In this document: piece after piece, positions 1-64,000 of the stretch
Numbering within the stretch: position 1 is the stretch's first letter
Layout of the letters: each line of letters starts with the position of its first letter
IMG/VR virus record: IMGVR_UViG_3300048438_000153
Span: 211,103-275,102 of that record
Length of the DNA stretch: 64,000 nucleotides
Direction: 5' to 3' (one strand)
Position numbers and translations under genes: made by a program
The notes under the pieces: generated by a model
Database searches by the model: none
What the model was told of the DNA's origin: nothing
The model's input: the letters and a program-made list of their open reading frames with translations, nothing else

Positions 1-1701
1 CTTAGTGAACATCACACGATCACCTATGCGTACTTCGTCATTCCCTACCCTAACTGAGCGATGACCGAGCGCGTTCGGGTTAAGCACCGCCCTCAGCTCT
101 CGGTTAAGGTTCGTGACGCCTAGCACACCGTGATGTGTAGGACTCATTACATGGAAATCAATACCGTCGAGCTGAAGCTCTCGGCACTTCTCTAAGATAA
201 AGTCGAGAGTGTCGAACTTGGTGTAGCGATCAACCATCTGATACTCACCCTCTTCCGTCGGTATTTCTCCCGCGTGAATCTTATGAGCCGCTTTTACGAC
301 ACCGCTACCCTCACCCTGCCTAAAGATCGTGGCGAGGTGAATTCTAGGGAGCACATTCGCCTCAATAATCTCTTGTAAGACAAAGCCCGCCCCTACAGGT
401 GGAAGCTGTGCTATATCCCCCACCATAATGACCCGACAAGAGCGCGAAATACCTCTTAAGAGTCGCCACATGAGATGGAGGTCAACCATAGAAGCTTCGT
501 CTATGATTACCACGCTCTCACTACGAGGGTTGTGAGGGTTGAACTTCCAATGCTCTTTGTGGCGGTCTGAATCGGCTTTCGCACTCAAGTCTGAAGACTC
601 CTCATCTCGCTTGACACCCTCGTAGTCAGCCTTCTTTTTCTTATCGTCATCAGGCATACCTGCGCCGAAAGCTCTGTGGATAGTCTGAGCTTCTAACCCT
701 GTTAGTGACGACACCCTCTTCGCGGCTATCCCTGTCGGTGCTACGAGGAGGATCTTCTCTTTCTTTTCTATGAGCGCCTTGCAGAGCGTATTAAGTATTG
801 TCGTCTTTCCTGTCCCTGGAAGACCCGTCACAATGCTCACAGGCTCTATCAGACCTTGTTTGACTGCTCTGATCTGCTCATCGGTCAACTCAAAGCGAGA
901 ATACTTCCTGATATCATCATCTGAGATCTCCTGATAAAGATCTTCAGATTGAGTTCTTCTCTCTTCGCTCTGTAGAGAAGAAGCAACATCGTTTTCCATT
1001 CGGTACATCGAGGGTAGGTAGAGCGCGTTCTTTCCCTCGATCTTATCGACCACAAGGTCGCCGTCTTCTCTTAATGCTTTAACGACATTAGCGATCTCTC
1101 GCACATCGGATAAGCCTGTCAAGATAGATGCATCTCTGAACACCGTCCCTGAGTCAAGAAAGCAGTGACCCTGTTGAGAGGCTTGCTTCACCGACCACAG
1201 AATAGAGGCGGATACGCGCTCTTTTCTAGAGGGATCGAAATCTCCTATGAGCCTTCGGGCGATGTTATCAGCGACCTTGAAAGAAAGACCTTTTTGGACG
1301 AGCACCCAAGGGTTCTGAGCGATAATCTTAGGGTTCGCCGAGATTTCTTTCCATAAAGAGTTAAGGACGGCTACATTAGCCCCACTTTCCGCGAGCGTGG
1401 AAAGTATCTCGATACTCTCTTGGGCGTTAGGGTCAGACCAATCTTTCCATTGGGTCAGTGAGCTACCTTTAAGAAACTTAGGGTTGATAGGAGTCCTATC
1501 TATTTCAATGGCGGGACGACCTTGCTTATCGAAGGTTTTCTTGCCCTTGAAAGTGAAGACAGTACCGCGCCCTACAGGGCCAGCTATCTTACCTTTGACA
1601 ACAGCAGAGGTAGTCTCACCCTCGTAAGAAACGAGACACCTCAAAACATAAAAGGGAGGGTTCGCAAACACCTGCCCTAAGACTTTTGCTACGCAGTACA
1701 C
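1..1701 (-). CDS. recD2: RecD2/TraA-like SF1B helicase (runs off the left edge; 3' end missing)
   Basis: Absent from the ORF track because there is no stop in the window. Manual translation from GTG at 1701 gives MYCVAKVLGQVFANPPFYVLRC..., Walker A IVTGLPGTGKTT (~800-835), IDEASMVD (~481-504) and RIGDRVMFTK at the edge. Confidence 0.9.
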   Translation of the reverse strand, partial: MYCVAKVLGQVFANPPFYVLRCLVSYEGETTSAVVKGKIAGPVGRGTVFTFKGKKTFDKQGRPAIEIDRTPINPKFLKGSSLTQWKDWSDPNAQESIEILSTLAESGANVAVLNSLWKEISANPKIIAQNPWVLVQKGLSFKVADNIARRLIGDFDPSRKERVSASILWSVKQASQQGHCFLDSGTVFRDASILTGLSDVREIANVVKALREDGDLVVDKIEGKNALYLPSMYRMENDVASSLQSEERRTQSEDLYQEISDDDIRKYSRFELTDEQIRAVKQGLIEPVSIVTGLPGTGKTTILNTLCKALIEKKEKILLVAPTGIAAKRVSSLTGLEAQTIHRAFGAGMPDDDKKKKADYEGVKRDEESSDLSAKADSDRHKEHWKFNPHNPRSESVVIIDEASMVDLHLMWRLLRGISRSCRVIMVGDIAQLPPVGAGFVLQEIIEANVLPRIHLATIFRQGEGSGVVKAAHKIHAGEIPTEEGEYQMVDRYTKFDTLDFILEKCRELQLDGIDFHVMSPTHHGVLGVTNLNRELRAVLNPNALGHRSVRVGNDEVRIGDRVMFTK

Positions 1702-1740
1702 AGTATACCTTTCTGTGAGAAGGGGGTTTTACCTGTGTTC

Positions 1741-1749
1741 TACATATCA
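1741..1749 (-). promoter_or_regulatory. Putative extended -10 promoter (TGATATGTA) for recD2
   Basis: TGnTAT motif shared with sites upstream of holB, recA and the 43493 operon. Confidence 0.4.
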
Positions 1750-1762
1750 GAATTTACCGAAA

Positions 1763-2881
1763 CTAGTTTCGATATTGAGCTTCCCATTTCTTTATGTCAT
1801 CTAACTCTTCTGGAGTCAGAGGTTCAGATAAGTTCAACTGATTGATTCCCTTTAAGACTTCCTTTTCTATTATAAGGGTACTAATAGTCATCAGTCTAGA
1901 TCTCATACCCTGTAAGTATTTCCTACCGACCCTAACGATCTCTGCTCTAGTCTCTTCTCCTATTTCTGAAGGAAATAGCCCTTCAAACATGGAAGGGTCT
2001 GCGCTATCCAAGTAAGTCCCCACAATGTCTCGCGCGTAACTCTTAGCTTCAGCCTTAACTCTGTCTCTTAACCGACGCGCTTTAATAGAGCCTCTCACGC
2101 TGAAGTCAACGTATTTCGCAGCCTCTTCAACCATCTCAGCAAGTTCACCATCATCCAAGACTGAAAAGGTTCTGCTTCTGATCTCCGCCTCAATATCTGA
2201 AGCTAGAGGATTGGCGCTAAAGAACTTCTTCACCCTAGCTCTTGGATGAAAACCTCTTCTTACGGGAGTCTCTGCGCTCGACCCTGAATCTTGAGCCTTT
2301 TGCCGAGATATTTCTCTCCGCCTCTCATCCCTAGACGTAACCCTCTTAGAAATGTCGGGCATCTTAGATGCTAAGTACTGAGGAAAGTATCTTCGAGCGA
2401 CCATTGGAAGCACATTTTCTTTAAGAAAGGAAGATGCTCTAGAGTAAGCAGACTCGCCCCCATTCACAGCCTCTTCGAGTACTTCACTTGCATCGACGTA
2501 TGGCGCAACAAGGCTTTTAAGTTTATCGTTTGTCGCTAGTTCTTTCATCTCATCGTAGTCGTAGAATGAGTCTAGAGCCCTAGAAATGTCCTGATTGGTA
2601 ATCTGACTCAAAAGGCGAGTGACGAGGCTATTCTTTCTGCGAATCCTCCTCGCGTTACCTCCAATGAAAGCACCTTCACCCTCAGATCTGTACTGATCTA
2701 CGAGGATCTTCTCAGACTTTCTCCATAGAGGTGTTTGAGTCACGAGATTATAGAGGATCGAAGCCATCTCCTCAGCGAGATTATCCTCAGAAAAACCAAT
2801 AGCATCGACTTTCGTGTAGTCGATATTAGAGGCGATATGGATACTCGCGACCCTACGCGCAAAAGCTCTTTTAGAAATCAT
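1763..2881 (-). CDS. Hypothetical protein, possibly virion-internal (RRVAS leader)
   Basis: Long ORF; GGAG RBS before ATG 2881; TA-N5-TTTAT motif upstream. Confidence 0.75.
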   Translation of the reverse strand: MISKRAFARRVASIHIASNIDYTKVDAIGFSEDNLAEEMASILYNLVTQTPLWRKSEKILVDQYRSEGEGAFIGGNARRIRRKNSLVTRLLSQITNQDISRALDSFYDYDEMKELATNDKLKSLVAPYVDASEVLEEAVNGGESAYSRASSFLKENVLPMVARRYFPQYLASKMPDISKRVTSRDERRREISRQKAQDSGSSAETPVRRGFHPRARVKKFFSANPLASDIEAEIRSRTFSVLDDGELAEMVEEAAKYVDFSVRGSIKARRLRDRVKAEAKSYARDIVGTYLDSADPSMFEGLFPSEIGEETRAEIVRVGRKYLQGMRSRLMTISTLIIEKEVLKGINQLNLSEPLTPEELDDIKKWEAQYRN

Positions 2882-2929
2882 TGTGATCACTCCCTAAGTG
2901 TTATTTCTTCAACTACCTGAGAGAGCGAG

Positions 2930-2941
2930 ATAAAGACTCTA
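2930..2941 (-). promoter_or_regulatory. Putative late promoter TA-N5-TTTAT (TAGAGTCTTTAT)
   Basis: One of 8 exact copies at a conserved distance upstream of start codons. Confidence 0.6.
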
Positions 2942-3919
2942 TTAAGAAACCCCTATGACCGACCAATCAAAGTCCCCAACCATCCCATTCGCCGAATAAT
3001 CTGTGACAGTACCCTCAAAGAAATTCTTCATGGAGTCTCCTGAGATGATCCAATCGAGCCAAGAAAGAGGGTTTTCTTTCTGCTTAAAGATCGGCTTCAA
3101 ACCAAGCTGAAGCAGTCTACGATCTGCCAAGTACCTGACGTATGTCTTAATGTCCTGAGAGGTCAGCTCATTAATCGTGTCGTTTGATCCGTAGACGAGA
3201 TCGACAAGCGCGTCCTCAAGCCCTACCGCTTTCGTGTAGTTCGTGTAGATGTAACTCTTGAGCTCATCTGTCACTACTTGAGGGTTCTCAGTGCAGTATG
3301 TGTGAAAGAGCTTAGTCATACCCTCAACGTGTGTCGTCTCGTCACGGATAGACCATTCAACTACCTCACACATACCCTTCATCTTTCCGAATCTCTGAAA
3401 GTTGAGGAGCATCACGAAAGCAGAAAAGAGACTCATGCCCTCGTTACACACCGAGCGCGCCATCTCGAACGCCATGTGAGCTTCATCTGAAAGACCTTTT
3501 GGAGCTTCCATCATGAACTCGATCTTCTCTCTCATAGCATCAAACTCTAAGAAAGCTGAGTATTCTTTCTCTGCAAACCCGAGAGTGTCATTCAAGAGCG
3601 CATACGCCCTTTGATGAGTACCCTCGCGGTTGGCGAAAGAAAGAAGCATATTCCTCACTTCGTTATTCTTGAAGAAAGGAATAAAGACCTCACAGTAGTT
3701 ACCACCAACTGCGACATCACTTTGAGTGAAGATTCTCAAAATCTGAGTAATGTGTTCTTTCTCAGACTTTGAGATTTCACTGCCCTTCCACTGAGAGACA
3801 TCCTCTTGGAGCTTGGCTTCCCAAGTACCCCAATGGATCTTCTCATGGTCTTCCGCAAAGGTCATCGCCCATGCGTACTGAAAGGGCTTATAAGTCTTAC
3901 TGAACTCTGTAAGAGACAT
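2942..3919 (-). CDS. nrdB: Ribonucleotide reductase class Ia beta subunit
   Basis: YKPFQYAWA, FTQSDVAV, REGTHQRAY (radical Tyr), EGMSLFSAF, WSIRDETTH, NFFE..VTDY. Confidence 0.97.
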   Translation of the reverse strand: MSLTEFSKTYKPFQYAWAMTFAEDHEKIHWGTWEAKLQEDVSQWKGSEISKSEKEHITQILRIFTQSDVAVGGNYCEVFIPFFKNNEVRNMLLSFANREGTHQRAYALLNDTLGFAEKEYSAFLEFDAMREKIEFMMEAPKGLSDEAHMAFEMARSVCNEGMSLFSAFVMLLNFQRFGKMKGMCEVVEWSIRDETTHVEGMTKLFHTYCTENPQVVTDELKSYIYTNYTKAVGLEDALVDLVYGSNDTINELTSQDIKTYVRYLADRRLLQLGLKPIFKQKENPLSWLDWIISGDSMKNFFEGTVTDYSANGMVGDFDWSVIGVS

Positions 3920-3971
3920 ATTTTATGTCCTCCTGTGTTGAAAGGGATAGCATAGTACCCTCTCGGAGAAC

Positions 3972-3983
3972 ATAAAAGAGCTA
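3972..3983 (-). promoter_or_regulatory. Putative late promoter TA-N5-TTTAT (TAGCTCTTTTAT)
   Basis: 53 nt upstream of the nrdB start. Confidence 0.5.
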
Positions 3984-4004
3984 GTACCTGTTAAAGTACC
4001 GATC

Positions 4005-4838
4005 TTAGAGGTAATCCCTCCGATACCTACGCCTAGCGAGCTTAACTTCCTTGTACGGAGGCTTCCACTCAATCTCACCCTCTTCCATCAGCTTTTGAGC
4101 TCTCGGCACTTCATCAGGGTTAATGACAGGCATATCAACTCGGGCGGGCGCCCAGCCTGGTACTTGCTTGTTCATCGCGCGAACATTTGCACCCATCTGC
4201 TTGATGCCTTCGTTGACAGAACCGAAGCTCTTAATGAGAATGTCCTGAACCTTCTTTGGTGAGGTGAACTCGTTACCGTTGATAGCGAGGTTCTTGATCT
4301 CGTTCATCACATTCTGATCTGTGTAACGAGTGATGTCGCCCTTACCGGGATTCCCATTTCTCGTTGGGAAAAGACCCTTTGTGATGATGTTGAGAACCTT
4401 AAGAAGTGTCTTGCCCTCAAGGTCTGCGACATAACCCCCCACCTTGACATTAGGTCCGAAAGCGATGATGGCTGCTGACCATCTGTGGTGTCCGTCCATA
4501 ATCTGACCGTCATTAGAAATGATCGCACCAAGATCAGTAGTAAGCTTTCCATCAAGCATAGCGAGAGCCATACCCACAGACTTACCGAGAACCATTGTGG
4601 TCTGAGAAGGTTTGAGGTTGCTCGCTTGAGCCTTCGTCTTTCTCACAGAAATCTTATCGCTCTTGTTATCGCCTGAATCAACCAAGTGCTTAGCGAGATC
4701 GGCATCTACGTTTGAAAGACGACCAGCGTTCTGAATCTCTCTATACACCTCTTCAGGCGCTAAGACACGAGCGGTGCGCTCCATACGAGCGACTCTTATT
4801 TCTAAATCTCTAAGGACTTCTGATGCGGTTCTTCTCAT
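4005..4838 (-). CDS. ParB/Srx-like domain protein with an RRTAS...RVAR leader
   Basis: LKPSQ and IISNDGQIMDGHHRWSA match the ParB-N/sulfiredoxin-like motif. Confidence 0.7.
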   Translation of the reverse strand: MRRTASEVLRDLEIRVARMERTARVLAPEEVYREIQNAGRLSNVDADLAKHLVDSGDNKSDKISVRKTKAQASNLKPSQTTMVLGKSVGMALAMLDGKLTTDLGAIISNDGQIMDGHHRWSAAIIAFGPNVKVGGYVADLEGKTLLKVLNIITKGLFPTRNGNPGKGDITRYTDQNVMNEIKNLAINGNEFTSPKKVQDILIKSFGSVNEGIKQMGANVRAMNKQVPGWAPARVDMPVINPDEVPRAQKLMEEGEIEWKPPYKEVKLARRRYRRDYL

Positions 4839-4887
4839 TTTTTTCTCCTTACCATAGGTGTATCGAGAAGTTGGTTTACTGCCTACG

Positions 4888-4899
4888 ATAAAGAGATTA
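4888..4899 (-). promoter_or_regulatory. Putative late promoter TA-N5-TTTAT (TAATCTCTTTAT)
   Basis: 50 nt upstream of the start at 4838. Confidence 0.6.
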
Positions 4900-4907
4900 A
4901 GAAACTA

Positions 4908-6632
4908 TCAGCCCTGACAACTCATACACTCATCTATTTGAAAGTCTTTGAGTGCCTTTCGCTCTACCTTTTCAGAGACTTTCTCTCCTGTAACACCCGC
5001 ATTTGTCCTCAAATAATAAAGACCCTTGAGCTTCTTCTTATAAGCTGAGAGATGAACCGCGTTGACATAGTTCGCGTCGCTACCCGAAGGGAAAAAGAGG
5101 TTCACACTCTGCCCCTGACAGACCCACTCTTGCCTGACGCCCGCGTGTTCCACTACCCACATCTGATCAAGTTCAAACGCCGTCTTGAACACCTCTTTCT
5201 CAAGATCAGAAAAGTAGTCTAGATGCTGTACGCTCCCCTGATTCAGAATCACGTCAGAAATCTGCTCGTCTACCCAACTATCAGACTCGCCCTTCTCTTC
5301 TTTCTTCTTCTGAATTAGGTTCAGTAGATGTTCGTTCACCTGTAAGAAAGAACCTGCGCGCGTTCTGTAGGTGAAGGCATTAGACTTCCAAGGCTCAATG
5401 CTAGGAGACGTATTCAGAATGATCGCCGAGTTCGCATTCGGAGCAATCGCGAGGAGATGGCTGTTTCTTACTCCGCTACCCTCACCGTCCAAGTACTCCC
5501 CTCTCTTCTCTGCGAGGGATCTCGTGGCGCTCAGAGCTTTCTCTTTGATGGTAGAGTAGATCTTCCTATTAGCAGACACCGCGAAGACCGACTCGAAAGG
5601 AACTCCTTTACTCTGAAGATACGAGTGAAAGCCCATCGTCCCTAAGCCGAGCGATCTCTCTTTCTTGGCGGAGCTGATGGCTCTAGAAAGAGACTCAGGC
5701 GCGTTCTCTATGAAATACTCTAAGACATCATCAAGGAACTCAATCAAGTCCTCTACAATCGTGGTTTCTTTCCAAGCGTCGAAGTGCTCCACATTAAGAC
5801 TAGAAAGACAACAAACCGCTGACCTGTTCTCTCCTGTTGGGAGATGAATTTCGTTACAAAGGTTAGATCCGTTAATCTTCAAGCCTTTCTCTTTGAGGGG
5901 CTCGGGGAGGTGGCGGTTAGCCTCGTCGATGAAGTTAAGATAAGGCTCACCTGTCTTGAAGCGCACCTTCAATATTCTCTGCCATAGGTCGCGAGCGTCG
6001 AAAGTGTCTCTCACTGACCCATCTGAAGGATCAAGCAAGTCCCAAGAGTCACCCTTAAGAACTGCCTCCATAAAGTCATCTGTGATATTGAGCGCGTTGT
6101 TGAGGTTGAAGCACTTTCTGTTAGTGTCTCCACCTGTAGGAAGTCTCATGTTAAGAAACTCAATCACGTCAGGGTGAGAGATGTTGAGGTAGGCTGCGTA
6201 GCTTCCCTTTCTAGTTGACCCTTGTCGATACGCAACCATATCCGCGTCAACGGTCTTAAGAAAAGGGATAGGTCCAGGTGACTTGTCTGAGACTGAGCGC
6301 ACACTCGACCAATGCCCTCCAACACCACCTCCCATCACGCTCATCATTCTGAGCTCTTCTGTATGAGAAATGAGTCCCTTAACTGAGTCAGGAACAAAAG
6401 TGAGGAAGCAACTGATCGGCATACCTTTCCCCCCCGCGTTGGAGAGGATCGGTGAGCTGAACATGAACCACCCTTTGCAAGCGTACTCATAGATTCTTTC
6501 TGCGAGCCCTTCATCTCTCGCGTAAAAATGCGAGGCTCTCTTAAAAGCCTCTTGTGGATTCTCCTCACCTTCTTTCATGTAGTATTTCTTCAGTAGGGAC
6601 TTGGCGTGTGTTGAAAACTCGAAACCTGTCAT
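4908..6632 (-). CDS. nrdA: Ribonucleotide reductase class Ia alpha subunit (no ATP cone)
   Basis: FSSPILSN, PISCFL, GSNLCNEI, VCCLSSLN, AIAPNANS, LKGLYYLR, C-terminal CMSCQG. Confidence 0.97.
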   Translation of the reverse strand: MTGFEFSTHAKSLLKKYYMKEGEENPQEAFKRASHFYARDEGLAERIYEYACKGWFMFSSPILSNAGGKGMPISCFLTFVPDSVKGLISHTEELRMMSVMGGGVGGHWSSVRSVSDKSPGPIPFLKTVDADMVAYRQGSTRKGSYAAYLNISHPDVIEFLNMRLPTGGDTNRKCFNLNNALNITDDFMEAVLKGDSWDLLDPSDGSVRDTFDARDLWQRILKVRFKTGEPYLNFIDEANRHLPEPLKEKGLKINGSNLCNEIHLPTGENRSAVCCLSSLNVEHFDAWKETTIVEDLIEFLDDVLEYFIENAPESLSRAISSAKKERSLGLGTMGFHSYLQSKGVPFESVFAVSANRKIYSTIKEKALSATRSLAEKRGEYLDGEGSGVRNSHLLAIAPNANSAIILNTSPSIEPWKSNAFTYRTRAGSFLQVNEHLLNLIQKKKEEKGESDSWVDEQISDVILNQGSVQHLDYFSDLEKEVFKTAFELDQMWVVEHAGVRQEWVCQGQSVNLFFPSGSDANYVNAVHLSAYKKKLKGLYYLRTNAGVTGEKVSEKVERKALKDFQIDECMSCQG

Positions 6633-6660
6633 CCGTCTCTCTCCATTAAGACTCTAAGTT

Positions 6661-6714
6661 AAAAAGCGACCCTAACCTCCTCCCTCGCAGTTGAGGGGGG
6701 AGAGGGTCAGGGTC
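6661..6714 (-). terminator. Intrinsic terminator-like hairpin between holA and nrdA
   Basis: Minus strand GACCCTGAC-CCTCTCCC...GGGAGGAG-GTTAGGGTC followed by GCTTTTT. Confidence 0.6.
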
Positions 6715-6747
6715 TAGCTCGACAAAATAGGTCTAAGTGGAGCGGTA

Positions 6748-7683
6748 TTAAGAAACCATAAGACGGAGCAACCCCGTTTTGAACGCCGAAAACGGCGACA
6801 CAACTCCGCTAATTGCAAGGTTTTCGCAATGATAGAGGACACCTAAGATTTCTCTCAATTTTTTTGTAGTGAACCTACGCGCTCTAGGAACGAGCACATC
6901 ACCCACAAGCCAACTTTGAACGCCTATTTCTTCAGAGATACCTTGCACAGAAGTGACCCCTCTGTCGATACAAAGTCTTACCGATAAGAGCTGAACTATA
7001 TTCTTGTGAAGTAGACCCGCGACCAATCCCATCGTCGGGTCTTTGTCTCTGTTCTTCTCAAAGCGAGCGCAAGTTTTAAGAAAGTTAGTCGGATTCCATG
7101 AGATCACCGCATCAGTCAGAAGCACTCCATCCATTTCTTTCAAGGGCGCAATCACCGACAAGACCTCTATGGGAGTGACCTCACTCCCCTCAGCGACGTA
7201 GCCGATCTTCAGAGCCTCGTAGGTTAAGACTCCAACATCTTGACCTACTCGCTGAACCACACTCTCACAGATAGACAGACTGATCTGCTTCCCCTGATCC
7301 GCCACCATCTTCTGAAAGAACTTCGCATACCACTCCGCGAGCTTCTTCTTACTCTTAGGTATCTCGTAACAGTCTTTCTTTTTGACTCCCATGAGTGCTT
7401 TCGGCACTACGCGGTCTGCTAAATAGAGAACACCGAAGCCCTCTTTCTGAGGGATGTGTGCGAGGTTCTTTAACCCTGTCGGGTTCGAGATCACGATGAG
7501 CTTATCCACCACGTCAAAGAGTCCCAAATCAAAGGCTTCCTCGATCTCACTCTTAGAGGATTTCTTTCCATCTAGGTAGATCACCTCCCATCCGAGCGCA
7601 TAAGCATCGTTGATGATTTCTCTTGAAGCATGAAAGGCGAGGTCTTTGAACGTACCGTAGATGACTCTGTGTTCTTTCTTCAT
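6748..7683 (-). CDS. holA: DNA polymerase III delta subunit-like (clamp loader)
   Basis: LGLFDVVDKLIVI and VQRVGQDVGVLTYEALKI (delta-like); ~310 aa; adjacent to a delta'-like gene. Confidence 0.75.
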   Translation of the reverse strand: MKKEHRVIYGTFKDLAFHASREIINDAYALGWEVIYLDGKKSSKSEIEEAFDLGLFDVVDKLIVISNPTGLKNLAHIPQKEGFGVLYLADRVVPKALMGVKKKDCYEIPKSKKKLAEWYAKFFQKMVADQGKQISLSICESVVQRVGQDVGVLTYEALKIGYVAEGSEVTPIEVLSVIAPLKEMDGVLLTDAVISWNPTNFLKTCARFEKNRDKDPTMGLVAGLLHKNIVQLLSVRLCIDRGVTSVQGISEEIGVQSWLVGDVLVPRARRFTTKKLREILGVLYHCENLAISGVVSPFSAFKTGLLRLMVS

Positions 7684-8264
7684 TTGTGGACTCCTAGAAA
7701 GTATCCACTGAGGGCGGAGTGAGAAACCCTCTTCCTCGCTAAGAGTGACCTCAGCTCGTCTGTATACAAGTCGGTGTCCTCCTCTTTGATAAGGACTTCA
7801 AGATAGGCTTCCATAAATGCCCTCTCAGATCCCTTCTCCACCTTCGCAAGTACCTTGAGTCCTCTTAAGAGGTTATCTTCGCTCAGAGCGCCATACAGAG
7901 CCTCTGCGTCTTCATAGAGATCATGCTCCTGTCGGGGCGCGTAATGAAACTTCTCTCCACAGCGAGATCGGATAGTATTAGGAACGCCACCTAAGTCATT
8001 CGCCCATAGGAAAAGGGTTGGGCTGTTGGGCGTAGGCTCTTCGATGCGCTTAAGAAGAATATCAAGGGCTGACGGATCAGCCTCATCGAGTGGACCTGCT
8101 ACTAGACAGGGATTCTTATGGGGGTAAACCTGAGTGAAGAGGCTCATCAATAGCCTCACTCCGTCTACCTTCAGATTTGTGATCGGCTCATGAACAAGCT
8201 CATAGCCCTCTAGCTCTTCAGCGAGGCCGTTCTTAACGCCCCTTCCATGATGAATGAAAATCAT
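7680..8264 (-). CDS. holB: DNA polymerase III delta' subunit-like (short)
   Basis: ALDILLKRIEEP and PNTIRSRC motifs; likely start ATG 8264 after a GAGGAG RBS. Confidence 0.75.
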   Translation of the reverse strand: MIFIHHGRGVKNGLAEELEGYELVHEPITNLKVDGVRLLMSLFTQVYPHKNPCLVAGPLDEADPSALDILLKRIEEPTPNSPTLFLWANDLGGVPNTIRSRCGEKFHYAPRQEHDLYEDAEALYGALSEDNLLRGLKVLAKVEKGSERAFMEAYLEVLIKEEDTDLYTDELRSLLARKRVSHSALSGYFLGVHK

Positions 8265-8289
8265 GCTGTCTCCTCTCTTGTGACCCTTA

Positions 8290-8298
8290 CCTATATCA
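8290..8298 (-). promoter_or_regulatory. Putative extended -10 promoter (TGATATAGG) for holB-holA
   Basis: TGnTAT motif about 26 nt upstream of ATG 8264. Confidence 0.45.
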
Positions 8299-8384
8299 GA
8301 ACACCCATCAAGGTAAGAGATATCCATACAGGAGGTTATCTTAAGTTTCTGCTTGAACCTCGTCTCTGCCTCCGATATACAGGT

Positions 8385-8800
8385 TCACGATCTGACTCAA
8401 CAACGGTTTGAGTCTCATGGGCTCTTCCCTCCGACTAGCGAAACTGAGGATAATCTTATCCCGACTAAAAGGAGGCAACCCTACTGAGCTTGAGAAAGCT
8501 CTTAGGGCAGAAACCCTCATGTGACGTAAGTCACTCGGTTGAAAAGCGTACCGATGGATCTCAATCAGTAACGAGACTCGGCAACTACTCTCTCAGAGTA
8601 AGTACCCTGTAGGTTGGTCAACTCCGTTGATAGAACCTGATAAACAGTCTGCTCTTTCTCACTCCCTTGATAGTCTCTTGTGAGCCTCTAGGTTTATTCT
8701 TTCCCTTACCTAGTAGGTTGTCTCAGATAGAAACTATCTTAGTATCTCTCTTTAGTAGAGATAGGAAGTATAGTTACTCTTCTAAGAAGAATATGAATTA
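8385..8800 (+). ncRNA. Putative structured non-coding RNA, family unknown
   Basis: No ORF >=60 aa; a run of hairpins, including GAGA and GTAA GNRA tetraloops; G-U pairs favour the + strand. Confidence 0.5.
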
Positions 8801-8839
8801 GAAGTAAGTAACTAGAGAAGACTTAGTAAGTCCTCCTAA

Positions 8840-9045
8840 AAACCAAAAGAAAAACTACTCGTACTACTACAAGTACTCTTACTAATCCTCAACCAACTAC
8901 ACCTACAACTAATAGTCCTACTACTACAACAACACATACAGCTCATACTACAACAACTACTAGTCTTACTACATCTACAAGTAATACTACTCCAACTAGT
9001 ACAGCTACACATACATGAACAGATACTATAGATGAACATACACTA
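8840..9045. repeat. G-poor low-complexity CTA/CAA/ACA trinucleotide tract (candidate origin or unwinding element)
   Basis: ctactactacaacaac-type sequence; the Thr-rich + frame has no start codon and an internal TGA. Confidence 0.6.
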
Positions 9046-9189
9046 AAAAAAGAAAGAAGTAGGTTAAGAAAGAACCTACTTATAGAAACTACTTTAGAAA
9101 AAAAAGACTATAGATAAGAAAGTACCTATATAGGTGACTTATAGGCTCCTACCTAGTGGAAGCATGAAAGAACACTAGGGATAAGAATC

Positions 9190-9488
9190 ATGATCGACTT
9201 TTCAGAACAAAATCTAGATGATATGGACTTCGGAGGGATAGACCTATCAGGGTCTATCTTCAACACAAGCTCTCTTAAGAGGGCTAAGTTCATCGGAGGG
9301 ACTTACAGGGACAGCCTGTTTGAAGAACTTCAACCTGATGATCTAGAGGATAATGAGCTTTCCCCATCAGATTTTTCAGGAGCACTTTCGTGAGATTCTC
9401 GATTGCAGATGGGACGACCTTCTATAAGTGTGACTTCAAGTATGTCACGCTGACGCGCTGTATCCGAAACCGCGTCAAAGGGATCTGA
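9190..9488 (+). pseudogene. Pentapeptide-repeat protein broken by a 1-nt frameshift near 9380
   Basis: DFSEQNLDDMDFGGIDLSGSIF... continues in the -1 frame as STFVRFSIADGTTFYKCDFKYVTLTRCIRNRVKGI*, stopping 2 nt before the next ATG; total length 299 nt. Confidence 0.7.
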
Positions 9489-9490
9489 TC

Positions 9491-9895
9491 ATGTGGTTAA
9501 GAAAGTTCAGAGCGAACACAGAAAGTAAACCGCCCGAGCTACTCGCTGTAGAGTTTCCGAAGGCTCTAGAGAATCACATCAAAGAGCTTCTCTCTCTGAG
9601 GAATCAGTTCTACAAGACTTTTGATCGGAAAGTAGAGTCGGCGCTGAAAGAACACGCTGTGACAGGGCTGATCAATCTCTATCACTCTTATTTAGAGAGT
9701 ACGCCCCTACACGACTACATAAAGACCTCTCTCAACGGCGTAGTGATTAGCCGAGAAGGAGGCGTCACTCGATACGCCCTCTCAGAAGCCTCATACGCGC
9801 TTCTAAGCAAGGTTGTCGAAGAGAGAGGTGTCAGTGCCTCAGCGAGAGTCTATTTCCTCCCTGAAGGGGTTATAGACGTCGTTGAGAATTCTTAA
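9491..9895 (+). CDS. Hypothetical protein
   Basis: 134-aa ORF tightly coupled to the upstream gene. Confidence 0.7.
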   Translation: MWLRKFRANTESKPPELLAVEFPKALENHIKELLSLRNQFYKTFDRKVESALKEHAVTGLINLYHSYLESTPLHDYIKTSLNGVVISREGGVTRYALSEASYALLSKVVEERGVSASARVYFLPEGVIDVVENS

Positions 9896-10200
9896 CTCTC
9901 TGCGTTGAACTCCGCGATCTTCTCTTTCAGCTCACTATCAGGATTCTCAACCATCGCATTATAGTCAATGTGACAGCCGTCCATTCGAGATGGGACACGC
10001 ATTCCCTCACGGACAAATCTTAGAGCAAAAGCTCGATGGATTGAAGCGAGCGAAGAGGCTTCAAATCCCTCCTCTTTCAACGTGCGAAGGAAAGCATTAG
10101 ATCCCGCCACCCTACTCTGATGGATCAGGTCTTCAGTAGGGATCTCGTCGAGAATATAGCCAACCCACTCTTCAGTGGTTACAGGTGTCGTCATACCCAT
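9892..10200 (-). CDS. Hypothetical protein
   Basis: 102-aa ORF with GGAG RBS, directly downstream of the SNF2-like gene. Confidence 0.7.
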   Translation of the reverse strand: MGMTTPVTTEEWVGYILDEIPTEDLIHQSRVAGSNAFLRTLKEEGFEASSLASIHRAFALRFVREGMRVPSRMDGCHIDYNAMVENPDSELKEKIAEFNAES

Positions 10201-10205
10201 TTCTA

Positions 10206-13200
10206 TTACTCCTTGTCTTCAAACTCTGAGGCGGTCTGATAGTCGCCCTCGTCCATGAACTTCTCCCTGATGAGGGAGTTTCTTTCTACTGACTTAGCGA
10301 CCGAAAGCCAAGCTTCTTCAAGAATGACGTCGCTCTTTCTCATGAGGTCTGTCAGCGCGTCCCTCTCTCTCTCAGGGCTTAAGAGTTTACTGAAGCCCTT
10401 TGACTTGAGTTTGAGCTTCTCGATAGTGCCAACGTCAGTCATCGAGCGCACATTGTCGTTTGAGTAGTAGGCGATCTTAAACTCGTTAGAGTAGGTCGAA
10501 ATCGCCTCTAGTACGTCCTGTGCAGACCTTCTGCTCATGTAAGACTCCCAACATGAAGCGTCATCTACGTCGAAGGGCTCAGAGGGGCGCTTCAGGTAAT
10601 CTGAAAGACCCATCTCAAACTCGTTGCACTTCATCTTGAAATACACGTTGAGTACGCGCTGTGCTACGTCGCTATCGTTCAGAGAAAGAGACATCCTCTT
10701 GAGCGGAGTCCCATTCGCAGACCACCACCTCTGACCGATGAGCTCAGTCTTGTTATCGTCAGTACAGAGGAAGAGGTCAGACAAGCTAACCTCATTTCCG
10801 TTTCGGATGCGATCATTGTCTACGAGCCAATCTTTAATCGCGATCTCCTCCTTAGAAAGCACCTCATGATCAAGATCGAGGAAGTCAATCTGAATGTCTG
10901 AGCTGAAGCCGAGAGAAGGCAAGGTCATAAGGTCACTGCTGTCCATGTCGGCCTTGATAGAAGACACATTCTTATCTGCTCTCGCGCTCACAATCTGACC
11001 GAAGATGAGCCTCGAAGGAACGTCCGAAGGCAGACACTTAGAGAAAGAAAGAGCCTTATTGTAGATCGTCCTCGTCATGTCGAGATTTTCTTCAACGAAG
11101 ACCTCAAGGTTGATGTCCTCACTCTGAGAAAGAACATGACCCTCTTCAATGATCGCGAAGTCATCGTCTGACGTGAACTGATAAGAAACAATCGAAGAGA
11201 GCCCCGTGAGATCTGAGACTCTCCTAGCTTCAGAGGGGTCTTTTGATTCTTGAATTACAGAAGAGAACAGAGGATCTGACCTGAAGCGAGAGGGGTCGAG
11301 CGCGAGATACTTAAGTGGGTTCTCGTCCTCGTTCTCAAGGGCCTCTGAGACATCTTTGATGTTACTAGCAGAGGGGTCGAGGAGCATCGAGACAAGATTC
11401 TTATTGATCCTGATCGACTCACCTGTAGTCCTCTCAACGCTATCGTAGTCTGCGATCAGATCAGTCTCCATGCCCTTTCTGATGATGTCCATGAAGAAGT
11501 CCTGATCCGCGCCCTGAATCAAGTCTTTCATCTCATCAATGGTCATGTCCATAGCGTCTTTTCCAAAAGCAGATGCTTTGTCTGAGTCGCCATAGCCTGA
11601 AGTCCTATCGCCACCCTTAGCGATCACCGCGTCAAGGTAGATAACCTCTACTTGCTTGTTTTGACCTGTGCGGTATGCGCGCGCTGTCCTCTGCTTAACA
11701 AGCTCAGAGTCAAAACCCTCACCGCGATCAAGGTGAACCACCGTTCCGATGAACTGAAAGTTGAAGCCCTTCGCGTACTCGTCGGTGCAACTGATCGACT
11801 TGATGCTTGGGTTGTCTTTAAAGATCATCTTAGTAGCGGAAATAGCCCACTGCTCGGAAACGAAAGCGAAGACGCCATTAGGGTTGAAGTAAACTTTCTT
11901 AAGAGCGTTCCTTGAAGACTTGACCCTCTTCACATCCTTATCGGTGAGAGCCTTGAAGAGATCGTTGAAAGGAGTCTCAATAACCTCTTTCTCCTCTTCC
12001 TCAAGTACGCTGTCATACTTGTTGAGGTTGAACTCTACGAGCTCGAAAAGATCCTGAACCTCCTCCCTAAACTCTTCTCCCGCTTTTGGGTGAGCATTTA
12101 AGAAAGAATAGTCTACAAGCCTACGCTCAAGTGCAGATAAAGACGCGAACCTACGACTGTCAAGGTTGACCCTAGAAAGCTCAGTCTTCCCTGTGTCTTT
12201 CTTGATCGCGCCGATATTCTTACCCGCTCGATAGAACTCGATGGAGTCCCTACGGAGCGCGACGTGAACACCGCCAACGCCCGACTTACTGCACTTAACT
12301 GCGTTCTGTCTGACGATAGTCTGATCTGCTGAGAAATAACACACCGCCTTCCCCGGCCTGTCCATCAAGATTTTCTCAGCTTGATCGAGCTTCGGGTTAG
12401 GCACTTTCTCATTGAAATACTTTGAGGGGTTCGTGGTCAGGGTGATGAGATCCCTGATCTTGGAGACACTCTTAGCTTGAGCGAAGTCCACGATGTTCTT
12501 GAAAGAGGACTCCTGATACTTGCCCCCTTTCTTAATTACGTCTCTGTACTTCTTGACCATCGCCTTAAGCTCGCGAGCGAGTGCTCCTGAGAGCTTGCGG
12601 TACTCTTTCTCGACGCGCTCGTTGAGCCGAACTGTGATGACTTGTGAAGTGGGCTTCTGAAGCTTAGGGAGTCCGATTTCTTCAAGATTCACGTCCTGTT
12701 TGAAAGCGAAATAAGCGTTCGCCTTGACCCATGTGTTGAACTCTTCGCGAGTTCCTTTCTTAAGGCCGACGAATCGACCGCCGATGACGTTCCCGAATCT
12801 CTCAGCGAAAGCTCTTTCCTTCTCTGCTGAGAACTCCGCGCCCCTCGCGACTGCGACGAACCTGTAAAGGTCGAGTGGATCTCTCTCCATCGCAGAAGCT
12901 GTGAGAAGAATCTTACGAGGGTGCTTCAGGTCAGAGAGAGCCTTTCTCTTAGTTCCTGTGAGCGCCTCATTGACTTCATCAAAGAAACAGATCGCGTATT
13001 TGTCTTTGAAGTACTCAGTAGAGTCAGCGTAGTTGCTACCCATCTCAGGCTTAGAGGGGTCTTTCCAATAGTCTGAAGGGATATCCCTGAGCCTACGCTC
13101 CCTCTTCTTCGGGTCTTTCTCAGCGAGGAACTCCTCAACGCGGTCGATGCCTCTGACAATCTTAGCGAACTTGGTGTAGTTCATCTCGTAGATGCGGTTA

Positions 13201-15419
13201 TCTACGACGCCGTGATCAGTCATGAAGTCTTTCATTTCTCTTGAGAAGTTACCTTGCAGTCTCTTCGGAGAAACGAACAAGAATTGTTTCTCAGATCCAG
13301 GAGCTTCTTTGGTCTTCATGTAGTGGCGCATAGCACCGCCCGCCAAGAGAGTCTTACCCACACCTGTGTCGAGAGCCATTAGACCTGAGTATGCGTTCGC
13401 CTCAAGCCAAGCCATCGCCTCCATCTGCTTGTTGTTGAAACGGAAAGGACGCCCCTTAAACTCTGAGACGAATCCTCCGATAGCATCGGGAGTGAATTTC
13501 TTAAGGTTCTCTTCATTGAGAGCGCGGTCACGAGCTGTGAGCTCACGGTAGTACTCGTCAAGGTAGTCAAGAGCAGGCTTAGAAACAGCGCATGAGCCGA
13601 GCGTGTCTCTAATCGACTCGTAAGCAGATGGGTCGAAGTAATAGAAAGGGTTCAGACCGTTCACAGTGGGAGCGAGTCTAGGGTCTTTCTTCTGCTCGAT
13701 GGAAGGCTTCATAATCTTAGCAAGATCTTTGATCGCGTTGCGGTCTTGCTTGCTCGCGTTAGAGCTAGGGATGCCAAGAACGAGTCTCTTCTTGTTCGCA
13801 GAAAGAGTGATATAGGGCTCTCTTAAGCGGTTATTCACGACCTTCATGTACTTGGCGCGCGCAGAGCCTTCGCCAAGATCAAGGAAGCTAACCTCTTCAC
13901 CGTCAGGTACGAGATCGCCTACCTCATTTCTTACAAAGTCACCCTCGATCATCTCGATCTTCTGAGTTTCTCCATCTGCGGTGCGCGTGTAGAAGCTACC
14001 CTCGATGAGACGGCCTGAAGCATTGACGAGATCTTCTAAGAGAAAGCCTTTATATTGACCCTCAACGATCACGTCAACCATCGTGTCGCCAACGATCATC
14101 TTCTTAACTTTAACTACACGAGTCAGCGCCCTCTTTGAACTACCCTTCGCATCTGTGAGCTGAGCTGTCCTCATATCCCCTGAAAGAGCGGAGACGTCAT
14201 AGCGAGTGAGAGGGAAACTCTCTTCAGCGCCCTCATAGGTAATCTTAGAAAGGTACTCATAGACAGGAGTCTCCTGAAAGACATCCTCGCCCTCATATCC
14301 CTTTGGCTGACGCTTCTTTACTTTCTTAACGCCGACCTGAATACGCTCTTCTTCGATTGTAGGCATCTGATTGAAGAGAGCCATTTCCTTTCCGATTCGG
14401 CTCTCGAACGCCTCCTCGTAATCATCTTTCGAGGAGAACATCTGATAGTCTGAAGTCTCCTCATCCACCAAGTATGGAGAGTAGATTCCCTTGATGAAGG
14501 GCTCAAGCCTCTCCTCATAGGCTTTCATCGCCTTCTCGTACCCACTCGCCTCTACGCGCGCCTCATATGACTCCCGCGACTCTCCTCTTCTCTTAGATGG
14601 TCTGCGAGGTGGCTTACCTAGTGACTTTACTTGAGGGTCATAAGCGACTGTAGCAGTCTTAGCGCCACCGACGCCGAGGTAGTCTCTAGTCTTTCCTACG
14701 ACAAAACCCTGTTGCTCAAGTGTCGTCTCAAGCTCTTTCTGCTGAATGTCGAAAGCTCTCTTAAGAACATCATATTCCTCAGTATCATCTTTCGAGGACT
14801 TGTTGAGCGCGCTCTCAAGGCTTGAGGGAAGAGCGAACTGAATATAGGGGAGATTGACGGAGCTGTTTCTTTTCTGCTTCGTAGACACCTCAATCCCCAT
14901 CAGTTTGAAGACACGTCCAAGGAGATCAGAGTAATTCTCAACAAGGCGGTTCTTGTAGGTCGCTTTTCTGACATACTTTCTGATGCGCCTGATGCGGTCA
15001 TCTACAGGAGTGTTGATCTCTGAGGTTTCACGGATGAATTTCTCGAAGTCCTCGATCTCAGCTCTCATTCTCTGAGTGTCTTGGATGAAAGACTCCGACA
15101 TCTCGCTTGCGAACTTTCTACGGAGGTACTTAGTACCCTCATCGAACTTATCCACGAGAAGGATATTGTAGTTCTTAAACCTGTCGGCTTTCGCCAAGAT
15201 TTTAAGCATGAACTCGTTAGGCGTGATGAGGTGAGTATATACCGTAAAGAGCGCGTCGATCTCTTTGCGACGAACGGCGATAAACACTCGATCCTCAAGA
15301 CCTTTTTCCTTTCTCTCTAAGATTTCCTCCTCAGAGAGCTTACGCCTCTTACCATAACGCCTCTTAACAACATCTGTAAGGCGACCCCTAAAAGGGATGA
15401 CTGTCTGCCTGTTCTTCAT
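10206..15419 (-). CDS. Giant SNF2/SF2 helicase-domain protein, probably virion-associated
   Basis: ALDTGVGKT (I), FFDEVNE (II), LLTAS (III), AKGFNFQ (V), QRTARAYRTGQ (VI); long N- and C-terminal extensions. Confidence 0.85.
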   Translation of the reverse strand: MKNRQTVIPFRGRLTDVVKRRYGKRRKLSEEEILERKEKGLEDRVFIAVRRKEIDALFTVYTHLITPNEFMLKILAKADRFKNYNILLVDKFDEGTKYLRRKFASEMSESFIQDTQRMRAEIEDFEKFIRETSEINTPVDDRIRRIRKYVRKATYKNRLVENYSDLLGRVFKLMGIEVSTKQKRNSSVNLPYIQFALPSSLESALNKSSKDDTEEYDVLKRAFDIQQKELETTLEQQGFVVGKTRDYLGVGGAKTATVAYDPQVKSLGKPPRRPSKRRGESRESYEARVEASGYEKAMKAYEERLEPFIKGIYSPYLVDEETSDYQMFSSKDDYEEAFESRIGKEMALFNQMPTIEEERIQVGVKKVKKRQPKGYEGEDVFQETPVYEYLSKITYEGAEESFPLTRYDVSALSGDMRTAQLTDAKGSSKRALTRVVKVKKMIVGDTMVDVIVEGQYKGFLLEDLVNASGRLIEGSFYTRTADGETQKIEMIEGDFVRNEVGDLVPDGEEVSFLDLGEGSARAKYMKVVNNRLREPYITLSANKKRLVLGIPSSNASKQDRNAIKDLAKIMKPSIEQKKDPRLAPTVNGLNPFYYFDPSAYESIRDTLGSCAVSKPALDYLDEYYRELTARDRALNEENLKKFTPDAIGGFVSEFKGRPFRFNNKQMEAMAWLEANAYSGLMALDTGVGKTLLAGGAMRHYMKTKEAPGSEKQFLFVSPKRLQGNFSREMKDFMTDHGVVDNRIYEMNYTKFAKIVRGIDRVEEFLAEKDPKKRERRLRDIPSDYWKDPSKPEMGSNYADSTEYFKDKYAICFFDEVNEALTGTKRKALSDLKHPRKILLTASAMERDPLDLYRFVAVARGAEFSAEKERAFAERFGNVIGGRFVGLKKGTREEFNTWVKANAYFAFKQDVNLEEIGLPKLQKPTSQVITVRLNERVEKEYRKLSGALARELKAMVKKYRDVIKKGGKYQESSFKNIVDFAQAKSVSKIRDLITLTTNPSKYFNEKVPNPKLDQAEKILMDRPGKAVCYFSADQTIVRQNAVKCSKSGVGGVHVALRRDSIEFYRAGKNIGAIKKDTGKTELSRVNLDSRRFASLSALERRLVDYSFLNAHPKAGEEFREEVQDLFELVEFNLNKYDSVLEEEEKEVIETPFNDLFKALTDKDVKRVKSSRNALKKVYFNPNGVFAFVSEQWAISATKMIFKDNPSIKSISCTDEYAKGFNFQFIGTVVHLDRGEGFDSELVKQRTARAYRTGQNKQVEVIYLDAVIAKGGDRTSGYGDSDKASAFGKDAMDMTIDEMKDLIQGADQDFFMDIIRKGMETDLIADYDSVERTTGESIRINKNLVSMLLDPSASNIKDVSEALENEDENPLKYLALDPSRFRSDPLFSSVIQESKDPSEARRVSDLTGLSSIVSYQFTSDDDFAIIEEGHVLSQSEDINLEVFVEENLDMTRTIYNKALSFSKCLPSDVPSRLIFGQIVSARADKNVSSIKADMDSSDLMTLPSLGFSSDIQIDFLDLDHEVLSKEEIAIKDWLVDNDRIRNGNEVSLSDLFLCTDDNKTELIGQRWWSANGTPLKRMSLSLNDSDVAQRVLNVYFKMKCNEFEMGLSDYLKRPSEPFDVDDASCWESYMSRRSAQDVLEAISTYSNEFKIAYYSNDNVRSMTDVGTIEKLKLKSKGFSKLLSPERERDALTDLMRKSDVILEEAWLSVAKSVERNSLIREKFMDEGDYQTASEFEDKE

Positions 15420-15476
15420 ATATGTACCCCTTGTGACAAGTGAGGTTATTTCTCTTAAACCAATAGAGCTGAGTAG

Positions 15477-15488
15477 ATAAAACTACTA
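15477..15488 (-). promoter_or_regulatory. Putative late promoter TA-N5-TTTAT (TAGTAGTTTTAT)
   Basis: 58 nt upstream of the start at 15419. Confidence 0.55.
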
Positions 15489-15502
15489 TCGAGGAGAAAG
15501 AG

Positions 15503-15958
15503 ATGTGGTTGACATACCTAATCTTATCTGTTTTTCTAACCACATTAGCCCACGAGTACAGTCATGTCGGTATGGCTCAACTCTTAGTAGGTGTAGATCA
15601 ATACTCCATCAAACCCTTCATCCATAAACACAAAGAATTAGGGCTTGTAGGAGGATCTGTCTCAATCACTTATAAGAGAGCAAGAACAAAGTCAGAAGAA
15701 GCTTGGATTGCCTTCGCCCCACGCCTCACTAATGCTCTCTTCTTAATACTCCTACCGTTCACTGTCGATAAAGGATCTCTAGTGATCATCTTAGTAGCTA
15801 CATTAGGATGCTACGATATGCTCAGGGGATCACTCCCCAATGACTCTGACTGTAAAGTCTATTGCAGTCATTGGAGGGTGAGTCCTTACCTAGTCAGGTA
15901 CTATCAGCTCACTCTTTCTTATGTGAGCTTCCTCACCTTTCTACTCAGGCTTTCTTAG
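15503..15958 (+). CDS. Membrane zinc metalloprotease-like protein (HExxH)
   Basis: LAHEYSH inside a hydrophobic segment, IAFAP, several TM stretches; GAGGAG RBS. Confidence 0.7.
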   Translation: MWLTYLILSVFLTTLAHEYSHVGMAQLLVGVDQYSIKPFIHKHKELGLVGGSVSITYKRARTKSEEAWIAFAPRLTNALFLILLPFTVDKGSLVIILVATLGCYDMLRGSLPNDSDCKVYCSHWRVSPYLVRYYQLTLSYVSFLTFLLRLS

Positions 15959-18900
15959 AGGATCACAAAGTTGATCGTGATCACACTGTCTGCGTTAATC
16001 TGAGAACCTATCCTGTTGACAAGGCTGAACTCGAAGCTCGTAGCGTTCGTGATCGAATGCGCGTATACCTCGATACCGCCCTCAGCGAGAATGTCTCCTC
16101 CATTATCAGCAGAGGCCACTGTAGCCATGATGACGCTTGTAGATAACACTGAAGTGTTATTGACCACAAATCCGATTGAGTGAGCATCATCTGCTATCGC
16201 GGTATCGGTTGTCACCGCGACTTGGAAAGCCTTAGTGTTGGTGCTAAAGAGAGGCGCGTTAGTCACGCCCTCGTCACCTGTAAGACCTGTAGTCTTAGCG
16301 ACTGTAAGACCACCGTTCTTGACATTCAAGCTACCTACGTCAAGGGGAGCGAGATCTGAGTCAGGAACGGAATAAGATGCAGCCGGCTCAGTTATGTCAG
16401 CTCGACCATGAAAAATCTTAAACGCGCCTGACTTACCGCCTACGGTGTTGTCTACCTCATATACGACACCCATAAGGAAGTCAGCAAAGTTAGAATCACC
16501 GTAAGCACCTACAAAACCGAGATCGCGAGTTGATGCTGTATTAGTGTAGCCCACATATAGGGTAGGGTCTTTGAATCTTAAAGACCCTGAAACCGCGCTG
16601 TTTCCTGTGATCACACCTGTGACATCAAGATCGCCCGAGAGAGTCACTTTCTGATCTGCTGTCAGAGTGATCGTAGTCTCTCCGTCTGAGTTCTGAATGA
16701 CGTTATTCCCAAGAATAAGGTTACTGCCTGTCTCTACCTCGCCCGTAAACGTAGCCTTGTTTGCAGAGCTAAGAGTCAGAACAGTTGAAAGAGCACCCGC
16801 ATTATCTCCACCTGTCTGAAAGATAACCGAACCGCCTGTGCCTGTCCCATTACCAACACCCGAGGAAATAGTGAGGTTCTCACCTACGGTGTCTTCGTCA
16901 GTCTGAGTAGTCACAGAAATAGAGGTCGCGTTGCTTCCATCACCTAGAGCTACACCTCCACCGCTAACAGTAAGACTGTTCGATGTGAGTGACCCTGTAG
17001 TTGAAAGGTTCTCATCTCCGAAAGAAATAACCCCCCCCGAGTCGGTAATAGAACCGTCAGCAAGAGTAAGAGTTCCAACAGATGAGCCTGAGACTCCCTC
17101 AGACACTTTCCCGAAGACTACTTTCTCACCTTCATTCGTGGTGACGAACTTGAGGTAAGAGTTAGCTCCCTCTGCGATGTCGAGAGCAGTCGCCTGAGCA
17201 TCCGTAAGACTGATAGAAATGGTATTTCCATCGGCGGAGATACTATCTAGGGAGATATCGCCTACGTTAGTGATGTCTCCATCAGCAACACTTAACGAGG
17301 TAACAGTGGTTGCGCCCGCTCCGAGAGTTCCCGTAGTTGAGAGGTTCTCATCTCCAAAGGAAATAGCTCCGCTTGAGTCAGTAATAGAGCCGTCAGCGAG
17401 AGTAAGAGTTCCAACTGTCGAGCCTGAGACTCCCTCAGAAACCTTTCCGAAGACTACCTTCTCACCAGCGTCAGTTGTTACGAACTTGAGGTAAGAGTTA
17501 ACACCCTCTGTGATATCAAGTGATGATGCTTGGTTATCAGTGAGGTTAAGGGTGATCGCGTTTCCGTCAGCAGAAATACTATCGAGAGCAATATCCCCTA
17601 CGTTAGTGATGTCCCCATCAGTAACACTTAACGAGGTAACAGTGGCAGACCCCGCCCCGAGAGTACCTGTAGTAGAAAGGTTCTCGTTCCCAAAGGAAAT
17701 CGCGCCCCCTGAGTCGGTGATCGACCCGTCAGCGAGAGTAAGAGTTCCAACTGTCGAGCCTGAGACTCCCTCAGAAACCTTCCCGAAGACTACCTTCTCA
17801 TCAGCGTCAGTGGTGACGAACTTGAGGTAAGAGTTAGCTCCCTCAGTAATGTCGAGTGAAGACGCTTGGTTATCAGTGAGGTTAAGGGTGATCGAGTTCC
17901 CGTCAGCAGAAATACTATCGAGAGCAATATCCCCTACGTTGCTGATGTCTCCATCAGCAACACTTAATGAAGTGACAGTGGTTGCGCCCGCCCCGAGAGT
18001 ACCTGTAGTAGAAAGGTTTTCGTCCCCAAAGGAAACAGCGCCCCCTGAGTCAGTAATCGAGCCATCAGCGAGAGTAAGAGTTCCAACAGACGATCCTGAG
18101 ACTCCCTCAGACACCTTCCCGAAAACTACCTTCTCATCAGCGTCTGTAGTTACGAACTTGAGGTAAGAGTTAGCTCCCTCAGTAATGTCGAGTGAAGACG
18201 CTTGGTTATCAGTGAGACTGATGGAAATGGTATTTCCGTCAGCAGAAATACTATCTAGGGCGATGTCCCCTACGTTGGAGATGTCCCCATCAGTAACACT
18301 TAATGAAGTGACAGTGGTAGCTCCCGCGCCGAGAGTACCTGTTGTCGAGAGGTTCTCGTCCCCGAAAGAAATAGCTCCACTTGAGTCAGTGATCGACCCA
18401 TCAGCAAGAGTAAGATCTCCAAAGGTAGATCCTGTTGCTCCCGAGACTGTGCCTGTAGCCTCAAGAGTGCTGACAAGTAAACCAGCCTTAGAAAGACCCA
18501 CAACACCTGAGAAGTCGGTAGTAGTTCCATTTACCGCACCGCTGTGAGTGCCTAGTAAGAATTTACCTTCACCCTCATCCCAAATGATAAGAGCATCGTC
18601 CTCAAGACCTCTATTCAGGAAGATCCCGATATCAGAGTTATTGTTATTATCCCCAATGTCCTTGTTGAGCTCAATCACTTGATCTGCAACAGAAAGGTTG
18701 GTTGTACTGATGATAGTCTGAGTGCCGTTTACGGTAATGTTCGTACAGGTGATAGAACCTGTAGTGGTCAGGTTCTCATCATCAAAAGTGATTGTCCCAC
18801 CTGTGGAGGTAATAGAACCGTCAGCGAGAGTAAGAGTCCCTACGGTAGACCCTGAAGCAAGTGTAGCCACCCCCGCTCCGAGAGTACCTGTGGTAGAAAG

Positions 18901-21369
18901 GTTCTCATCCCCGAAAGAAATCGAACCACCTGAGTCAGTGATCGAACCATCGGCAATAGTAAGAGTTCCAACAGACGATCCTGAGACTCCCTCAGAAACC
19001 TTCCCGAAGACTACCTTCTCATCAGCGTCAGTTGTTACGAACTTGAGGTAAGAGTTAGCTCCCTCAGTGATGTCGAGAGCAGTCGCCTGAGCATCTGTTA
19101 AAGAGATGGTGAGGGTGTCTCCATCGGCGGAGATACTATCGAGGGCGATATCCCCTACATTCGTGATGTCCCCATCAGTAACACTTAACGAGGTAACAGT
19201 GGTTGCGCCCGATCCGAGAGTTCCCGTAGTTGAGAGGTTCTCATCTCCAAAGGAAATCGCGCCCCCTGAGTCAGTAATCGAGCCATCAGCGAGAGTAAGA
19301 TTTCCAACAGACGATCCTGAGACTCCCTCAGAAACCTTCCCGAAGACTACCTTCTCATCAGCGTCAGTTGTTACGAACTTGAGGTAAGAGTTAACACCCT
19401 CAGTGATGTCGAGAGCCGTTGCTTGAGCATCCGTAAGACTGATAGAAATGGTATTCCCATCAGCAGAAATACTATCAAGGGCGACATCACCTACGTTAGT
19501 GATATTTCCGTCAGTAACACTTAATGAAGTGACAGTGGCAGACCCCACTCCGAGAGTTCCCGTAGTTGAGAGGTTCTCGTTCCCGAAAGAAATAGCTCCA
19601 CCTGAGTCAGTAATAGAGCCGTCAGCGAGAGTGAGAGTTCCTACGGTAGACCCTGAGACTCCCTCAGACACTTTCCCGAAGACTACCTTCTCACCTTCAT
19701 TCGTGGTGACGAAGTTAAGGTAAGAGTTACCCGCTTCTGTGATATTGAGCGCGGTAGCTTCGTTATCCGTCAAAGTGATGGTGAGGGCACTGCCGTCAGC
19801 AGAAATGCTGTCGAGGGCGATATCCCCTACGTTAGTGATATTTCCGTCAGTAACACTTAATGAAGTGACAGTGGTAGCCCCCGCGCCGAGAGTACCTGTT
19901 GTCGAGAGGTTCTCGTTCCCAAAGGAAATAGCGCCCCCTGAGTCGGTAATCGACCCGTCAGCGAGAGTAAGAGTTCCTACGGTAGATCCTGAAGCAAGTG
20001 TGGCTACCCCCGCGCCGAGAGTTCCCGTAGTTGAGAGGTTTTCGTTCCCGAAAGAAATAGCTCCACCTGAGTCAGTAATCGACCCGTCAGCGAGAGTAAG
20101 AGTTCCTACGGTAGACCCTGAGACTCCCTCAGAAACCTTTCCGAAGACCACTTTCTCACCTGCGTCAGTTGTTACGAACTTGAGGTAAGAGTTAACACCC
20201 TCAGTAATGTCGAGTGAAGACTCTTGGTTGTCTGTAAGGCTGATAGAAATGGCATTTCCGTCAGCAGAAATGCTATCTAGGGAGATATCGCCTACATTCG
20301 TGATATTTCCGTCAGTAACACTTAATGAAGTGACAGTGGTTGCTCCAGCTCCGAGAGTACCTGAAGTTGAGAGGTTCTCATCCCCGAAAGAAATCGAACC
20401 GCCTGAGTCAGTAATCGAGCCATCAGCGAGAGTAAGAGTTCCAACTGTCGAGCCTGAAGCAAGTGTAGCCACACCCGCTCCGAGAGTTCCCGTAGTTGAG
20501 AGGTTCTCATCCCCGAAAGAAATCGCCCCACCTGAGTCAGTGATCGACCCGTCAGCGAGAGTAAGAGTCCCTACGGCAGACCCTGAGACACTCTCAAATA
20601 CTTTCCCGAAGACCACTTTCTCACCCTCGTCAGTTGTTACGAACTTGAGGTAAGAGTTAGCTCCCTCAGTAATGTCAAGAGACGACGCTTGATTGTCCGT
20701 AAGACTAATAGAAATGGTGTTGTTATCGGCGGAGATACTATCTAGGGCGATGTCCCCCACGTTAGTGATGTTTCCTTCGTTAACATTAAGAGATCCAAGA
20801 GAGAGAGTCCCTGATGTAAAGTCAGCGTTCCAAGAGTTGTCATTCTCGGTCACGTCAGCAGTACCTAGAGCGAAATAGTTGTTCTCTTCATCGAAATAGA
20901 AAACGCCAGGGTTCTGAGCCCCACCACCCTCTCCATCAGTCTGAAGTGGTCGTGTGAAGATGATGCCGATGGAGTCTCCGTTTGTTCCATTCGCATCGTG
21001 GGCGTTACCCTCACTCCCATCAGCCAAGACGATAACTCTATCCTGAACGAGAAGATCATTCGTAGTATTCTGAGTGGTTACGTTAAGTGTCCCAGGAATA
21101 GAAATGATCGAGTTGGCTTGACCTAATGTGATCGTGTTGGCTCCAAGAGTAGGACCAATCACGATTGATCCTGTCACCCCTATGTTTGAGGTGATTGAAG
21201 CATTGTTAGACATATCGGCGCGAAGAAGGTCTGCGCCTCCCGCATCTGCGCCGTTGTGGACGCGGATAGACTCAGTAGTGGTATCTACCGTGACCTCACC
21301 GATTGCGCCCGTAAAGGCATTGTTCTCAGCAGTAGTGCCTCTGCGTAATTGTACTCTTCTTACAGCCAT
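15955..21369 (-). CDS. Tail fibre/adhesin with an Mtd_N-like N-terminus and 112-aa tandem repeats
   Basis: VQLRRGTTAENNAFTGAIGEVTVDTT N-terminus; nine copies of the YL(K/N)FVTT...TLADGSITDSGG unit. Confidence 0.85.
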   Translation of the reverse strand: MAVRRVQLRRGTTAENNAFTGAIGEVTVDTTTESIRVHNGADAGGADLLRADMSNNASITSNIGVTGSIVIGPTLGANTITLGQANSIISIPGTLNVTTQNTTNDLLVQDRVIVLADGSEGNAHDANGTNGDSIGIIFTRPLQTDGEGGGAQNPGVFYFDEENNYFALGTADVTENDNSWNADFTSGTLSLGSLNVNEGNITNVGDIALDSISADNNTISISLTDNQASSLDITEGANSYLKFVTTDEGEKVVFGKVFESVSGSAVGTLTLADGSITDSGGAISFGDENLSTTGTLGAGVATLASGSTVGTLTLADGSITDSGGSISFGDENLSTSGTLGAGATTVTSLSVTDGNITNVGDISLDSISADGNAISISLTDNQESSLDITEGVNSYLKFVTTDAGEKVVFGKVSEGVSGSTVGTLTLADGSITDSGGAISFGNENLSTTGTLGAGVATLASGSTVGTLTLADGSITDSGGAISFGNENLSTTGTLGAGATTVTSLSVTDGNITNVGDIALDSISADGSALTITLTDNEATALNITEAGNSYLNFVTTNEGEKVVFGKVSEGVSGSTVGTLTLADGSITDSGGAISFGNENLSTTGTLGVGSATVTSLSVTDGNITNVGDVALDSISADGNTISISLTDAQATALDITEGVNSYLKFVTTDADEKVVFGKVSEGVSGSSVGNLTLADGSITDSGGAISFGDENLSTTGTLGSGATTVTSLSVTDGDITNVGDIALDSISADGDTLTISLTDAQATALDITEGANSYLKFVTTDADEKVVFGKVSEGVSGSSVGTLTIADGSITDSGGSISFGDENLSTTGTLGAGVATLASGSTVGTLTLADGSITSTGGTITFDDENLTTTGSITCTNITVNGTQTIISTTNLSVADQVIELNKDIGDNNNNSDIGIFLNRGLEDDALIIWDEGEGKFLLGTHSGAVNGTTTDFSGVVGLSKAGLLVSTLEATGTVSGATGSTFGDLTLADGSITDSSGAISFGDENLSTTGTLGAGATTVTSLSVTDGDISNVGDIALDSISADGNTISISLTDNQASSLDITEGANSYLKFVTTDADEKVVFGKVSEGVSGSSVGTLTLADGSITDSGGAVSFGDENLSTTGTLGAGATTVTSLSVADGDISNVGDIALDSISADGNSITLNLTDNQASSLDITEGANSYLKFVTTDADEKVVFGKVSEGVSGSTVGTLTLADGSITDSGGAISFGNENLSTTGTLGAGSATVTSLSVTDGDITNVGDIALDSISADGNAITLNLTDNQASSLDITEGVNSYLKFVTTDAGEKVVFGKVSEGVSGSTVGTLTLADGSITDSSGAISFGDENLSTTGTLGAGATTVTSLSVADGDITNVGDISLDSISADGNTISISLTDAQATALDIAEGANSYLKFVTTNEGEKVVFGKVSEGVSGSSVGTLTLADGSITDSGGVISFGDENLSTTGSLTSNSLTVSGGGVALGDGSNATSISVTTQTDEDTVGENLTISSGVGNGTGTGGSVIFQTGGDNAGALSTVLTLSSANKATFTGEVETGSNLILGNNVIQNSDGETTITLTADQKVTLSGDLDVTGVITGNSAVSGSLRFKDPTLYVGYTNTASTRDLGFVGAYGDSNFADFLMGVVYEVDNTVGGKSGAFKIFHGRADITEPAASYSVPDSDLAPLDVGSLNVKNGGLTVAKTTGLTGDEGVTNAPLFSTNTKAFQVAVTTDTAIADDAHSIGFVVNNTSVLSTSVIMATVASADNGGDILAEGGIEVYAHSITNATSFEFSLVNRIGSQINADSVITINFVIL
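16980..20780 (-). repeat. Nine coding repeats with a 336-bp core unit and optional 129-bp insert
   Basis: Equivalent positions at 17158, 17494, 17830, 18166, 19051, 19387, 19723, 20188, 20653 (spacings 336, 336, 336, 885, 336, 336, 465, 465). Confidence 0.9.
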
Positions 21370-21418
21370 TTCTTGTTCTCCTAGAAAGATGGGAGGGTTC
21401 TCTATTCTTACGTTTTAT

Positions 21419-21430
21419 ATAAACACTCTA
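21419..21430 (-). promoter_or_regulatory. Putative late promoter TA-N5-TTTAT (TAGAGTGTTTAT)
   Basis: 50 nt upstream of the tail fibre start. Confidence 0.6.
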
Positions 21431-24400
21431 CTAAACCACTAAGACCCCGTAGTCGTCAGCGCAGTAGAGTACCGTGTCAGCCACCGAGCCGAAATCAATG
21501 TTAAAGTCACCCTCCCCGAAAGCGTCGGCTACCGAGCCGTAGTCGATGACTTCCATGACTCGACCATAGATTACGAGGTCGCCTCCAACGAGAGCGTTCG
21601 GGTTCAGAGAAATACTCTGAGACGTAATCACAGGACTCTCGTTAACGTCTGTACCTATAGTTGGAACAGTACCCGGCTCAAATCTACTGTTGTTGGCGTT
21701 GTAGACAAGACCCTGACCATCGGCCAAATCAGTCAAGTCAACATCGGAGTGCGTTTCAACTGAGCCCAAGACGGTAAGATTTGAGCCATCTAACGCCCCT
21801 AACTTACCTTCTCCATCTGTAACAACCGCCTTGCCGTTCTCACCACCTCCGCCATTAATAGTAGTGTCGAGTGTAGAAGCAGAGCCGAGTCCTAAGTTGC
21901 CTCTCGCTACCGCTTCATTTCCCCCATCAGAAATCTCAGAAAGACTGTTGCCGACCTGAAGCAAGTCTGAAATGTCTGTAGTCGCTGTTGAAGTAAGACC
22001 GAGAGTAGACCTAGCTGTCGCGGAATCCGCGTCATCCAAAAGTGTTCTCGCAAAGGCTGTTACATCAGCCTCAGCCCAAGTATCTACTCCTGTAGTATAT
22101 ATGAGCTTATCAGCGCCCGTCCCGAGATCAGAAATAGCACTCAAGGTGGCGTCAAAAGCTTGGACGTCAGTGTCGATCTCTAACCCAAGAGTAGTTCGAG
22201 CCGTCGCTGAGTCAGCGTCATCTAAGAGTGTCCTAGAGAAAGCAGAAAGGGTGGCTTCAGCCCAAGTATCTACTCCCGTAGTATATATGAGCTTGTTAGC
22301 GCCTGTCCCGAGATCAGAAATACTCTGAAGAGTAGCATCGTAGGCTTGGACGTCAGTGTCGATCTCTAACCCAAGAGTAGTTCGAGCCGTCGCTGAGTTA
22401 GCGTCATCTAAGAGAGATCTAGCGAACGCCGTAAAGATGGTGATTGAGAAAGTATCTACGCCACTTGCATAAATGAGTCTATCAGCGCCCGTATTAACAC
22501 CAGCTAAAGCTTGTAATGTAGCATCATAAGCCTGAACATCAGAGCCGATCTCAACACCTAAGTTACCCCTCGCATTCGCGACGTTATCTAAGTCATTAAG
22601 ATTATTAGCTGACTGAAGAAGATTGCCAATGTCTGTTGTGGCTGTCGAAGTGAGGCCGAGGGTAGTTCTCGCTGTGTTAGCATCAGCATCGTCTAAGAGT
22701 GTTCTAGAGAAAGCAGAAAGGGTGGCCTCAGCCCAAGTGTCTACTCCCGTAGTGTAAGCGAGCTTATCAGCCCCCGTTCCGAGCGCGGAGAGAGAAGCTA
22801 ACGTCGCATCGTAGGCTTGAATATCAGTGTCGATCTCTAACCCAAGAGTAGTTCGAGCGGTCGCTGAGTTAGCATCGTCTAAGAGTGTCCTAGAGAAAGC
22901 AGAAAGGGTGGCTTCAGCCCAAGTGTCTACTCCCGTAGTATATATGAGCTTATCAGCTCCCGTCCCGAGATCAGAAATAGCACTCAAGGTGGCGTCAAAA
23001 GCTTGAACGTCAGACCCGATAGCGACACCGAGATTAGCCCTCGCATTCGCGACGTTATCTAAGTCATTAAGATTGTTAGCTGACAGAAGAAGATCAGCGA
23101 GGTCTGTTGTCGCAGTAGGGGTAAGACCGAGGGTCGCTCTAGCATCTGCTGAGTTAGCGTCATCTAAGATTGTTCTAGCGAAAGCAGAAAGAGTTGCTTC
23201 AGCCCAAGTATCCAATCCCGTAGTATATATGAGCTTATCAGCTCCCGTTCCGAGATCAGAAATAGCACTCAAGGTGCTGTCGAGAGGCTGATAAGTGTTT
23301 GCGAGATCCAAGTCTGTGATCTCTGCTTGAACATAAGCAGTAGTGGCGACGAGAGTTGAATCATCACCGAGATCAGGGCTTTCCACTCTTAATGGAGAAA
23401 GAGTCAGGTTGGCGTCATTAAACTCTGTGGCGGTGTGGGCATCAGTGGTCGTGCCTAGCTTGAACGTGTCTGTGCTCTCGTCAAAAAAGAACACCGCGTC
23501 ATTTCCCGTAGTCCCACGCTCGAAGAAAAGACCGATGTCATTGGGGTTAGCTCCGCCATCAACGCCTTTATTAAGTCTGACAATCGTATCTTCTACATCT
23601 AGTGTAGAAGTGTTGACTGTTGTCGTGTCGCCCTGAACTTGAAGATCACCACTTACGATAACCTTCGACCCAACACCTCCGAGCGTTAAGACTGAAGGGT
23701 TGCCATTATTGGTAGTCATCGTCGCGCCGATTGTTGCATCTGCGTTGGTGAAGTCGATTCCTGTCATGCCACTAAGAGTTGTGGAAGCCCCTCCCAAAGA
23801 AATGGATGTTGAACCTACAGTCAAAGAGCTGTTCGCGAGCTTATCGTTCGTGACGTCTCCATCAACAATCTTAGCAGTCGTAACAGAGTCGGCATCGAGC
23901 TTCGCCTCAGTGACGTTCCCATCTACGATTTTAGCCGTAGTAACGGAGTCAGCGTCGAGCTTCGCTTCAGTGATGTTGCCGTTCAAAATCTTAGCGGTGG
24001 TTACAGCATCGTTACTTATGGTAGCCAAGCCCTCGTTGGAGATAGAAACATCACCCGAGAGAGATACGTTCTTCCATTGATTGTCGTCCGCACCCCCATC
24101 GGAGTCGTAGACGATAATCTGAGCGTCTGCGACGTCGGCGAGGAGGACATCGTTGAGGTCATCGAGGCTAGAGACGTTGCCTGCTGCTTGCATGACGTCA
24201 TTGACCCACTCAGTAGTCGCTACTGTAGTGTCATCAGAGGCGAGGTCAGGAGTTGCTGAAGTAAGAGTACCCACCTCAAAGTTATATGCGAAAGCCCCGA
24301 AAGTAGTAGCTCTTGTGGTGAGCGCGATGCTTGCGTTGTCTGAGAGGTTAGACGTAGAAATCGTCTGATTCGCAAAACCACCATTTCCTGTACTCACTAA

Positions 24401-26929
24401 GAAATGGTTAGCGTTGACGAGTTCATCTCCATCCAAAGACACATCAGAAAGAGCGTCGATCCTCGCAGTGCTTCTCAAGAAGTTCTCTACTCCAAGCTGA
24501 ATGCTGACCTTCTCGAAAGAATCAGCTCCATTACCTAAGAGTAAATCACCGTCAGCGATCCCTGTAATGGTATCGAGAGAAGCATCTTTGGCTTGGTATG
24601 TGTTGGCGAGGTCGAGCGCAGTTATGTCTGCATCAATCGCGTCATCTACGTATTTCTTAGTGGAGGCGTGGGCATCAAGAGTAGGATCTTGGACACTGAC
24701 AGTAGAAAGCGTGAAATCGTAAGCGAAAGCCCCGAAGGTAGCTCCCACGCTCGTCTGAACTACATTACCTGTGTTAGAGAGGTCGCCGAAAGAAAGAATG
24801 CTGTTCTCAAAGGTTGAGTCATCCGCTCCGATTCTTAGGACCTGACCCTCGGCCTTCACACCGATTGTAGTGTCAGAAAGATTGTCTGAAGCTCCCACGC
24901 TCTTGAGGAAAGACTCTACGCCCTCTGTGACACTGACCTTCTCGAAAGAGTCAACGCCATTACCTAAGAGTAAATCACCGTCAGCGATCCCTGTGATGCC
25001 ATCAAGAGAAGCATCTTTAGCTTGATACGTATTGGCGAGGTCGAGCGCAGTTATGTCTGTGTCAATCTGAGCGTCTACATAGGCCGTAGTAGCGAGCTTC
25101 GTTGAGTTGTCGCTTGCGTTCTGAGTGGTAGCCGTAGCGTTCGCGCCTGTAAGGTCTACATCAGCAGTAAAGGTGTTATTCGCGGAGAAAGTCTGAACGG
25201 CATTGAGCCGAGCGACATTAGCGGTGTCTGTGAGGTCTGTAGAAGCAATGCTCACTGTCGCTGTGACTGTGCCGTCATTCACCCCCTCTGTGTCGTCATA
25301 AGAGAAAGTGATCCCTGTGTTACCCACGTTGTTTGCGGTGAACATTGGGCCGACTATATCTTGGACTTGCTCATCAGAAAGCTGAGTATCCGTATCTGTT
25401 TCGTCAGCGACCTCGAAAGACCCATTGTTATACTTAAGAATCTTTCCGTCAACGACACCTACGAGATCGACATCAGAAAGATCACCAGCAGAGAACCCCC
25501 CAAGACTTACAGTTGCGTCTATCGTGTCTGCGTTATCGTTAGGGGAGAAAGAAACACCTGTGTGAGCTCCACCTTGTAGAGCTGTGCCAACAGCGTCCCT
25601 TGCCATTTCGTCTGTGTAAGTCTGAGTAGGAGCTGTAAACTCAAATCGGTTGTTCCCCGCCACCCAAGCGAGGACGTTTCCGTCTTGAATGTTCGCAATC
25701 GAGTTGACGTCAGAAAGATCAGAGATGGAAGCACCTGAAGCGAGAAAGTCCCCTACATTACTCTGAGAAGCAGTGCCAAGAGCGAGCGCGAGGATGTCTG
25801 TGTCAATCTGAGCGTCTACATAAGCAGTGGTGGCGAGTTTCGTTGAGTTGTCGCTTGCGTTCTGAGTGGTGGCTAATACTGTTCCTGTGAAAGTCTGATT
25901 GGCGCTGAGGAGAGCGACATCTCCTGTCCCTGACAGCTCAGAGAAATCAAGATCTTCGTTAATCCAAGCGCCGTTCTCGTACTTCAAGACTTGGCTATTA
26001 GCGAGCCCCACTCCGCCAAGTGTGACGTTAGAAAGGTTTCCGATCTCAGCGTCAGTGCTTAAGAAAGACTCTAAGTCAGCACTGATGTTGATGACGCCAA
26101 AAGTGTCGTTTCCTGTAGCGATGATCAGGTCATTGTCTACAGGAGCGAGCGCGGATAAACCTGTCAAAGTCGCGTCGAGAGACTGTTTTGTAGCCACCTC
26201 GTCATCAACGTATTTCTTAGTCGATGCGTGGGCATCAAGAGTAGGATCTTGAACACTCACTGTAGAAAGAGTGAAGTCGTAAGCGAAAGCGCCGAAAGTA
26301 GACCCTGAGCTAGTCAAGACAACATCGGCGGAGTCTGAAAGCTCGGATGTTGATATCGTCTGATTCGCGAAGTTGTTTCCGTCAAAAACAAGGAACTCAT
26401 TGAGCGCGGGGTTCGCGACAGAAGCATCTCCGAGATCATTCAGATTAGCTGCGCCACCACCGCCACCTTGACCTGGTACCCACTGACCCACGTTCGCATC
26501 ATAGACTAAGGCGTTTCCGTCAACTAGACCTACTAGATTTACGTCAGAAATCAAGCTCAGAGTAAGGGTCGCGTTTTCCCATTTCCCAGCTCCCACGTTG
26601 TACTGAAGAAACTGATCATCAGCGAGTCCCGCTATCGTCACGTCAGATAGCTGAGCGAGTTGAGCGTTCCCCCCTAAGACTGCGTTTCCTACAACATCTT
26701 GGACGAACTCTGTGGTGGCGATGCGACCTGAACTCTCATTAAGTGGGATGCCACCTAAGATACTTAAAGTCCAATCACCTCCTGACCCTAGAATATAGCC
26801 TGATTGGTTGATGGAGGGTCCGGGTACAAGCCCGTCAGTACCCGCTTGCGCTCCATCTGTTCCTGTGAAAGCGGTCAAAACAATCGAAGAACCGCCCGTT
26901 GTGGTCGTGCCTGTGCCGAAAGAACTCAT
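21431..26929 (-). CDS. Long tail fibre/structural protein with several repeat types
   Basis: ATTAYVD, LSDLSDV and TLLDDA..ATARTTLGL fibre motifs; likely start ATG 26929 after AAGGAG. Confidence 0.85.
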   Translation of the reverse strand: MSSFGTGTTTTGGSSIVLTAFTGTDGAQAGTDGLVPGPSINQSGYILGSGGDWTLSILGGIPLNESSGRIATTEFVQDVVGNAVLGGNAQLAQLSDVTIAGLADDQFLQYNVGAGKWENATLTLSLISDVNLVGLVDGNALVYDANVGQWVPGQGGGGGAANLNDLGDASVANPALNEFLVFDGNNFANQTISTSELSDSADVVLTSSGSTFGAFAYDFTLSTVSVQDPTLDAHASTKKYVDDEVATKQSLDATLTGLSALAPVDNDLIIATGNDTFGVINISADLESFLSTDAEIGNLSNVTLGGVGLANSQVLKYENGAWINEDLDFSELSGTGDVALLSANQTFTGTVLATTQNASDNSTKLATTAYVDAQIDTDILALALGTASQSNVGDFLASGASISDLSDVNSIANIQDGNVLAWVAGNNRFEFTAPTQTYTDEMARDAVGTALQGGAHTGVSFSPNDNADTIDATVSLGGFSAGDLSDVDLVGVVDGKILKYNNGSFEVADETDTDTQLSDEQVQDIVGPMFTANNVGNTGITFSYDDTEGVNDGTVTATVSIASTDLTDTANVARLNAVQTFSANNTFTADVDLTGANATATTQNASDNSTKLATTAYVDAQIDTDITALDLANTYQAKDASLDGITGIADGDLLLGNGVDSFEKVSVTEGVESFLKSVGASDNLSDTTIGVKAEGQVLRIGADDSTFENSILSFGDLSNTGNVVQTSVGATFGAFAYDFTLSTVSVQDPTLDAHASTKKYVDDAIDADITALDLANTYQAKDASLDTITGIADGDLLLGNGADSFEKVSIQLGVENFLRSTARIDALSDVSLDGDELVNANHFLVSTGNGGFANQTISTSNLSDNASIALTTRATTFGAFAYNFEVGTLTSATPDLASDDTTVATTEWVNDVMQAAGNVSSLDDLNDVLLADVADAQIIVYDSDGGADDNQWKNVSLSGDVSISNEGLATISNDAVTTAKILNGNITEAKLDADSVTTAKIVDGNVTEAKLDADSVTTAKIVDGDVTNDKLANSSLTVGSTSISLGGASTTLSGMTGIDFTNADATIGATMTTNNGNPSVLTLGGVGSKVIVSGDLQVQGDTTTVNTSTLDVEDTIVRLNKGVDGGANPNDIGLFFERGTTGNDAVFFFDESTDTFKLGTTTDAHTATEFNDANLTLSPLRVESPDLGDDSTLVATTAYVQAEITDLDLANTYQPLDSTLSAISDLGTGADKLIYTTGLDTWAEATLSAFARTILDDANSADARATLGLTPTATTDLADLLLSANNLNDLDNVANARANLGVAIGSDVQAFDATLSAISDLGTGADKLIYTTGVDTWAEATLSAFSRTLLDDANSATARTTLGLEIDTDIQAYDATLASLSALGTGADKLAYTTGVDTWAEATLSAFSRTLLDDADANTARTTLGLTSTATTDIGNLLQSANNLNDLDNVANARGNLGVEIGSDVQAYDATLQALAGVNTGADRLIYASGVDTFSITIFTAFARSLLDDANSATARTTLGLEIDTDVQAYDATLQSISDLGTGANKLIYTTGVDTWAEATLSAFSRTLLDDADSATARTTLGLEIDTDVQAFDATLSAISDLGTGADKLIYTTGVDTWAEADVTAFARTLLDDADSATARSTLGLTSTATTDISDLLQVGNSLSEISDGGNEAVARGNLGLGSASTLDTTINGGGGENGKAVVTDGEGKLGALDGSNLTVLGSVETHSDVDLTDLADGQGLVYNANNSRFEPGTVPTIGTDVNESPVITSQSISLNPNALVGGDLVIYGRVMEVIDYGSVADAFGEGDFNIDFGSVADTVLYCADDYGVLVV
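21990..23290 (-). repeat. About six copies of a ~62-aa coding repeat (DATLSAISDLGTGADKLIYTTGVDTWAEATLSAFSRTLLDDA...)
   Basis: Visible in both protein and DNA (186-bp spacing at 22201/22387). Confidence 0.85.
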
Positions 26930-26938
26930 ATCGAACTC

Positions 26939-26984
26939 CTTTATATGTCTCTCTTCTTTCTCCAAGAGACATATAAAGACTTAA
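26939..26984 (-). promoter_or_regulatory. 14-bp perfect hairpin overlapping a near-consensus late promoter and the RBS of the fibre gene
   Basis: CTTTATATGTCTCT (26939-26952) / AGAGACATATAAAG (26965-26978); TTAAGTCTTTAT at 26973-26984. Confidence 0.7.
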
Positions 26985-27000
26985 TCAACCAAGACCGAGA

Positions 27001-27110
27001 AGGAGAAGACTACAAAGTGGATAAGGTTATCTGTGTGATAGACCGCACCGATGCTTTGAAAGAGGTTCTTTCTTCTGAAGGCATAGGCTATGAGAGCTTG
27101 ATTAAAGCCT
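27001..27110 (+). pseudogene. C-terminal remnant of an orotate phosphoribosyltransferase-like gene
   Basis: YKVDKVICVIDRTDALKEVLSSEGIGYESLI resembles the PyrE C-terminus; no PRPP-binding loop upstream. Confidence 0.45.
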
Positions 27111-27235
27111 CCCCGTTTCCTCGCGCAAAGAGAAAGGGTGAAAACCTTTACGCTACGAACGGTATTACGCCCCCAAAACTCGCTGACACCCTTCTTCTTC
27201 GCTTTTTTAAGAGAATGGGGGGACGAGGGAGAGGG

Positions 27236-27739
27236 TCACACCTTTACGAAGAAAGAAAGATTACCTGTGTTTCGGTCGGACTCTTTGTGGAAAGAGTTAC
27301 CCTTAGCCAAGAGACCTCTATCTACGCAGACCTTAAAAGATTTCTTAAAGTCCTCGATAGCGGAGGCTCGTTCCTCTTTCATGCGCTCTTTGAGAGAGAT
27401 GTCAAAGTTAAAGGCTTCGATCTCTAGGCACTCTTTGGTCGCTTTAGAAACCGAGTGGAGCGATGTCTTTCTTAAGTAATGGCGAACTTCTACAGAAGAG
27501 AAACCAACTACAGTCAGACAGATCAAGCCCTTATTGACAGTAAGGGTTTCGATATCCAAAGTGAGCGCCGACAAGCACTTGCGAAGGTACTTCTCCGCTT
27601 CAACACTAGCTATCTCTACGCACTGTTCTCTTAAGTCACCGAAAAAGTCGATGCGTAAGCTCTCTTCACTAGGAAGGTAAGTCGAAGAGAGTCCTCTTTT
27701 AGAAAACTCTTTCTTAACTTGAGTTATTGTGGGATTCAT
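27236..27739 (-). CDS. Hypothetical protein
   Basis: ORF with AAGGA RBS before ATG 27739 and a late motif 45 nt upstream. Confidence 0.65.
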   Translation of the reverse strand: MNPTITQVKKEFSKRGLSSTYLPSEESLRIDFFGDLREQCVEIASVEAEKYLRKCLSALTLDIETLTVNKGLICLTVVGFSSVEVRHYLRKTSLHSVSKATKECLEIEAFNFDISLKERMKEERASAIEDFKKSFKVCVDRGLLAKGNSFHKESDRNTGNLSFFVKV

Positions 27740-27783
27740 TTCTATGTCCTTTTCTCTGAAGTTCATCTCACACACAGTGTTAG

Positions 27784-27795
27784 ATAAATAAACTA
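27784..27795 (-). promoter_or_regulatory. Putative late promoter TA-N5-TTTAT (TAGTTTATTTAT)
   Basis: 45 nt upstream of ATG 27739. Confidence 0.55.
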
Positions 27796-27842
27796 TCCCT
27801 AAGAAGAAAGAGGTCTTTGATCATAGGGAATGAGAGCGACGC

Positions 27843-28256
27843 CTACACGATAACATCGTACTTGACGTCTCCTGTAAAAGCCGTCGATAACTCAACTACA
27901 AACCCTGTGGTAGACTTACTCTTGGCTCGCGCAAAAACGAAGTCTCCCACGAAAAAGAGGACTCGATAGTTAATGTTGGGCATAGGGGAGTCAAAGAAAA
28001 CGCTAGCTTCAGATTGGTTCGCAAAAGTAACCGTACCGCTCAGGGTAGAAATGTTAGACATGATAACCTCCAAGTTTGAAATAGCATCACTGATCGCTCT
28101 TTGAACCTCTACAGGGTAAGACCCTAAGAAAGCTATATTGTCTTTAGTGACGCTTGATACGGAAATAGACCCGTACTTGTTAGCCGACACAGAGAACTTG
28201 AATAGCCCCTGAGTAGACGGGTAAGAGTAAGAAAGAGTAGTTTCTTGCAGTATCAT
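27843..28256 (-). CDS. Small structural protein with an H-type-lectin-like C-terminal domain
   Basis: SGTVTF...VFFDSPMPNINYRV...KSTTGFVVEL pattern. Confidence 0.55.
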   Translation of the reverse strand: MILQETTLSYSYPSTQGLFKFSVSANKYGSISVSSVTKDNIAFLGSYPVEVQRAISDAISNLEVIMSNISTLSGTVTFANQSEASVFFDSPMPNINYRVLFFVGDFVFARAKSKSTTGFVVELSTAFTGDVKYDVIV

Positions 28257-28257
28257 T

Positions 28258-28506
28258 TCAGCACTCCTCTACAAAGTAACCTTTGCTCTTGAGATAAGCC
28301 ATTAAAGAGACAATCTTATAGGGGTCATTTGACGTGACTACGAGCTTGTTCTCTTTGAGCGAACACTCCCACTCCTCTTTCTCTTTAAGGGTTCTAAGAA
28401 ACCTCTCAGAGAACTCTCCATACTGAGGGTGGACGGTCACAGAGTATTCTTTCTTAATAATTCTCTCTAACCACTTATCTGCTACTTTCTTGCTGATAAT
28501 GCTCAC
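28258..28506 (-). CDS. Hypothetical protein (MSIISKKVADKWL leader)
   Basis: GTG start overlapping the upstream TGA (GTGA); the longer track ORF is an overlap extension. Confidence 0.6.
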   Translation of the reverse strand: MSIISKKVADKWLERIIKKEYSVTVHPQYGEFSERFLRTLKEKEEWECSLKENKLVVTSNDPYKIVSLMAYLKSKGYFVEEC

Positions 28507-29072
28507 AGAAGAACTCGCCTTACTTCCTGACCCCCCCCTGTCTTTCTTAGGAGGGTGAGGTTTGAGTTGACTGTGCTTAGAGCTAGGTGGATCTCTTTCA
28601 AGTCCTCGATCTTTTCTAGTGCGCTGAGACATCTTAGAAACCTATACCTTACTTTCCCTTGAGACTCTCCGATTTCCCTAGCCGCATGGCTTTGACTAGA
28701 GTAGAGATAAAGAAGTATCATTACTCTTATATCCTTCTTATCAGAAAAGTACCGAGAAAGATTATCTTGTAAGTATGCTTCTGTGAAGACAGGTATCGTG
28801 AGCAATACTCTGAGTCTATCCATAGCCCGATTCACACGATAGTGTATGTTCGGCTGAGTGTACCCGAATATCTTACCGAGAGATGATTGAGGCACACCTT
28901 TCAAGACGTGAAGCTCGATCATATCAGCCTCCACAGGGCTAATCCGACCCATGTGGTCGAGGACACACTCAAGCCTCTCTAAAGTCTCCTCGCTTGATTC
29001 TTCTGAGTACGTTGGGAAGTTCGACATTGAGTGCTCATTAGAGAAGATTCTCTCCATGATGTGGCTATCCAT
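28503..29072 (-). CDS. Sigma-70 region-4-like tandem HTH protein (candidate phage sigma factor or regulator)
   Basis: ISPVEADMIELHVLKGVPQSSLGKIFGYTQPNIHYRVNRAMDRLR and a second HTH SQSHAAREIGESQGKVRYR. Confidence 0.65.
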   Translation of the reverse strand: MDSHIMERIFSNEHSMSNFPTYSEESSEETLERLECVLDHMGRISPVEADMIELHVLKGVPQSSLGKIFGYTQPNIHYRVNRAMDRLRVLLTIPVFTEAYLQDNLSRYFSDKKDIRVMILLYLYSSQSHAAREIGESQGKVRYRFLRCLSALEKIEDLKEIHLALSTVNSNLTLLRKTGGGQEVRRVLL

Positions 29073-29601
29073 TAGAATCTCCTACTGAGAAAGAATCCAC
29101 TGTGAGAATCACTTCCGCGCTCCTCAGAGTGATCAATATCGAGTACCGTCCACCCTCAAACTCGCTTTCTTTTTCCAAGATATCGAGGACAATCCCTACG
29201 CACCCTTTAAAGTCACCCCCCGTGATTTCAACCTCATCCCCCAATCGGTAGTTCCCACCACGACTGTAAGCCTCAGAGATCATCTTTCTTAAGTCGGACT
29301 CGCTTATCGTTCCTTGAGATATCATGTCGCTTCGGGTGTCGTATTGACTGATCATGCTGTCTATGTAAACAGACCTCGCTAAGTCATAATACTTAGCTGA
29401 GGGATAGCCAGACTTGACGAAGATATACCCTTCTATAAGAAAGGTCGCTTTTGAAGAACCTCCTCTTAAGATCGGTATGTAGATGTCTTCAAGGCTTACC
29501 TCAGCTAAGTCTTTCAGCCGTTGCGCTAAAAGTCCTAGCTTAGCTTCTTCCTCCCCCTTCGGCGATGTTTGCATCACCACCCAAGTCGATCTCTTTCTCA
29601 T
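29065..29601 (-). CDS. nusG: NusG/RfaH-family transcription elongation factor
   Basis: NGN (WVVM...IYIP...LIEGYIFV) and KOW (GDEVEITGGDFKGCVGIV). Confidence 0.85.
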   Translation of the reverse strand: MRKRSTWVVMQTSPKGEEEAKLGLLAQRLKDLAEVSLEDIYIPILRGGSSKATFLIEGYIFVKSGYPSAKYYDLARSVYIDSMISQYDTRSDMISQGTISESDLRKMISEAYSRGGNYRLGDEVEITGGDFKGCVGIVLDILEKESEFEGGRYSILITLRSAEVILTVDSFSVGDSNG

Positions 29602-30850
29602 CTACACTCCCTCTGTAAGAGTTTGATCTCTCTATTATTCTCTTTACCCATTTCGAGAATAACATCAATGAAACTTCCTCTTCTTTCTCGCTAGTTTCTT
29701 TATCCGAAGGTGCGTTTTTTGCGTTTTCGGGGGCTGTGTCCAAAGAAGCGACCGCAGACTCTTCCGTAGAAGGGGCGACCGCCTCTATCTTAACTCCCCT
29801 AAATCGAAGCCACTTCAAGAGTTCACACTTGAACAGCGCCTCTGTAGAACGGCGCGGTTTTGAAGAGATTGCTTCTGCTAAGAAAATGAGCTTGTCTCCA
29901 TTCTTCTCCCAAGCCTGAGAAAGAACATCTTTGTTCCAATAAGGAGGAGGGTTGCCCACGCCCATACCCAAGCTGATCGCAAGCATCGTGGCTGATAAGA
30001 GCCTGTCGAAAGCCACCCCCACAGGAGTGCTCGAAAGAACCTCATCGGATATTCTTAGAGCTTCTTTTTCATCGCTCACCAAGAGCTTGCAGATGAGGTC
30101 ATTCCTGTCTACATGAAGATAAGAGCGAACCGCCTCTAGTGACACACTCTTAGAGTTCGATGAAGCAACTCCCTCAACTCCCTTGAGCGCGTCTCGGATG
30201 TGACCCTCAGTGAAGTCTGCGATGAGTATGAGAGCTTCTCTTTCGTATGAGAAACCCTCCTGATCACAGACCACAGCAAGCCTACTTGCGATCTCTTCAG
30301 AATCGACATGGTGGATGATAAAGGCGGGAGCGCATCGAGAAAGAACTGTGGCTCTCATCTTCTCGGGCTCTGTAGTACAGAAGATGCAAACGAGCCTCTT
30401 CTCTTCAGACCCTTTGCGATTGTCCTCCATAGGCTTTAAGAGAGCGTCGAGGGCGCTAGGGGAGAGCTGATGCGACTCGTCAAAGAGGTAGAGCTTACGC
30501 CTACCTGAGAAAGCACTGTAGTCCAACTCTTCGAGGATTTTCTTAACGTCAGCTTTACCGCTGTTGGTGGCTGCGTCCACTTCGACAAAAGCGTCACTCC
30601 CTCCCTCAAGCATACCCTTGCAAGATGAACACTCGTCACAGGGGTTTCCCTCGCTTGGGTTCTCACATAAAAGAGCGCGAGCTAGGATTCTCCCTAGCGT
30701 CGTTTTCCCTGATCCGAACGGGCCTGCGAACAGGTAAGACTGCTTCCACCCCGCTCCTTCCGAGACGATTCCTCTTAAGGTCTTGACCGCACCTGATTGA
30801 CCCAACACATCTTCATAGGTGCGAGGTCTATACTTTGTATCTAAGCTCAT
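29540..30850 (-). CDS. dnaX: DNA polymerase III gamma/tau clamp-loader ATPase
   Basis: KYRPRTYEDVLGQ, GPFGSGKTT, C...PCDECSSC zinc module, DESH, TVLSRC, GHIRDAL. Confidence 0.95.
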   Translation of the reverse strand: MSLDTKYRPRTYEDVLGQSGAVKTLRGIVSEGAGWKQSYLFAGPFGSGKTTLGRILARALLCENPSEGNPCDECSSCKGMLEGGSDAFVEVDAATNSGKADVKKILEELDYSAFSGRRKLYLFDESHQLSPSALDALLKPMEDNRKGSEEKRLVCIFCTTEPEKMRATVLSRCAPAFIIHHVDSEEIASRLAVVCDQEGFSYEREALILIADFTEGHIRDALKGVEGVASSNSKSVSLEAVRSYLHVDRNDLICKLLVSDEKEALRISDEVLSSTPVGVAFDRLLSATMLAISLGMGVGNPPPYWNKDVLSQAWEKNGDKLIFLAEAISSKPRRSTEALFKCELLKWLRFRGVKIEAVAPSTEESAVASLDTAPENAKNAPSDKETSEKEEEVSLMLFSKWVKRIIERSNSYRGSVDEKEIDLGGDANIAEGGGRS

Positions 30851-30896
30851 CTCTTCCTCTTAACAGCATAGGTTTAACACCCCTACTCATATAGGA

Positions 30897-31874
30897 TTAG
30901 GAGAGAGCTGACCACCTTATCGTCTCGTCAATCGGATTCCCGTAGGTCAACGTGAATCCCTGATTAGTCTGATTAGATATTGAAGGCATAACACCTTGTG
31001 ATGAGGGCTGTACTGAGATCGTGTACTCCGCGCCCTCCAAAGGACATGGGAGAGAGATTTCTTTCTCCGCTTCATTGTCAAAGTCTGAAGATCCGCTCAC
31101 GACACTCTGCTTCAGCGTGCTTCCGACATCGCCAACACAAGTATTGGCGTTCCCACTCAAGTAGAGATTAGAGTTAGTCAGCGCCACATCAAGAACGCTC
31201 GACACAGAAACGAAACTCTGACTGATCATATCGACGAGAGTGATGTCGGGCGCGCGAGCGCCTACTACCTCTAAATGACTCGCCTCAGAAACAGAGATAG
31301 AACCTTGCCCTGAGAAAGAACATCCTGACGCGAGTACGCTCACCTTAGACGAGCTTAAGAAAGAAGAATCGGGGTGATCAGTCGTGTCAAGAGAACAGCC
31401 GACAAGCTCGATGGATTGCGTTGTGTCTTGCGCGGTAACTTCAATGATCGAAGGGTTATTGTTACCGACGAGATCCCTGATCACAAGACTCAGATTATAA
31501 CCTTTCAACGAAGCATCTGAGAGGGTGATACAGGGCGCGTCCGTTGAGTCTATAACCACCTCTCCCCTTGAGAACATCACCACAGGCTTAGAGATAGAGA
31601 GTGACTCAGAGTAAGTGCCTTGATAAACGACAACCACGCCCCCACTTTGAGGGAGGAAGTCAATGGCTTCCTGTACGCTATTGAAGTCAGCTCCCTGATT
31701 ACTCTTAGAGACAGAAACCACGTCATCGACGGCTCTTTCCCCTACAAGAGCCTTAAGCGAAATGCTCCCGACACTTGTGTCGTAAAACACTAGGCTAGAG
31801 GTTGTGTCTCTTTGGATGTTGGGATGGCTCGCTAGACTACCGAACTGAATCTTATCTGCTTTTATAGGGTTCAT
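30897..31874 (-). CDS. Structural protein with a pectin-lyase-like beta-helix
   Basis: ADFNSVQEAID...VVVYQGTYSESL pectinesterase-like start; lectin-like C-terminus. Confidence 0.6.
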   Translation of the reverse strand: MNPIKADKIQFGSLASHPNIQRDTTSSLVFYDTSVGSISLKALVGERAVDDVVSVSKSNQGADFNSVQEAIDFLPQSGGVVVVYQGTYSESLSISKPVVMFSRGEVVIDSTDAPCITLSDASLKGYNLSLVIRDLVGNNNPSIIEVTAQDTTQSIELVGCSLDTTDHPDSSFLSSSKVSVLASGCSFSGQGSISVSEASHLEVVGARAPDITLVDMISQSFVSVSSVLDVALTNSNLYLSGNANTCVGDVGSTLKQSVVSGSSDFDNEAEKEISLPCPLEGAEYTISVQPSSQGVMPSISNQTNQGFTLTYGNPIDETIRWSALS

Positions 31875-31910
31875 AACCGTTCTCCTTTAGCTCTTCAGAA
31901 AGAGCTGACT

Positions 31911-31922
31911 ATAAACGAGGTA
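31911..31922 (-). promoter_or_regulatory. Putative late promoter TA-N5-TTTAT (TACCTCGTTTAT)
   Basis: 37 nt upstream of the start at 31874. Confidence 0.5.
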
Positions 31923-32405
31923 CTACTCTTCAAGTCTCTTTCTATGTCTCTTGACAGCGCGGTAACAGTTAGACCTGTCAGTAAAGCCCGCTATTTTGGC
32001 GATCTTTTCATAAGACCAGCCATTTTTCTTTCTTAACTTGTAAGCGAACTCCGCTCTCTTGTCTATGAAAGGGTTAGGTAGGCTCTTGTCCTCACAATAT
32101 CTTCTGATTCGATAGTAAACCTTGTCTTTGTGAAGCCCTACAAGCTGAGAAATATCCCGAACGCTCATGCCGTTCATAAAAAGCGCATGAAGGTAGTCTC
32201 CGTTGTATTTTCTAGTAGGCAAAGGATAGGGTGCGCTCGTCTTTCTCGCGTACTTGACGACCTGATACCTCACTCTTTCTTTCTTAATGCCCAAAGCATA
32301 CGCGATCTCTCGGTATGTCATGCCCTGAGAATAGAGGCTGTAAGCCTCGAAAGAAAGGGTGTCTAGTCCTCCCAAATCTGACTCCACCAACAGGCACAAT
32401 CCCAC
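31923..32405 (-). CDS. Triple helix-turn-helix DNA-binding protein (start uncertain)
   Basis: GMTYREIAYALG, GMSVRDISQLVG, GWSYEKIAKIAG. Confidence 0.75.
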   Translation of the reverse strand: MGLCLLVESDLGGLDTLSFEAYSLYSQGMTYREIAYALGIKKERVRYQVVKYARKTSAPYPLPTRKYNGDYLHALFMNGMSVRDISQLVGLHKDKVYYRIRRYCEDKSLPNPFIDKRAEFAYKLRKKNGWSYEKIAKIAGFTDRSNCYRAVKRHRKRLEE

Positions 32406-33313
32406 TTGTTAGCGGTGATATGGTGATGTCCTACAACGCCTGTAAAAGAACTCGTCATGTAACTCTTATCCATGACTCCATGATAGAAATCTCCCTCGTA
32501 GGACTGACCGTCCACACCGCGAGGACACTGATAAGGGATGTCGAGCACGTCGCAGAGAGACTTAATCGCCTCACGAACTGCGAGCGCGACTCTTGGGTCA
32601 AGCGTCAAGACCTTCTTGTCTCCGCGCCCTGTTGTGTTCTCTTCCACTGAAAGATTGTAGCCTTTTTTAGTGTAGTGGTCTTTCCACTTCAGGCTAGGTT
32701 GCTGACAGATGTCGATCCCTACTGAATAAGAGTTTGACCAACCTCCATGCCACGACTTGTGGTTGAGGTCGAGATACTGATAAATCGTAGGATCTCCGCT
32801 AGGGCTAAGTCCGATACCCGCATGACTAGAAACCTTTCTGTCAGGGTTTGAGAATATCCTATGACAGTGTGTGGGGTCGAGCCCTCCCCAATGCACGACG
32901 ATGAACGTAGGCTTTCTGCCGTTTCTAGAAGAGAAGTGACCAAAGCGGTGGAGATCAAGACCACCACTCTGATCGAAGTTGATAGTATGAACGTCTCCAT
33001 CAATCTCTACGTTGATGCGCCTGTCGTTCAGTGTCCAAAAGGGTTGGGTATCGTCAACGTGATCGAATTTCTTAAGGAGAACTGACCATGTTCCGCGCCC
33101 CATCTTACCATCTACTTGACTACCTGAGCCGTAGGTGTCTTCTTGGAAAGACTCAACCGCTAAAGCGAACTCTACTGAGTCATAAGGCGCGTCGAGATTC
33201 GGATATGCTTCTATAGCACCACAGGGGATAGAACCGCCCCAACCGACACTTGAAGATGCTTTCAGATTGTAAGTGCAAGCACTCTTTTTCGTCTGTGTGA
33301 TCAAACTTGACAT
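32363..33313 (-). CDS. N-acetylmuramoyl-L-alanine amidase (endolysin) with an N-terminal PG-binding domain
   Basis: FQ...VDGKMGRGTW PG-binding motif; IVVHWGG, SSHAGI, SWHGG..NSYSVGIDIC, VVGHHH..KWD. Confidence 0.85.
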   Translation of the reverse strand: MSSLITQTKKSACTYNLKASSSVGWGGSIPCGAIEAYPNLDAPYDSVEFALAVESFQEDTYGSGSQVDGKMGRGTWSVLLKKFDHVDDTQPFWTLNDRRINVEIDGDVHTINFDQSGGLDLHRFGHFSSRNGRKPTFIVVHWGGLDPTHCHRIFSNPDRKVSSHAGIGLSPSGDPTIYQYLDLNHKSWHGGWSNSYSVGIDICQQPSLKWKDHYTKKGYNLSVEENTTGRGDKKVLTLDPRVALAVREAIKSLCDVLDIPYQCPRGVDGQSYEGDFYHGVMDKSYMTSSFTGVVGHHHITANKWDCACWWSQIWED

Positions 33314-33362
33314 AAAATGACCTCTTTTCTTTCTTAAAGAAGGTTATTGAGAGAGGAAAGCA

Positions 33363-34730
33363 ATGAGCTTCCGTTTATTTATACCCGACATTGAAGAAAT
33401 ATCAGCTCTCCTAGTCTGCTCCCACGCCTCTAGTGGGAAAACTGTCGCGATCTGTAGAAATGGGCAAGTTTTCACTAACTTATCAGCCAAGTCTACAGTC
33501 AATCAATGGACTCCTCGACACCATTTCGTACAAAAAGCATTCTTAGAGATCATTGGCGAGGGTGATGGAGGGAAGCTAGGTTGCTTTCTCGCTATTTCTC
33601 TCATCAGAAGTTTAGCCAAACACAAACATGGTGGGCATCCTGATCTTACGAGGGAAGTGCTCAGCCACCTCCCTGAAATAGAAGCTCAGATTATCTCAAG
33701 ATCGAGGGGCGCAGGAAGAAATGATCTCGTCAGCCTAGCTCAAGACTTGCCCTTTGCTGAGAGACTCGCCGATGCGGTTTTTCTATCAGGAGCGGAGTCT
33801 CATATATCCCTTGAGAAATACGAAGGTATTGGGTGTGAAGTCGTTGAGTCCGAGAGTCTATACTCTGAAGTGCGCTCAATGGGCGTGTCAGAGCAAGTCT
33901 CTCTCAAGGGCGCTATGGTAGCTCTAATCCCTAAGAGGCTATCTTCTTTCCAAGATATAGCTGAGCCCTTAGAGCTCATGGGTTCTTTCCCAAATAGACC
34001 TCTTCTGATTGTTGCCCCGATGATCAGGGGGGAAGCACTCGCCACTATTAAGAAGAACAGAGATGGTGGTGTCGTTGAAGTATACGGTGTTGAAGCCCCT
34101 CTAGTCTCATGGGGGCGCGGTTGGTTAGAGGATATCGCCTCTTTCACAGGAGGGACGCTCTACGACCCTATGGTATACTCTGAATACGGCTTAGAGATGT
34201 ACGGCTCAGCGAGAGAAGTAACTCTCAAGCCTAATGAGATCATCATAGAACCTTATGATGATCACGCTGAATGCACCGCGCAGAGAATCAGTCAGCTTCT
34301 ACATGAGGCGAGTCAGTCACCTCACGCGCACACAAGGGACTTGTGGAGAAAGAGGGCGTCCATGCTCGGAGGAACTCTTATTCGCTTGAAAGTGGGAGGG
34401 GTGACTGAAGCAGAGGGGCGCGTGAATAGGAATAAGGCAGAAAAGGCGATCACCTCTATGGGTATGATGTTACAAGGAGGTTGCGTGGAGGGTGTTATCC
34501 CAATTCTTTCAGAAATACAGGGGGTACACCCTATTGTTGACCGAGCTTTGTTAGCTCCGCTTAGAGTAGTCGCGCTCAACAACAACATCGCTAACCTAGA
34601 GAGTGCTAAATCTCTTTCTCCTCGATTAAGAGATCCATTCCCGACAGAAAGAGCTCTCTCGTTGGTTCGGAAAAGCTTTTCAGTAGCCACCACGCTTTGT
34701 TCAGTTGCTAAGATTATTAAGGGGAAGTAA
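33363..34730 (+). CDS. groEL: Divergent GroEL/Cpn60-like chaperonin
   Basis: GDGG, RPLLIVA..GEALATI..N, LEDIASFTGG, IRLKVGGVTEAE, RALLAPL, SVATTL. Confidence 0.8.
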   Translation: MSFRLFIPDIEEISALLVCSHASSGKTVAICRNGQVFTNLSAKSTVNQWTPRHHFVQKAFLEIIGEGDGGKLGCFLAISLIRSLAKHKHGGHPDLTREVLSHLPEIEAQIISRSRGAGRNDLVSLAQDLPFAERLADAVFLSGAESHISLEKYEGIGCEVVESESLYSEVRSMGVSEQVSLKGAMVALIPKRLSSFQDIAEPLELMGSFPNRPLLIVAPMIRGEALATIKKNRDGGVVEVYGVEAPLVSWGRGWLEDIASFTGGTLYDPMVYSEYGLEMYGSAREVTLKPNEIIIEPYDDHAECTAQRISQLLHEASQSPHAHTRDLWRKRASMLGGTLIRLKVGGVTEAEGRVNRNKAEKAITSMGMMLQGGCVEGVIPILSEIQGVHPIVDRALLAPLRVVALNNNIANLESAKSLSPRLRDPFPTERALSLVRKSFSVATTLCSVAKIIKGK

Positions 34731-34838
34731 ATGATAGAAATAAAGATAGATAACGGCACAGAAAGACTCAAGGGTCTAGAGGATAACTCTGTGGGCGCAA
34801 TCATCTGTGATCCTCTATGTATAAGGATTAAGAAATGA
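34731..34838 (+). pseudogene. Internally deleted duplicate of the MTase catalytic-half gene (35 aa)
   Basis: MIEIKIDNGTERLKGLEDNSVGAIICDP|LCIRIKK matches both the start (MIEIKIGDCVDRLKDLEDNSVDAIICDP) and the end (VCVGIKK) of 35152-35733. Confidence 0.8.
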
Positions 34839-35155
34839 TCATCACATTACTTAGAAAACCCTTAGAGGGGACAGTAGCTGAAAACACCCTTAAACATGGA
34901 TGTGGGGCGATTAATATAGATGCCACTAGAGTTTCTTTTGATGATAACGAAAGCATCAATTTCAAAGCCCGACAAAGACAGCAAACAGCTTCCTACAAAG
35001 AGAGCGGGTGGTCTGGTCATGTCGCGCAAGTTGGTTCTGACATACAGATGTATAAAGAAAAGGGCAGATGGCCTGCTAACTTCTTCTTAACTAGTAATAT
35101 CAAATGTGAAGGGTCAAATTTTTTTAAGCAGTTCAAGAAAGATAATGACCAATGA
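34835..35155 (+). CDS. DNA N4/N6 methyltransferase middle module
   Basis: RKPLEGTVAENTLKHGCGAINIDATRV...GRWPAN, normally internal to phage beta-class MTases. Confidence 0.75.
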   Translation: MIITLLRKPLEGTVAENTLKHGCGAINIDATRVSFDDNESINFKARQRQQTASYKESGWSGHVAQVGSDIQMYKEKGRWPANFFLTSNIKCEGSNFFKQFKKDNDQ

Positions 35156-35733
35156 TAGAAATAAAGATAGGTGATTGTGTAGATCGCCTCAAAGACCTAG
35201 AAGATAACTCAGTTGACGCAATCATCTGCGACCCTCCTTATGGACTTAAGTTTATGTCTAAAGGATGGGATGACATCGGTGACGGTAGTCAGCAGAGAGA
35301 ATGGCATAGAGCTTGGCTAACTGAAGCCCACAGAGTTCTTAAGTCAAGTGGAGTCCTCAAGGCTTTCTCAGGCACAAGGACTTTCCATCATCTGATAGCG
35401 ATGATGGAAGAAATAGGCTTCTCAGAGTTACGGGTAGAAGCATGGACTTACGGATCAGGCTTCCCAAAGTCACATAGCCTCTCGAAACAGTTTGAAAAGA
35501 GAGCGGGTGTAGAAGGTGATATAGTCGGTTACTCTAAGGGGGTTTCAGTGGAAGACTCTCAAGGCTACGGAGGGATCGGAAGAGGCGCTGTGGGTATTGT
35601 TCAGAAAGTAGTAGACTTACCTGTGAGAGCTCTCGTCACAGAAGAGGCAAAGACTTGGGAAGGTTGGGGGACTGCGCTCAAACCCTCATGGGAGCCTGTG
35701 TGTGTAGGGATTAAGAAAGAAAAACATGAGTAA
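35152..35733 (+). CDS. DNA N4/N6 methyltransferase catalytic (DPPY) module lacking SAM motif I
   Basis: GDCVDRLK..NSVDAIICDPPYG, WTYGSGFPKS, WEGWGTALKPSWEP. Confidence 0.85.
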   Translation: MIEIKIGDCVDRLKDLEDNSVDAIICDPPYGLKFMSKGWDDIGDGSQQREWHRAWLTEAHRVLKSSGVLKAFSGTRTFHHLIAMMEEIGFSELRVEAWTYGSGFPKSHSLSKQFEKRAGVEGDIVGYSKGVSVEDSQGYGGIGRGAVGIVQKVVDLPVRALVTEEAKTWEGWGTALKPSWEPVCVGIKKEKHE

Positions 35734-35944
35734 AGAGTACGAGAAAGTAGACCACCCTGACCACTATCAGAGTGAGCGCATCGAAGCCATCGACGTGATA
35801 GAGGCTTTCCGCCTCAACTTTTCTTTAGGGTCTGCGGTCAAGTACATCTTGAGAGCGGGAAAGAAACCTTCAGAGAAAGCCACTGAAGACCTCAGTAAAG
35901 CCGTTTGGTATCTACAGAGAGAAATTGAGCGCAGAAAACAATGA
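35726..35944 (+). CDS. DUF3310 (T7 gp1.7-like) protein
   Basis: VDHPDHY..IEAIDVI..FSLGSAVKYILRAGKK..EDLSKAVWYL. Confidence 0.85.
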   Translation: MSKEYEKVDHPDHYQSERIEAIDVIEAFRLNFSLGSAVKYILRAGKKPSEKATEDLSKAVWYLQREIERRKQ

Positions 35945-36417
35945 ACCCTAAGCATCTTAGAGTAAGAGTCGCTCAGTGCGATTTGATATCCTCAAACTCT
36001 CCATGCCCTCGTAGGAAAGTGGGTGCTCTTATCATTGACCCTCAGACTAATGTGGTAATCAGCGAGGGTTACAACGGCACTCCTAGAGGATCAGACAAAA
36101 GATACTGCGGTGGGGAGTATCTCTGTGAACGCGAAGAGATGGCTATCCCGAGCGGGACGAGAAACGATGTCGGATGTCACCACGCAGAAATGAACGCAAT
36201 ACTTAATGCTTCAAGGGTAGGGCAATCTACACTTGGAAAATGGCTTATCGCCAACTGCGACCCATGCCTGATGTGCGCGAAAGCGATACATCATGCTGGT
36301 ATTGAGAAACTATTCGCCCCCAACCTATCTTCGGGAGATCACATAGAGGGTCTTGAATATCTCAAGAATAATGGCATCTCACTCGAAGCACTGCCTACCA
36401 CAGAGGAAGACCCATGA
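35941..36417 (+). CDS. dCMP deaminase
   Basis: RRKVGA, GYNG.P, HAEMNAI, PCLMCAKAI. Confidence 0.92.
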   Translation: MNPKHLRVRVAQCDLISSNSPCPRRKVGALIIDPQTNVVISEGYNGTPRGSDKRYCGGEYLCEREEMAIPSGTRNDVGCHHAEMNAILNASRVGQSTLGKWLIANCDPCLMCAKAIHHAGIEKLFAPNLSSGDHIEGLEYLKNNGISLEALPTTEEDP

Positions 36418-37115
36418 AAGAAATGATCGACTATTTCCTAGCGATGATAACCCCTCCGATTGAGGACGCTTTAGTTCTCGTCTCAAAGCCTTCAGAAATA
36501 GACTATGATAAGTATCTAGACAACAGTGGGATAATCCCAACCTATAAGCCCTCTGTTCATGGATTAATATTACTTTCCGAACCCACTGAGAAAGAGGCGG
36601 AGCTTATTTTCTCAATACTTAAACCTGGCGCCCACATCGTGCTAATCCCAAGCGAAGACACCCTAATCGGACATAAGGGTGTCATAGAGTTAGAGGACAT
36701 TGGATGTGAGGTTCGAGATGCAATCTTTGTAGCAGAAGACGCTGAGAGCTTTTATTACACGTCAAAAGCGAGCCGTTCAGAAAGAGAATCGGGATTAACA
36801 CCTGAGAAAGAGGGGGCGCGAGCTAACACACATCCTACAGTGAAGCCCATTTCTATCATGGAGTGGTGCGCTAGAGACACCCCACCCAACTCCACTGTTG
36901 TAGACCCATTCTTAGGCTCGGGTACGACAGGCATTGCGATGTCTCGTTTAGGGCATTGCTTTGTGGGGATAGAGCTTCAGCCTGAGTACGCTAAAATCTG
37001 CGAGGCGCGTATTCGGTATTGGATGCCCATAGGCACTGAGGTTAACTCTGAAGCAGAGGTAGGAAAGACCGAAGAGAAAGAGGGGAGGACTCTTTCCATC
37101 TTCGACCTCTTCTAA
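36414..37115 (+). CDS. DNA methyltransferase SAM-binding module with a degenerate catalytic region
   Basis: FYYTSKASRSER, NTHPTVKP, VVDPFLGSGTTG, FVGIE; no DPPY/NPPY. Confidence 0.85.
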   Translation: MKEMIDYFLAMITPPIEDALVLVSKPSEIDYDKYLDNSGIIPTYKPSVHGLILLSEPTEKEAELIFSILKPGAHIVLIPSEDTLIGHKGVIELEDIGCEVRDAIFVAEDAESFYYTSKASRSERESGLTPEKEGARANTHPTVKPISIMEWCARDTPPNSTVVDPFLGSGTTGIAMSRLGHCFVGIELQPEYAKICEARIRYWMPIGTEVNSEAEVGKTEEKEGRTLSIFDLF

Positions 37116-37283
37116 TATCTCTCGTACCATCGCTCTGCTTTGTACTCAGGACTCTCTATTTTCACTGAGAAGAACAGAGGGAGCAGAGAGATAAAAAGTA
37201 AGAATAAAAAACACATCAAATAGCCTCCTTAGTTAGTATACACACAGTATGTGGATGTAAGACTTATCGAAAGGAGATTACAT

Positions 37284-37934
37284 ATGATACTTGGATTAGA
37301 CCCCTCTCTCCGAAACTTCGGATGGGTTCTCATGGAAGATGACGGCATCTTCTTAGACAAAGGAATGATGTCTACAGAAGCGAGCATGGTCTTCGTTGAG
37401 AGGTATGTCTTTCTCAGAGAAGGTCTGCGAGAAGTCGTTCAGAAAGTACGAGCAGATCACCCTGATAAGACGCTCAGAGTAGGTATCGAGTCACCCATCT
37501 TCAACGACCTTTACTCTGAGGGTATGTACGGACTCTTTCTCTACTCTAACGAAGCTCTCATGCTAGAGAAGTGTGACACGGTGTACTTGTCGCCCAATCA
37601 AGTCAAAGCTCACGCCGCTTCTTTCTTAAATCGACCGAAAGGGTGGAAGATGCAGAAAGGAGACATGGTGGACGCGGTTAAGGAAGCCACTGAGGGTCAG
37701 GGCGCGAAGAGGTGGAATCACCACCAAGCAGACGCTTATTGGGTCGGGCGCACTGCGGGTCGGTTTTGGCAACTGACCGAGGGTACGATCACCCGAGATG
37801 ATCTCTCAGACTTAGAGCGTAGGCAATTCACTGATTATGAGAAATATGTGCGCGGAAAGAAGGCGGGCAAGACCAAAAGGAAAGGCATAACCTACAAGGA
37901 AAACGACAGATATTTCCGTTGGTCTGAAGATTAA
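37284..37934 (+). CDS. ruvC: RuvC-like Holliday junction resolvase
   Basis: MILGLDPSLRNFG, GIESP, PNQVK, ADAY; AAGGAG RBS before ATG 37284. Confidence 0.8.
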   Translation: MILGLDPSLRNFGWVLMEDDGIFLDKGMMSTEASMVFVERYVFLREGLREVVQKVRADHPDKTLRVGIESPIFNDLYSEGMYGLFLYSNEALMLEKCDTVYLSPNQVKAHAASFLNRPKGWKMQKGDMVDAVKEATEGQGAKRWNHHQADAYWVGRTAGRFWQLTEGTITRDDLSDLERRQFTDYEKYVRGKKAGKTKRKGITYKENDRYFRWSED

Positions 37935-37965
37935 GTTTTTTATTCGGTGTGCGCCCTCACGACTC

Positions 37966-37974
37966 TGATATAAG
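37966..37974 (+). promoter_or_regulatory. Putative extended -10 promoter (TGATATAAG) for recA
   Basis: Close match to TGnTATAAT, about 44 nt upstream of the start. Confidence 0.5.
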
Positions 37975-38017
37975 GGTGTGTCACCTTTGATCCCTAAGAG
38001 GAAAGGAAGCCGAGAAC

Positions 38018-39181
38018 ATGGCTAAAGGAAAGAGAAAGACAGATTTAATGGCGGCGGCAAAAGTCGTAGCAGGCGTTTTGAAAGAGGATCATGTTGTTTC
38101 TCTCGACCCAAACAGTCTTAAAGAAAGCAGACCTCACGTTTCAACAGGGTCAGTAGCTCTCGATTATCTCATCGGGGGGAAAGAGAACGAACATGGAGTG
38201 CGCCCATGTCCAGGAATACCGAAAGGAAATATCACAAACCTTTACGGCTTGGCGGGTGCGGGAAAGACTACAATCGCGCTTCAGACTGCCGCTCAGGTGT
38301 GCGCGGAGGGCGGTACTTGTGTTTATATTGATTGGGAGCACGAAGTTGACCATAGATACGCCTCAGTCTTAGGTGTTCCTGTTTCTGACCCCTCCAAGTT
38401 TCTCCTGATTCAGCCTGATACTCTTGAGGCGGGACTGCGCTACATCTTTACCATGACTGATGCGGGAGTAGACCTCATCGTCATCGACTCTGTGGGCGCG
38501 GCTGTTCCGAAAGCCGTCTTTGAAAAGAATGACGATGGCCCTACGCCCGTAGGTCTTAACGCTCGTCTTTGGAGCACCTACCTCCCTAAGATCAAGAGTA
38601 AGATCAAATCCTCTGAGACTGCAATAATAGGCATTTCTCAGCTCCGTGAGTCCATCGGGGGAATGTCCTTCGCAGGCCCTAAGAAGATCCCTCAAGGTGG
38701 TAAGGCTTGGACGTTCTACTCGACCCTTCAGATTATGCTTCGCGTAGTCGGAAAAGAGAAAGGAAAACAGTGGGACGGTATGCAAGGAAAGGTCGTGGAA
38801 ACCGTACTCGGTACTGCGGTGAGGGCGAAGCTCGACAAGTGCAAGGTTTCTGACTCGGCGCACAAGGAAGTTGATTTCTATCTGATGTCGGGAGAAGGTG
38901 TCGATAACGTCCGTACTGTCCTTGAGCTTGGCGTTAAGACAGGCGTGGTAAGCAAGAAGGGATCTTGGTTCTCTTGGACGGGGAGTGAGGGTGAGGTTCG
39001 AGGTCAAGGTCTTAACTCTTTCAAGGATATGCTCACCGACGATCACGTCTCTCAGATTTTCGCTCAAGTTAAGCCGTTCCTCGCTGACCCGAAGAAAGCG
39101 AAGAGCGAAGAAGCGCCGAGCCTTGAGGATCTCGCAAATCTCGGAGGCGATGAGGATGACGATCTTCTAGGGGATTTGTGA
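38018..39181 (+). CDS. recA: RecA recombinase
   Basis: STGSVALD, GLAGAGKTT, YIDWEH, QPD, VIDSV, ISQLRE, GGKA..FY, KKGSWFS. Confidence 0.95.
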   Translation: MAKGKRKTDLMAAAKVVAGVLKEDHVVSLDPNSLKESRPHVSTGSVALDYLIGGKENEHGVRPCPGIPKGNITNLYGLAGAGKTTIALQTAAQVCAEGGTCVYIDWEHEVDHRYASVLGVPVSDPSKFLLIQPDTLEAGLRYIFTMTDAGVDLIVIDSVGAAVPKAVFEKNDDGPTPVGLNARLWSTYLPKIKSKIKSSETAIIGISQLRESIGGMSFAGPKKIPQGGKAWTFYSTLQIMLRVVGKEKGKQWDGMQGKVVETVLGTAVRAKLDKCKVSDSAHKEVDFYLMSGEGVDNVRTVLELGVKTGVVSKKGSWFSWTGSEGEVRGQGLNSFKDMLTDDHVSQIFAQVKPFLADPKKAKSEEAPSLEDLANLGGDEDDDLLGDL

Positions 39182-39438
39182 AAGCGTATTTCTTATTGAT
39201 CCTTCTCATCTTCACGATGATCGTTAATGCGTATAAAGCGAAGCCTGATGAAAAGGTAACTTTGTATGCATGTAGAGACAGCCGTGAGCGCCTTTTTTTC
39301 GTGGGCGAGAAAGAACACTACCGAGACTTTCTGAAGAGAGGTGTATTTTCTAAGTCCTCTTGCAGATCGGCTGATATTAGTGTTCATAAGTGGATGAGCT
39401 TAAGAAGAAGGCGTCGCAAGTTGCCTCACCCACTCTAA
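39178..39438 (+). CDS. Small exported or membrane hypothetical protein
   Basis: Hydrophobic N-terminus; GTGA overlap with recA. Confidence 0.6.
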   Translation: MKAYFLLILLIFTMIVNAYKAKPDEKVTLYACRDSRERLFFVGEKEHYRDFLKRGVFSKSSCRSADISVHKWMSLRRRRRKLPHPL

Positions 39439-39452
39439 GAAAGAGAGAAACC

Positions 39453-40583
39453 ATGAAGATCAAAGTAGAGAACTTTCAGTCTATCAAGAACACAGAGATA
39501 GAGGTTAAAGGACTCACTGTGATCACAGGTGAGAACAGCATCGGAAAGTCGGCTCTCGCTCGCGCTTTCAATGGGGTGTTCACGAATCTTAGAGGTAATG
39601 CTCATGTGAGGAATGGCGAGTCTCATTCTTCTGTGTGCGTCTCCTTTGAAGATGGGAATGAAGTCCTATGGGAGAAGGGCAAGAAGGTCAATCGGTATGT
39701 TGTAAATGGGAAAGAGATCGCTAAGGTTGGATCGGGTGTCCCTGACGAAGTTAAGAGTCTAGGTGTCAGCGGTGTAGAGGTCGATGGGAAAGAGCTGTAC
39801 CCTCAGATCGCGAAGCAGTTTCAAAACATCTTTCTCTTAGACCTCCCTCCAAGCGCACTGTCCTCTGCGCTCTCTGATGTTAATGTGATCCAACAGCTTG
39901 AGAAAGCATCTGCAAAAGCGCGATCAGAAGTCCGAGATATCAAGTCGAGAATGAAGGTCAAGAGAGAAGACCTAACGCAAGCTCAGAGTAACCTCAATGC
40001 CTATGTGGGTTTTGACTACTCCAAAGTCCTTTCTTACGAGCAAGCTGAGCAGAGAAAGAACGAGACTGAGGCTCTTCTTCTTAAAGCGGAGAAGCTCGCA
40101 GAAAAAAGAGCCAAGATCACCTCGATCATCGACGCTCTTTCTGAAGCAGATCGCGTGACTTTACCTAAGCTCGACCAATCGAAGTTCAGTCACCTAGATG
40201 AAGCCGTAACCGCGAGAAGAAAGAAAAACAAGATAGAGAACCTTATCTTAATCATTGAGGTCGGACTCGATAGTTACTCCGCTCCTGTGACTCCAAACGT
40301 GAGAGACACCTCAGAGATAGAGAGGCTAAGGGCTCGAAGGGTCAAGCTCAGTCGCGCAGTAGGGGTGCTTTCCGATATAGCAAAAGCACCTGAGCTGATC
40401 CCGATGGAGGACCACTCTGAGACGATCAATATGCTAGAGAGAAAGAAGAAGCTCGGTTGGGGTATCGTCCTCGTTGAGAAAGAGATTCGGACTCTCGGAA
40501 AGGAAAGAACAATGGTTCAGAAGAAGATTACAGAGGGCATCTGCCCTGTCTGTCTGAGAGAGGGAGACTCATGCCTAAGCTAG
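39453..40583 (+). CDS. sbcC: SbcC/Rad50 N-terminal half (Walker A, coiled coil, zinc hook)
   Basis: MKIKVENFQSI, ITGENSIGKS, QIAKQ, ends at CPVC; no signature motif or Walker B. Confidence 0.85.
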   Translation: MKIKVENFQSIKNTEIEVKGLTVITGENSIGKSALARAFNGVFTNLRGNAHVRNGESHSSVCVSFEDGNEVLWEKGKKVNRYVVNGKEIAKVGSGVPDEVKSLGVSGVEVDGKELYPQIAKQFQNIFLLDLPPSALSSALSDVNVIQQLEKASAKARSEVRDIKSRMKVKREDLTQAQSNLNAYVGFDYSKVLSYEQAEQRKNETEALLLKAEKLAEKRAKITSIIDALSEADRVTLPKLDQSKFSHLDEAVTARRKKNKIENLILIIEVGLDSYSAPVTPNVRDTSEIERLRARRVKLSRAVGVLSDIAKAPELIPMEDHSETINMLERKKKLGWGIVLVEKEIRTLGKERTMVQKKITEGICPVCLREGDSCLS

Positions 40584-41545
40584 TGTGGCGAACAGATGTT
40601 CATATGGGAGATAGGACACCGCGCCGACGCACAGGAGATTGGTGCGCCGATGTGGTTAAGAAACTCAAATGGGTTGGAGAGAAAGCGAAAGAGATAGGAG
40701 CTGACGCTGTGATTGATGGGGGCGATTTCTTCGACGTTAAGTCGCCCGCTAAAAACTCCCACAACCTTGTTAGAAAGAGCTGTGAGACTCACTCAGAATA
40801 CCCCTGTCCTGTCTATGCGCTCGTTGGGAATCATGATGTTAAGTATGGCAACATCGACTACCTACCTGAGCAACCTCTAGGTGTCCTCTTCTCTTCGGGT
40901 GTGTTCAAGCAGTTCGGAGACGAGAAAGAAATAATCTTAGAGGGTGATGGAGTCAAAGTCAGAGTGGTCGGAATCCCTTATCATGGGGTGGAGTATGACT
41001 TCGATAGGCTCTCATCTATCACTAAGAAAGATGAGGACTACTTGCTCGTGGCTTGTCATCTTCTAGCGAGGCGCGGAAAGACAGGCTCGATGTTTGAGGG
41101 TGAGGATATCATCGGGTATGACTTTCTGAACTCCATACAGGGAGTTGATGGTTGGTTCTTTGGTCATTGGCATAAGGATCAGGGCATAAAGACTCTTAAG
41201 AACGGCTCTACAGTAGTCAATGTGGGTTCTTTAACGAGAGGGTCGCTCCACCTAGACGACTTAGATCGGAAGCCTTGTGTAGTAGAGGTTGAAGCCACGA
41301 AAGAAGGGATCAGATTCACGCGCCACAACGTACCCGTGAGGGATACAAAGGATGCTTTTAAGATAGAGGAAGCGGTGAGAGAGAATGAGGACTCAGATCG
41401 CATGATAGAGATTGTTGAGAAGATGAAGGCTGTAGCTACATCAGGTTGGTCGGGCATGACGCTCATTGATAAGGTCAGCGGAATGTCTCTCTCAAATGAA
41501 GTGAGGGAGAAGGTCATATCTTACTTGGAGGAGACAGCGAAATGA
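40571..41545 (+). CDS. sbcD: SbcD/Mre11 metallophosphoesterase nuclease
   Basis: TDVH, GGDFFD, VGNHD, FGHWH, NVGSL. Confidence 0.9.
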   Translation: MPKLVWRTDVHMGDRTPRRRTGDWCADVVKKLKWVGEKAKEIGADAVIDGGDFFDVKSPAKNSHNLVRKSCETHSEYPCPVYALVGNHDVKYGNIDYLPEQPLGVLFSSGVFKQFGDEKEIILEGDGVKVRVVGIPYHGVEYDFDRLSSITKKDEDYLLVACHLLARRGKTGSMFEGEDIIGYDFLNSIQGVDGWFFGHWHKDQGIKTLKNGSTVVNVGSLTRGSLHLDDLDRKPCVVEVEATKEGIRFTRHNVPVRDTKDAFKIEEAVRENEDSDRMIEIVEKMKAVATSGWSGMTLIDKVSGMSLSNEVREKVISYLEETAK

Positions 41546-42384
41546 AGAATCTATTTACTTTCTTAATATTGGTTTCTATCCCTTTGAACGCCCATGCTTT
41601 TGAGAAGAGGCTCGAAGAGTGCAAGGCGAGCTATCAGAGGTTCTTTCCCAAGTGCATCAGCTCCTTTAATCAGAAGAGATGCTTGTGGGAAGGTCTAGAG
41701 GCACTAAGAAATAGTGATGTCTTCAGTTACAAGCCTCAAGACAATGACCCCATTACTGAGGTCAGCAGAGCTCGATACAAGACCACTCGCGAGTATAAGG
41801 TTCGCCTGAAAGCCTTAAAGAGAGACAGGGCAAGCCTACCTCTCAAAACCTTCTGCTTCTTAGAGCCGAATCTAGTTGACTACACCGATGACATCAGAGC
41901 GTGGCGCTATGACAGAAAGAAAAAAAAGCTAAGGGCTTTGCTCAGAGGAGTTAATCAGCAAGTGGACACCGCGTCCTCAGAGTTATCAGGCTTCGTCGCT
42001 ACGAACCTTATGCCTGTAGCAGACCTCGACGAGCCTGTTTTCTTTTCGGTGGGTCGCTTTATTGGAGGCGGTCTTGAAGGACTGTTTCTCACGCACACTA
42101 AGATCTTCTTATTCTTCAAGATCAAGTCGGTACGTCTCAAGTCTCACCCCAACTACGAACACCCTCGCTATTTGTCTAAGAATGAGCTAAAGGAAGAAGC
42201 ACTACGGGTGGGCATCTCTGTCAAAGAGATGAGAGACTTTCTTGGGAAAGAACACAGCCCCACTACGAAGCACATTGAAGTCAGAGTAACTGACCTCCTC
42301 CTATGTGAAGATCTGTACCACTCAGACCAAGACTGCTTTGATCCTTTCCCACTCCTAGTCAGCTCAAGAGGGAGGATTTACTGA
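41542..42384 (+). CDS. Hypothetical protein with signal peptide
   Basis: MKNLFTFLILVSIPLNAHA; ATGA overlap with sbcD. Confidence 0.7.
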   Translation: MKNLFTFLILVSIPLNAHAFEKRLEECKASYQRFFPKCISSFNQKRCLWEGLEALRNSDVFSYKPQDNDPITEVSRARYKTTREYKVRLKALKRDRASLPLKTFCFLEPNLVDYTDDIRAWRYDRKKKKLRALLRGVNQQVDTASSELSGFVATNLMPVADLDEPVFFSVGRFIGGGLEGLFLTHTKIFLFFKIKSVRLKSHPNYEHPRYLSKNELKEEALRVGISVKEMRDFLGKEHSPTTKHIEVRVTDLLLCEDLYHSDQDCFDPFPLLVSSRGRIY

Positions 42385-42445
42385 TCTGTCTTACCTTGTT
42401 CCGATATGAGTAGTCCTAGATTCGGTATTGTAGGAGGTAACAGAT

Positions 42446-43429
42446 TTGAATCAGGACGACGAGATGAAGAACCTATATTGGTCACACGTTAAGATGATGA
42501 GGGAATGTCCTCAGAAGTTCCTTTGGCATAAGGGTCACCCACTCCATGATCTCGGAGCTGGACAAGGAAAGCGAAAGCCACTCCCCCCTGAAGATCAGAG
42601 ACAGTCTGAGCATCACCTATTGATGGGTAGTGTGCTTTCTAAGGTGGTTGAAGACCTTTATAACCATGAGCTTTGGAAAGAACCTAAGAATCTCCCTCAA
42701 AAGGTTGAGGAGATCGCTCGGAAAGAGTTCGTTTTTGAGGAACAGAGGCGCTACTGTCTGTGGACGTACATGACGCGAGAAGACTGCATCGACATCTGCG
42801 TGAAAGGTGCGCTCAACTACCTCAGAATAATGAAAGAGAACCGCTTGCTCGGAGTGTGGAACAAGTCAGAGCTTAAGATGACACCCTCAGTGAACAAGTA
42901 TTTCAATGCGTCAGGGATCGCGGATCTTGTGTATCGAGACAAACAAGATCAAATCCATATTCTTGATGGAAAGAACGCCTCAACGCCAGGGAAATATGAG
43001 GATGAGGATCAGCTCAGGTGGTATGCGCTCTGTTTCCGTTTACAGTATGGTCAGATGCCTCATCGTCTCGGTTTCTTTTACTTTCGATATCCTTCAGACA
43101 ATCCACCTGGAAACCTCAGCCACGTTGATGAGAAATACAGAGAGGATTGGACAGGGTTCATTGAGGTAGACTGCGATATCAGCGACATTAAGAGACTCGC
43201 GAAAGAAGCGGTAGAGACAAGCAAGGCGATCCACAGAGGTGTGTTCGAGCCCAACCCTGTCCCGAAGCACTGCACAATGTGTGTCTACGAGTCTGTATGC
43301 GAAGAGCGCCAAGCCCAAAAGCAAAGAAACGCAGCCAAGAGAGGGTTAAGAAGAACAAGCACACCCGACCCACTTAAAGACAGGGGAGAAACAGGATTCT
43401 TAGATCTGTCTTTTGGTGTGAAAAAATAA
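42446..43429 (+). CDS. PD-(D/E)XK nuclease, AddB/Cas4-like with four Cys
   Basis: ECP..., GIADLV..ILDGK, QLRWYA, HCTMCVYESVC; AGGAGG RBS before TTG. Confidence 0.85.
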   Translation: MNQDDEMKNLYWSHVKMMRECPQKFLWHKGHPLHDLGAGQGKRKPLPPEDQRQSEHHLLMGSVLSKVVEDLYNHELWKEPKNLPQKVEEIARKEFVFEEQRRYCLWTYMTREDCIDICVKGALNYLRIMKENRLLGVWNKSELKMTPSVNKYFNASGIADLVYRDKQDQIHILDGKNASTPGKYEDEDQLRWYALCFRLQYGQMPHRLGFFYFRYPSDNPPGNLSHVDEKYREDWTGFIEVDCDISDIKRLAKEAVETSKAIHRGVFEPNPVPKHCTMCVYESVCEERQAQKQRNAAKRGLRRTSTPDPLKDRGETGFLDLSFGVKK

Positions 43430-43449
43430 GCTCAGCCCTCCTTATTTTC

Positions 43450-43458
43450 TGATATATC
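43450..43458 (+). promoter_or_regulatory. Putative extended -10 promoter (TGATATATC)
   Basis: Upstream of the 43493-47608 operon. Confidence 0.45.
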
Positions 43459-43492
43459 CTAGCTCCCCTAATCTCGGAGAAAGGAAAGACTT

Positions 43493-43765
43493 ATGTCTGA
43501 ACCTACAGTCCAAGACCTAGTAGAAAGACGAGACGAAATCGAGAGCCGTAAAGCCAAACTCAGCGGTAAGCTAGAGTCTGCCAAATCTGCTCTCGGAGAG
43601 ATCGACACTCGCCTTTCTGAAATGGGTCTTGACCCCTCAGACCTAGACGCTGAAATAGAGCGCCTGAGATCAGAGCGCGACCTCGCACTCGCTAAATTTA
43701 AACAAGAGCTTGAAGAAGCTGAAGAAATCATCACCACCATAGAAGACAGGATTAGAAACCTATGA
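43493..43765 (+). CDS. Coiled-coil protein
   Basis: Heptad-rich 90-aa ORF. Confidence 0.75.
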   Translation: MSEPTVQDLVERRDEIESRKAKLSGKLESAKSALGEIDTRLSEMGLDPSDLDAEIERLRSERDLALAKFKQELEEAEEIITTIEDRIRNL

Positions 43766-45021
43766 TGAAGATATCTAAGAATGACTTGAAGGAAACTCTT
43801 TCAATCGCACAGGCGACGCTCGGAAGCGGGCCTGACATCACCTCACATTTCTTATTTGAAAGCGTGAGTGGCGAAGTTTTCGTTTCTGCGTGTAACCCAC
43901 CGCGCATTTACTCCTCTATTCCGCTCAAGGGAGCAAAAGTCGATGAGGTTGAGAATGACGATGGTGAGACAGAGAGCGCCTTTCAAGCATTTACTATTGA
44001 AGGTAAGCGCGTGCTTCAAGCGATTGATGCAGTAGAAGGTCTTCTTTCTATCTCTATTTCAGAGGGTCAGGTTTCTATCGTCTCCGACAAGGGAACTGTC
44101 GATCTGTCTAGTCTCGATCCTACAGTGTTTCCCCCTTGGAGAGATATGCTCAAGGACGCTCAGAAGCAGTCTGAAGTCCCTTCAGGTGTGCTCCATGACA
44201 CTCTCCTCATCTCTAAGCCTTTCGCGTCTACCGATGAGGCTCGACGCCCTGAGCTCGCTCAGGTCTACGTCAAAGATGGTATGGCTTTCTCGTGTGATGG
44301 GTTTGGTCTTTCTATGGCTAAGTCTGAGGGCTTCAAAGACCTAGAAGTCAAGTTCCACCTCAAGGACGTGTCTCCCGCAGTCAAGTTCTTAAAGGCTCAT
44401 GAGGGTCACTCTGTTGAGGTTTCTAAGTCAGACAAGGCAGTGTTTCTCAAAGCTGAGGACGGGGCAATCTTCGGTCTTATGGATGTACCATTTGATATGC
44501 CTACAGTTATCACTCAGAAATACATGGATGCGTTTGATTGGACACCTCGCCGTGTATGGCGTATTAAGAAGGCTGACTTCTCCAACGCGCTTAAGTTTCT
44601 TTCTTCGGGCGCTGATGGTTCCAACATGAAAGTAAAGCTCATTGACGCGGAGGCCGAGACTCTTTCTCCCCCTCGCCTAGAGATGGATGCCTACAACGGA
44701 CGCAGTGTAATCTCGTATAACCTCGACCCTGTTAGTCTGAGCGTGGAGCTTACAGATGACTTTGACCTCAACACGATTGAAGACATCGAGGAGCGCCTGT
44801 ATGCCTCACGTCTGCTTGAGGATAAGAAAGGCGAGACAGAGGGAGAGGACATTGACTCTTTCCACTTTAATCTGAGCTACATGAAGCGAAGCCTAGATGT
44901 GACTTCCGATATAATCACATTCGGCTGTAACCGAGAGGGAGAGAAGCGCGGTTATATGCTCTTCAAGCAATCGACCTCTAGCGGTGTCGAAATCGTGTCA
45001 ATCTTAGGTTGGATGTTATAA
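43762..45021 (+). CDS. dnaN: DNA polymerase III beta sliding clamp-like protein
   Basis: MKISKNDLKETL..., L...DP..FPP, ASTDEARRPELAQV, SCDGFGLS (ATDGHRL-like), FNLSYM. Confidence 0.7.
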   Translation: MMKISKNDLKETLSIAQATLGSGPDITSHFLFESVSGEVFVSACNPPRIYSSIPLKGAKVDEVENDDGETESAFQAFTIEGKRVLQAIDAVEGLLSISISEGQVSIVSDKGTVDLSSLDPTVFPPWRDMLKDAQKQSEVPSGVLHDTLLISKPFASTDEARRPELAQVYVKDGMAFSCDGFGLSMAKSEGFKDLEVKFHLKDVSPAVKFLKAHEGHSVEVSKSDKAVFLKAEDGAIFGLMDVPFDMPTVITQKYMDAFDWTPRRVWRIKKADFSNALKFLSSGADGSNMKVKLIDAEAETLSPPRLEMDAYNGRSVISYNLDPVSLSVELTDDFDLNTIEDIEERLYASRLLEDKKGETEGEDIDSFHFNLSYMKRSLDVTSDIITFGCNREGEKRGYMLFKQSTSSGVEIVSILGWML

Positions 45022-45025
45022 GCTA

Positions 45026-45643
45026 ATGTATACACTCAAGGAACGCTTTCTTAAGGTAAAGACCCTTCAAGAAACAGAGCAGAAGAAAGTCAATAACCTC
45101 GATCTTGAGATCGCGATCCTTGAGTCAGACTTAGATGTCAAACAACAAGCACAGGGAGTGCTTGACCTCCTCGCAGAGAAAGAAGTCGAGGAGGGTGTTA
45201 AGACGTATATCGCACTACTTGATGAGGGGTTGAAAGCAATCTTCCCTGAGCAAGATATCAGTCAGGTAGCTGAGATCACAAAGATCAGAGGAAAAGTCTC
45301 TGTCCGTCTTAAAACGGTCGTTAAGGGCAAGGATGGTATCGAAGTAGAGGGAGAGGGGCTTGACACATTTGGAGGCGCTGTGAGTACAGTACAGAGCCTC
45401 CTGTTGCGCGTCTCGCTCTTACTTAAGAGAGGTCTTAGACCTGTCCTCGTTCTCGATGAGACTTTCCCCGCCGTAGATGAGAATCGCGTGGAACTCCTCG
45501 TCGATTTCTTAAAGGCTCTATGTTCAAGATTGGACATGGATATATTATGTGTTTCCCACAACACCTCTCTAGCCGATAGTGCTGACCGATCATACAAGGT
45601 CAAAGCTACGAAAAACGGAGCGGTGTTCACCGAGATGAGTTGA
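45026..45643 (+). CDS. SbcC/Rad50 C-terminal half (signature, Walker B, H-loop)
   Basis: FGGAVSTVQSLLLR, LVLDETF, ILCVSH, ADRSYKV. Confidence 0.85.
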   Translation: MYTLKERFLKVKTLQETEQKKVNNLDLEIAILESDLDVKQQAQGVLDLLAEKEVEEGVKTYIALLDEGLKAIFPEQDISQVAEITKIRGKVSVRLKTVVKGKDGIEVEGEGLDTFGGAVSTVQSLLLRVSLLLKRGLRPVLVLDETFPAVDENRVELLVDFLKALCSRLDMDILCVSHNTSLADSADRSYKVKATKNGAVFTEMS

Positions 45644-45646
45644 GCT

Positions 45647-46081
45647 ATGAAATCTGAAGGAAAGATCAAACACAAGCTCAAGCAAGTGAAACACCGCATC
45701 ACTCAGAAAGAGATGCGGAAAGCTACCTCAAAGAAGCCCTGTAACTGTAAGCACAGTGGTGTCGTGAGAGGTAGTGCTTCCGAACCTCTTTTCCATGTGT
45801 GCCTCATGGATTCAGATAAACCCGATGAGTGGGAGGGGATGATCTGTGACGCGAGCGTTCCGAACACCTGTCCGTTCTTTCAACCTAGAAAGAGCAAGGG
45901 TGAAGTTCAGGCAGAGGTCGATGAACTCTTAAATAGTGGTGACATGGGTATCATAGCATCGAAGTATCCTGATATCGCTGCCCTTCTTTGGGTTCTCGCG
46001 GGTGTTGACATAAACTCTGAAGAAAGAAATGAAGATGATGAACCCTCAGATCCTAGAGATCATACAGATGAAGAAAGATAA
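45647..46081 (+). CDS. Cys-rich hypothetical protein
   Basis: PCNCKH...C...ICD...CPFF. Confidence 0.7.
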   Translation: MKSEGKIKHKLKQVKHRITQKEMRKATSKKPCNCKHSGVVRGSASEPLFHVCLMDSDKPDEWEGMICDASVPNTCPFFQPRKSKGEVQAEVDELLNSGDMGIIASKYPDIAALLWVLAGVDINSEERNEDDEPSDPRDHTDEER

Positions 46082-46505
46082 GACTCCCCTCATGCTCGAA
46101 ATGCCTGTGCCTGAAAAGTCTTTCCCTTACCTCGTGGGAAACCCCAAAGAAGGGTCTGATCTTCTTAAGTGGGTAGAAGCACCTTCAGTCAGAGGTACGA
46201 TTCTTTCTTGGGGGATTGAGTGCTCCGTAGAGGATATTCTTTCAGAGATGGAGCGCATGATAAAAAATCGAGGAACTGAAGAGCAGTGGGGCATCATTCA
46301 GATATGTAGTAACACAGCGGGGCAAAGGATGCTTTCTCTAGGTATCTCTGAAACCCGAAAAGTTGGCAACGCTGTCGTACCTAAAAACCCTAGCTTACTA
46401 GGGTGCATCATTATCATCGGGGGAAAGAAATACCCCCTCATCCATAACCCATCGAGAGGTATCACCTACCTCTCAGAAAATCAGGAGAGCCATCACAATG
46501 GATAG
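46029..46505 (+). CDS. Hypothetical protein
   Basis: 158-aa ORF in the operon. Confidence 0.65.
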   Translation: MKMMNPQILEIIQMKKDKTPLMLEMPVPEKSFPYLVGNPKEGSDLLKWVEAPSVRGTILSWGIECSVEDILSEMERMIKNRGTEEQWGIIQICSNTAGQRMLSLGISETRKVGNAVVPKNPSLLGCIIIIGGKKYPLIHNPSRGITYLSENQESHHNG

Positions 46506-46953
46506 ATGGAAAGCGGGCGATCAAGTCCAAGAGCAAATCAGAAATCTTATCGGTCAAGCACACCCTCATCTCGTAGATATCTGCGACGACATCATCGTGA
46601 TCTTCAAAGAGAAAGCGTCCCGAAAGGGCGGTCAGCCCGTACTCGGTAAGACCTCCAAAGCACCTTCCCTTATTTCTCTTCTCGGTGAGCGCGAGTATCA
46701 GTTCGTGATTGAGCTTGCCGCTGACACTTGGAATCAGCTTGACGACGTTCAGAAAAACTCCCTCCTCGACCATCAGCTCTGCTTTATCGGAGGCGAGGAA
46801 GATCAGAAGTCGGGCGAGATGAAATATCACCTCACGACTCCTGATATCTCTTATTTCTCTTCTGAGGTTGAGCGTAACGGACATTGGCGTCCCGACCTCT
46901 CAGAGAAAGACGAAGAGAGCGAAGACGAGGGTCTGTTAGAGGATCTTGTATGA
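46498..46953 (+). CDS. Phage metallopeptidase-like protein, probably inactive
   Basis: VLGKTSK..FVIELAADTWNQL..LLDHQLCF (HExxH altered)...PD..F..VER.G.W. Confidence 0.7.
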   Translation: MDRWKAGDQVQEQIRNLIGQAHPHLVDICDDIIVIFKEKASRKGGQPVLGKTSKAPSLISLLGEREYQFVIELAADTWNQLDDVQKNSLLDHQLCFIGGEEDQKSGEMKYHLTTPDISYFSSEVERNGHWRPDLSEKDEESEDEGLLEDLV

Positions 46954-47132
46954 GATATTGGCTCGGCTCTGTGATCCATAACTGCATCGCACACCCACTC
47001 ATCCCTTTCTTACCCGATTCATGGGGAGATCGCTTCCATGATTGGACTGCTCAGTTCATGGACGGATCGCCTTACTACGAGACTGAAGATGAGTGTGTAC
47101 TCACTAAGATTGAGAAAGAAGATTCGCTTTGA
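46950..47132 (+). CDS. Small hypothetical protein
   Basis: ATGA-coupled start; IHNCIAHPL...RFHDWTA. Confidence 0.65.
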   Translation: MRYWLGSVIHNCIAHPLIPFLPDSWGDRFHDWTAQFMDGSPYYETEDECVLTKIEKEDSL

Positions 47133-47608
47133 AGTACGCCTTTAATGAGGATGGGAAAACGATCATCGTCTCTAGGGAAGAGATCGAGTTTCTCGTCACT
47201 AAGAATGACATGACAGAAGAAGAGAAAGAGCGCGCCGTCTTTGACTATCTCAACGAAGTCAACGCCTCCGTCTACTCAGATATTACTTTCAATGAGTATC
47301 AAGATTTCACTAAGCAAACCGCTATCTACCCTCAAAGCAGAGCCCTTGAGTATCTGTGTTTAGGGCTCGCATCTGAAGCGGGTGAAGTAGCGGGGAAACT
47401 TAAGAAGATCATCCGAGATGAAGACGGTCAAGTGAGCCCCACAACCCGATCTCAAATGGTAAAGGAAATCGGTGATGTCCTTTGGTACTGCGCTCGCTTC
47501 GTAGATGAGCTCGGCGGTTCTCTTTCTGAAGTAGCGGAGCTGAACATGGATAAGCTCATCAGCCGAAAGAACAGGGAAGTTCTAGGTGGCTCAGGAGACG
47601 ACCGATAA
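47129..47608 (+). CDS. MazG-like nucleotide pyrophosphohydrolase
   Basis: LGLASEAGEVAGKLKK..KEIGDVLWY..N.DKL..R. Confidence 0.9.
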   Translation: MKYAFNEDGKTIIVSREEIEFLVTKNDMTEEEKERAVFDYLNEVNASVYSDITFNEYQDFTKQTAIYPQSRALEYLCLGLASEAGEVAGKLKKIIRDEDGQVSPTTRSQMVKEIGDVLWYCARFVDELGGSLSEVAELNMDKLISRKNREVLGGSGDDR

Positions 47609-47614
47609 AACGAG

Positions 47615-47666
47615 AAAGGGGGGCTTGCTAGGCATTTCTAAAAGACCACCCAACAAGCCCCCCTTT
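47615..47666. terminator. Bidirectional terminator-like inverted repeat between convergent genes
   Basis: AAAGGGGGGCTTG ... CAAGCCCCCCTTT. Confidence 0.65.
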
Positions 47667-47702
47667 AGAGCTTAAGAAAAGCTCCTGTCAGAGACAATGA
47701 TC

Positions 47703-50700
47703 TCAGTAGAGGCTGAGCGCCTCGTCGATCTCTGCGTCAGTCATATCGTCATCCTCGATGGTGACATCCTCTGAAAGAATCTCAAGGGCTGTCGCGAGCT
47801 TCGTTGAACCCGTCTTAGAGCCACAATCAAGACCCATCTTCCCGATGAACTCTGAAGGCTCAAGCTCCTCTCCCTTTTCATTCTGCTCGTAAGAAAGAAC
47901 CGTGACGCTCTTCATACCGCGAGTGACTGCGACGTAGGCGAGCTTCTGCTCTTGTTCTGCTTTATCAGCCTGAGCCTGAGCTTCGTTAGCGTGGATGATA
48001 GGGTCGAAATCCACTTTGTCTGAGGGGAACTTGCCTTCGATCATCGGGACGTAAAGGTTCGGAACTTCAAGACCCTTCCAACCGTGAACGGTGTCGAGGA
48101 CAACAGCATCCTCATCGCTCTTGGCGAACCCTCTCTTAGCCTTGCTCTTCATGACCTTAATCTTATCAAGAGCTTCTTGGACGCTCTCATGCTTATTGAA
48201 GAGAGATCGCAGAGAAGGGAGAGGAGCAAGGTTGTACTCTTCAGGGTCGCCTTGACTGTCGCCTTCAGATTCGACGCTCGGCTCAATTTCACCGCCTCCG
48301 TCAGAAACCATCTTGCTAAGGTACTCCGTGTCAGAAGCCTTCACCTTTGAAGCGAGGATTTCATGGAGTTTCTTTCCATTAGGTCCTTCTACATAGAAGT
48401 CTTCGTCTCCCTCATAGATGGGCTTATATCCGAGAGCGATGTCGAAAGCCTCTTTAGGTCTAGCCGTACCCTCACCACCCCAATGAGCAAGCATCTCCAA
48501 ATACTTAAAAATCTCGTTCTTCTTCTTATCTTTAGAATCAATGCCAAGAGCTTCTAAAAGGGTGTAGAAGTTATCTTCTTGACCCTCGTCAACTTGATCC
48601 ATGATATGATCAGGCAGATCTTCAACTTTTACTTTAAAAGAGTCAGCCACTTTTCCGAGCGTCTTTCCGTTGAAAGAGCTTGGGAAGTCGTACCCGAAAT
48701 CTCTCCATGAGTTGAAGAGAGCACTCATTCTGAGAGAAACGTCTGAGCTTGACGCGCCCATTACTCTGATGATTGACTTTGTAGAGGTGTGGTTGAAGGG
48801 ATCTACGCCTGATACGAAAGGGATGTCTTGCTCAAGTAAAGCGAGGGCGTATGGGATGACCTCAGCGTTGGTTCGGCAAGCGATACCGAAATCGCTAGGT
48901 GTGCTCGTCTGAACACTACTAGTGATAGCTGTCTTAATGTCTGAAGCGAGGCTACGAGCAGACTCATTCGCGTTCTTCTTTCTTTCGTGCTTAATAGAGT
49001 CTTGACTACCCTTGAAAGAAGCGACGCAAGAAAGCCCTAGACCCTTACTCGCGAGTCGGTTGGCTGCGCTGACAATGTTCTCACCTGAGCGGAAGTTAAG
49101 CCCGATAGACATAAGATCGAAAGAGCCTTGATTAGTCTTAGACTTACTCGTGAACTCTTGTGAGGTCGCGCCTCGGAAGCCGTAGATACTCTGATTCTCA
49201 TCGCCGATGAGAGTGAAGCTCGTACCCTGAGTCGCTACAGGGGCTTTCACAGGAACAGGCTTAGAGTTAGAACCCTTAGCTGAGTATGTTCCCGCAATCA
49301 TGCCGAAGAAAGCGTGCTGGACAAGGTTCAAGTCTTGAGCTTCGTCAACAATGATGTGCTTGTATTGAGCGCGGATCTCATCAAGGTTTTTCTTATAAGA
49401 AAGAAGCCTCGTAGCTTTGATCAGAACATCGTCGAAGTCCATTCGGTCGTCAATGTTTAAGAGATGCTGATAAGCACCATAGACTCTCGCTTGCATCTCA
49501 AAGAGATCACCCTTACCTGAGACTTTTACCCAAGCCTCAGAAGGGGATAGCATACGCGCCTTACATTTAGTAATGAAGAGCTGACATTTCTTAGCTGAAG
49601 GGATCTTAATCTCAGCCCCTTGACTTCCCATCCCCATGATGCCCCACCAAGCAGACTCAGTAGATGCTTTCTTTCCTTTCTTCTCCACTGCACTAGGGAA
49701 AGAATAAGAGTCGATTTTCTCTTGGTTTCCGCCGAAAGCTCTCGCCAAGATTTTCTCGCCTCTCGACGTTTTCAAGATAGAGTCAATGAGGCTGACGTTC
49801 TCGGTAGTTACGCTCCCTACTCCGTTTTTCTTATAGCTCTCTCTAATACCCAAGACGACAGAAGACACGTTTTCTTTCTCGTATCCTTTCTCCTCACGCC
49901 AATTCTCAACGGTGTAGATCATAGAAAGAACACGGATGTCGTCTCTTTCTGCACTCGCACTCATTGGAGTCATCTTCTCAGACCAAAAGCTATCACTCTT
50001 AGGTCTTGAGCCTGAATTGGGCGTGTCTTTCGCGAGCTTAACTGCTCTCTGTACGAAAGAAAGAAGATCGTACTCATCAACTATTTTCTTAACTCCCGCA
50101 GAAGGGTCAAAGCGGTTGATAAACTCAATCGCAATTGAGTGAGTGGTGCGCCCAATCGTAGTGTACTCAATGTTCTTGAGTGATCTACCTACGGCGTCCT
50201 CGATCTTTTTCTTAAGGTCACTAGCAGACTTCCTAGAGAAAGAACAAGCAAGGATAGAGTAAGGGTCTGCTCCCTTGTCTTTGATGAGGTGAGCTACCTT
50301 ACCTGAGAGAACACGGGTCTTACCTGATCCCGCGCCCGCAGAAATGATAGTCATCCCGTCAGAAAGCATCGCGTCCTCTTGCTCTCTCGTAAGACCTAGA
50401 TCGCCACCGATATCAGTTTTATGCTCAGCGTCTGTGACGAGAACCTTAGCCTCATTCAAGACCTTGATAACCTCTACGATAGAGCTATCTAGATTGCCCT
50501 CAGTCTGCGCCTCTTCGATAAGGTTGTTCTGCTCTCTAAGAATCTCGGGGAGAGAAGCTCCGCTTTCCCTATTCTCTTTGAGAGACTTAAGTAGACCCCG
50601 AACCTCGGCAGATTCGCTCGCAGTCTTCGCAGGAGAGCCATACGCTTCGGCTACTTTCTGCATGGACTTGATTAAGGCTTTAGACCTTCCATCGGGAGGA

Positions 50701-51353
50701 GTCTTAGTGCTGACGTTAACGATATCTGTTAAAGTTGGCGCATCGGTCAATGAGCGAAGCTCTTTCACCCTAGCGTTGTCGAAAACGTCTTTGACCTCTT
50801 GAAGATCAGTGTTTTTAATCTTATTGAGCGTCACATGAGTTGCCCTCGCAGCGTATGCGATTTCTCTCACATTGTTCAGATTTCCTCTGACGGTCTTGAG
50901 GAGGCGACTGATCTGTGTTCTCGCGCTGTTGTTACTAATGGCGCTGATGAGGTCTCTTTGAACATCGAAAAACACGTTGTGCTGTACGTCGAGCTTCTTA
51001 ATGCTATCTTGAAGATCAGAAACCGCCTCAGAAAGAGATGGGTCAGGGTTGTTGTGTGAAGCAACAATCGCATCGTAGTAAACTTTAAGAGACTTGACGA
51101 TAAGCACCATTCTCTTCTGCTGATTCTGATCAACTTTGGTAGGCTTGGGCATACTCTTGAGAGATTTGATCTGAGCCTTGTTCAGACCAACCTCTAATCT
51201 AAGAGTGTTTTCGCCTGTGACACCTTTCTCAAGGAGAGCGTATGCCGACTCGATTGAGTCAATCATGCGGTATTCAATGGCATCTTCGATCAACCTAATG
51301 GCGGTTATGTAGTTTTCGCGGTTCGTAGCCGCTTCTTTCTTAAGATTGGACAT
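47703..51353 (-). CDS. UvrD/PcrA-like SF1A helicase with a ~310-aa N-terminal extension
   Basis: SAGAGSGKT, TTHS, VDEAQD, IGDENQSIYGFRGA, NFRS, RTN, TVHGWKGLE, AYVAVTRG. Confidence 0.92.
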   Translation of the reverse strand: MSNLKKEAATNRENYITAIRLIEDAIEYRMIDSIESAYALLEKGVTGENTLRLEVGLNKAQIKSLKSMPKPTKVDQNQQKRMVLIVKSLKVYYDAIVASHNNPDPSLSEAVSDLQDSIKKLDVQHNVFFDVQRDLISAISNNSARTQISRLLKTVRGNLNNVREIAYAARATHVTLNKIKNTDLQEVKDVFDNARVKELRSLTDAPTLTDIVNVSTKTPPDGRSKALIKSMQKVAEAYGSPAKTASESAEVRGLLKSLKENRESGASLPEILREQNNLIEEAQTEGNLDSSIVEVIKVLNEAKVLVTDAEHKTDIGGDLGLTREQEDAMLSDGMTIISAGAGSGKTRVLSGKVAHLIKDKGADPYSILACSFSRKSASDLKKKIEDAVGRSLKNIEYTTIGRTTHSIAIEFINRFDPSAGVKKIVDEYDLLSFVQRAVKLAKDTPNSGSRPKSDSFWSEKMTPMSASAERDDIRVLSMIYTVENWREEKGYEKENVSSVVLGIRESYKKNGVGSVTTENVSLIDSILKTSRGEKILARAFGGNQEKIDSYSFPSAVEKKGKKASTESAWWGIMGMGSQGAEIKIPSAKKCQLFITKCKARMLSPSEAWVKVSGKGDLFEMQARVYGAYQHLLNIDDRMDFDDVLIKATRLLSYKKNLDEIRAQYKHIIVDEAQDLNLVQHAFFGMIAGTYSAKGSNSKPVPVKAPVATQGTSFTLIGDENQSIYGFRGATSQEFTSKSKTNQGSFDLMSIGLNFRSGENIVSAANRLASKGLGLSCVASFKGSQDSIKHERKKNANESARSLASDIKTAITSSVQTSTPSDFGIACRTNAEVIPYALALLEQDIPFVSGVDPFNHTSTKSIIRVMGASSSDVSLRMSALFNSWRDFGYDFPSSFNGKTLGKVADSFKVKVEDLPDHIMDQVDEGQEDNFYTLLEALGIDSKDKKKNEIFKYLEMLAHWGGEGTARPKEAFDIALGYKPIYEGDEDFYVEGPNGKKLHEILASKVKASDTEYLSKMVSDGGGEIEPSVESEGDSQGDPEEYNLAPLPSLRSLFNKHESVQEALDKIKVMKSKAKRGFAKSDEDAVVLDTVHGWKGLEVPNLYVPMIEGKFPSDKVDFDPIIHANEAQAQADKAEQEQKLAYVAVTRGMKSVTVLSYEQNEKGEELEPSEFIGKMGLDCGSKTGSTKLATALEILSEDVTIEDDDMTDAEIDEALSLY

Positions 51354-51404
51354 ACAGCGCCCCTCGCTTTCTTATTTCAAGATAGGTTCTATTCAACCAA
51401 CTCC

Positions 51405-51416
51405 ATAAAGAGACTA
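51405..51416 (-). promoter_or_regulatory. Putative late promoter TA-N5-TTTAT (TAGTCTCTTTAT)
   Basis: 52 nt upstream of the UvrD-like start. Confidence 0.6.
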
Positions 51417-51493
51417 TCACCACTTCAAACGCGGATAAGAATCGGTAAAGTGGTTATAGTGCTCTTAGAGAAAACTCCCCAACAAAGAGGACT

Positions 51494-51739
51494 ATGATCA
51501 TGAATGAGAAAGACATTGAAGAGGCGAGCCTGGTGTTTCTCGTCATAGACGAAGAAGGCAACCTCATCTCCGTTCAGAATGAGATCCATAAAATGACTGA
51601 AAAACAGCACGAAATGTTTACGAGAGTAATCGCCGTACACAAACCCTCTTTCGTCCTGTTTTTCTTTCTCAAAGTAGAGCTTCTCTTCGACATCTTATCG
51701 GAAAAAATCTTAAACATTTTCGAGGACAGATTTAAATGA
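51494..51739 (+). CDS. Hypothetical protein
   Basis: GAGGA RBS; coupled to the next gene. Confidence 0.6.
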   Translation: MIMNEKDIEEASLVFLVIDEEGNLISVQNEIHKMTEKQHEMFTRVIAVHKPSFVLFFFLKVELLFDILSEKILNIFEDRFK

Positions 51740-52290
51740 AACAAGTGATTCTAATCAGAGGCTTATCAGGGTCGGGAAAGACGACTCTAGCTGAGACAAT
51801 CGTTTCGGGTAATGACAACTCAGGCGAGGTGTGCGCCGACGATTTCTTTCTAGACGAAGAGGGCAACTATCACTTCGACTTTAAGAAGATCAAGGAATCC
51901 CACGCTTGGTGTCAGTCAGAAACGAGAGAGATGATGGAAGATGGCCTTGAGGTCATTGTCGTACACAACACCTTTAAACAACAGTGGGAAGCAACGCCCT
52001 ACTTTGATCTCGCGAAAGAATACTCTTACGAGGTTCAAGTTGTCTCTCTTTATGATGGAGGACTAAGCAATGGAGATCTCGCGAAGAGGTGTGTTCATGG
52101 TCTGAATCCGCGTCAGATTAACGATCAAAGAGGGAAGTGGGATCTCAACGTCCACCCTCACAGAAAGAACCGACCTCGCGCTCCGAAGAATATGTTCATG
52201 TATGGGTGGAATATGCCTCCATATCCGCATTTCCCTCCTCATCAGAATGACCCGAGACAATGGCGATCAAAGTCGGGCAGAGACTACTGA
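51736..52290 (+). CDS. P-loop kinase (AAA_33/N4BP2-like polynucleotide kinase)
   Basis: IRGLSGSGKTT, ADDFF, SHAWCQ, VVHNTF, RCVHG. Confidence 0.85.
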   Translation: MKQVILIRGLSGSGKTTLAETIVSGNDNSGEVCADDFFLDEEGNYHFDFKKIKESHAWCQSETREMMEDGLEVIVVHNTFKQQWEATPYFDLAKEYSYEVQVVSLYDGGLSNGDLAKRCVHGLNPRQINDQRGKWDLNVHPHRKNRPRAPKNMFMYGWNMPPYPHFPPHQNDPRQWRSKSGRDY

Positions 52291-52691
52291 CCTCATCTTT
52301 AGAGGAAGTCTTAGTCTTACAAGTGGAAGAAAGAAACTTTCTCGTGTCCTGTAAGAAAAGAGCTTTTCCTCTAAGCCCGTATGAAATCTATGGGGTAATC
52401 TTAGACGTGAACGCGCCCGAGACAGAAGATGTGGGTCATGTTCAGTTGAGCGTGGGGGAAACAAAAAAAGCCCACACCACTTTCCGAAAAAGTGGTGTGG
52501 GCTTATTTCGTTTTGGGGCTAGAGCCTCTTGGACTGTTGACGTAGGTGGGGCTGAGCTTAATATCAGAGGCTTTGTCTTAAGGGACAACCCCTACCTCAC
52601 GCTACTCTCGGAGCTAGGGGTGAGTAAGCCCGAGAGAACGTGGGTTGTCCCTACACACCTATTAGAACCCTGTCTTAATGTTGACGACTAG
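52260..52691 (+). CDS. Hypothetical protein
   Basis: 143-aa ORF. Confidence 0.55.
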   Translation: MAIKVGQRLLTSSLEEVLVLQVEERNFLVSCKKRAFPLSPYEIYGVILDVNAPETEDVGHVQLSVGETKKAHTTFRKSGVGLFRFGARASWTVDVGGAELNIRGFVLRDNPYLTLLSELGVSKPERTWVVPTHLLEPCLNVDD

Positions 52692-53607
52692 GCTCGTAGA
52701 GACAAGGAATCAGGCGGTCGGTGAAGTAGCTCACAGCTTGGTAAAACTGCTCCTCGCTCATAGGGATTCCACGCGGAGAACCTGCAATACCCTGATGGCC
52801 TCCTGCCTCATCTCCCCAAAGCTCTTGAACAATTTCTCTACATGAGAAACCCTCAATGGGTTCGGCGAGACTTACAGAGATTGATCTCCATTTCTCATTG
52901 TAAGTGACAACTGCGATACCTCTTACTCCATCAGGGTCAGAGTATAAGTGGTTGCAGAAGTCTCCATCAGGCGATCTTCGGATCACCACCGAGAGGGGTG
53001 TCATGTACTGAAAGGTCTTAAGATTCAGATCTCGCTCACCCTGAACAAACCCTAAACCCTTTTCATAGTTGCTTCCCTCAAAGGGAGAAGAAAGGGCGTC
53101 AGAAATGTAGTTAGAAATAGAACTGACGAAAGAACTGACCTCAAGGTTGTGGTCTTTAGGGAACTGAGGGCGTGTGTCCTTGATTTCTTTCTGAATGCCC
53201 ATCAAGCAGAAATAGTAAGGGTCTTTCTCATCGAGAGAGTGTACTCCATCAACATCGCATTTCTCAGCCAAGTCCCAAAAATCACTGTGATCAGAGAAAG
53301 ACGAGTTGTAGAGACCTGTCGCTCTCATCAGACCGCCGATAGTGTCGAGGTCGAGGTGGGAAATCAAAGCGACCTCATCGTCCGAGAGAACAGGAATATT
53401 CTTATCATTACAGGGCGCGGGTCGGCCTTCGGGGTGGAGGTGTCTCCCCACATAGTCTGAACCCACAGGCTGATGGTGGGCAGCGGTATAGCGAGTTCCC
53501 TCGCACACGAACGCGCCGTACTCAGCTTCTACAGTCAAAGAGGGAGGTTTATCGAGGCTCAGGGTGTCTGATGCGAGTTGAGCAGTGGGTGAGAGAATGA
53601 CGATCAT
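52675..53607 (-). CDS. DHH/DHHA1-like hydrolase-fold hypothetical protein
   Basis: AAHH, SHLDLDT, GGH.GIAGSPR. Confidence 0.55.
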   Translation of the reverse strand: MIVILSPTAQLASDTLSLDKPPSLTVEAEYGAFVCEGTRYTAAHHQPVGSDYVGRHLHPEGRPAPCNDKNIPVLSDDEVALISHLDLDTIGGLMRATGLYNSSFSDHSDFWDLAEKCDVDGVHSLDEKDPYYFCLMGIQKEIKDTRPQFPKDHNLEVSSFVSSISNYISDALSSPFEGSNYEKGLGFVQGERDLNLKTFQYMTPLSVVIRRSPDGDFCNHLYSDPDGVRGIAVVTYNEKWRSISVSLAEPIEGFSCREIVQELWGDEAGGHQGIAGSPRGIPMSEEQFYQAVSYFTDRLIPCLYEPSRQH

Positions 53608-53667
53608 TATTCAATAACCTTTCTATAAAATCGGTGGGTTAGTCTTATATCGTAAAAGGAGTTTCGC

Positions 53668-54321
53668 ATGAACAGAAATCAAATGATAAGAATCGCTCAT
53701 CAAAACCCCCACATGAGGGAGCAGGTTCTTCGTATTATTCAAGCTACAGACAGAGTTGCATCAGCGATAGATCGAGCTGAAGGGCTTCTTATGAAAGAAG
53801 CATCCAAGGGGTTACCGATCTCTAAGCTTTTAAGATATGCTCAGTCAGGTATCTTCATCGTCTCAGCTTACCGCAATCAGTTCTCACGCAAGCAGAACAA
53901 AGAAAGAAACGAAGAGCTCAGGCAGATGATTCTTTCTCTCGGCGTCCCTGTCAGTAAGATTGTTAAGCTCAAGTCTCAATGGCTTGAGGAAAACTCGGAC
54001 GTACCGACTCAGGAGCAGAGCTTTGCAATCCTCGCCCCTGTCTCATGGGCAGACGCGCTCAGAATCTCAAACCACTTCGAGCAAGACGGCTTCATTTGGT
54101 CTAGCTCAACAAACCCTCTCGCTATGTATGAGCAGACAGGGAAAGTCACTTTCGCTGTAGATAAAGATATGGCAACTCAGATTAGTCTGAGCAGTGCGAA
54201 AGACCTCTATTCTAGAGGTCGAGGTGGCTCTTTCGACATCGGCTTCAATTGGAACAACCCTCTTGATTGGAATCGCACAAGCCCTATCAAGACCTCAGAC
54301 ATCTTGGCGGTTGCTAGTTAA
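53668..54321 (+). CDS. DUF3293-like protein with an IRIAHQNP leader
   Basis: IVSAYR..QNKERNEEL..W.E..EQSF..FEQDGFIW; near-consensus late motif at 53639-53650. Confidence 0.6.
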   Translation: MNRNQMIRIAHQNPHMREQVLRIIQATDRVASAIDRAEGLLMKEASKGLPISKLLRYAQSGIFIVSAYRNQFSRKQNKERNEELRQMILSLGVPVSKIVKLKSQWLEENSDVPTQEQSFAILAPVSWADALRISNHFEQDGFIWSSSTNPLAMYEQTGKVTFAVDKDMATQISLSSAKDLYSRGRGGSFDIGFNWNNPLDWNRTSPIKTSDILAVAS

Positions 54322-54637
54322 TCTGAGGCTTCGCCCAACCACTGTGGTCAAGAGATTCAACGCCCTCTCTCCATTTGTCGTTGCGAAAGAACTCTTTGCG
54401 AAGCTCTGCTTTCTTCTTCATTAAGATATTGTCGAACTTAAGTGGGTCGGTAGCTTCAGAGAGCCTTGCGCTCGCCTCCTCCCGACCGTACTTGAGCGCG
54501 ATCATGTTGAGCATGAGAGCTGTGGGCGTAGTGCCTCTCTCGGGGAACTTAGTGTTAAAGTCAGCCTTAGCTTGGCGTAAAGCCTCTAGGCGCTCTTTAC
54601 GGTTCTTTCTTCTTGCTCTGCTGTTTCGTCTACTCAT
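54314..54637 (-). CDS. Basic hypothetical protein
   Basis: AGGAGG RBS. Confidence 0.7.
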   Translation of the reverse strand: MSRRNSRARRKNRKERLEALRQAKADFNTKFPERGTTPTALMLNMIALKYGREEASARLSEATDPLKFDNILMKKKAELRKEFFRNDKWREGVESLDHSGWAKPQIN

Positions 54638-54653
54638 CGTTTCCTCCTGATTC

Positions 54654-54809
54654 TTAAAGCTGTATCTCGATCACTCGCTTTGGTTCGCGCTTGGTTTCTT
54701 TCTTCGGGCGCTCTATCGGTGGCGGTGGTATTTCAAGGTAAACCCTGTGATCCTCCTCCACCTCTCTCTGTTGACGCTCCTCCACTCTTTCAATGATAGA
54801 GATGCCCAT
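54654..54809 (-). CDS. 51-aa hypothetical protein (below the track cutoff)
   Basis: MGISIIERVEERQQREVEEDHRVYLEIPPPPIERPKKETKREPKRVIEIQL; AGGAG RBS. Confidence 0.7.
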   Translation of the reverse strand: MGISIIERVEERQQREVEEDHRVYLEIPPPPIERPKKETKREPKRVIEIQL

Positions 54810-54867
54810 CTTCTTTCTCCTATAGGTGGTCGGTTTCTTAAAGTGTAACTGTCCGAAACGGATTCGG

Positions 54868-55245
54868 TCAAACTTGAAGCTCGGGGGATCTGTTTAAACT
54901 ATTCTTTCTCAGAGTCTGCGTAGCTTTCTCTTTCCAGCCCCACACGTCTTCTATCTTGAGGTTCTTGAGCTTCTCCGCCGACTTGTCCCCTAAGTAAGAC
55001 TTGATATCCTTGTTTCTATGCGCTCGAAAGTAAGAGAAGCTCAGTCCATAGGTGACCCCCTGACCCTCAATGTCATGGACAAAAACCGCTAGATATTCTT
55101 GATAATCAGGGTACTCCCACCAACTTCCTTCAGGCTTGACCCACAAAGAAACGCCTTGCGGTAAGTCTTTAGCGTAGGGGATGCGGAAGTAGCCTCCTCT
55201 GTAGAGATCTTTCTTAACATCTATCATCACGGCCACCCCCCTCAA
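54868..55245 (-). CDS. Hypothetical protein
   Basis: ORF in the leftward early-type cluster. Confidence 0.6.
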   Translation of the reverse strand: MRGVAVMIDVKKDLYRGGYFRIPYAKDLPQGVSLWVKPEGSWWEYPDYQEYLAVFVHDIEGQGVTYGLSFSYFRAHRNKDIKSYLGDKSAEKLKNLKIEDVWGWKEKATQTLRKNSLNRSPELQV

Positions 55246-55691
55246 GTACAGTCCAACTCAAGTTGATCTCTCTTAAAGGCTTTCCAAAGAGCCTCCTCGA
55301 TGCCCTTGATGTAGGGCGCGGAGTCGTTAAGAGTCGATTTAACCCACTTAGTGCGGATACGGACTCGACCCTCTCCCTCAAGGATTGCTCTGATCTTCAA
55401 GATCTCGCTCTCGACGTCCATGCGAACCTCAGAAAACAAGGTGTACTTGACCGTCTCTTTCCGACCTACGAACATCACCTCTTTCTTTGTGAGCGTAACC
55501 ATCCGACCACCTTTTGACGGGTTCTGACGATACTCTGAAGTCGAGTAAACCTCGTCGTATCCGAACTCGTTGAGTAGTGGGTCGGCTACTCCGTTAAGTA
55601 GCCTAAAGCAGTGCTCTTGTTTCTGTGTAAGGTTGTTCATGCTTACTCTCCTAAAAGGGGAATCGACCCCCCTCTCTTCAAATGCCTTCAT
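55242..55691 (-). CDS. Hypothetical protein (alternative start at 55640)
   Basis: RBS before both ATGs. Confidence 0.65.
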   Translation of the reverse strand: MKAFEERGVDSPFRRVSMNNLTQKQEHCFRLLNGVADPLLNEFGYDEVYSTSEYRQNPSKGGRMVTLTKKEVMFVGRKETVKYTLFSEVRMDVESEILKIRAILEGEGRVRIRTKWVKSTLNDSAPYIKGIEEALWKAFKRDQLELDCT

Positions 55692-55714
55692 CTTTACCTC
55701 CTTCTAACACATAT

Positions 55715-55745
55715 CCCAAACCCGATACCTCACCAATACCTCAAC
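55715..55745 (-). promoter_or_regulatory. Early-region repeated motif, copy 1 (GAGGTATTGGTGAGG...GGTTTGGG)
   Basis: One of five intergenic copies. Confidence 0.7.
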
Positions 55746-55747
55746 TC

Positions 55748-56149
55748 CTACTTTTGTCTCATTTTTAATAGTTCCCGAGTGATTTCAAGAGCTTGGTCTT
55801 CTTTATTAGGGTTCTTGTCGGGATGACAGAAGCTAATCAGCTTCTTTAAGAAGGATGGGCTCAAGATGATCTGACTCATCGCCTCCTCTACGTTACTCTG
55901 AGACTCTAGCAAGTCCATCTTGAGCCTGTGAGCCTCTTCTTCAAGGTCTTTCACTCTCTCCCTCAAGTGAGTCATCTCTGATGAAGATCCCTCAATCAGA
56001 AGACCCTGTATGATCTTCTGAAGCTCGAAGTATTTCTCGTCACTCTTATTCCTCTCCCAACCGTTGATCTCTTTCCAACAGTCGTAACAGTGGGCGTAAG
56101 GTGAACTCTCCATCGGGTAGGCGCACCGATCACAGTGTTGTATCTCCAT
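55748..56149 (-). CDS. Zn-finger and coiled-coil protein with a C-terminal J-domain-like HPD motif
   Basis: CDRC...CYDC; KKLISFCHPDKNP...ITRELLK. Confidence 0.65.
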   Translation of the reverse strand: MEIQHCDRCAYPMESSPYAHCYDCWKEINGWERNKSDEKYFELQKIIQGLLIEGSSSEMTHLRERVKDLEEEAHRLKMDLLESQSNVEEAMSQIILSPSFLKKLISFCHPDKNPNKEDQALEITRELLKMRQK

Positions 56150-56161
56150 CAGGTTTCTTTC

Positions 56162-56299
56162 TTAATACAAAGCTAGGATCGTCTCAACTACCGCGCAAAC
56201 CACTAAAATAAATTTCACTAATAGTGAGAGATCATACTTTCCCACCTTATGGAAATGAAACGAGAGAAAGATGATGAACACAAGCGTGAGATAAAGCAT
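56162..56299 (-). CDS. Small membrane protein (45 aa)
   Basis: MLYLTLVFIIFLSFHFHKVGKYDLSLLVKFILVVCAVVETILALY. Confidence 0.5.
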   Translation of the reverse strand: MLYLTLVFIIFLSFHFHKVGKYDLSLLVKFILVVCAVVETILALY

Positions 56300-56310
56300 A
56301 GCGATCACTC

Positions 56311-56646
56311 TTAAAGAGGGAGAGAGAAAGCGAGACAGATGACCGCTAGGTAGAAAGATATCATCTTCATGTTGCCCATGCGATCAGACTCTAAGACTAA
56401 CATACAAGACTCAGGGTCACTGAAGATCACCTCTTTCCTGAAGACCTGACCTGTCTCAGAAATCACGAGCAACTCTTCACCTTCCTCAACCGCGCTCTCG
56501 AAGACCTCTTGAGTTAGGTAAGTCTTGGAATCGGGCTTACTCTTGATGACCTCCTGTATGCGGAGGATTAGGTTATGGAGCGCCTTCTTCTCTTTCTGTC
56601 TGAAGAAAATAGAGGCGCAGAACAGAAACAGAGTTAAGTAGTACAT
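56311..56646 (-). CDS. Membrane hypothetical protein
   Basis: Hydrophobic termini. Confidence 0.65.
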   Translation of the reverse strand: MYYLTLFLFCASIFFRQKEKKALHNLILRIQEVIKSKPDSKTYLTQEVFESAVEEGEELLVISETGQVFRKEVIFSDPESCMLVLESDRMGNMKMISFYLAVICLAFSLPL

Positions 56647-56659
56647 GATTTAACCACTC

Positions 56660-56974
56660 TTAAATAGTATAGGACAGGAGCACTAGAGAGGATTGTGCAA
56701 TCACCATAGCCCTCTGATAGTTTAACATCAAAGAAGCATCATGAAGATGATCCCAAAACTCTCTCTCAGAGAAAGGCAGAATCCCACCTCGCTCCTTAAA
56801 GACATACAGAGCCTCCGCTTTAAGAAGAGAAAGCGTCTCTAAGTCTTTGAGGTAAAACGACGCGATAATCGAGAGTAGGAGGAGCACTGAGATTGTGAGA
56901 CTGCTATTCACGACACAGCAGAAAGCAAAACCGTACTGCGCCCACAAGATCCAACTGTTCTTATCATTGTTCAT
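56660..56974 (-). CDS. Membrane hypothetical protein
   Basis: Hydrophobic segments. Confidence 0.65.
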   Translation of the reverse strand: MNNDKNSWILWAQYGFAFCCVVNSSLTISVLLLLSIIASFYLKDLETLSLLKAEALYVFKERGGILPFSEREFWDHLHDASLMLNYQRAMVIAQSSLVLLSYTI

Positions 56975-56987
56975 TGTATTTTCTCTT

Positions 56988-57491
56988 TCAAGCCAAAGCT
57001 AAGATTTTAATCTCTTCGTTATCCCAAAGAACCTTCCCTCCCGAAACCTTCTCATAAGCCTCTCTCAAGAAAGGATTAGAGGGGTAAGAGGATGATCCGC
57101 TGATGATCCCACACCACTTGAACTTGTAAGACTCTCGATCCGAGATCTTCTCGTAGAAAGAAGTCTTGGAAGAATACTCTCCCATCCAATGATGAATCCC
57201 CGCAGACCAAGTAGATCGCCAATTTTTAGTGCGCTTGAAGTGCTTCCTATCCCGCGCCTTTCTGTTAAGAGTCCATCCGTTCAGACGCGATACAAGACGG
57301 AGGTTCATGCTCGCGTTCCCATGACCCATCGACTTATCATCCCGCGTCTGCGTAGAAGAAAGAAGAATCGCCACATTGTCTGAAAGGAGGATGTGGTAAA
57401 TCCCCGCTCGACCATCAACGCGCTCCCAATCAAAGTTCTCAGAAGTTAACCAACCCTCTAGATCGTCTCGGGTGATATTAACGTAACTCAT
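56988..57491 (-). CDS. Hypothetical protein
   Basis: AAGGAG RBS, 167 aa. Confidence 0.75.
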   Translation of the reverse strand: MSYVNITRDDLEGWLTSENFDWERVDGRAGIYHILLSDNVAILLSSTQTRDDKSMGHGNASMNLRLVSRLNGWTLNRKARDRKHFKRTKNWRSTWSAGIHHWMGEYSSKTSFYEKISDRESYKFKWCGIISGSSSYPSNPFLREAYEKVSGGKVLWDNEEIKILALA

Positions 57492-57548
57492 CTGATCTCC
57501 TTAGTGTGTGTGAAGCATCAGTTCTTAAGGCTGATGCTTTAAGTGGTT

Positions 57549-58160
57549 TTATTTATATGGGTTTAAACCCTTCAAACCGCTCCAATTGGTGAAGACTCTC
57601 TCGTGGGTTCCCACGCCATGTAAGAGATGCCCCGATATTCCATAAGCAGAGATATAGTCAACCACCATTTCTTTTATTTCTCCTGAAAGACAGAGCCTCT
57701 TTACTCCTATGAAATAGGGGTGGCTGACTCTCTTAAAATGACCAATGTCAGCTAAGATAATGTCGGACTTCTCTACTTCTTTCTTGTGGGCAAAAACACT
57801 CCCCTTCTCTACTTCTGTGACCCAATCAACTAGAGTCTCACAAAGACACTCAAGAGCACAATAATCAAGGGTATTGTCCTCGCCCACATGATCATTACAA
57901 ACTAGAACATTCTTAGCATGAGTTCTGTTGTCGTCTACAGCCATGTTCTTGTGTTCAAAGTCGATTCTCAGAGAGTCAGGTCTTTTCATTACTCTGACTG
58001 AAAGGTGAGAGTCAGATCCGATAAATCCATTTTTCCTTAGCAGGATGCCCGCCACCACTGAAAACTCTTTACCTTCACAGAAAGTATCGACGCCGATAAC
58101 TTTGACCATCTCGCGTACAAAGTTGCTTCTGCTCATTTCTTTCTCCTTAAGATAATACAC
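57549..58160 (-). CDS. Hypothetical protein (probable start MSRSNF)
   Basis: AAGGAG RBS before the internal ATG. Confidence 0.65.
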   Translation of the reverse strand: MYYLKEKEMSRSNFVREMVKVIGVDTFCEGKEFSVVAGILLRKNGFIGSDSHLSVRVMKRPDSLRIDFEHKNMAVDDNRTHAKNVLVCNDHVGEDNTLDYCALECLCETLVDWVTEVEKGSVFAHKKEVEKSDIILADIGHFKRVSHPYFIGVKRLCLSGEIKEMVVDYISAYGISGHLLHGVGTHERVFTNWSGLKGLNPYK

Positions 58161-58641
58161 CTGTGATTGAAGCCCAAGACACCCACTCTTTGGTCATTTC
58201 GTTAAAGTCACCGAAAACCGCGAGAGGCGTCACAACATTGACACGAAAAATACCCTCTGCCCCCTCGTCTACGATCAGTTCAGACCCAACTTTGAGATCG
58301 AAGCTCTTATAGCTCTCCACGCTCGATTGGAAAGCCTTCCTGATCTCAACATCTGACGACCCCCTCTCGACATACACAGGTAAGAATGGAATCCACTCAG
58401 TGGAAGTGGGGGACGAAGGATCAGGCTCAAAGCGAACTCCTACCTCAAAGAGATCGAAGCCCTCTTTCTCAGGGTAGTCGTGGTAAGCCATAAGACAGCT
58501 CGTGTAGCTCTCCATCACACACCCACCCCCATAGATCTTTCTTAAGCAGACTAAAGTATGTGATACGAATCCTGTCGCTAAGTCATGGCGAAACATCGCA
58601 TCCACTAAAGTATTGTTGACTCGTTCGTTGTAGGCAGTCAT
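58147..58641 (-). CDS. Hypothetical protein
   Basis: 164-aa ORF downstream of a repeated-motif copy. Confidence 0.65.
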   Translation of the reverse strand: MTAYNERVNNTLVDAMFRHDLATGFVSHTLVCLRKIYGGGCVMESYTSCLMAYHDYPEKEGFDLFEVGVRFEPDPSSPTSTEWIPFLPVYVERGSSDVEIRKAFQSSVESYKSFDLKVGSELIVDEGAEGIFRVNVVTPLAVFGDFNEMTKEWVSWASITGVLS

Positions 58642-58687
58642 ATAAATCTCTTTCTCTAGAAGCCCTCGTATGGATCTTGATCTAGTC

Positions 58688-58732
58688 GTTACTCTTAGTT
58701 ACCTAATCCTGATACCTCACCAATACCTCAAC
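58688..58732 (-). promoter_or_regulatory. Early-region repeated motif, copy 2
   Basis: GTTGAGGTATTGGTGAGGTATCAGGATTAGGTAACTAAGAGTAAC. Confidence 0.7.
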
Positions 58733-58777
58733 AATTCGACGCGCCACTATGTGTCAGAAAACCCCCTCAATCTCACA

Positions 58778-58897
58778 CTACCCGATCAGAGTAGGCTTGC
58801 CATTGTGTGAAAACTTCGCTCCAAAAGGGAAGACCTCTAATACTTCGTGAGCCTCCGCGTTCTTCTGAATCATCTTAAAGAACTTTTCGTCTGTCAT
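58778..58897 (-). CDS. 39-aa hypothetical protein
   Basis: MTDEKFFKMIQKNAEAHEVLEVFPFGAKFSHNGKPTLIG; starts just after the HNH stop. Confidence 0.4.
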   Translation of the reverse strand: MTDEKFFKMIQKNAEAHEVLEVFPFGAKFSHNGKPTLIG

Positions 58898-58901
58898 TTA
58901 C

Positions 58902-59369
58902 TTATCTTTCTGACTCAAGCCAACTCAAGTCCAATGTCCATTGATGCTGTGACCTCTCAGCGTGTTTCTGAAAGACCTCTACGATGTAAGCCTCAAGCTC
59001 ATCTACGGTCATCTCATTCTGCTCAAGAATATGGATCAACACTTTCTCTCTCGCTTGAGGCTTCTCTACAGAAAGAGTGCGTCCAAGATGCTTCGCCTTG
59101 TGACAAGTAGGGCAGAGCGCGATCAGACCCTTTAAAGTCTGCTCTTTCTTTCTGTCATCGTATGACCAAATCTCGTGACACTCGACAATACTCTTAGGCT
59201 TTCCGTTGTATCTCCTCCAGCCTACTCCGCCACAGATCTCACATTTGTGACCCGCGCTCTCATAACAAGCCTTCCTTAACTTATCCCACTCTTTCTTAGA
59301 GAGGTTCGCCTCAGAACGTAGGTTGTCCCCCCATGAGGAACTAGGCACAAGCTCAATACTCAACTTCAT
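58902..59369 (-). CDS. HNH-like endonuclease
   Basis: CEICGG..ECHEIW..LIALCPTCHKAKH. Confidence 0.85.
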   Translation of the reverse strand: MKLSIELVPSSSWGDNLRSEANLSKKEWDKLRKACYESAGHKCEICGGVGWRRYNGKPKSIVECHEIWSYDDRKKEQTLKGLIALCPTCHKAKHLGRTLSVEKPQAREKVLIHILEQNEMTVDELEAYIVEVFQKHAERSQHQWTLDLSWLESER

Positions 59370-59390
59370 AGTCTCTTCCTTTCGTTGTGA

Positions 59391-59433
59391 TTACTCTTAC
59401 TCTCCCAAACCTGTTGACTCACCAATACTTCAA
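59391..59433 (-). promoter_or_regulatory. Early-region repeated motif, copy 3
   Basis: TTGAAGTATTGGTGAGTCAACAGGTTTGGGAGAGTAAGAGTAA. Confidence 0.65.
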
Positions 59434-59445
59434 GTCACCAAACGC

Positions 59446-59493
59446 AAAAAAGCGCGGTGTAAAGTGCCGAATATCAACACTTTACACCGCGCT
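59446..59493 (-). terminator. Intrinsic terminator
   Basis: 16-bp perfect stem AGCGCGGTGTAAAGTG/CACTTTACACCGCGCT, extended by G-U pairs on the minus strand, followed by a U-tract. Confidence 0.8.
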
Positions 59494-59519
59494 CCTCACT
59501 TCAAACTCCGCTCGATCTG

Positions 59520-59708
59520 TCAGGCGATCTTCTTAGACTCCCTCTCCTCTCGTCTCTTGCCCTCTTCACATGAACAGTAAGGTGAGTCATTCAGGTGGTG
59601 GTCTAAGTTTGCCCTGAAAGAGAAATCAAAGAAGCCTCTCTTCTTCAATCCACCCTCGCACAAACCACATTCTTTCTTAATGTTTTCTTTCTTCATATCT
59701 ATCCTCAC
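59520..59708 (-). CDS. Small zinc-ribbon-like protein
   Basis: CGLC...YCSCEEG. Confidence 0.6.
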   Translation of the reverse strand: MRIDMKKENIKKECGLCEGGLKKRGFFDFSFRANLDHHLNDSPYCSCEEGKRREERESKKIA

Positions 59709-62242
59709 TTCTTAAGGAATCCATAGCTGTAAACTCCATGCTCAAGACTCTTTCCTAGACGACTGTGCTTCTCTCTTAAAGCATCCCACTTCGCTTTCAA
59801 CACAGGGTCGGTGTACCACATCTTCTTGTGCTGATAGATACCCGCATCCCACGCGCCTAAGTGAAGGTCAATGCTCTTTCCCCTCTCTACCACATGGTCA
59901 GTCTTAGACCTCAAGGCAAAGCTCTCAACGAATAACTCTCTCAAGTCAGTCATGATCTCTTTAGCCAAGTCAGAGAGATTAAGAGTCGGAAGCACATGAG
60001 AGAAGTAAGGGTCGCCGTTCTTTCTCCACTCAGGTGTCACATCCTCTCCTAACTCAATCCCTTTCTCGTAAGGAATCGGATTACTCTTAGCATCTCGGTA
60101 AAGAGCGCGAGCTTGCTTGTGTGATCCGTAAAGATCAAGAGCCTCTTTCCGAGTCATCCAAAAGAAATGGTTGTGGATGTTGTGAGTCTGACCCTTGTAC
60201 TCAACTCCTCTCATCGCGCTCATGTTATTAGAGATATGTAGGAGAGCATAAACGTGACAGTCATCAACCCACTGCTCATAGCCTTCTTTCTCAGTCTGAG
60301 GAGCTAGATACTCGTCCTTGTTGTTGATCCAAGTGTCTGTTGAGAGCTTGCGAGCAGAGTAAAGGGCGATAGCTCGTCTAAACCCTTCACCTGCAAGAAT
60401 GGGGATAGAGCGATTGTTTGAGTAAGGGGGCAAGGGGGCAAAGTAAACAAGCTGATTTTGGTAAGGGGAGTTGGAGTCGTTTACAAAGTAAACTAGTCCT
60501 TTTGGATCATGCTTTATTTTTTCACCTGAAACCATGAGTCCACTTCGACAGGTCAGATACGCAGACTTTTTAGCGGTGCTGTTCTTTAACCCTACCCATT
60601 TAGAAGCCTCTCTTTCAGTTGCCGAATACAAGTTTTTTCTCCTTAGAGAAACAACGCTTTCTTCTGCTATATCTTTCAGAGTGAGGGGAAGGTCTTGATT
60701 AGCTTCAGTAGTACCCTCGTTCCATAAAGTGAAGCTAATCGCCCAAGACCCTTTCACATCAGCGAAATGAGAGGCTTGGAACATGAAGCCCGACTGATAA
60801 GAATAACGCTCGTACCAATAGGGGCGAAACTTAGCGAAAGAGCCACTCACCATGTAAAGGATAGGCGAGAACACTCCCACACTCTTATCCTTGAACCCAT
60901 ACTCAGACGCTACCTGCTCACATTGAAATAAGAACTGAGCATAGAGCTGTTGAGAGCAAGCCCCTAACTTAGCCCCCTTCATCTCTTGGTTTACAATGGT
61001 ACTCGCTACTCCCTTTCGAGATTCTGCACTCTTTACCCCTGCTGTGGCATAAGGGGGGTTGATCAGAAACACCAATCGCTTCCCACTCTCCGCGCCCTTT
61101 CTCAGCATCTTCTTAACTGAAAGAGGTAACACGTTCTCGCGCTCCGAAAAGAAAGGGCTATCAGACTCAGGGTTCAAGAAATCATACTGAAAGACCTCCG
61201 CGCCCTCATTGTAACCCTCTCTAACAATCGCCTTCACGTCAGGTGCTTCCGCCGTAGAAAGAATAAGATTCTCGAAGTCAAAGTCGCGAGTCAAGTTCCC
61301 CGTCCCCGCGCAACAATCCCACACAATACACTCATCTCTCCAACCCTCCCCCAACACCTTGTCCATCTCAGAATGTGCCTCGTTTACCCATAACGTAGGC
61401 GTGTAGAAAGCACCCTGACGACGACGTGTGTCATCCTCAATGATCCTGTCTCTCATCGACACAAGCTCATCAATCTCTTTCGCGGATAAACCACGCTCTC
61501 GGCGCTCAAAGAAAGCCTCCATCGCCTTGAGATTCAGACGGTACTCCTTGCCCCCCATAACGAGCGTTTCTTTCTTCGAGGGATGCGCGTAAGCAAAGTG
61601 ATCATCTTCCTCAGAGTAAAACACACAACCAAAGAAAATGTCCGTCATCTCAACAGCCTCATAAAGATCTTCAGGGATGATGTGCTCCACCCAATACTGA
61701 TACATCGCTGAGATGTTCTTCTTAGATGGTTTCACCTTCAAAAGACAACCCTCTGATAACTGCTCGCAGAGACTCTTCAAGTGATGACCGTCAACTCCCA
61801 ACGTAGGCTCAAGATGAGCTGAGTGAGACACCTTAAGAGATGCGTCAGGACTCGATGGACGACGACTCCAATCAACCTCCGCGTTCAAGAACTCTTTCAC
61901 GCTCTCGAAAGAAATCGCGAAACAATGCGACTCGTCTCCAATAAAGATCACATTAGGAAGATCGTCTCCGCGCTCCTCAAATCGCTTGCAATAGTAAAGC
62001 GCCTGAGCCAACACCGATGAACGCACCTCTTCTTTCTTAAGGTCTGTGCCAAACTTCGTCTCAAGCAAAACACGCACCGAAGACTTCGTAGGTGACTCCC
62101 AAGAAAGAACTCCGTCCGTTGCCCAACCCGATCCCTTAAGACTCTTAAAGTGCTCGTCCGTTGCCTCCTCAAGAAGCCTACGGAAATGTGTAGTTACGTC
62201 CATCTCTGAATGGAATCTCATACTCAATCTCTTTCTCGACAC
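59705..62242 (-). CDS. Type IIG-like fused restriction endonuclease / N6-adenine methyltransferase
   Basis: N-terminal TDGV...LLETK...LAQALYY; GAFYTP, WDCCAGTGNL (motif I), INPPY (motif IV); long C-terminal TRD-like region. Confidence 0.8.
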   Translation of the reverse strand: MSRKRLSMRFHSEMDVTTHFRRLLEEATDEHFKSLKGSGWATDGVLSWESPTKSSVRVLLETKFGTDLKKEEVRSSVLAQALYYCKRFEERGDDLPNVIFIGDESHCFAISFESVKEFLNAEVDWSRRPSSPDASLKVSHSAHLEPTLGVDGHHLKSLCEQLSEGCLLKVKPSKKNISAMYQYWVEHIIPEDLYEAVEMTDIFFGCVFYSEEDDHFAYAHPSKKETLVMGGKEYRLNLKAMEAFFERRERGLSAKEIDELVSMRDRIIEDDTRRRQGAFYTPTLWVNEAHSEMDKVLGEGWRDECIVWDCCAGTGNLTRDFDFENLILSTAEAPDVKAIVREGYNEGAEVFQYDFLNPESDSPFFSERENVLPLSVKKMLRKGAESGKRLVFLINPPYATAGVKSAESRKGVASTIVNQEMKGAKLGACSQQLYAQFLFQCEQVASEYGFKDKSVGVFSPILYMVSGSFAKFRPYWYERYSYQSGFMFQASHFADVKGSWAISFTLWNEGTTEANQDLPLTLKDIAEESVVSLRRKNLYSATEREASKWVGLKNSTAKKSAYLTCRSGLMVSGEKIKHDPKGLVYFVNDSNSPYQNQLVYFAPLPPYSNNRSIPILAGEGFRRAIALYSARKLSTDTWINNKDEYLAPQTEKEGYEQWVDDCHVYALLHISNNMSAMRGVEYKGQTHNIHNHFFWMTRKEALDLYGSHKQARALYRDAKSNPIPYEKGIELGEDVTPEWRKNGDPYFSHVLPTLNLSDLAKEIMTDLRELFVESFALRSKTDHVVERGKSIDLHLGAWDAGIYQHKKMWYTDPVLKAKWDALREKHSRLGKSLEHGVYSYGFLKK

Positions 62243-62270
62243 ACCCTCTTATGAGCGCGCCTGTTTAATC

Positions 62271-62315
62271 GTTACTCTTAGTTACCCAACTCTGTCACCT
62301 CACCAATACCTCAAC
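62271..62315 (-). promoter_or_regulatory. Early-region repeated motif, copy 4
   Basis: GTTGAGGTATTGGTGAGGTGACAGAGTTGGGTAACTAAGAGTAAC. Confidence 0.7.
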
Positions 62316-62336
62316 CCCAACTAACCCCTAAACAAC

Positions 62337-62960
62337 CTAAACCACTCGGTAAAATCCCCTCGAAACACGCTCAATCAAACCGAGATCACACAACGCTCCC
62401 AAACCACCTCCAACCCGACCATACGACATACCCTCAATAGTAATGTCCCTCCTGAAAAAAGTAGCTCCCTTACCCAAAGATTCAAGCTCAGACCACACAA
62501 CATCTCTGCCCCTTCTCTTCGCCCCCATATCCTTAAGAAATGCATAGACTGTCGTTGTAGACTTACCACACTCATTCGCCAAATCTTGTACCCTCTCGCC
62601 CGATAAATACCTCTCTATTAAACCTTCACTCAATAAAGCCTCATGCCTAATCTTCTTATTCAGACCCTTTATGTCCCTCTTGCCCTCTCTCAAAGCCCCA
62701 TACACTAAAGAGGGACGCACACCAAAATGTGAGGACAAGTCAGCTACGCCCATACCCAAATCAAAAGCCTCGACAATCTGCGCCCTCAATGCCTTCTTAT
62801 TCTTGTAAACACCATGACGCTTCAAGACATTTAAGACTGTCCTATACGATACTCCATAATCCCGCGAAATGTCCTTTGCACCTTTACCCCCCGAGTAAGA
62901 CCGACAAACATTCTTCTCTTGCTTCTCCGTAAAAGCCCTACGGTTATCTCCCAATTTCAT
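62337..62960 (-). CDS. Multi-HTH DNA-binding protein with a C-terminal winged-helix-like segment
   Basis: Three HTH units (e.g. GAKDISRDYGVSYRTVLNVL); AGGAGG RBS before ATG 62960. Confidence 0.75.
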   Translation of the reverse strand: MKLGDNRRAFTEKQEKNVCRSYSGGKGAKDISRDYGVSYRTVLNVLKRHGVYKNKKALRAQIVEAFDLGMGVADLSSHFGVRPSLVYGALREGKRDIKGLNKKIRHEALLSEGLIERYLSGERVQDLANECGKSTTTVYAFLKDMGAKRRGRDVVWSELESLGKGATFFRRDITIEGMSYGRVGGGLGALCDLGLIERVSRGFYRVV

Positions 62961-63032
62961 GTGACACCTCCTGAATGTGTTTTGAGCTAATGAGTGAGAA
63001 TATATGAAAACTCCCTCCCTGATGACCACTTT

Positions 63033-63060
63033 CCCAAACCTGTTACCTCACCAATACCCC
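63033..63060 (-). promoter_or_regulatory. Early-region repeated motif, copy 5
   Basis: GGGGTATTGGTGAGGTAACAGGTTTGGG. Confidence 0.65.
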
Positions 63061-63431
63061 CACTCAAAATCAAACACGAAAAATCCAAAACCAAATAATA
63101 TATGGCTGACGCTTTATAAGAAAAACAATCCTAAAAATCTCTCGTGTAAGACCCCCCCTCTCTGAGAGGAAATACTAAGGAAGTCTATCCGCACAAGAGA
63201 AAAGGAAGGTGAGAAAGAAACAGGGTTCAAACATGGTTCAGAATCAGGCTTCTCATTTTCAATGCGTTTTCAATATGGCTTTTCGGGGGTCCCGACCCAC
63301 TCCGCCCACTTTTTGGCGCGAATCTGTGAGGTCGAAAGCGTGAACTCAAGGATCGCGCCGAGCCACACGCCTAGTTAGAGAGGGTTACGCCCCTATATAG
63401 ACCCTGACCCCCCCTCATCCCCTGAGCGCGC

Positions 63432-63563
63432 GCCGAACACTCCTTCTAGCCTGACCTCACCCTTGAACGAGCCGAACACTCCTTCTAGCCTGACCTCACC
63501 CTTGAACGAACCGAGCCTCAAGCTGACCCCGCCCTTGAACGAGCCGAGCCTCAAGCTGACCCC
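63432..63563. repeat. Tandem repeats (2 x 39 bp, then ~1.6 x 33 bp) sharing a CCCTTGAACGARCCGA core
   Basis: 63432-63470 equals 63471-63509; 63510-63542 is partly repeated at 63543-63563. Confidence 0.85.
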
Positions 63564-63610
63564 AACCACCCCACATGACCTCCGAGCGCCAACCTGAGCC
63601 GACCTCTAGT

Positions 63611-63655
63611 CATCAGCTAGAGGAGAGGTCAGCTCAACCCCTCCTCTAGCTGATG
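63611..63655. other. 15-bp perfect inverted repeat
   Basis: CATCAGCTAGAGGAG / CTCCTCTAGCTGATG; extends with G-U pairs on the minus strand. Confidence 0.75.
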
Positions 63656-64000
63656 GCTGAGCTAACCCCGAGCTGACCTGATTACTCCCTCACTCAACCC
63701 CTAGCCCTGATCCGACCTTGACCCCCTCCCCTGACAGAAAGGAGCGCCCCTCCCTCTCGCTTCTTTCTGTTGATCCCCTAGCTCGCCTGATCCTCTACGA
63801 GAAATAGGAATCTGTAGGTAACTAAGGGGAGTGAACTCATAAGGGAAGGGGCGCGTCAGCGACCCAACCTCGACCCTCAGCCTACCACGCCCTATCCGAT
63901 CCCTCAGTGAGTCCCAACCGCGCCATAGAACGCGAGCAGATGCTCCACGTCCTCGATGAGTGCCTCCCTTGCACTCATCACTGTAGGTAGCTTCGAGAGG

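What the first reader, a model, noticed from the sequence alone, without database searches (positions are those of the whole stretch)
55715..63060. Five copies of a ~30-45-bp motif head the leftward early-type genes
Seen: GTATTGGTGAG is invariant in five intergenic sites (starting 55715, 58688, 59391, 62271, 63033), followed by a R-G-(G/T)-TT-R-GG-like block and, in three copies, TAAGAGTAA. All copies have the same orientation, and one directly follows a strong terminator. It does not match TTGACA/TATAAT well. Inference: a strong early promoter class for an unusual host sigma or phage factor, an operator for the multi-HTH protein at 62337-62960, and/or recombination joints for cassette exchange.
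Basis: partly seen in the sequence, partly recalled or inferred. Interest (0 to 1): 0.6.

Follow-up and report, generated by a model that had tools for sequence, protein, structure and literature searches.

The report
Repeated promoter cassette of jumbo phage
A 30-45 bp sequence that heads each leftward transcription unit here is one of 22 near-identical copies in an uncultured marine jumbo phage; it most likely acts as a phage-specific promoter, and comparison with relatives shows single genes were swapped in and out at these copies.

Summary
All five copies are exact, lie on the minus strand, sit between genes, and point the same way as the ORF 48-100 nt downstream.

The window is the end of a 275-kb IMG/VR contig. 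A sister contig closes it into a circle of about 286 kb. That circle holds 22 copies, all within one ORFan-rich arc of about 43 kb. PWM scores are 38-50 bits, and no site scores between 12 and 37 bits.

Across 36 copies (own plus diverged metagenomic relatives) the skeleton is TTGAGGTATTGGTGrGnnAnCAGrwwTGGG. It has no TATAAT-like -10 box. The genome has essentially no canonical sigma-70 promoters, no detectable RNA polymerase and no sigma region 2.

In one subclass, a leader hairpin supported by covariation starts exactly 8 nt after TGGG and runs into the ribosome-binding site.

In relatives, genes between or beside copies are replaced, inserted or deleted, with breakpoints at the motif.

Best reading: a PeSL-like promoter/leader cassette with a non-sigma-70 core that also serves as a recombination joint. 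What recognises it is unknown; the adjacent 207-aa tandem-HTH protein is a candidate. No RNA data exist, so transcription starts and early timing are inferred.

The parts
55715..55744 (-). Motif copy 1 (30-nt core). It begins 4 nt after the stop codon of ORF 55748-56149. The start codon of ORF 55242-55691 lies 53 nt after the core's first base. No TAAGAGTAA box.
   Evidence: PWM 43.0 bits
58689..58731 (-). Motif copy 2: core 58702-58731 (TAGG in place of TGGG) plus TAAGAGTAA at 58689-58697. It heads a tightly packed run of seven ORFans, 58641 down to 55748.
   Evidence: 44.6 bits. In one search, place 58704 reads C on the plus strand (which gives TGGG) in the contigs laid there, but these may come from other copies of the motif.
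59391..59433 (-). Motif copy 3: core 59404-59433 (TTGAAG variant) plus TAAGAGTAA at 59391-59399. It heads the HNH endonuclease gene 58902-59369.
   Evidence: PHROG 5200, E 3.8e-44; 37.7 bits. The orthologous copy in relative L150 reads TTGAGG.
59441..59494 (-). Intrinsic terminator (20-bp stem with 10 G-C pairs, then a T-run). It ends the unit of the methyltransferase-like gene and the 62-aa ORF, 16 nt before copy 3.
62272..62314 (-). Motif copy 4: core 62285-62314 plus TAAGAGTAA at 62272-62280. It heads the 838-aa ORF (ATG at 62221).
   Evidence: 42.7 bits
63033..63062 (-). Motif copy 5 (core only; its first six bases read TGGGGG). It heads the tandem-HTH gene. A weak sigma-70-like pair (TGGTCA, 18 nt, TATATT) lies just downstream at 63028-62999.
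   Evidence: 40.9 bits
62337..62960 (-). 207-aa protein with three tandem helix-turn-helix units. It is the candidate binder of the motif (inference).
   Evidence: Tc3 transposase DNA-binding domain, E 3e-4; 2lvs; NCBIfam Cbp1, CRISPR-repeat-binding protein, E 1.1e-9 over profile positions 3-134 of 135, below the family cut-off; low-confidence model with helices in three-helix groups
59705..62221 (-). 838-aa ORF, probably an N6-adenine DNA methyltransferase-family protein. No Pfam, PHROG, NCBIfam or PDB sequence match.
   Evidence: no matches; Atlas feature score 0.99 to clusters named site-specific adenine DNA methyltransferase; relatives at 65-75% identity
58902..59369 (-). HNH endonuclease gene, a one-gene unit between copies 3 and 2.
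55748..58641 (-). Seven closely packed ORFs without family matches, downstream of copy 2.
54314..55691 (-). Last four ORFs of the leftward block, downstream of copy 1.
63750..63870 (-). Remnant of the longer B-type module. The conserved upstream block (…CCTTATGAGTTCAC…ACAGATTCCTATTTCTC) is present, but the core that follows it in the 12 B-type copies beyond the window's end is missing.

Best explanation
Best reading. The motif is the core of a phage-specific promoter-plus-leader cassette. It starts each transcription unit in the ORFan-rich, probably early, arc of a roughly 286-kb marine jumbo phage.

Shown:
- There are 22 all-or-none copies, confined to one arc of about 43 kb.
- Each copy is intergenic and co-oriented with an ORF 48-100 nt downstream, on whichever strand that ORF lies.
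- The conserved blocks keep fixed spacing: TTGAGG, TATTGGTG, CAG, TGGG.
- In the B-type copies, a hairpin with compensatory changes starts exactly 8 nt after TGGG and ends at the ribosome-binding site.

Inferred:
- Transcription starts in the conserved TA(A/G)G, 5-8 nt after TGGG. TTGAGG then sits at -35 with a 17-nt spacer, and rwwTGG sits where a -10 box would be.
- Because this is not a sigma-70 -10 box and no RNA polymerase gene is detectable, host core polymerase is probably directed here by a phage specificity factor. This could be a sigma-4-only 'minimal sigma' or a tandem-HTH protein such as the 207-aa product of 62337-62960.

Second role, shown by comparison. Because identical 30-45 bp copies flank single genes, homologous recombination between copies swaps, inserts and deletes gene cassettes, as PeSLs do in T4-type phages.
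For: Numbers and distribution:
- 5 exact copies in the window, far above chance.
- 10 A-type copies in the contig, and 12 B-type copies in the 10.8-kb segment that closes the contig into a circle.
- PWM scores 37.7-49.5 bits, with nothing between 12 and 37 bits. That is about 37 bits of information against about 15 bits needed to pick 22 sites in 286 kb.

Orientation and position:
- Every copy heads a co-oriented ORF, mostly unrelated ORFans.
- Divergent pairs of copies lie 177-238 nt apart.
- A terminator lies 16 nt upstream of copy 3.

Conservation: across 36 copies, including 14 from relatives whose flanking genes are 59-84% identical in protein, the blocks are invariant and change is confined to positions 15, 17, 18, 20 and 24-26.

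Leader hairpin:
- 91.6% of cells paired, against 50-70% when the partner is slid.
- The start is fixed 8 nt after TGGG in 13 of 13 leaders, and stem position 4 is C-G, G-C or A-T.

Missing alternatives:
- Only 1 intergenic sigma-70-like site at 10 of 12 or better in 275 kb.
- No PF00940, PF00562, PF00623 or sigma region 2, and no T7-type motif B outside the DNA polymerase.
- The phage is related to Atu_ph07/SCTP-2, which belong to group 2.2 jumbo phages, described as lacking an RNA polymerase but encoding sigma factors (PMC7824862).
- Two other promoter-like classes head other modules.

Cassette exchange:
- The gene between copies 8708 and 8265 (genome coordinates) is replaced in L146 by an unrelated ORF, with flanks at 92% nucleotide and 84% protein identity.
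- At the 24.2-kb copy the three variants are X_G-motif-Y, X1-motif-Y and X1-motif-X2-motif-Y.
Against: - There is no transcript evidence. No RNA run holds the sequence, so the start site, strength and timing are not shown.
- No recognised sigma, activator or polymerase accounts for the core. If a phage-encoded factor is required, something must transcribe or deliver that factor first. The tandem-HTH gene itself sits behind a copy.
- A-type leaders, including all five in the window, show no significant structure.
- The very high similarity of copies could owe something to gene conversion rather than to recognition alone.
- The cassette swaps were documented at copies outside the window. The only relatives covering window copies (L150 and the roughly 95% strain in run X17) are collinear.
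Confidence: 0.62

Rival explanations
1. The motif is chiefly an operator: a binding site for the 207-aa tandem-HTH protein or another of the phage's HTH proteins, which shuts off or switches on the region. The real polymerase-contacting elements would be only the flanking few bases. This can coexist with the best explanation.
For: - The protein has three HTH units like Cbp1 and Tc3, which read long DNA repeats through successive grooves.
- The motif is 30 nt long and its information exceeds what site selection needs.
- The A-type core contains GAGGTA twice, 11 nt apart.
- The protein's own gene carries a copy, which would allow autoregulation.
- Four distant relatives without the motif gave no match to the protein.
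Against: - The second GAGGTA repeat is not kept in B-type copies.
- There is no binding data.
- The negative search in relatives had no positive control.
- An operator alone does not explain the fixed distance to the leader hairpin or the lack of any other promoter in these gaps.
Confidence: 0.3
2. The motif is the promoter of a phage-encoded RNA polymerase of an unrecognised kind, hidden among the giant ORFans and possibly carried in the virion. Initiation would be at the GGG of TGGG, laid out like T7/SP6-type promoters: a long specificity block, a short A/T-rich stretch, then +1 GGG.
For: - The layout and all-or-none conservation resemble single-subunit polymerase promoters.
- The genome lacks canonical sigma-70 promoters.
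- Many very large ORFs have no family match at all, including ones of 4204 and 2884 aa.
Against: - No PF00940, PF00562 or PF00623 match.
- No T7-type motif B outside the DNA polymerase, and no NADFDGD-like motif.
- The related jumbo phage group is described as polymerase-less (PMC7824862).
- The fixed hairpin start and the conserved TA(A/G)G fit a start further downstream better.
Confidence: 0.12
3. The copies are purely recombinational or selfish DNA: the target or footprint of a homing endonuclease or a small mobile element. Any link to expression would be incidental.
For: Breakpoints of gene replacement coincide with copies. An HNH endonuclease gene forms a one-gene cassette between two copies.
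Against: - Strict co-orientation with the downstream gene on both strands and a narrow distance to start codons.
- No terminal inverted repeats or target-site duplications.
- The conserved downstream ribosome-binding context and leader hairpin.
- Selection keeps the blocks invariant in relatives whose genes have diverged to 59-84% protein identity.
Confidence: 0.06
4. The motif works at the RNA level, as a processing site, a binding site for a translational repressor, or an antiterminator within longer read-through transcripts.
For: The motif is G/U/A-rich and unstructured, which would suit single-strand recognition. It lies in what would be 5' leaders or inter-cistronic RNA.
Against: - No Rfam family matches.
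- Folding is no better than shuffles.
- The distance to the start codon varies from 48 to 100 nt.
- One copy sits just after a strong terminator, so little read-through RNA would reach it.
- Copies also occur in divergent pairs in promoter-like arrangement.
Confidence: 0.05

Closest known systems
PeSLs (promoter-early stem-loop cassettes) of T4-type phages (Arbiol et al. 2010, PMC2839356; Comeau et al. 2014, PMC4122927)
   Same: - Short repeated regulatory cassettes concentrated in a hyperplastic, ORFan-rich region.
- Each ends in a Shine-Dalgarno sequence and the start codon of the next gene.
- Copies flank single genes.
- Gene replacement, insertion and deletion between relatives have breakpoints at the copies.
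- The phage is a distant relative of the T4 superfamily (UvsX, clamp, clamp loader).
   Different: - PeSL promoters are sigma-70-like (TTGACA, 17 nt, TATAAT or close variants). This core has no such -10 box.
- The PeSL stem-loop lies upstream of the promoter and acts as a terminator. Here only one of five window copies has an upstream terminator, and the conserved hairpin of the B-type copies lies downstream, in the leader.
- The conserved block here is longer and far more uniform.
- Mini-circles were not, and could not be, tested.
T7/T3/SP6-type promoters of single-subunit phage RNA polymerases
   Same: - A discrete, all-or-none family of about 20 long sites with information well above what site selection needs.
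- A specificity block, then a short A/T-rich stretch, then GGG.
   Different: - No such polymerase gene is detectable in the phage.
- The conserved block reaches further upstream (27 nt before the GGG).
- The leader geometry suggests a start downstream of the GGG.
T4 MotA-dependent middle promoters (MotA box at -30 plus a sigma-70 -10 box; sigma appropriation with AsiA) (PMC2988021)
   Same: A conserved box in the -35 to -20 region replaces a canonical -35 contact and would be read by a phage DNA-binding protein that retargets host polymerase.
   Different: - MotA promoters keep a TAnnnT -10 box; these do not.
- No AsiA or MotA C-terminal domain homologue was found (no phage positive control).
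- The box sequence is unrelated.
Cbp1/Cbp2, archaeal CRISPR-repeat-binding proteins, and the Tc3 transposase bipartite DNA-binding domain (for the 207-aa protein only)
   Same: Tandem HTH units joined by linkers, which read an extended repeated DNA sequence. Sequence similarity: NCBIfam Cbp1 E 1.1e-9; PDB 1u78 E 3e-4; 2lvs E 2e-3.
   Different: - The score is far below the Cbp1 family cut-off (38 against 140 bits).
- It is a phage protein, and no CRISPR array is involved.
- Binding to the motif is untested.

Membership tests
PeSL (promoter-early stem-loop) cassette | Located preferentially in hyperplastic regions, next to ORFans | tested here: met
   All 22 copies lie in one arc of about 43 kb (266.8 kb, through the junction, to 24.2 kb). 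The genes there are almost all without family matches.
PeSL (promoter-early stem-loop) cassette | Contains a sigma-70-like early promoter (-35, 17 nt, -10 TATAAT-like) | tested here: not met
   TTGAGG fits a -35 box. At the -10 position, however, the copies read rwwTGG. The scan finds no sigma-70 match in the motif.
PeSL (promoter-early stem-loop) cassette | Stem-loop terminator just upstream of the promoter | tested here: not met
   Only copy 3 has an upstream terminator. The other four window copies have none. B-type copies have G-runs and a conserved block upstream, and their hairpin is downstream.
PeSL (promoter-early stem-loop) cassette | Shine-Dalgarno sequence and start codon of the next gene at the 3' end | tested here: met
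PeSL (promoter-early stem-loop) cassette | Indels and replacements between related phages have breakpoints at the cassettes | tested here: met
   Two loci, three relatives. Both loci lie outside the window.
PeSL (promoter-early stem-loop) cassette | Recombination between neighbouring copies yields mini-circles | not testable with these tools
   This needs inverse PCR on infected cells or long-read viromes. A motif-to-motif joint (58732 to 63028) seen in two runs rests on 30 letters and is ambiguous.
Single-subunit (T7-like) RNA polymerase promoter | The phage encodes a T7-like RNA polymerase | tested here: not met
   No PF00940 match at E up to 1. Motif B occurs only in the DNA polymerase. Caveat: a very divergent enzyme could escape both tests.
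Single-subunit (T7-like) RNA polymerase promoter | Conserved block of about 23 nt ending at the initiating G residues | tested here: inconclusive
   The layout is compatible, but the start site is unknown.
Housekeeping sigma-70 promoter | -10 hexamer with A at position 2 and T at position 6, 16-18 nt after a TTGACA-like hexamer | tested here: not met
T4-type MotA/AsiA middle promoter | MotA and AsiA homologues plus a sigma-70 -10 box | tested here: not met
   No PF09010 or PF09158 match, and no -10 box. The searches had no phage positive control.

The most novel reading that the evidence does not exclude
A T4-related jumbo phage lineage, from a group thought to rely on host sigma-70 for its first genes, has replaced ordinary early promoters with its own 30-nt recognition sequence of about 37 bits. 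An unrecognised specificity system would read it. Candidates are a sigma-4-only or tandem-HTH factor (possibly delivered with the DNA) that substitutes for -35 and -10 recognition, or a cryptic RNA polymerase among the giant ORFans. The same sequence would double as the crossover site that shuffles early genes.
Probability: 0.2. Interest if true: 0.75.

Novelty: new variant of a known kind. Interest (0 to 1): 0.5.

Why it matters
If the reading holds, it extends PeSL-type modular shuffling from cultured T4-type phages to an uncultured marine jumbo phage. It also shows the shuffling does not depend on sigma-70 promoters: any long, uniform expression signal can serve as a portable crossover site.

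The core gives a concrete, testable handle on how jumbo phages without a polymerase gene direct transcription of their first genes. There is a defined 30-nt target and a short list of candidate readers: the 207-aa tandem-HTH protein and two sigma-4-like proteins.

It is also practical for annotation. The motif marks 22 transcription-unit starts and delimits the variable gene arc of this phage and its relatives in seawater metagenomes.

Tried and rejected
- **RNA polymerase hypothesis for the ORF behind copy 4.** Rejected. The Atlas places it with adenine DNA methyltransferase-named clusters. It has no Pfam, PHROG, NCBIfam, PDB or phage tblastn match.
- **Search for any polymerase or sigma region 2.** All empty: PF00940, PF00562, PF00623, PF04542, T7 motif B, a DxDGD scan, and PHROG/Pfam scans of about 20 of the largest ORFs. 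The 1844-aa ORF in the window is tail-fibre-like.
- **Sigma-54, sigma-32, sigma-28, ECF and Bacteroidetes consensus sequences.** Compared by eye with the skeleton; none fits. This is my own comparison, not a tool test.
- **Structured RNA.** No Rfam family. Folding of the five window elements with their leaders is no better than shuffles.
- **Motif in more distant relatives.** The methyltransferase-like gene has relatives at 65-75% identity, but these lack the motif and carry TATAAA/TATAAT-like boxes instead. The ends of a 296-kb relative hold no analogous long repeat.
- **Motif elsewhere.** IMG/VR holds it only in this phage's three records. None of 185,579 prokaryote genomes has the skeleton.
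- **Expression data.** None of the 22 listed runs is RNA. Contigs of four seawater runs laid on 6,000 bases (58001-64000) only show unitigs breaking at the repeat and a collinear strain at about 95% identity. The joint 58732 to 63028 rests on 30 letters and was not interpreted.
- **AlphaFold model of the 207-aa protein.** Run without an alignment, it gave pLDDT 58, so no fold search was made.
- **Large protein searches.** The search for homologous proteins and the search of protein representatives were not used.
- **MotA and AsiA.** No match.
Full report
**1.

GTATTGGTGAG occurs five times exactly in the window. All five are on the minus strand, with 5' ends at 55739, 58726, 59428, 62309 and 63057. 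With one mismatch allowed there are six matches against 0.99 expected, and none of 100 shuffles reaches six.

Read on the minus strand, each copy is a 30-nt core: TTGAG, the 11-mer, four variable bases, CAG, three A/T-rich bases, then TGGG. Three copies continue with TAAGAGTAA.

Each copy lies in an intergenic gap and points the same way as an ORF that starts 48-100 nt downstream behind a Shine-Dalgarno sequence. Five of the seven gaps of at least 45 nt in the leftward block carry a copy.

Copy 3 sits 16 nt behind a 20-bp terminator hairpin with a T-run. The sigma-70 scan finds nothing in the motif, and the region has no more sigma-70-like sites than shuffles do.

**2. What the window belongs to**

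The window is the last 64 kb of a 275,102-bp IMG/VR viral contig.

- *Gene content.* It encodes ribonucleotide reductase, a UvsX-like recombinase, clamp and clamp loader, a family-A-like DNA polymerase, a large terminase, baseplate proteins and many very large ORFans.
- *Relatives.* One conserved protein links it to Agrobacterium phage Atu_ph07 and Salicola phage SCTP-2. These belong to jumbo phage group 2.2 of Iyer et al., described as lacking an RNA polymerase but encoding sigma factors (PMC7824862).
- *Source.* It occurs in many seawater metagenomes.
- *Closure.* A near-identical sister contig (G001) runs off the right end, crosses 10,818 bp that the contig lacks, and re-enters at position 1. 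L090:1-3723 equals genome 3723-1 at 100%. The map therefore closes to about 285,920 bp.

**3. The whole family**

The contig has 10 copies of the window's type (A): five in the window, four at 5.8-8.7 kb on the minus strand, and one at 24.2 kb on the plus strand heading a plus-strand gene.

The 10.8-kb bridging segment has 12 more copies (type B), on both strands. Each is co-oriented with its ORF, and some form divergent pairs 177-238 nt apart.

A weight matrix built from the copies scores all 22 at 37.7-49.5 bits and nothing else above 12 bits. The matrix was built from the same sites, but the empty range is still informative. Information is about 37 bits, against about 15 bits needed to specify 22 sites in 286 kb.

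All copies lie in one arc from 266.8 kb, across the junction, to 24.2 kb. The arc is filled with ORFans, an HNH endonuclease, a methyltransferase-like protein and HTH proteins.

**4. Conservation in relatives**

IMG/VR holds the motif only in this phage's three records, and no prokaryote genome has the skeleton.

A scan of JGI metagenome contigs found six contigs of diverged relatives with 14 further copies. Across all 36 copies:

- G3, TATTGGT (positions 7-13), C21, G23 and G30 never vary.
- T1, T2, A4, G5, G6, G14, G16, A19, A22, T27, G28 and G29 vary in one to five copies.
- Change is concentrated at positions 15, 17, 18, 20 and 24-26.

The genes beside these copies are only 59-84% identical in protein, so the blocks are under selection. 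A-type and B-type cores are found with either type of leader in relatives (for example in L147). The two types are therefore not separate families.

More distant relatives, with the methyltransferase-like protein at 65-75% identity, lack the motif and have TATAAA/TATAAT-like boxes in front of that gene. A 296-kb relative has no analogous long repeat in the 80 kb examined.

**5. Evidence that it is an expression signal**

Beyond position and orientation, the B-type copies have a leader hairpin.

- On a MAFFT alignment of nine leaders, 91.6% of cells pair, against 50-70% when partners are slid, with two pairs changed on both sides.
- Anchored on the sequence, the stem starts exactly 8 nt after TGGG in 13 of 13 leaders from this phage and two relatives. 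Stem position 4 is C-G, G-C or A-T, and position 6 is G-C, A-T or G-U.
- The 3' arm runs into ACAGAAAGG, the ribosome-binding site.

A hairpin held at a fixed distance from the motif and ending at the ribosome-binding site is what a 5'-terminal leader structure looks like. It suggests a start in the conserved TA(A/G)G, 5-8 nt after TGGG. On that numbering, TTGAGG is a fair -35 box with a 17-nt spacer, but the -10 position reads rwwTGG. This is inference.

The motif itself is almost free of C and does not fold. Rfam finds only two tRNAs nearby.

**6. Who reads it**

The genome has one intergenic sigma-70-like site at 10 of 12 or better in 275 kb.

No RNA polymerase domain, T7-type motif, sigma region 2, AsiA or MotA domain was found. 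These are negative results with limited sensitivity, and many giant ORFs remain unexplained.

The phage does encode several sigma-4-like or tandem-HTH proteins:

- window 28503-29072 (sigma-70/ECF superfamily, region 4, E 9e-10)
- window 31923-32405
- genome 29440-30243
- the 207-aa protein at 62337-62960

The best matches of the 207-aa protein are the CRISPR-repeat-binding protein Cbp1 (three HTH units; E 1e-9, below cut-off) and the Tc3 transposase DNA-binding domain. Four motif-less relatives gave no match to it (no positive control). It is the obvious candidate reader or regulator, but nothing here tests binding. The single-sequence model was too poor to use.

Two other promoter-like motifs head other modules. 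TCTGATAT has 9 intergenic copies, all co-oriented 32-101 nt before starts that include the DNA polymerase and UvsX-like genes. CTTTATA(T/G) has 8 of 10 intergenic copies so placed. This fits a programme with several promoter classes, in which the motif studied here serves the ORFan arc.

**7. Recombination joints**

*First locus (8.3-8.7 kb).* Aligning relative L146 with the genome shows 92% identity up to and through the copy at 8708. It then shows no similarity across the one gene that follows (126 aa here, 110 aa there, unrelated). Identity resumes just before the next copy at 8265, and the gene after it is 84% identical in protein.

*Second locus (24.2 kb).* Three arrangements exist:

- This phage has X_G-motif-Y.
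- L154 has X1-motif-Y.
- L153 has X1-motif-X2-motif-Y.

Y is conserved at 59-75%, X1 at 69%, and X_G is unrelated to X1. L153 and L154 thus differ by exactly one gene-plus-motif cassette. This phage differs from both upstream of the motif's first base.

L148 is a mosaic of the B-type segment with one inverted block.

This is the pattern described for PeSLs in T4-type phages (PMC2839356, PMC4122927). These cases are at copies outside the window. The relatives that cover window copies are collinear.

**8. Comparison and verdict**

The element works like a PeSL: a regulatory cassette that heads ORFans and serves as a crossover site. It fails two defining PeSL features, namely the sigma-70-like promoter and the upstream stem-loop. 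I therefore file it as a new variant of that kind rather than a member.

It looks like a T7-type promoter family in its uniformity and layout, but no such polymerase is detectable.

The most likely mechanism is host core polymerase directed by a phage specificity factor to a start a few bases after TGGG. Recombination between copies then shuffles the genes. Start site, timing, strength and reader are all inferred.

Interest is moderate. The general phenomenon, however, is known, and there is no expression evidence.

Noticed in passing
window 64000 / genome ends; L090:3724-14541: The 275,102-bp contig is not complete at its ends. Sister contig IMGVR_UViG_3300047375_001083 bridges right end to left end through 10,818 bp that the contig lacks, which gives a circular map of about 285,920 bp. 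The missing segment is highly repetitive (12 B-type motif modules, 12-nt coding repeats, 13-nt tandem repeats), and this probably broke the assembly.
   Followed up: yes
window 1751 (-), 37964 (+), 43448 (+); also genome 28423, 82041, 84532, 86201, 96138, 209564: A second promoter-like motif, T-rich then TCTGATAT(A/G). It has 9 intergenic copies, all co-oriented 32-101 nt before a start codon. The genes headed include the DNA polymerase and the UvsX-like recombinase. No conserved -35 box. Possibly the middle or replication class.
   Followed up: partly
window 26978 (-), upstream of the 1844-aa tail-fibre-like ORF; also genome 8970, 27206, 31904, 143305, 184614, 201326, 202616: A third candidate motif, CTTTATA(T/G). 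It has 10 intergenic copies, 8 with a co-oriented start within 200 nt. Possibly a late class.
   Followed up: partly
whole genome: Canonical sigma-70 promoters are almost absent. There are 12 sites at 10 of 12 or better in 275 kb, and only one is intergenic; that one overlaps a TCTGATAT site.
   Followed up: partly
window 63063-63900 (-): A G-rich stretch of about 800 nt with only one short ORF call (58 aa). It holds three tandem 33-39-nt repeats (about 63440-63550), long runs of GGGG/GAGG, and a decapitated B-type upstream block at 63750-63870. Its function is unknown. It marks the boundary between the A-type and B-type parts of the arc.
   Followed up: partly
L090 (bridging segment), upstream of B-type copies: B-type copies carry a further conserved block about 20-75 nt upstream (…CCTTATGAGTTCAC…TTAGTTACCTACAGATTCCTATTTCTC, then a G-run). 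In this phage the leader variant TTAGTAGGTGTC… occurs only on the minus strand, and the variant A(G/A)ATAAGGTGTG… only on the plus strand.
   Followed up: partly
window 28503-29072 (-), 31923-32405 (-); genome 29440-30243 (+): Three further small proteins with sigma-4-like or tandem HTH domains. The 189-aa one lies beside the clamp-loader gene and matches sigma-70/ECF region 4 (E 9e-10). It may be the 'minimal sigma' of this phage group.
   Followed up: partly
genome 41034-53648 (-) and 9780-18434 (+); window 10206-26965: Very large ORFs. The 4204-aa and 2884-aa ORFs have no Pfam or PHROG match at all. In the window there are three adjacent ORFs of 1737 aa (SNF2-related), 1804 aa (Mtd_N and fibre-like domains) and 1844 aa (matches a solved short tail fibre).
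   Followed up: partly
genome 8264-8644 (-) versus L153/L154: The 126-aa ORF in the replaced cassette behind the copy at 8708 is weakly similar (26% over 70 aa, E 0.004 in a tiny database) to gene X1. In relatives, X1 sits before the 24.2-kb copy. This may be the same cassette in a different motif-headed slot.
   Followed up: no
window 58732 / 63028: Contigs in two seawater runs join the copy at 58702-58731 to the copy at 63033-63062, skipping 4,295 bp. Only 30 letters lie on the shorter side. It could be a deletion variant between two copies, another locus, or a repeat-graph artefact.
   Followed up: no
L092:5925-5997 and 6376-6448 (genome about 25.9-26.4 kb): Two tRNA genes lie just beyond the plus-strand A-type copy at 24.2 kb.
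   Followed up: no
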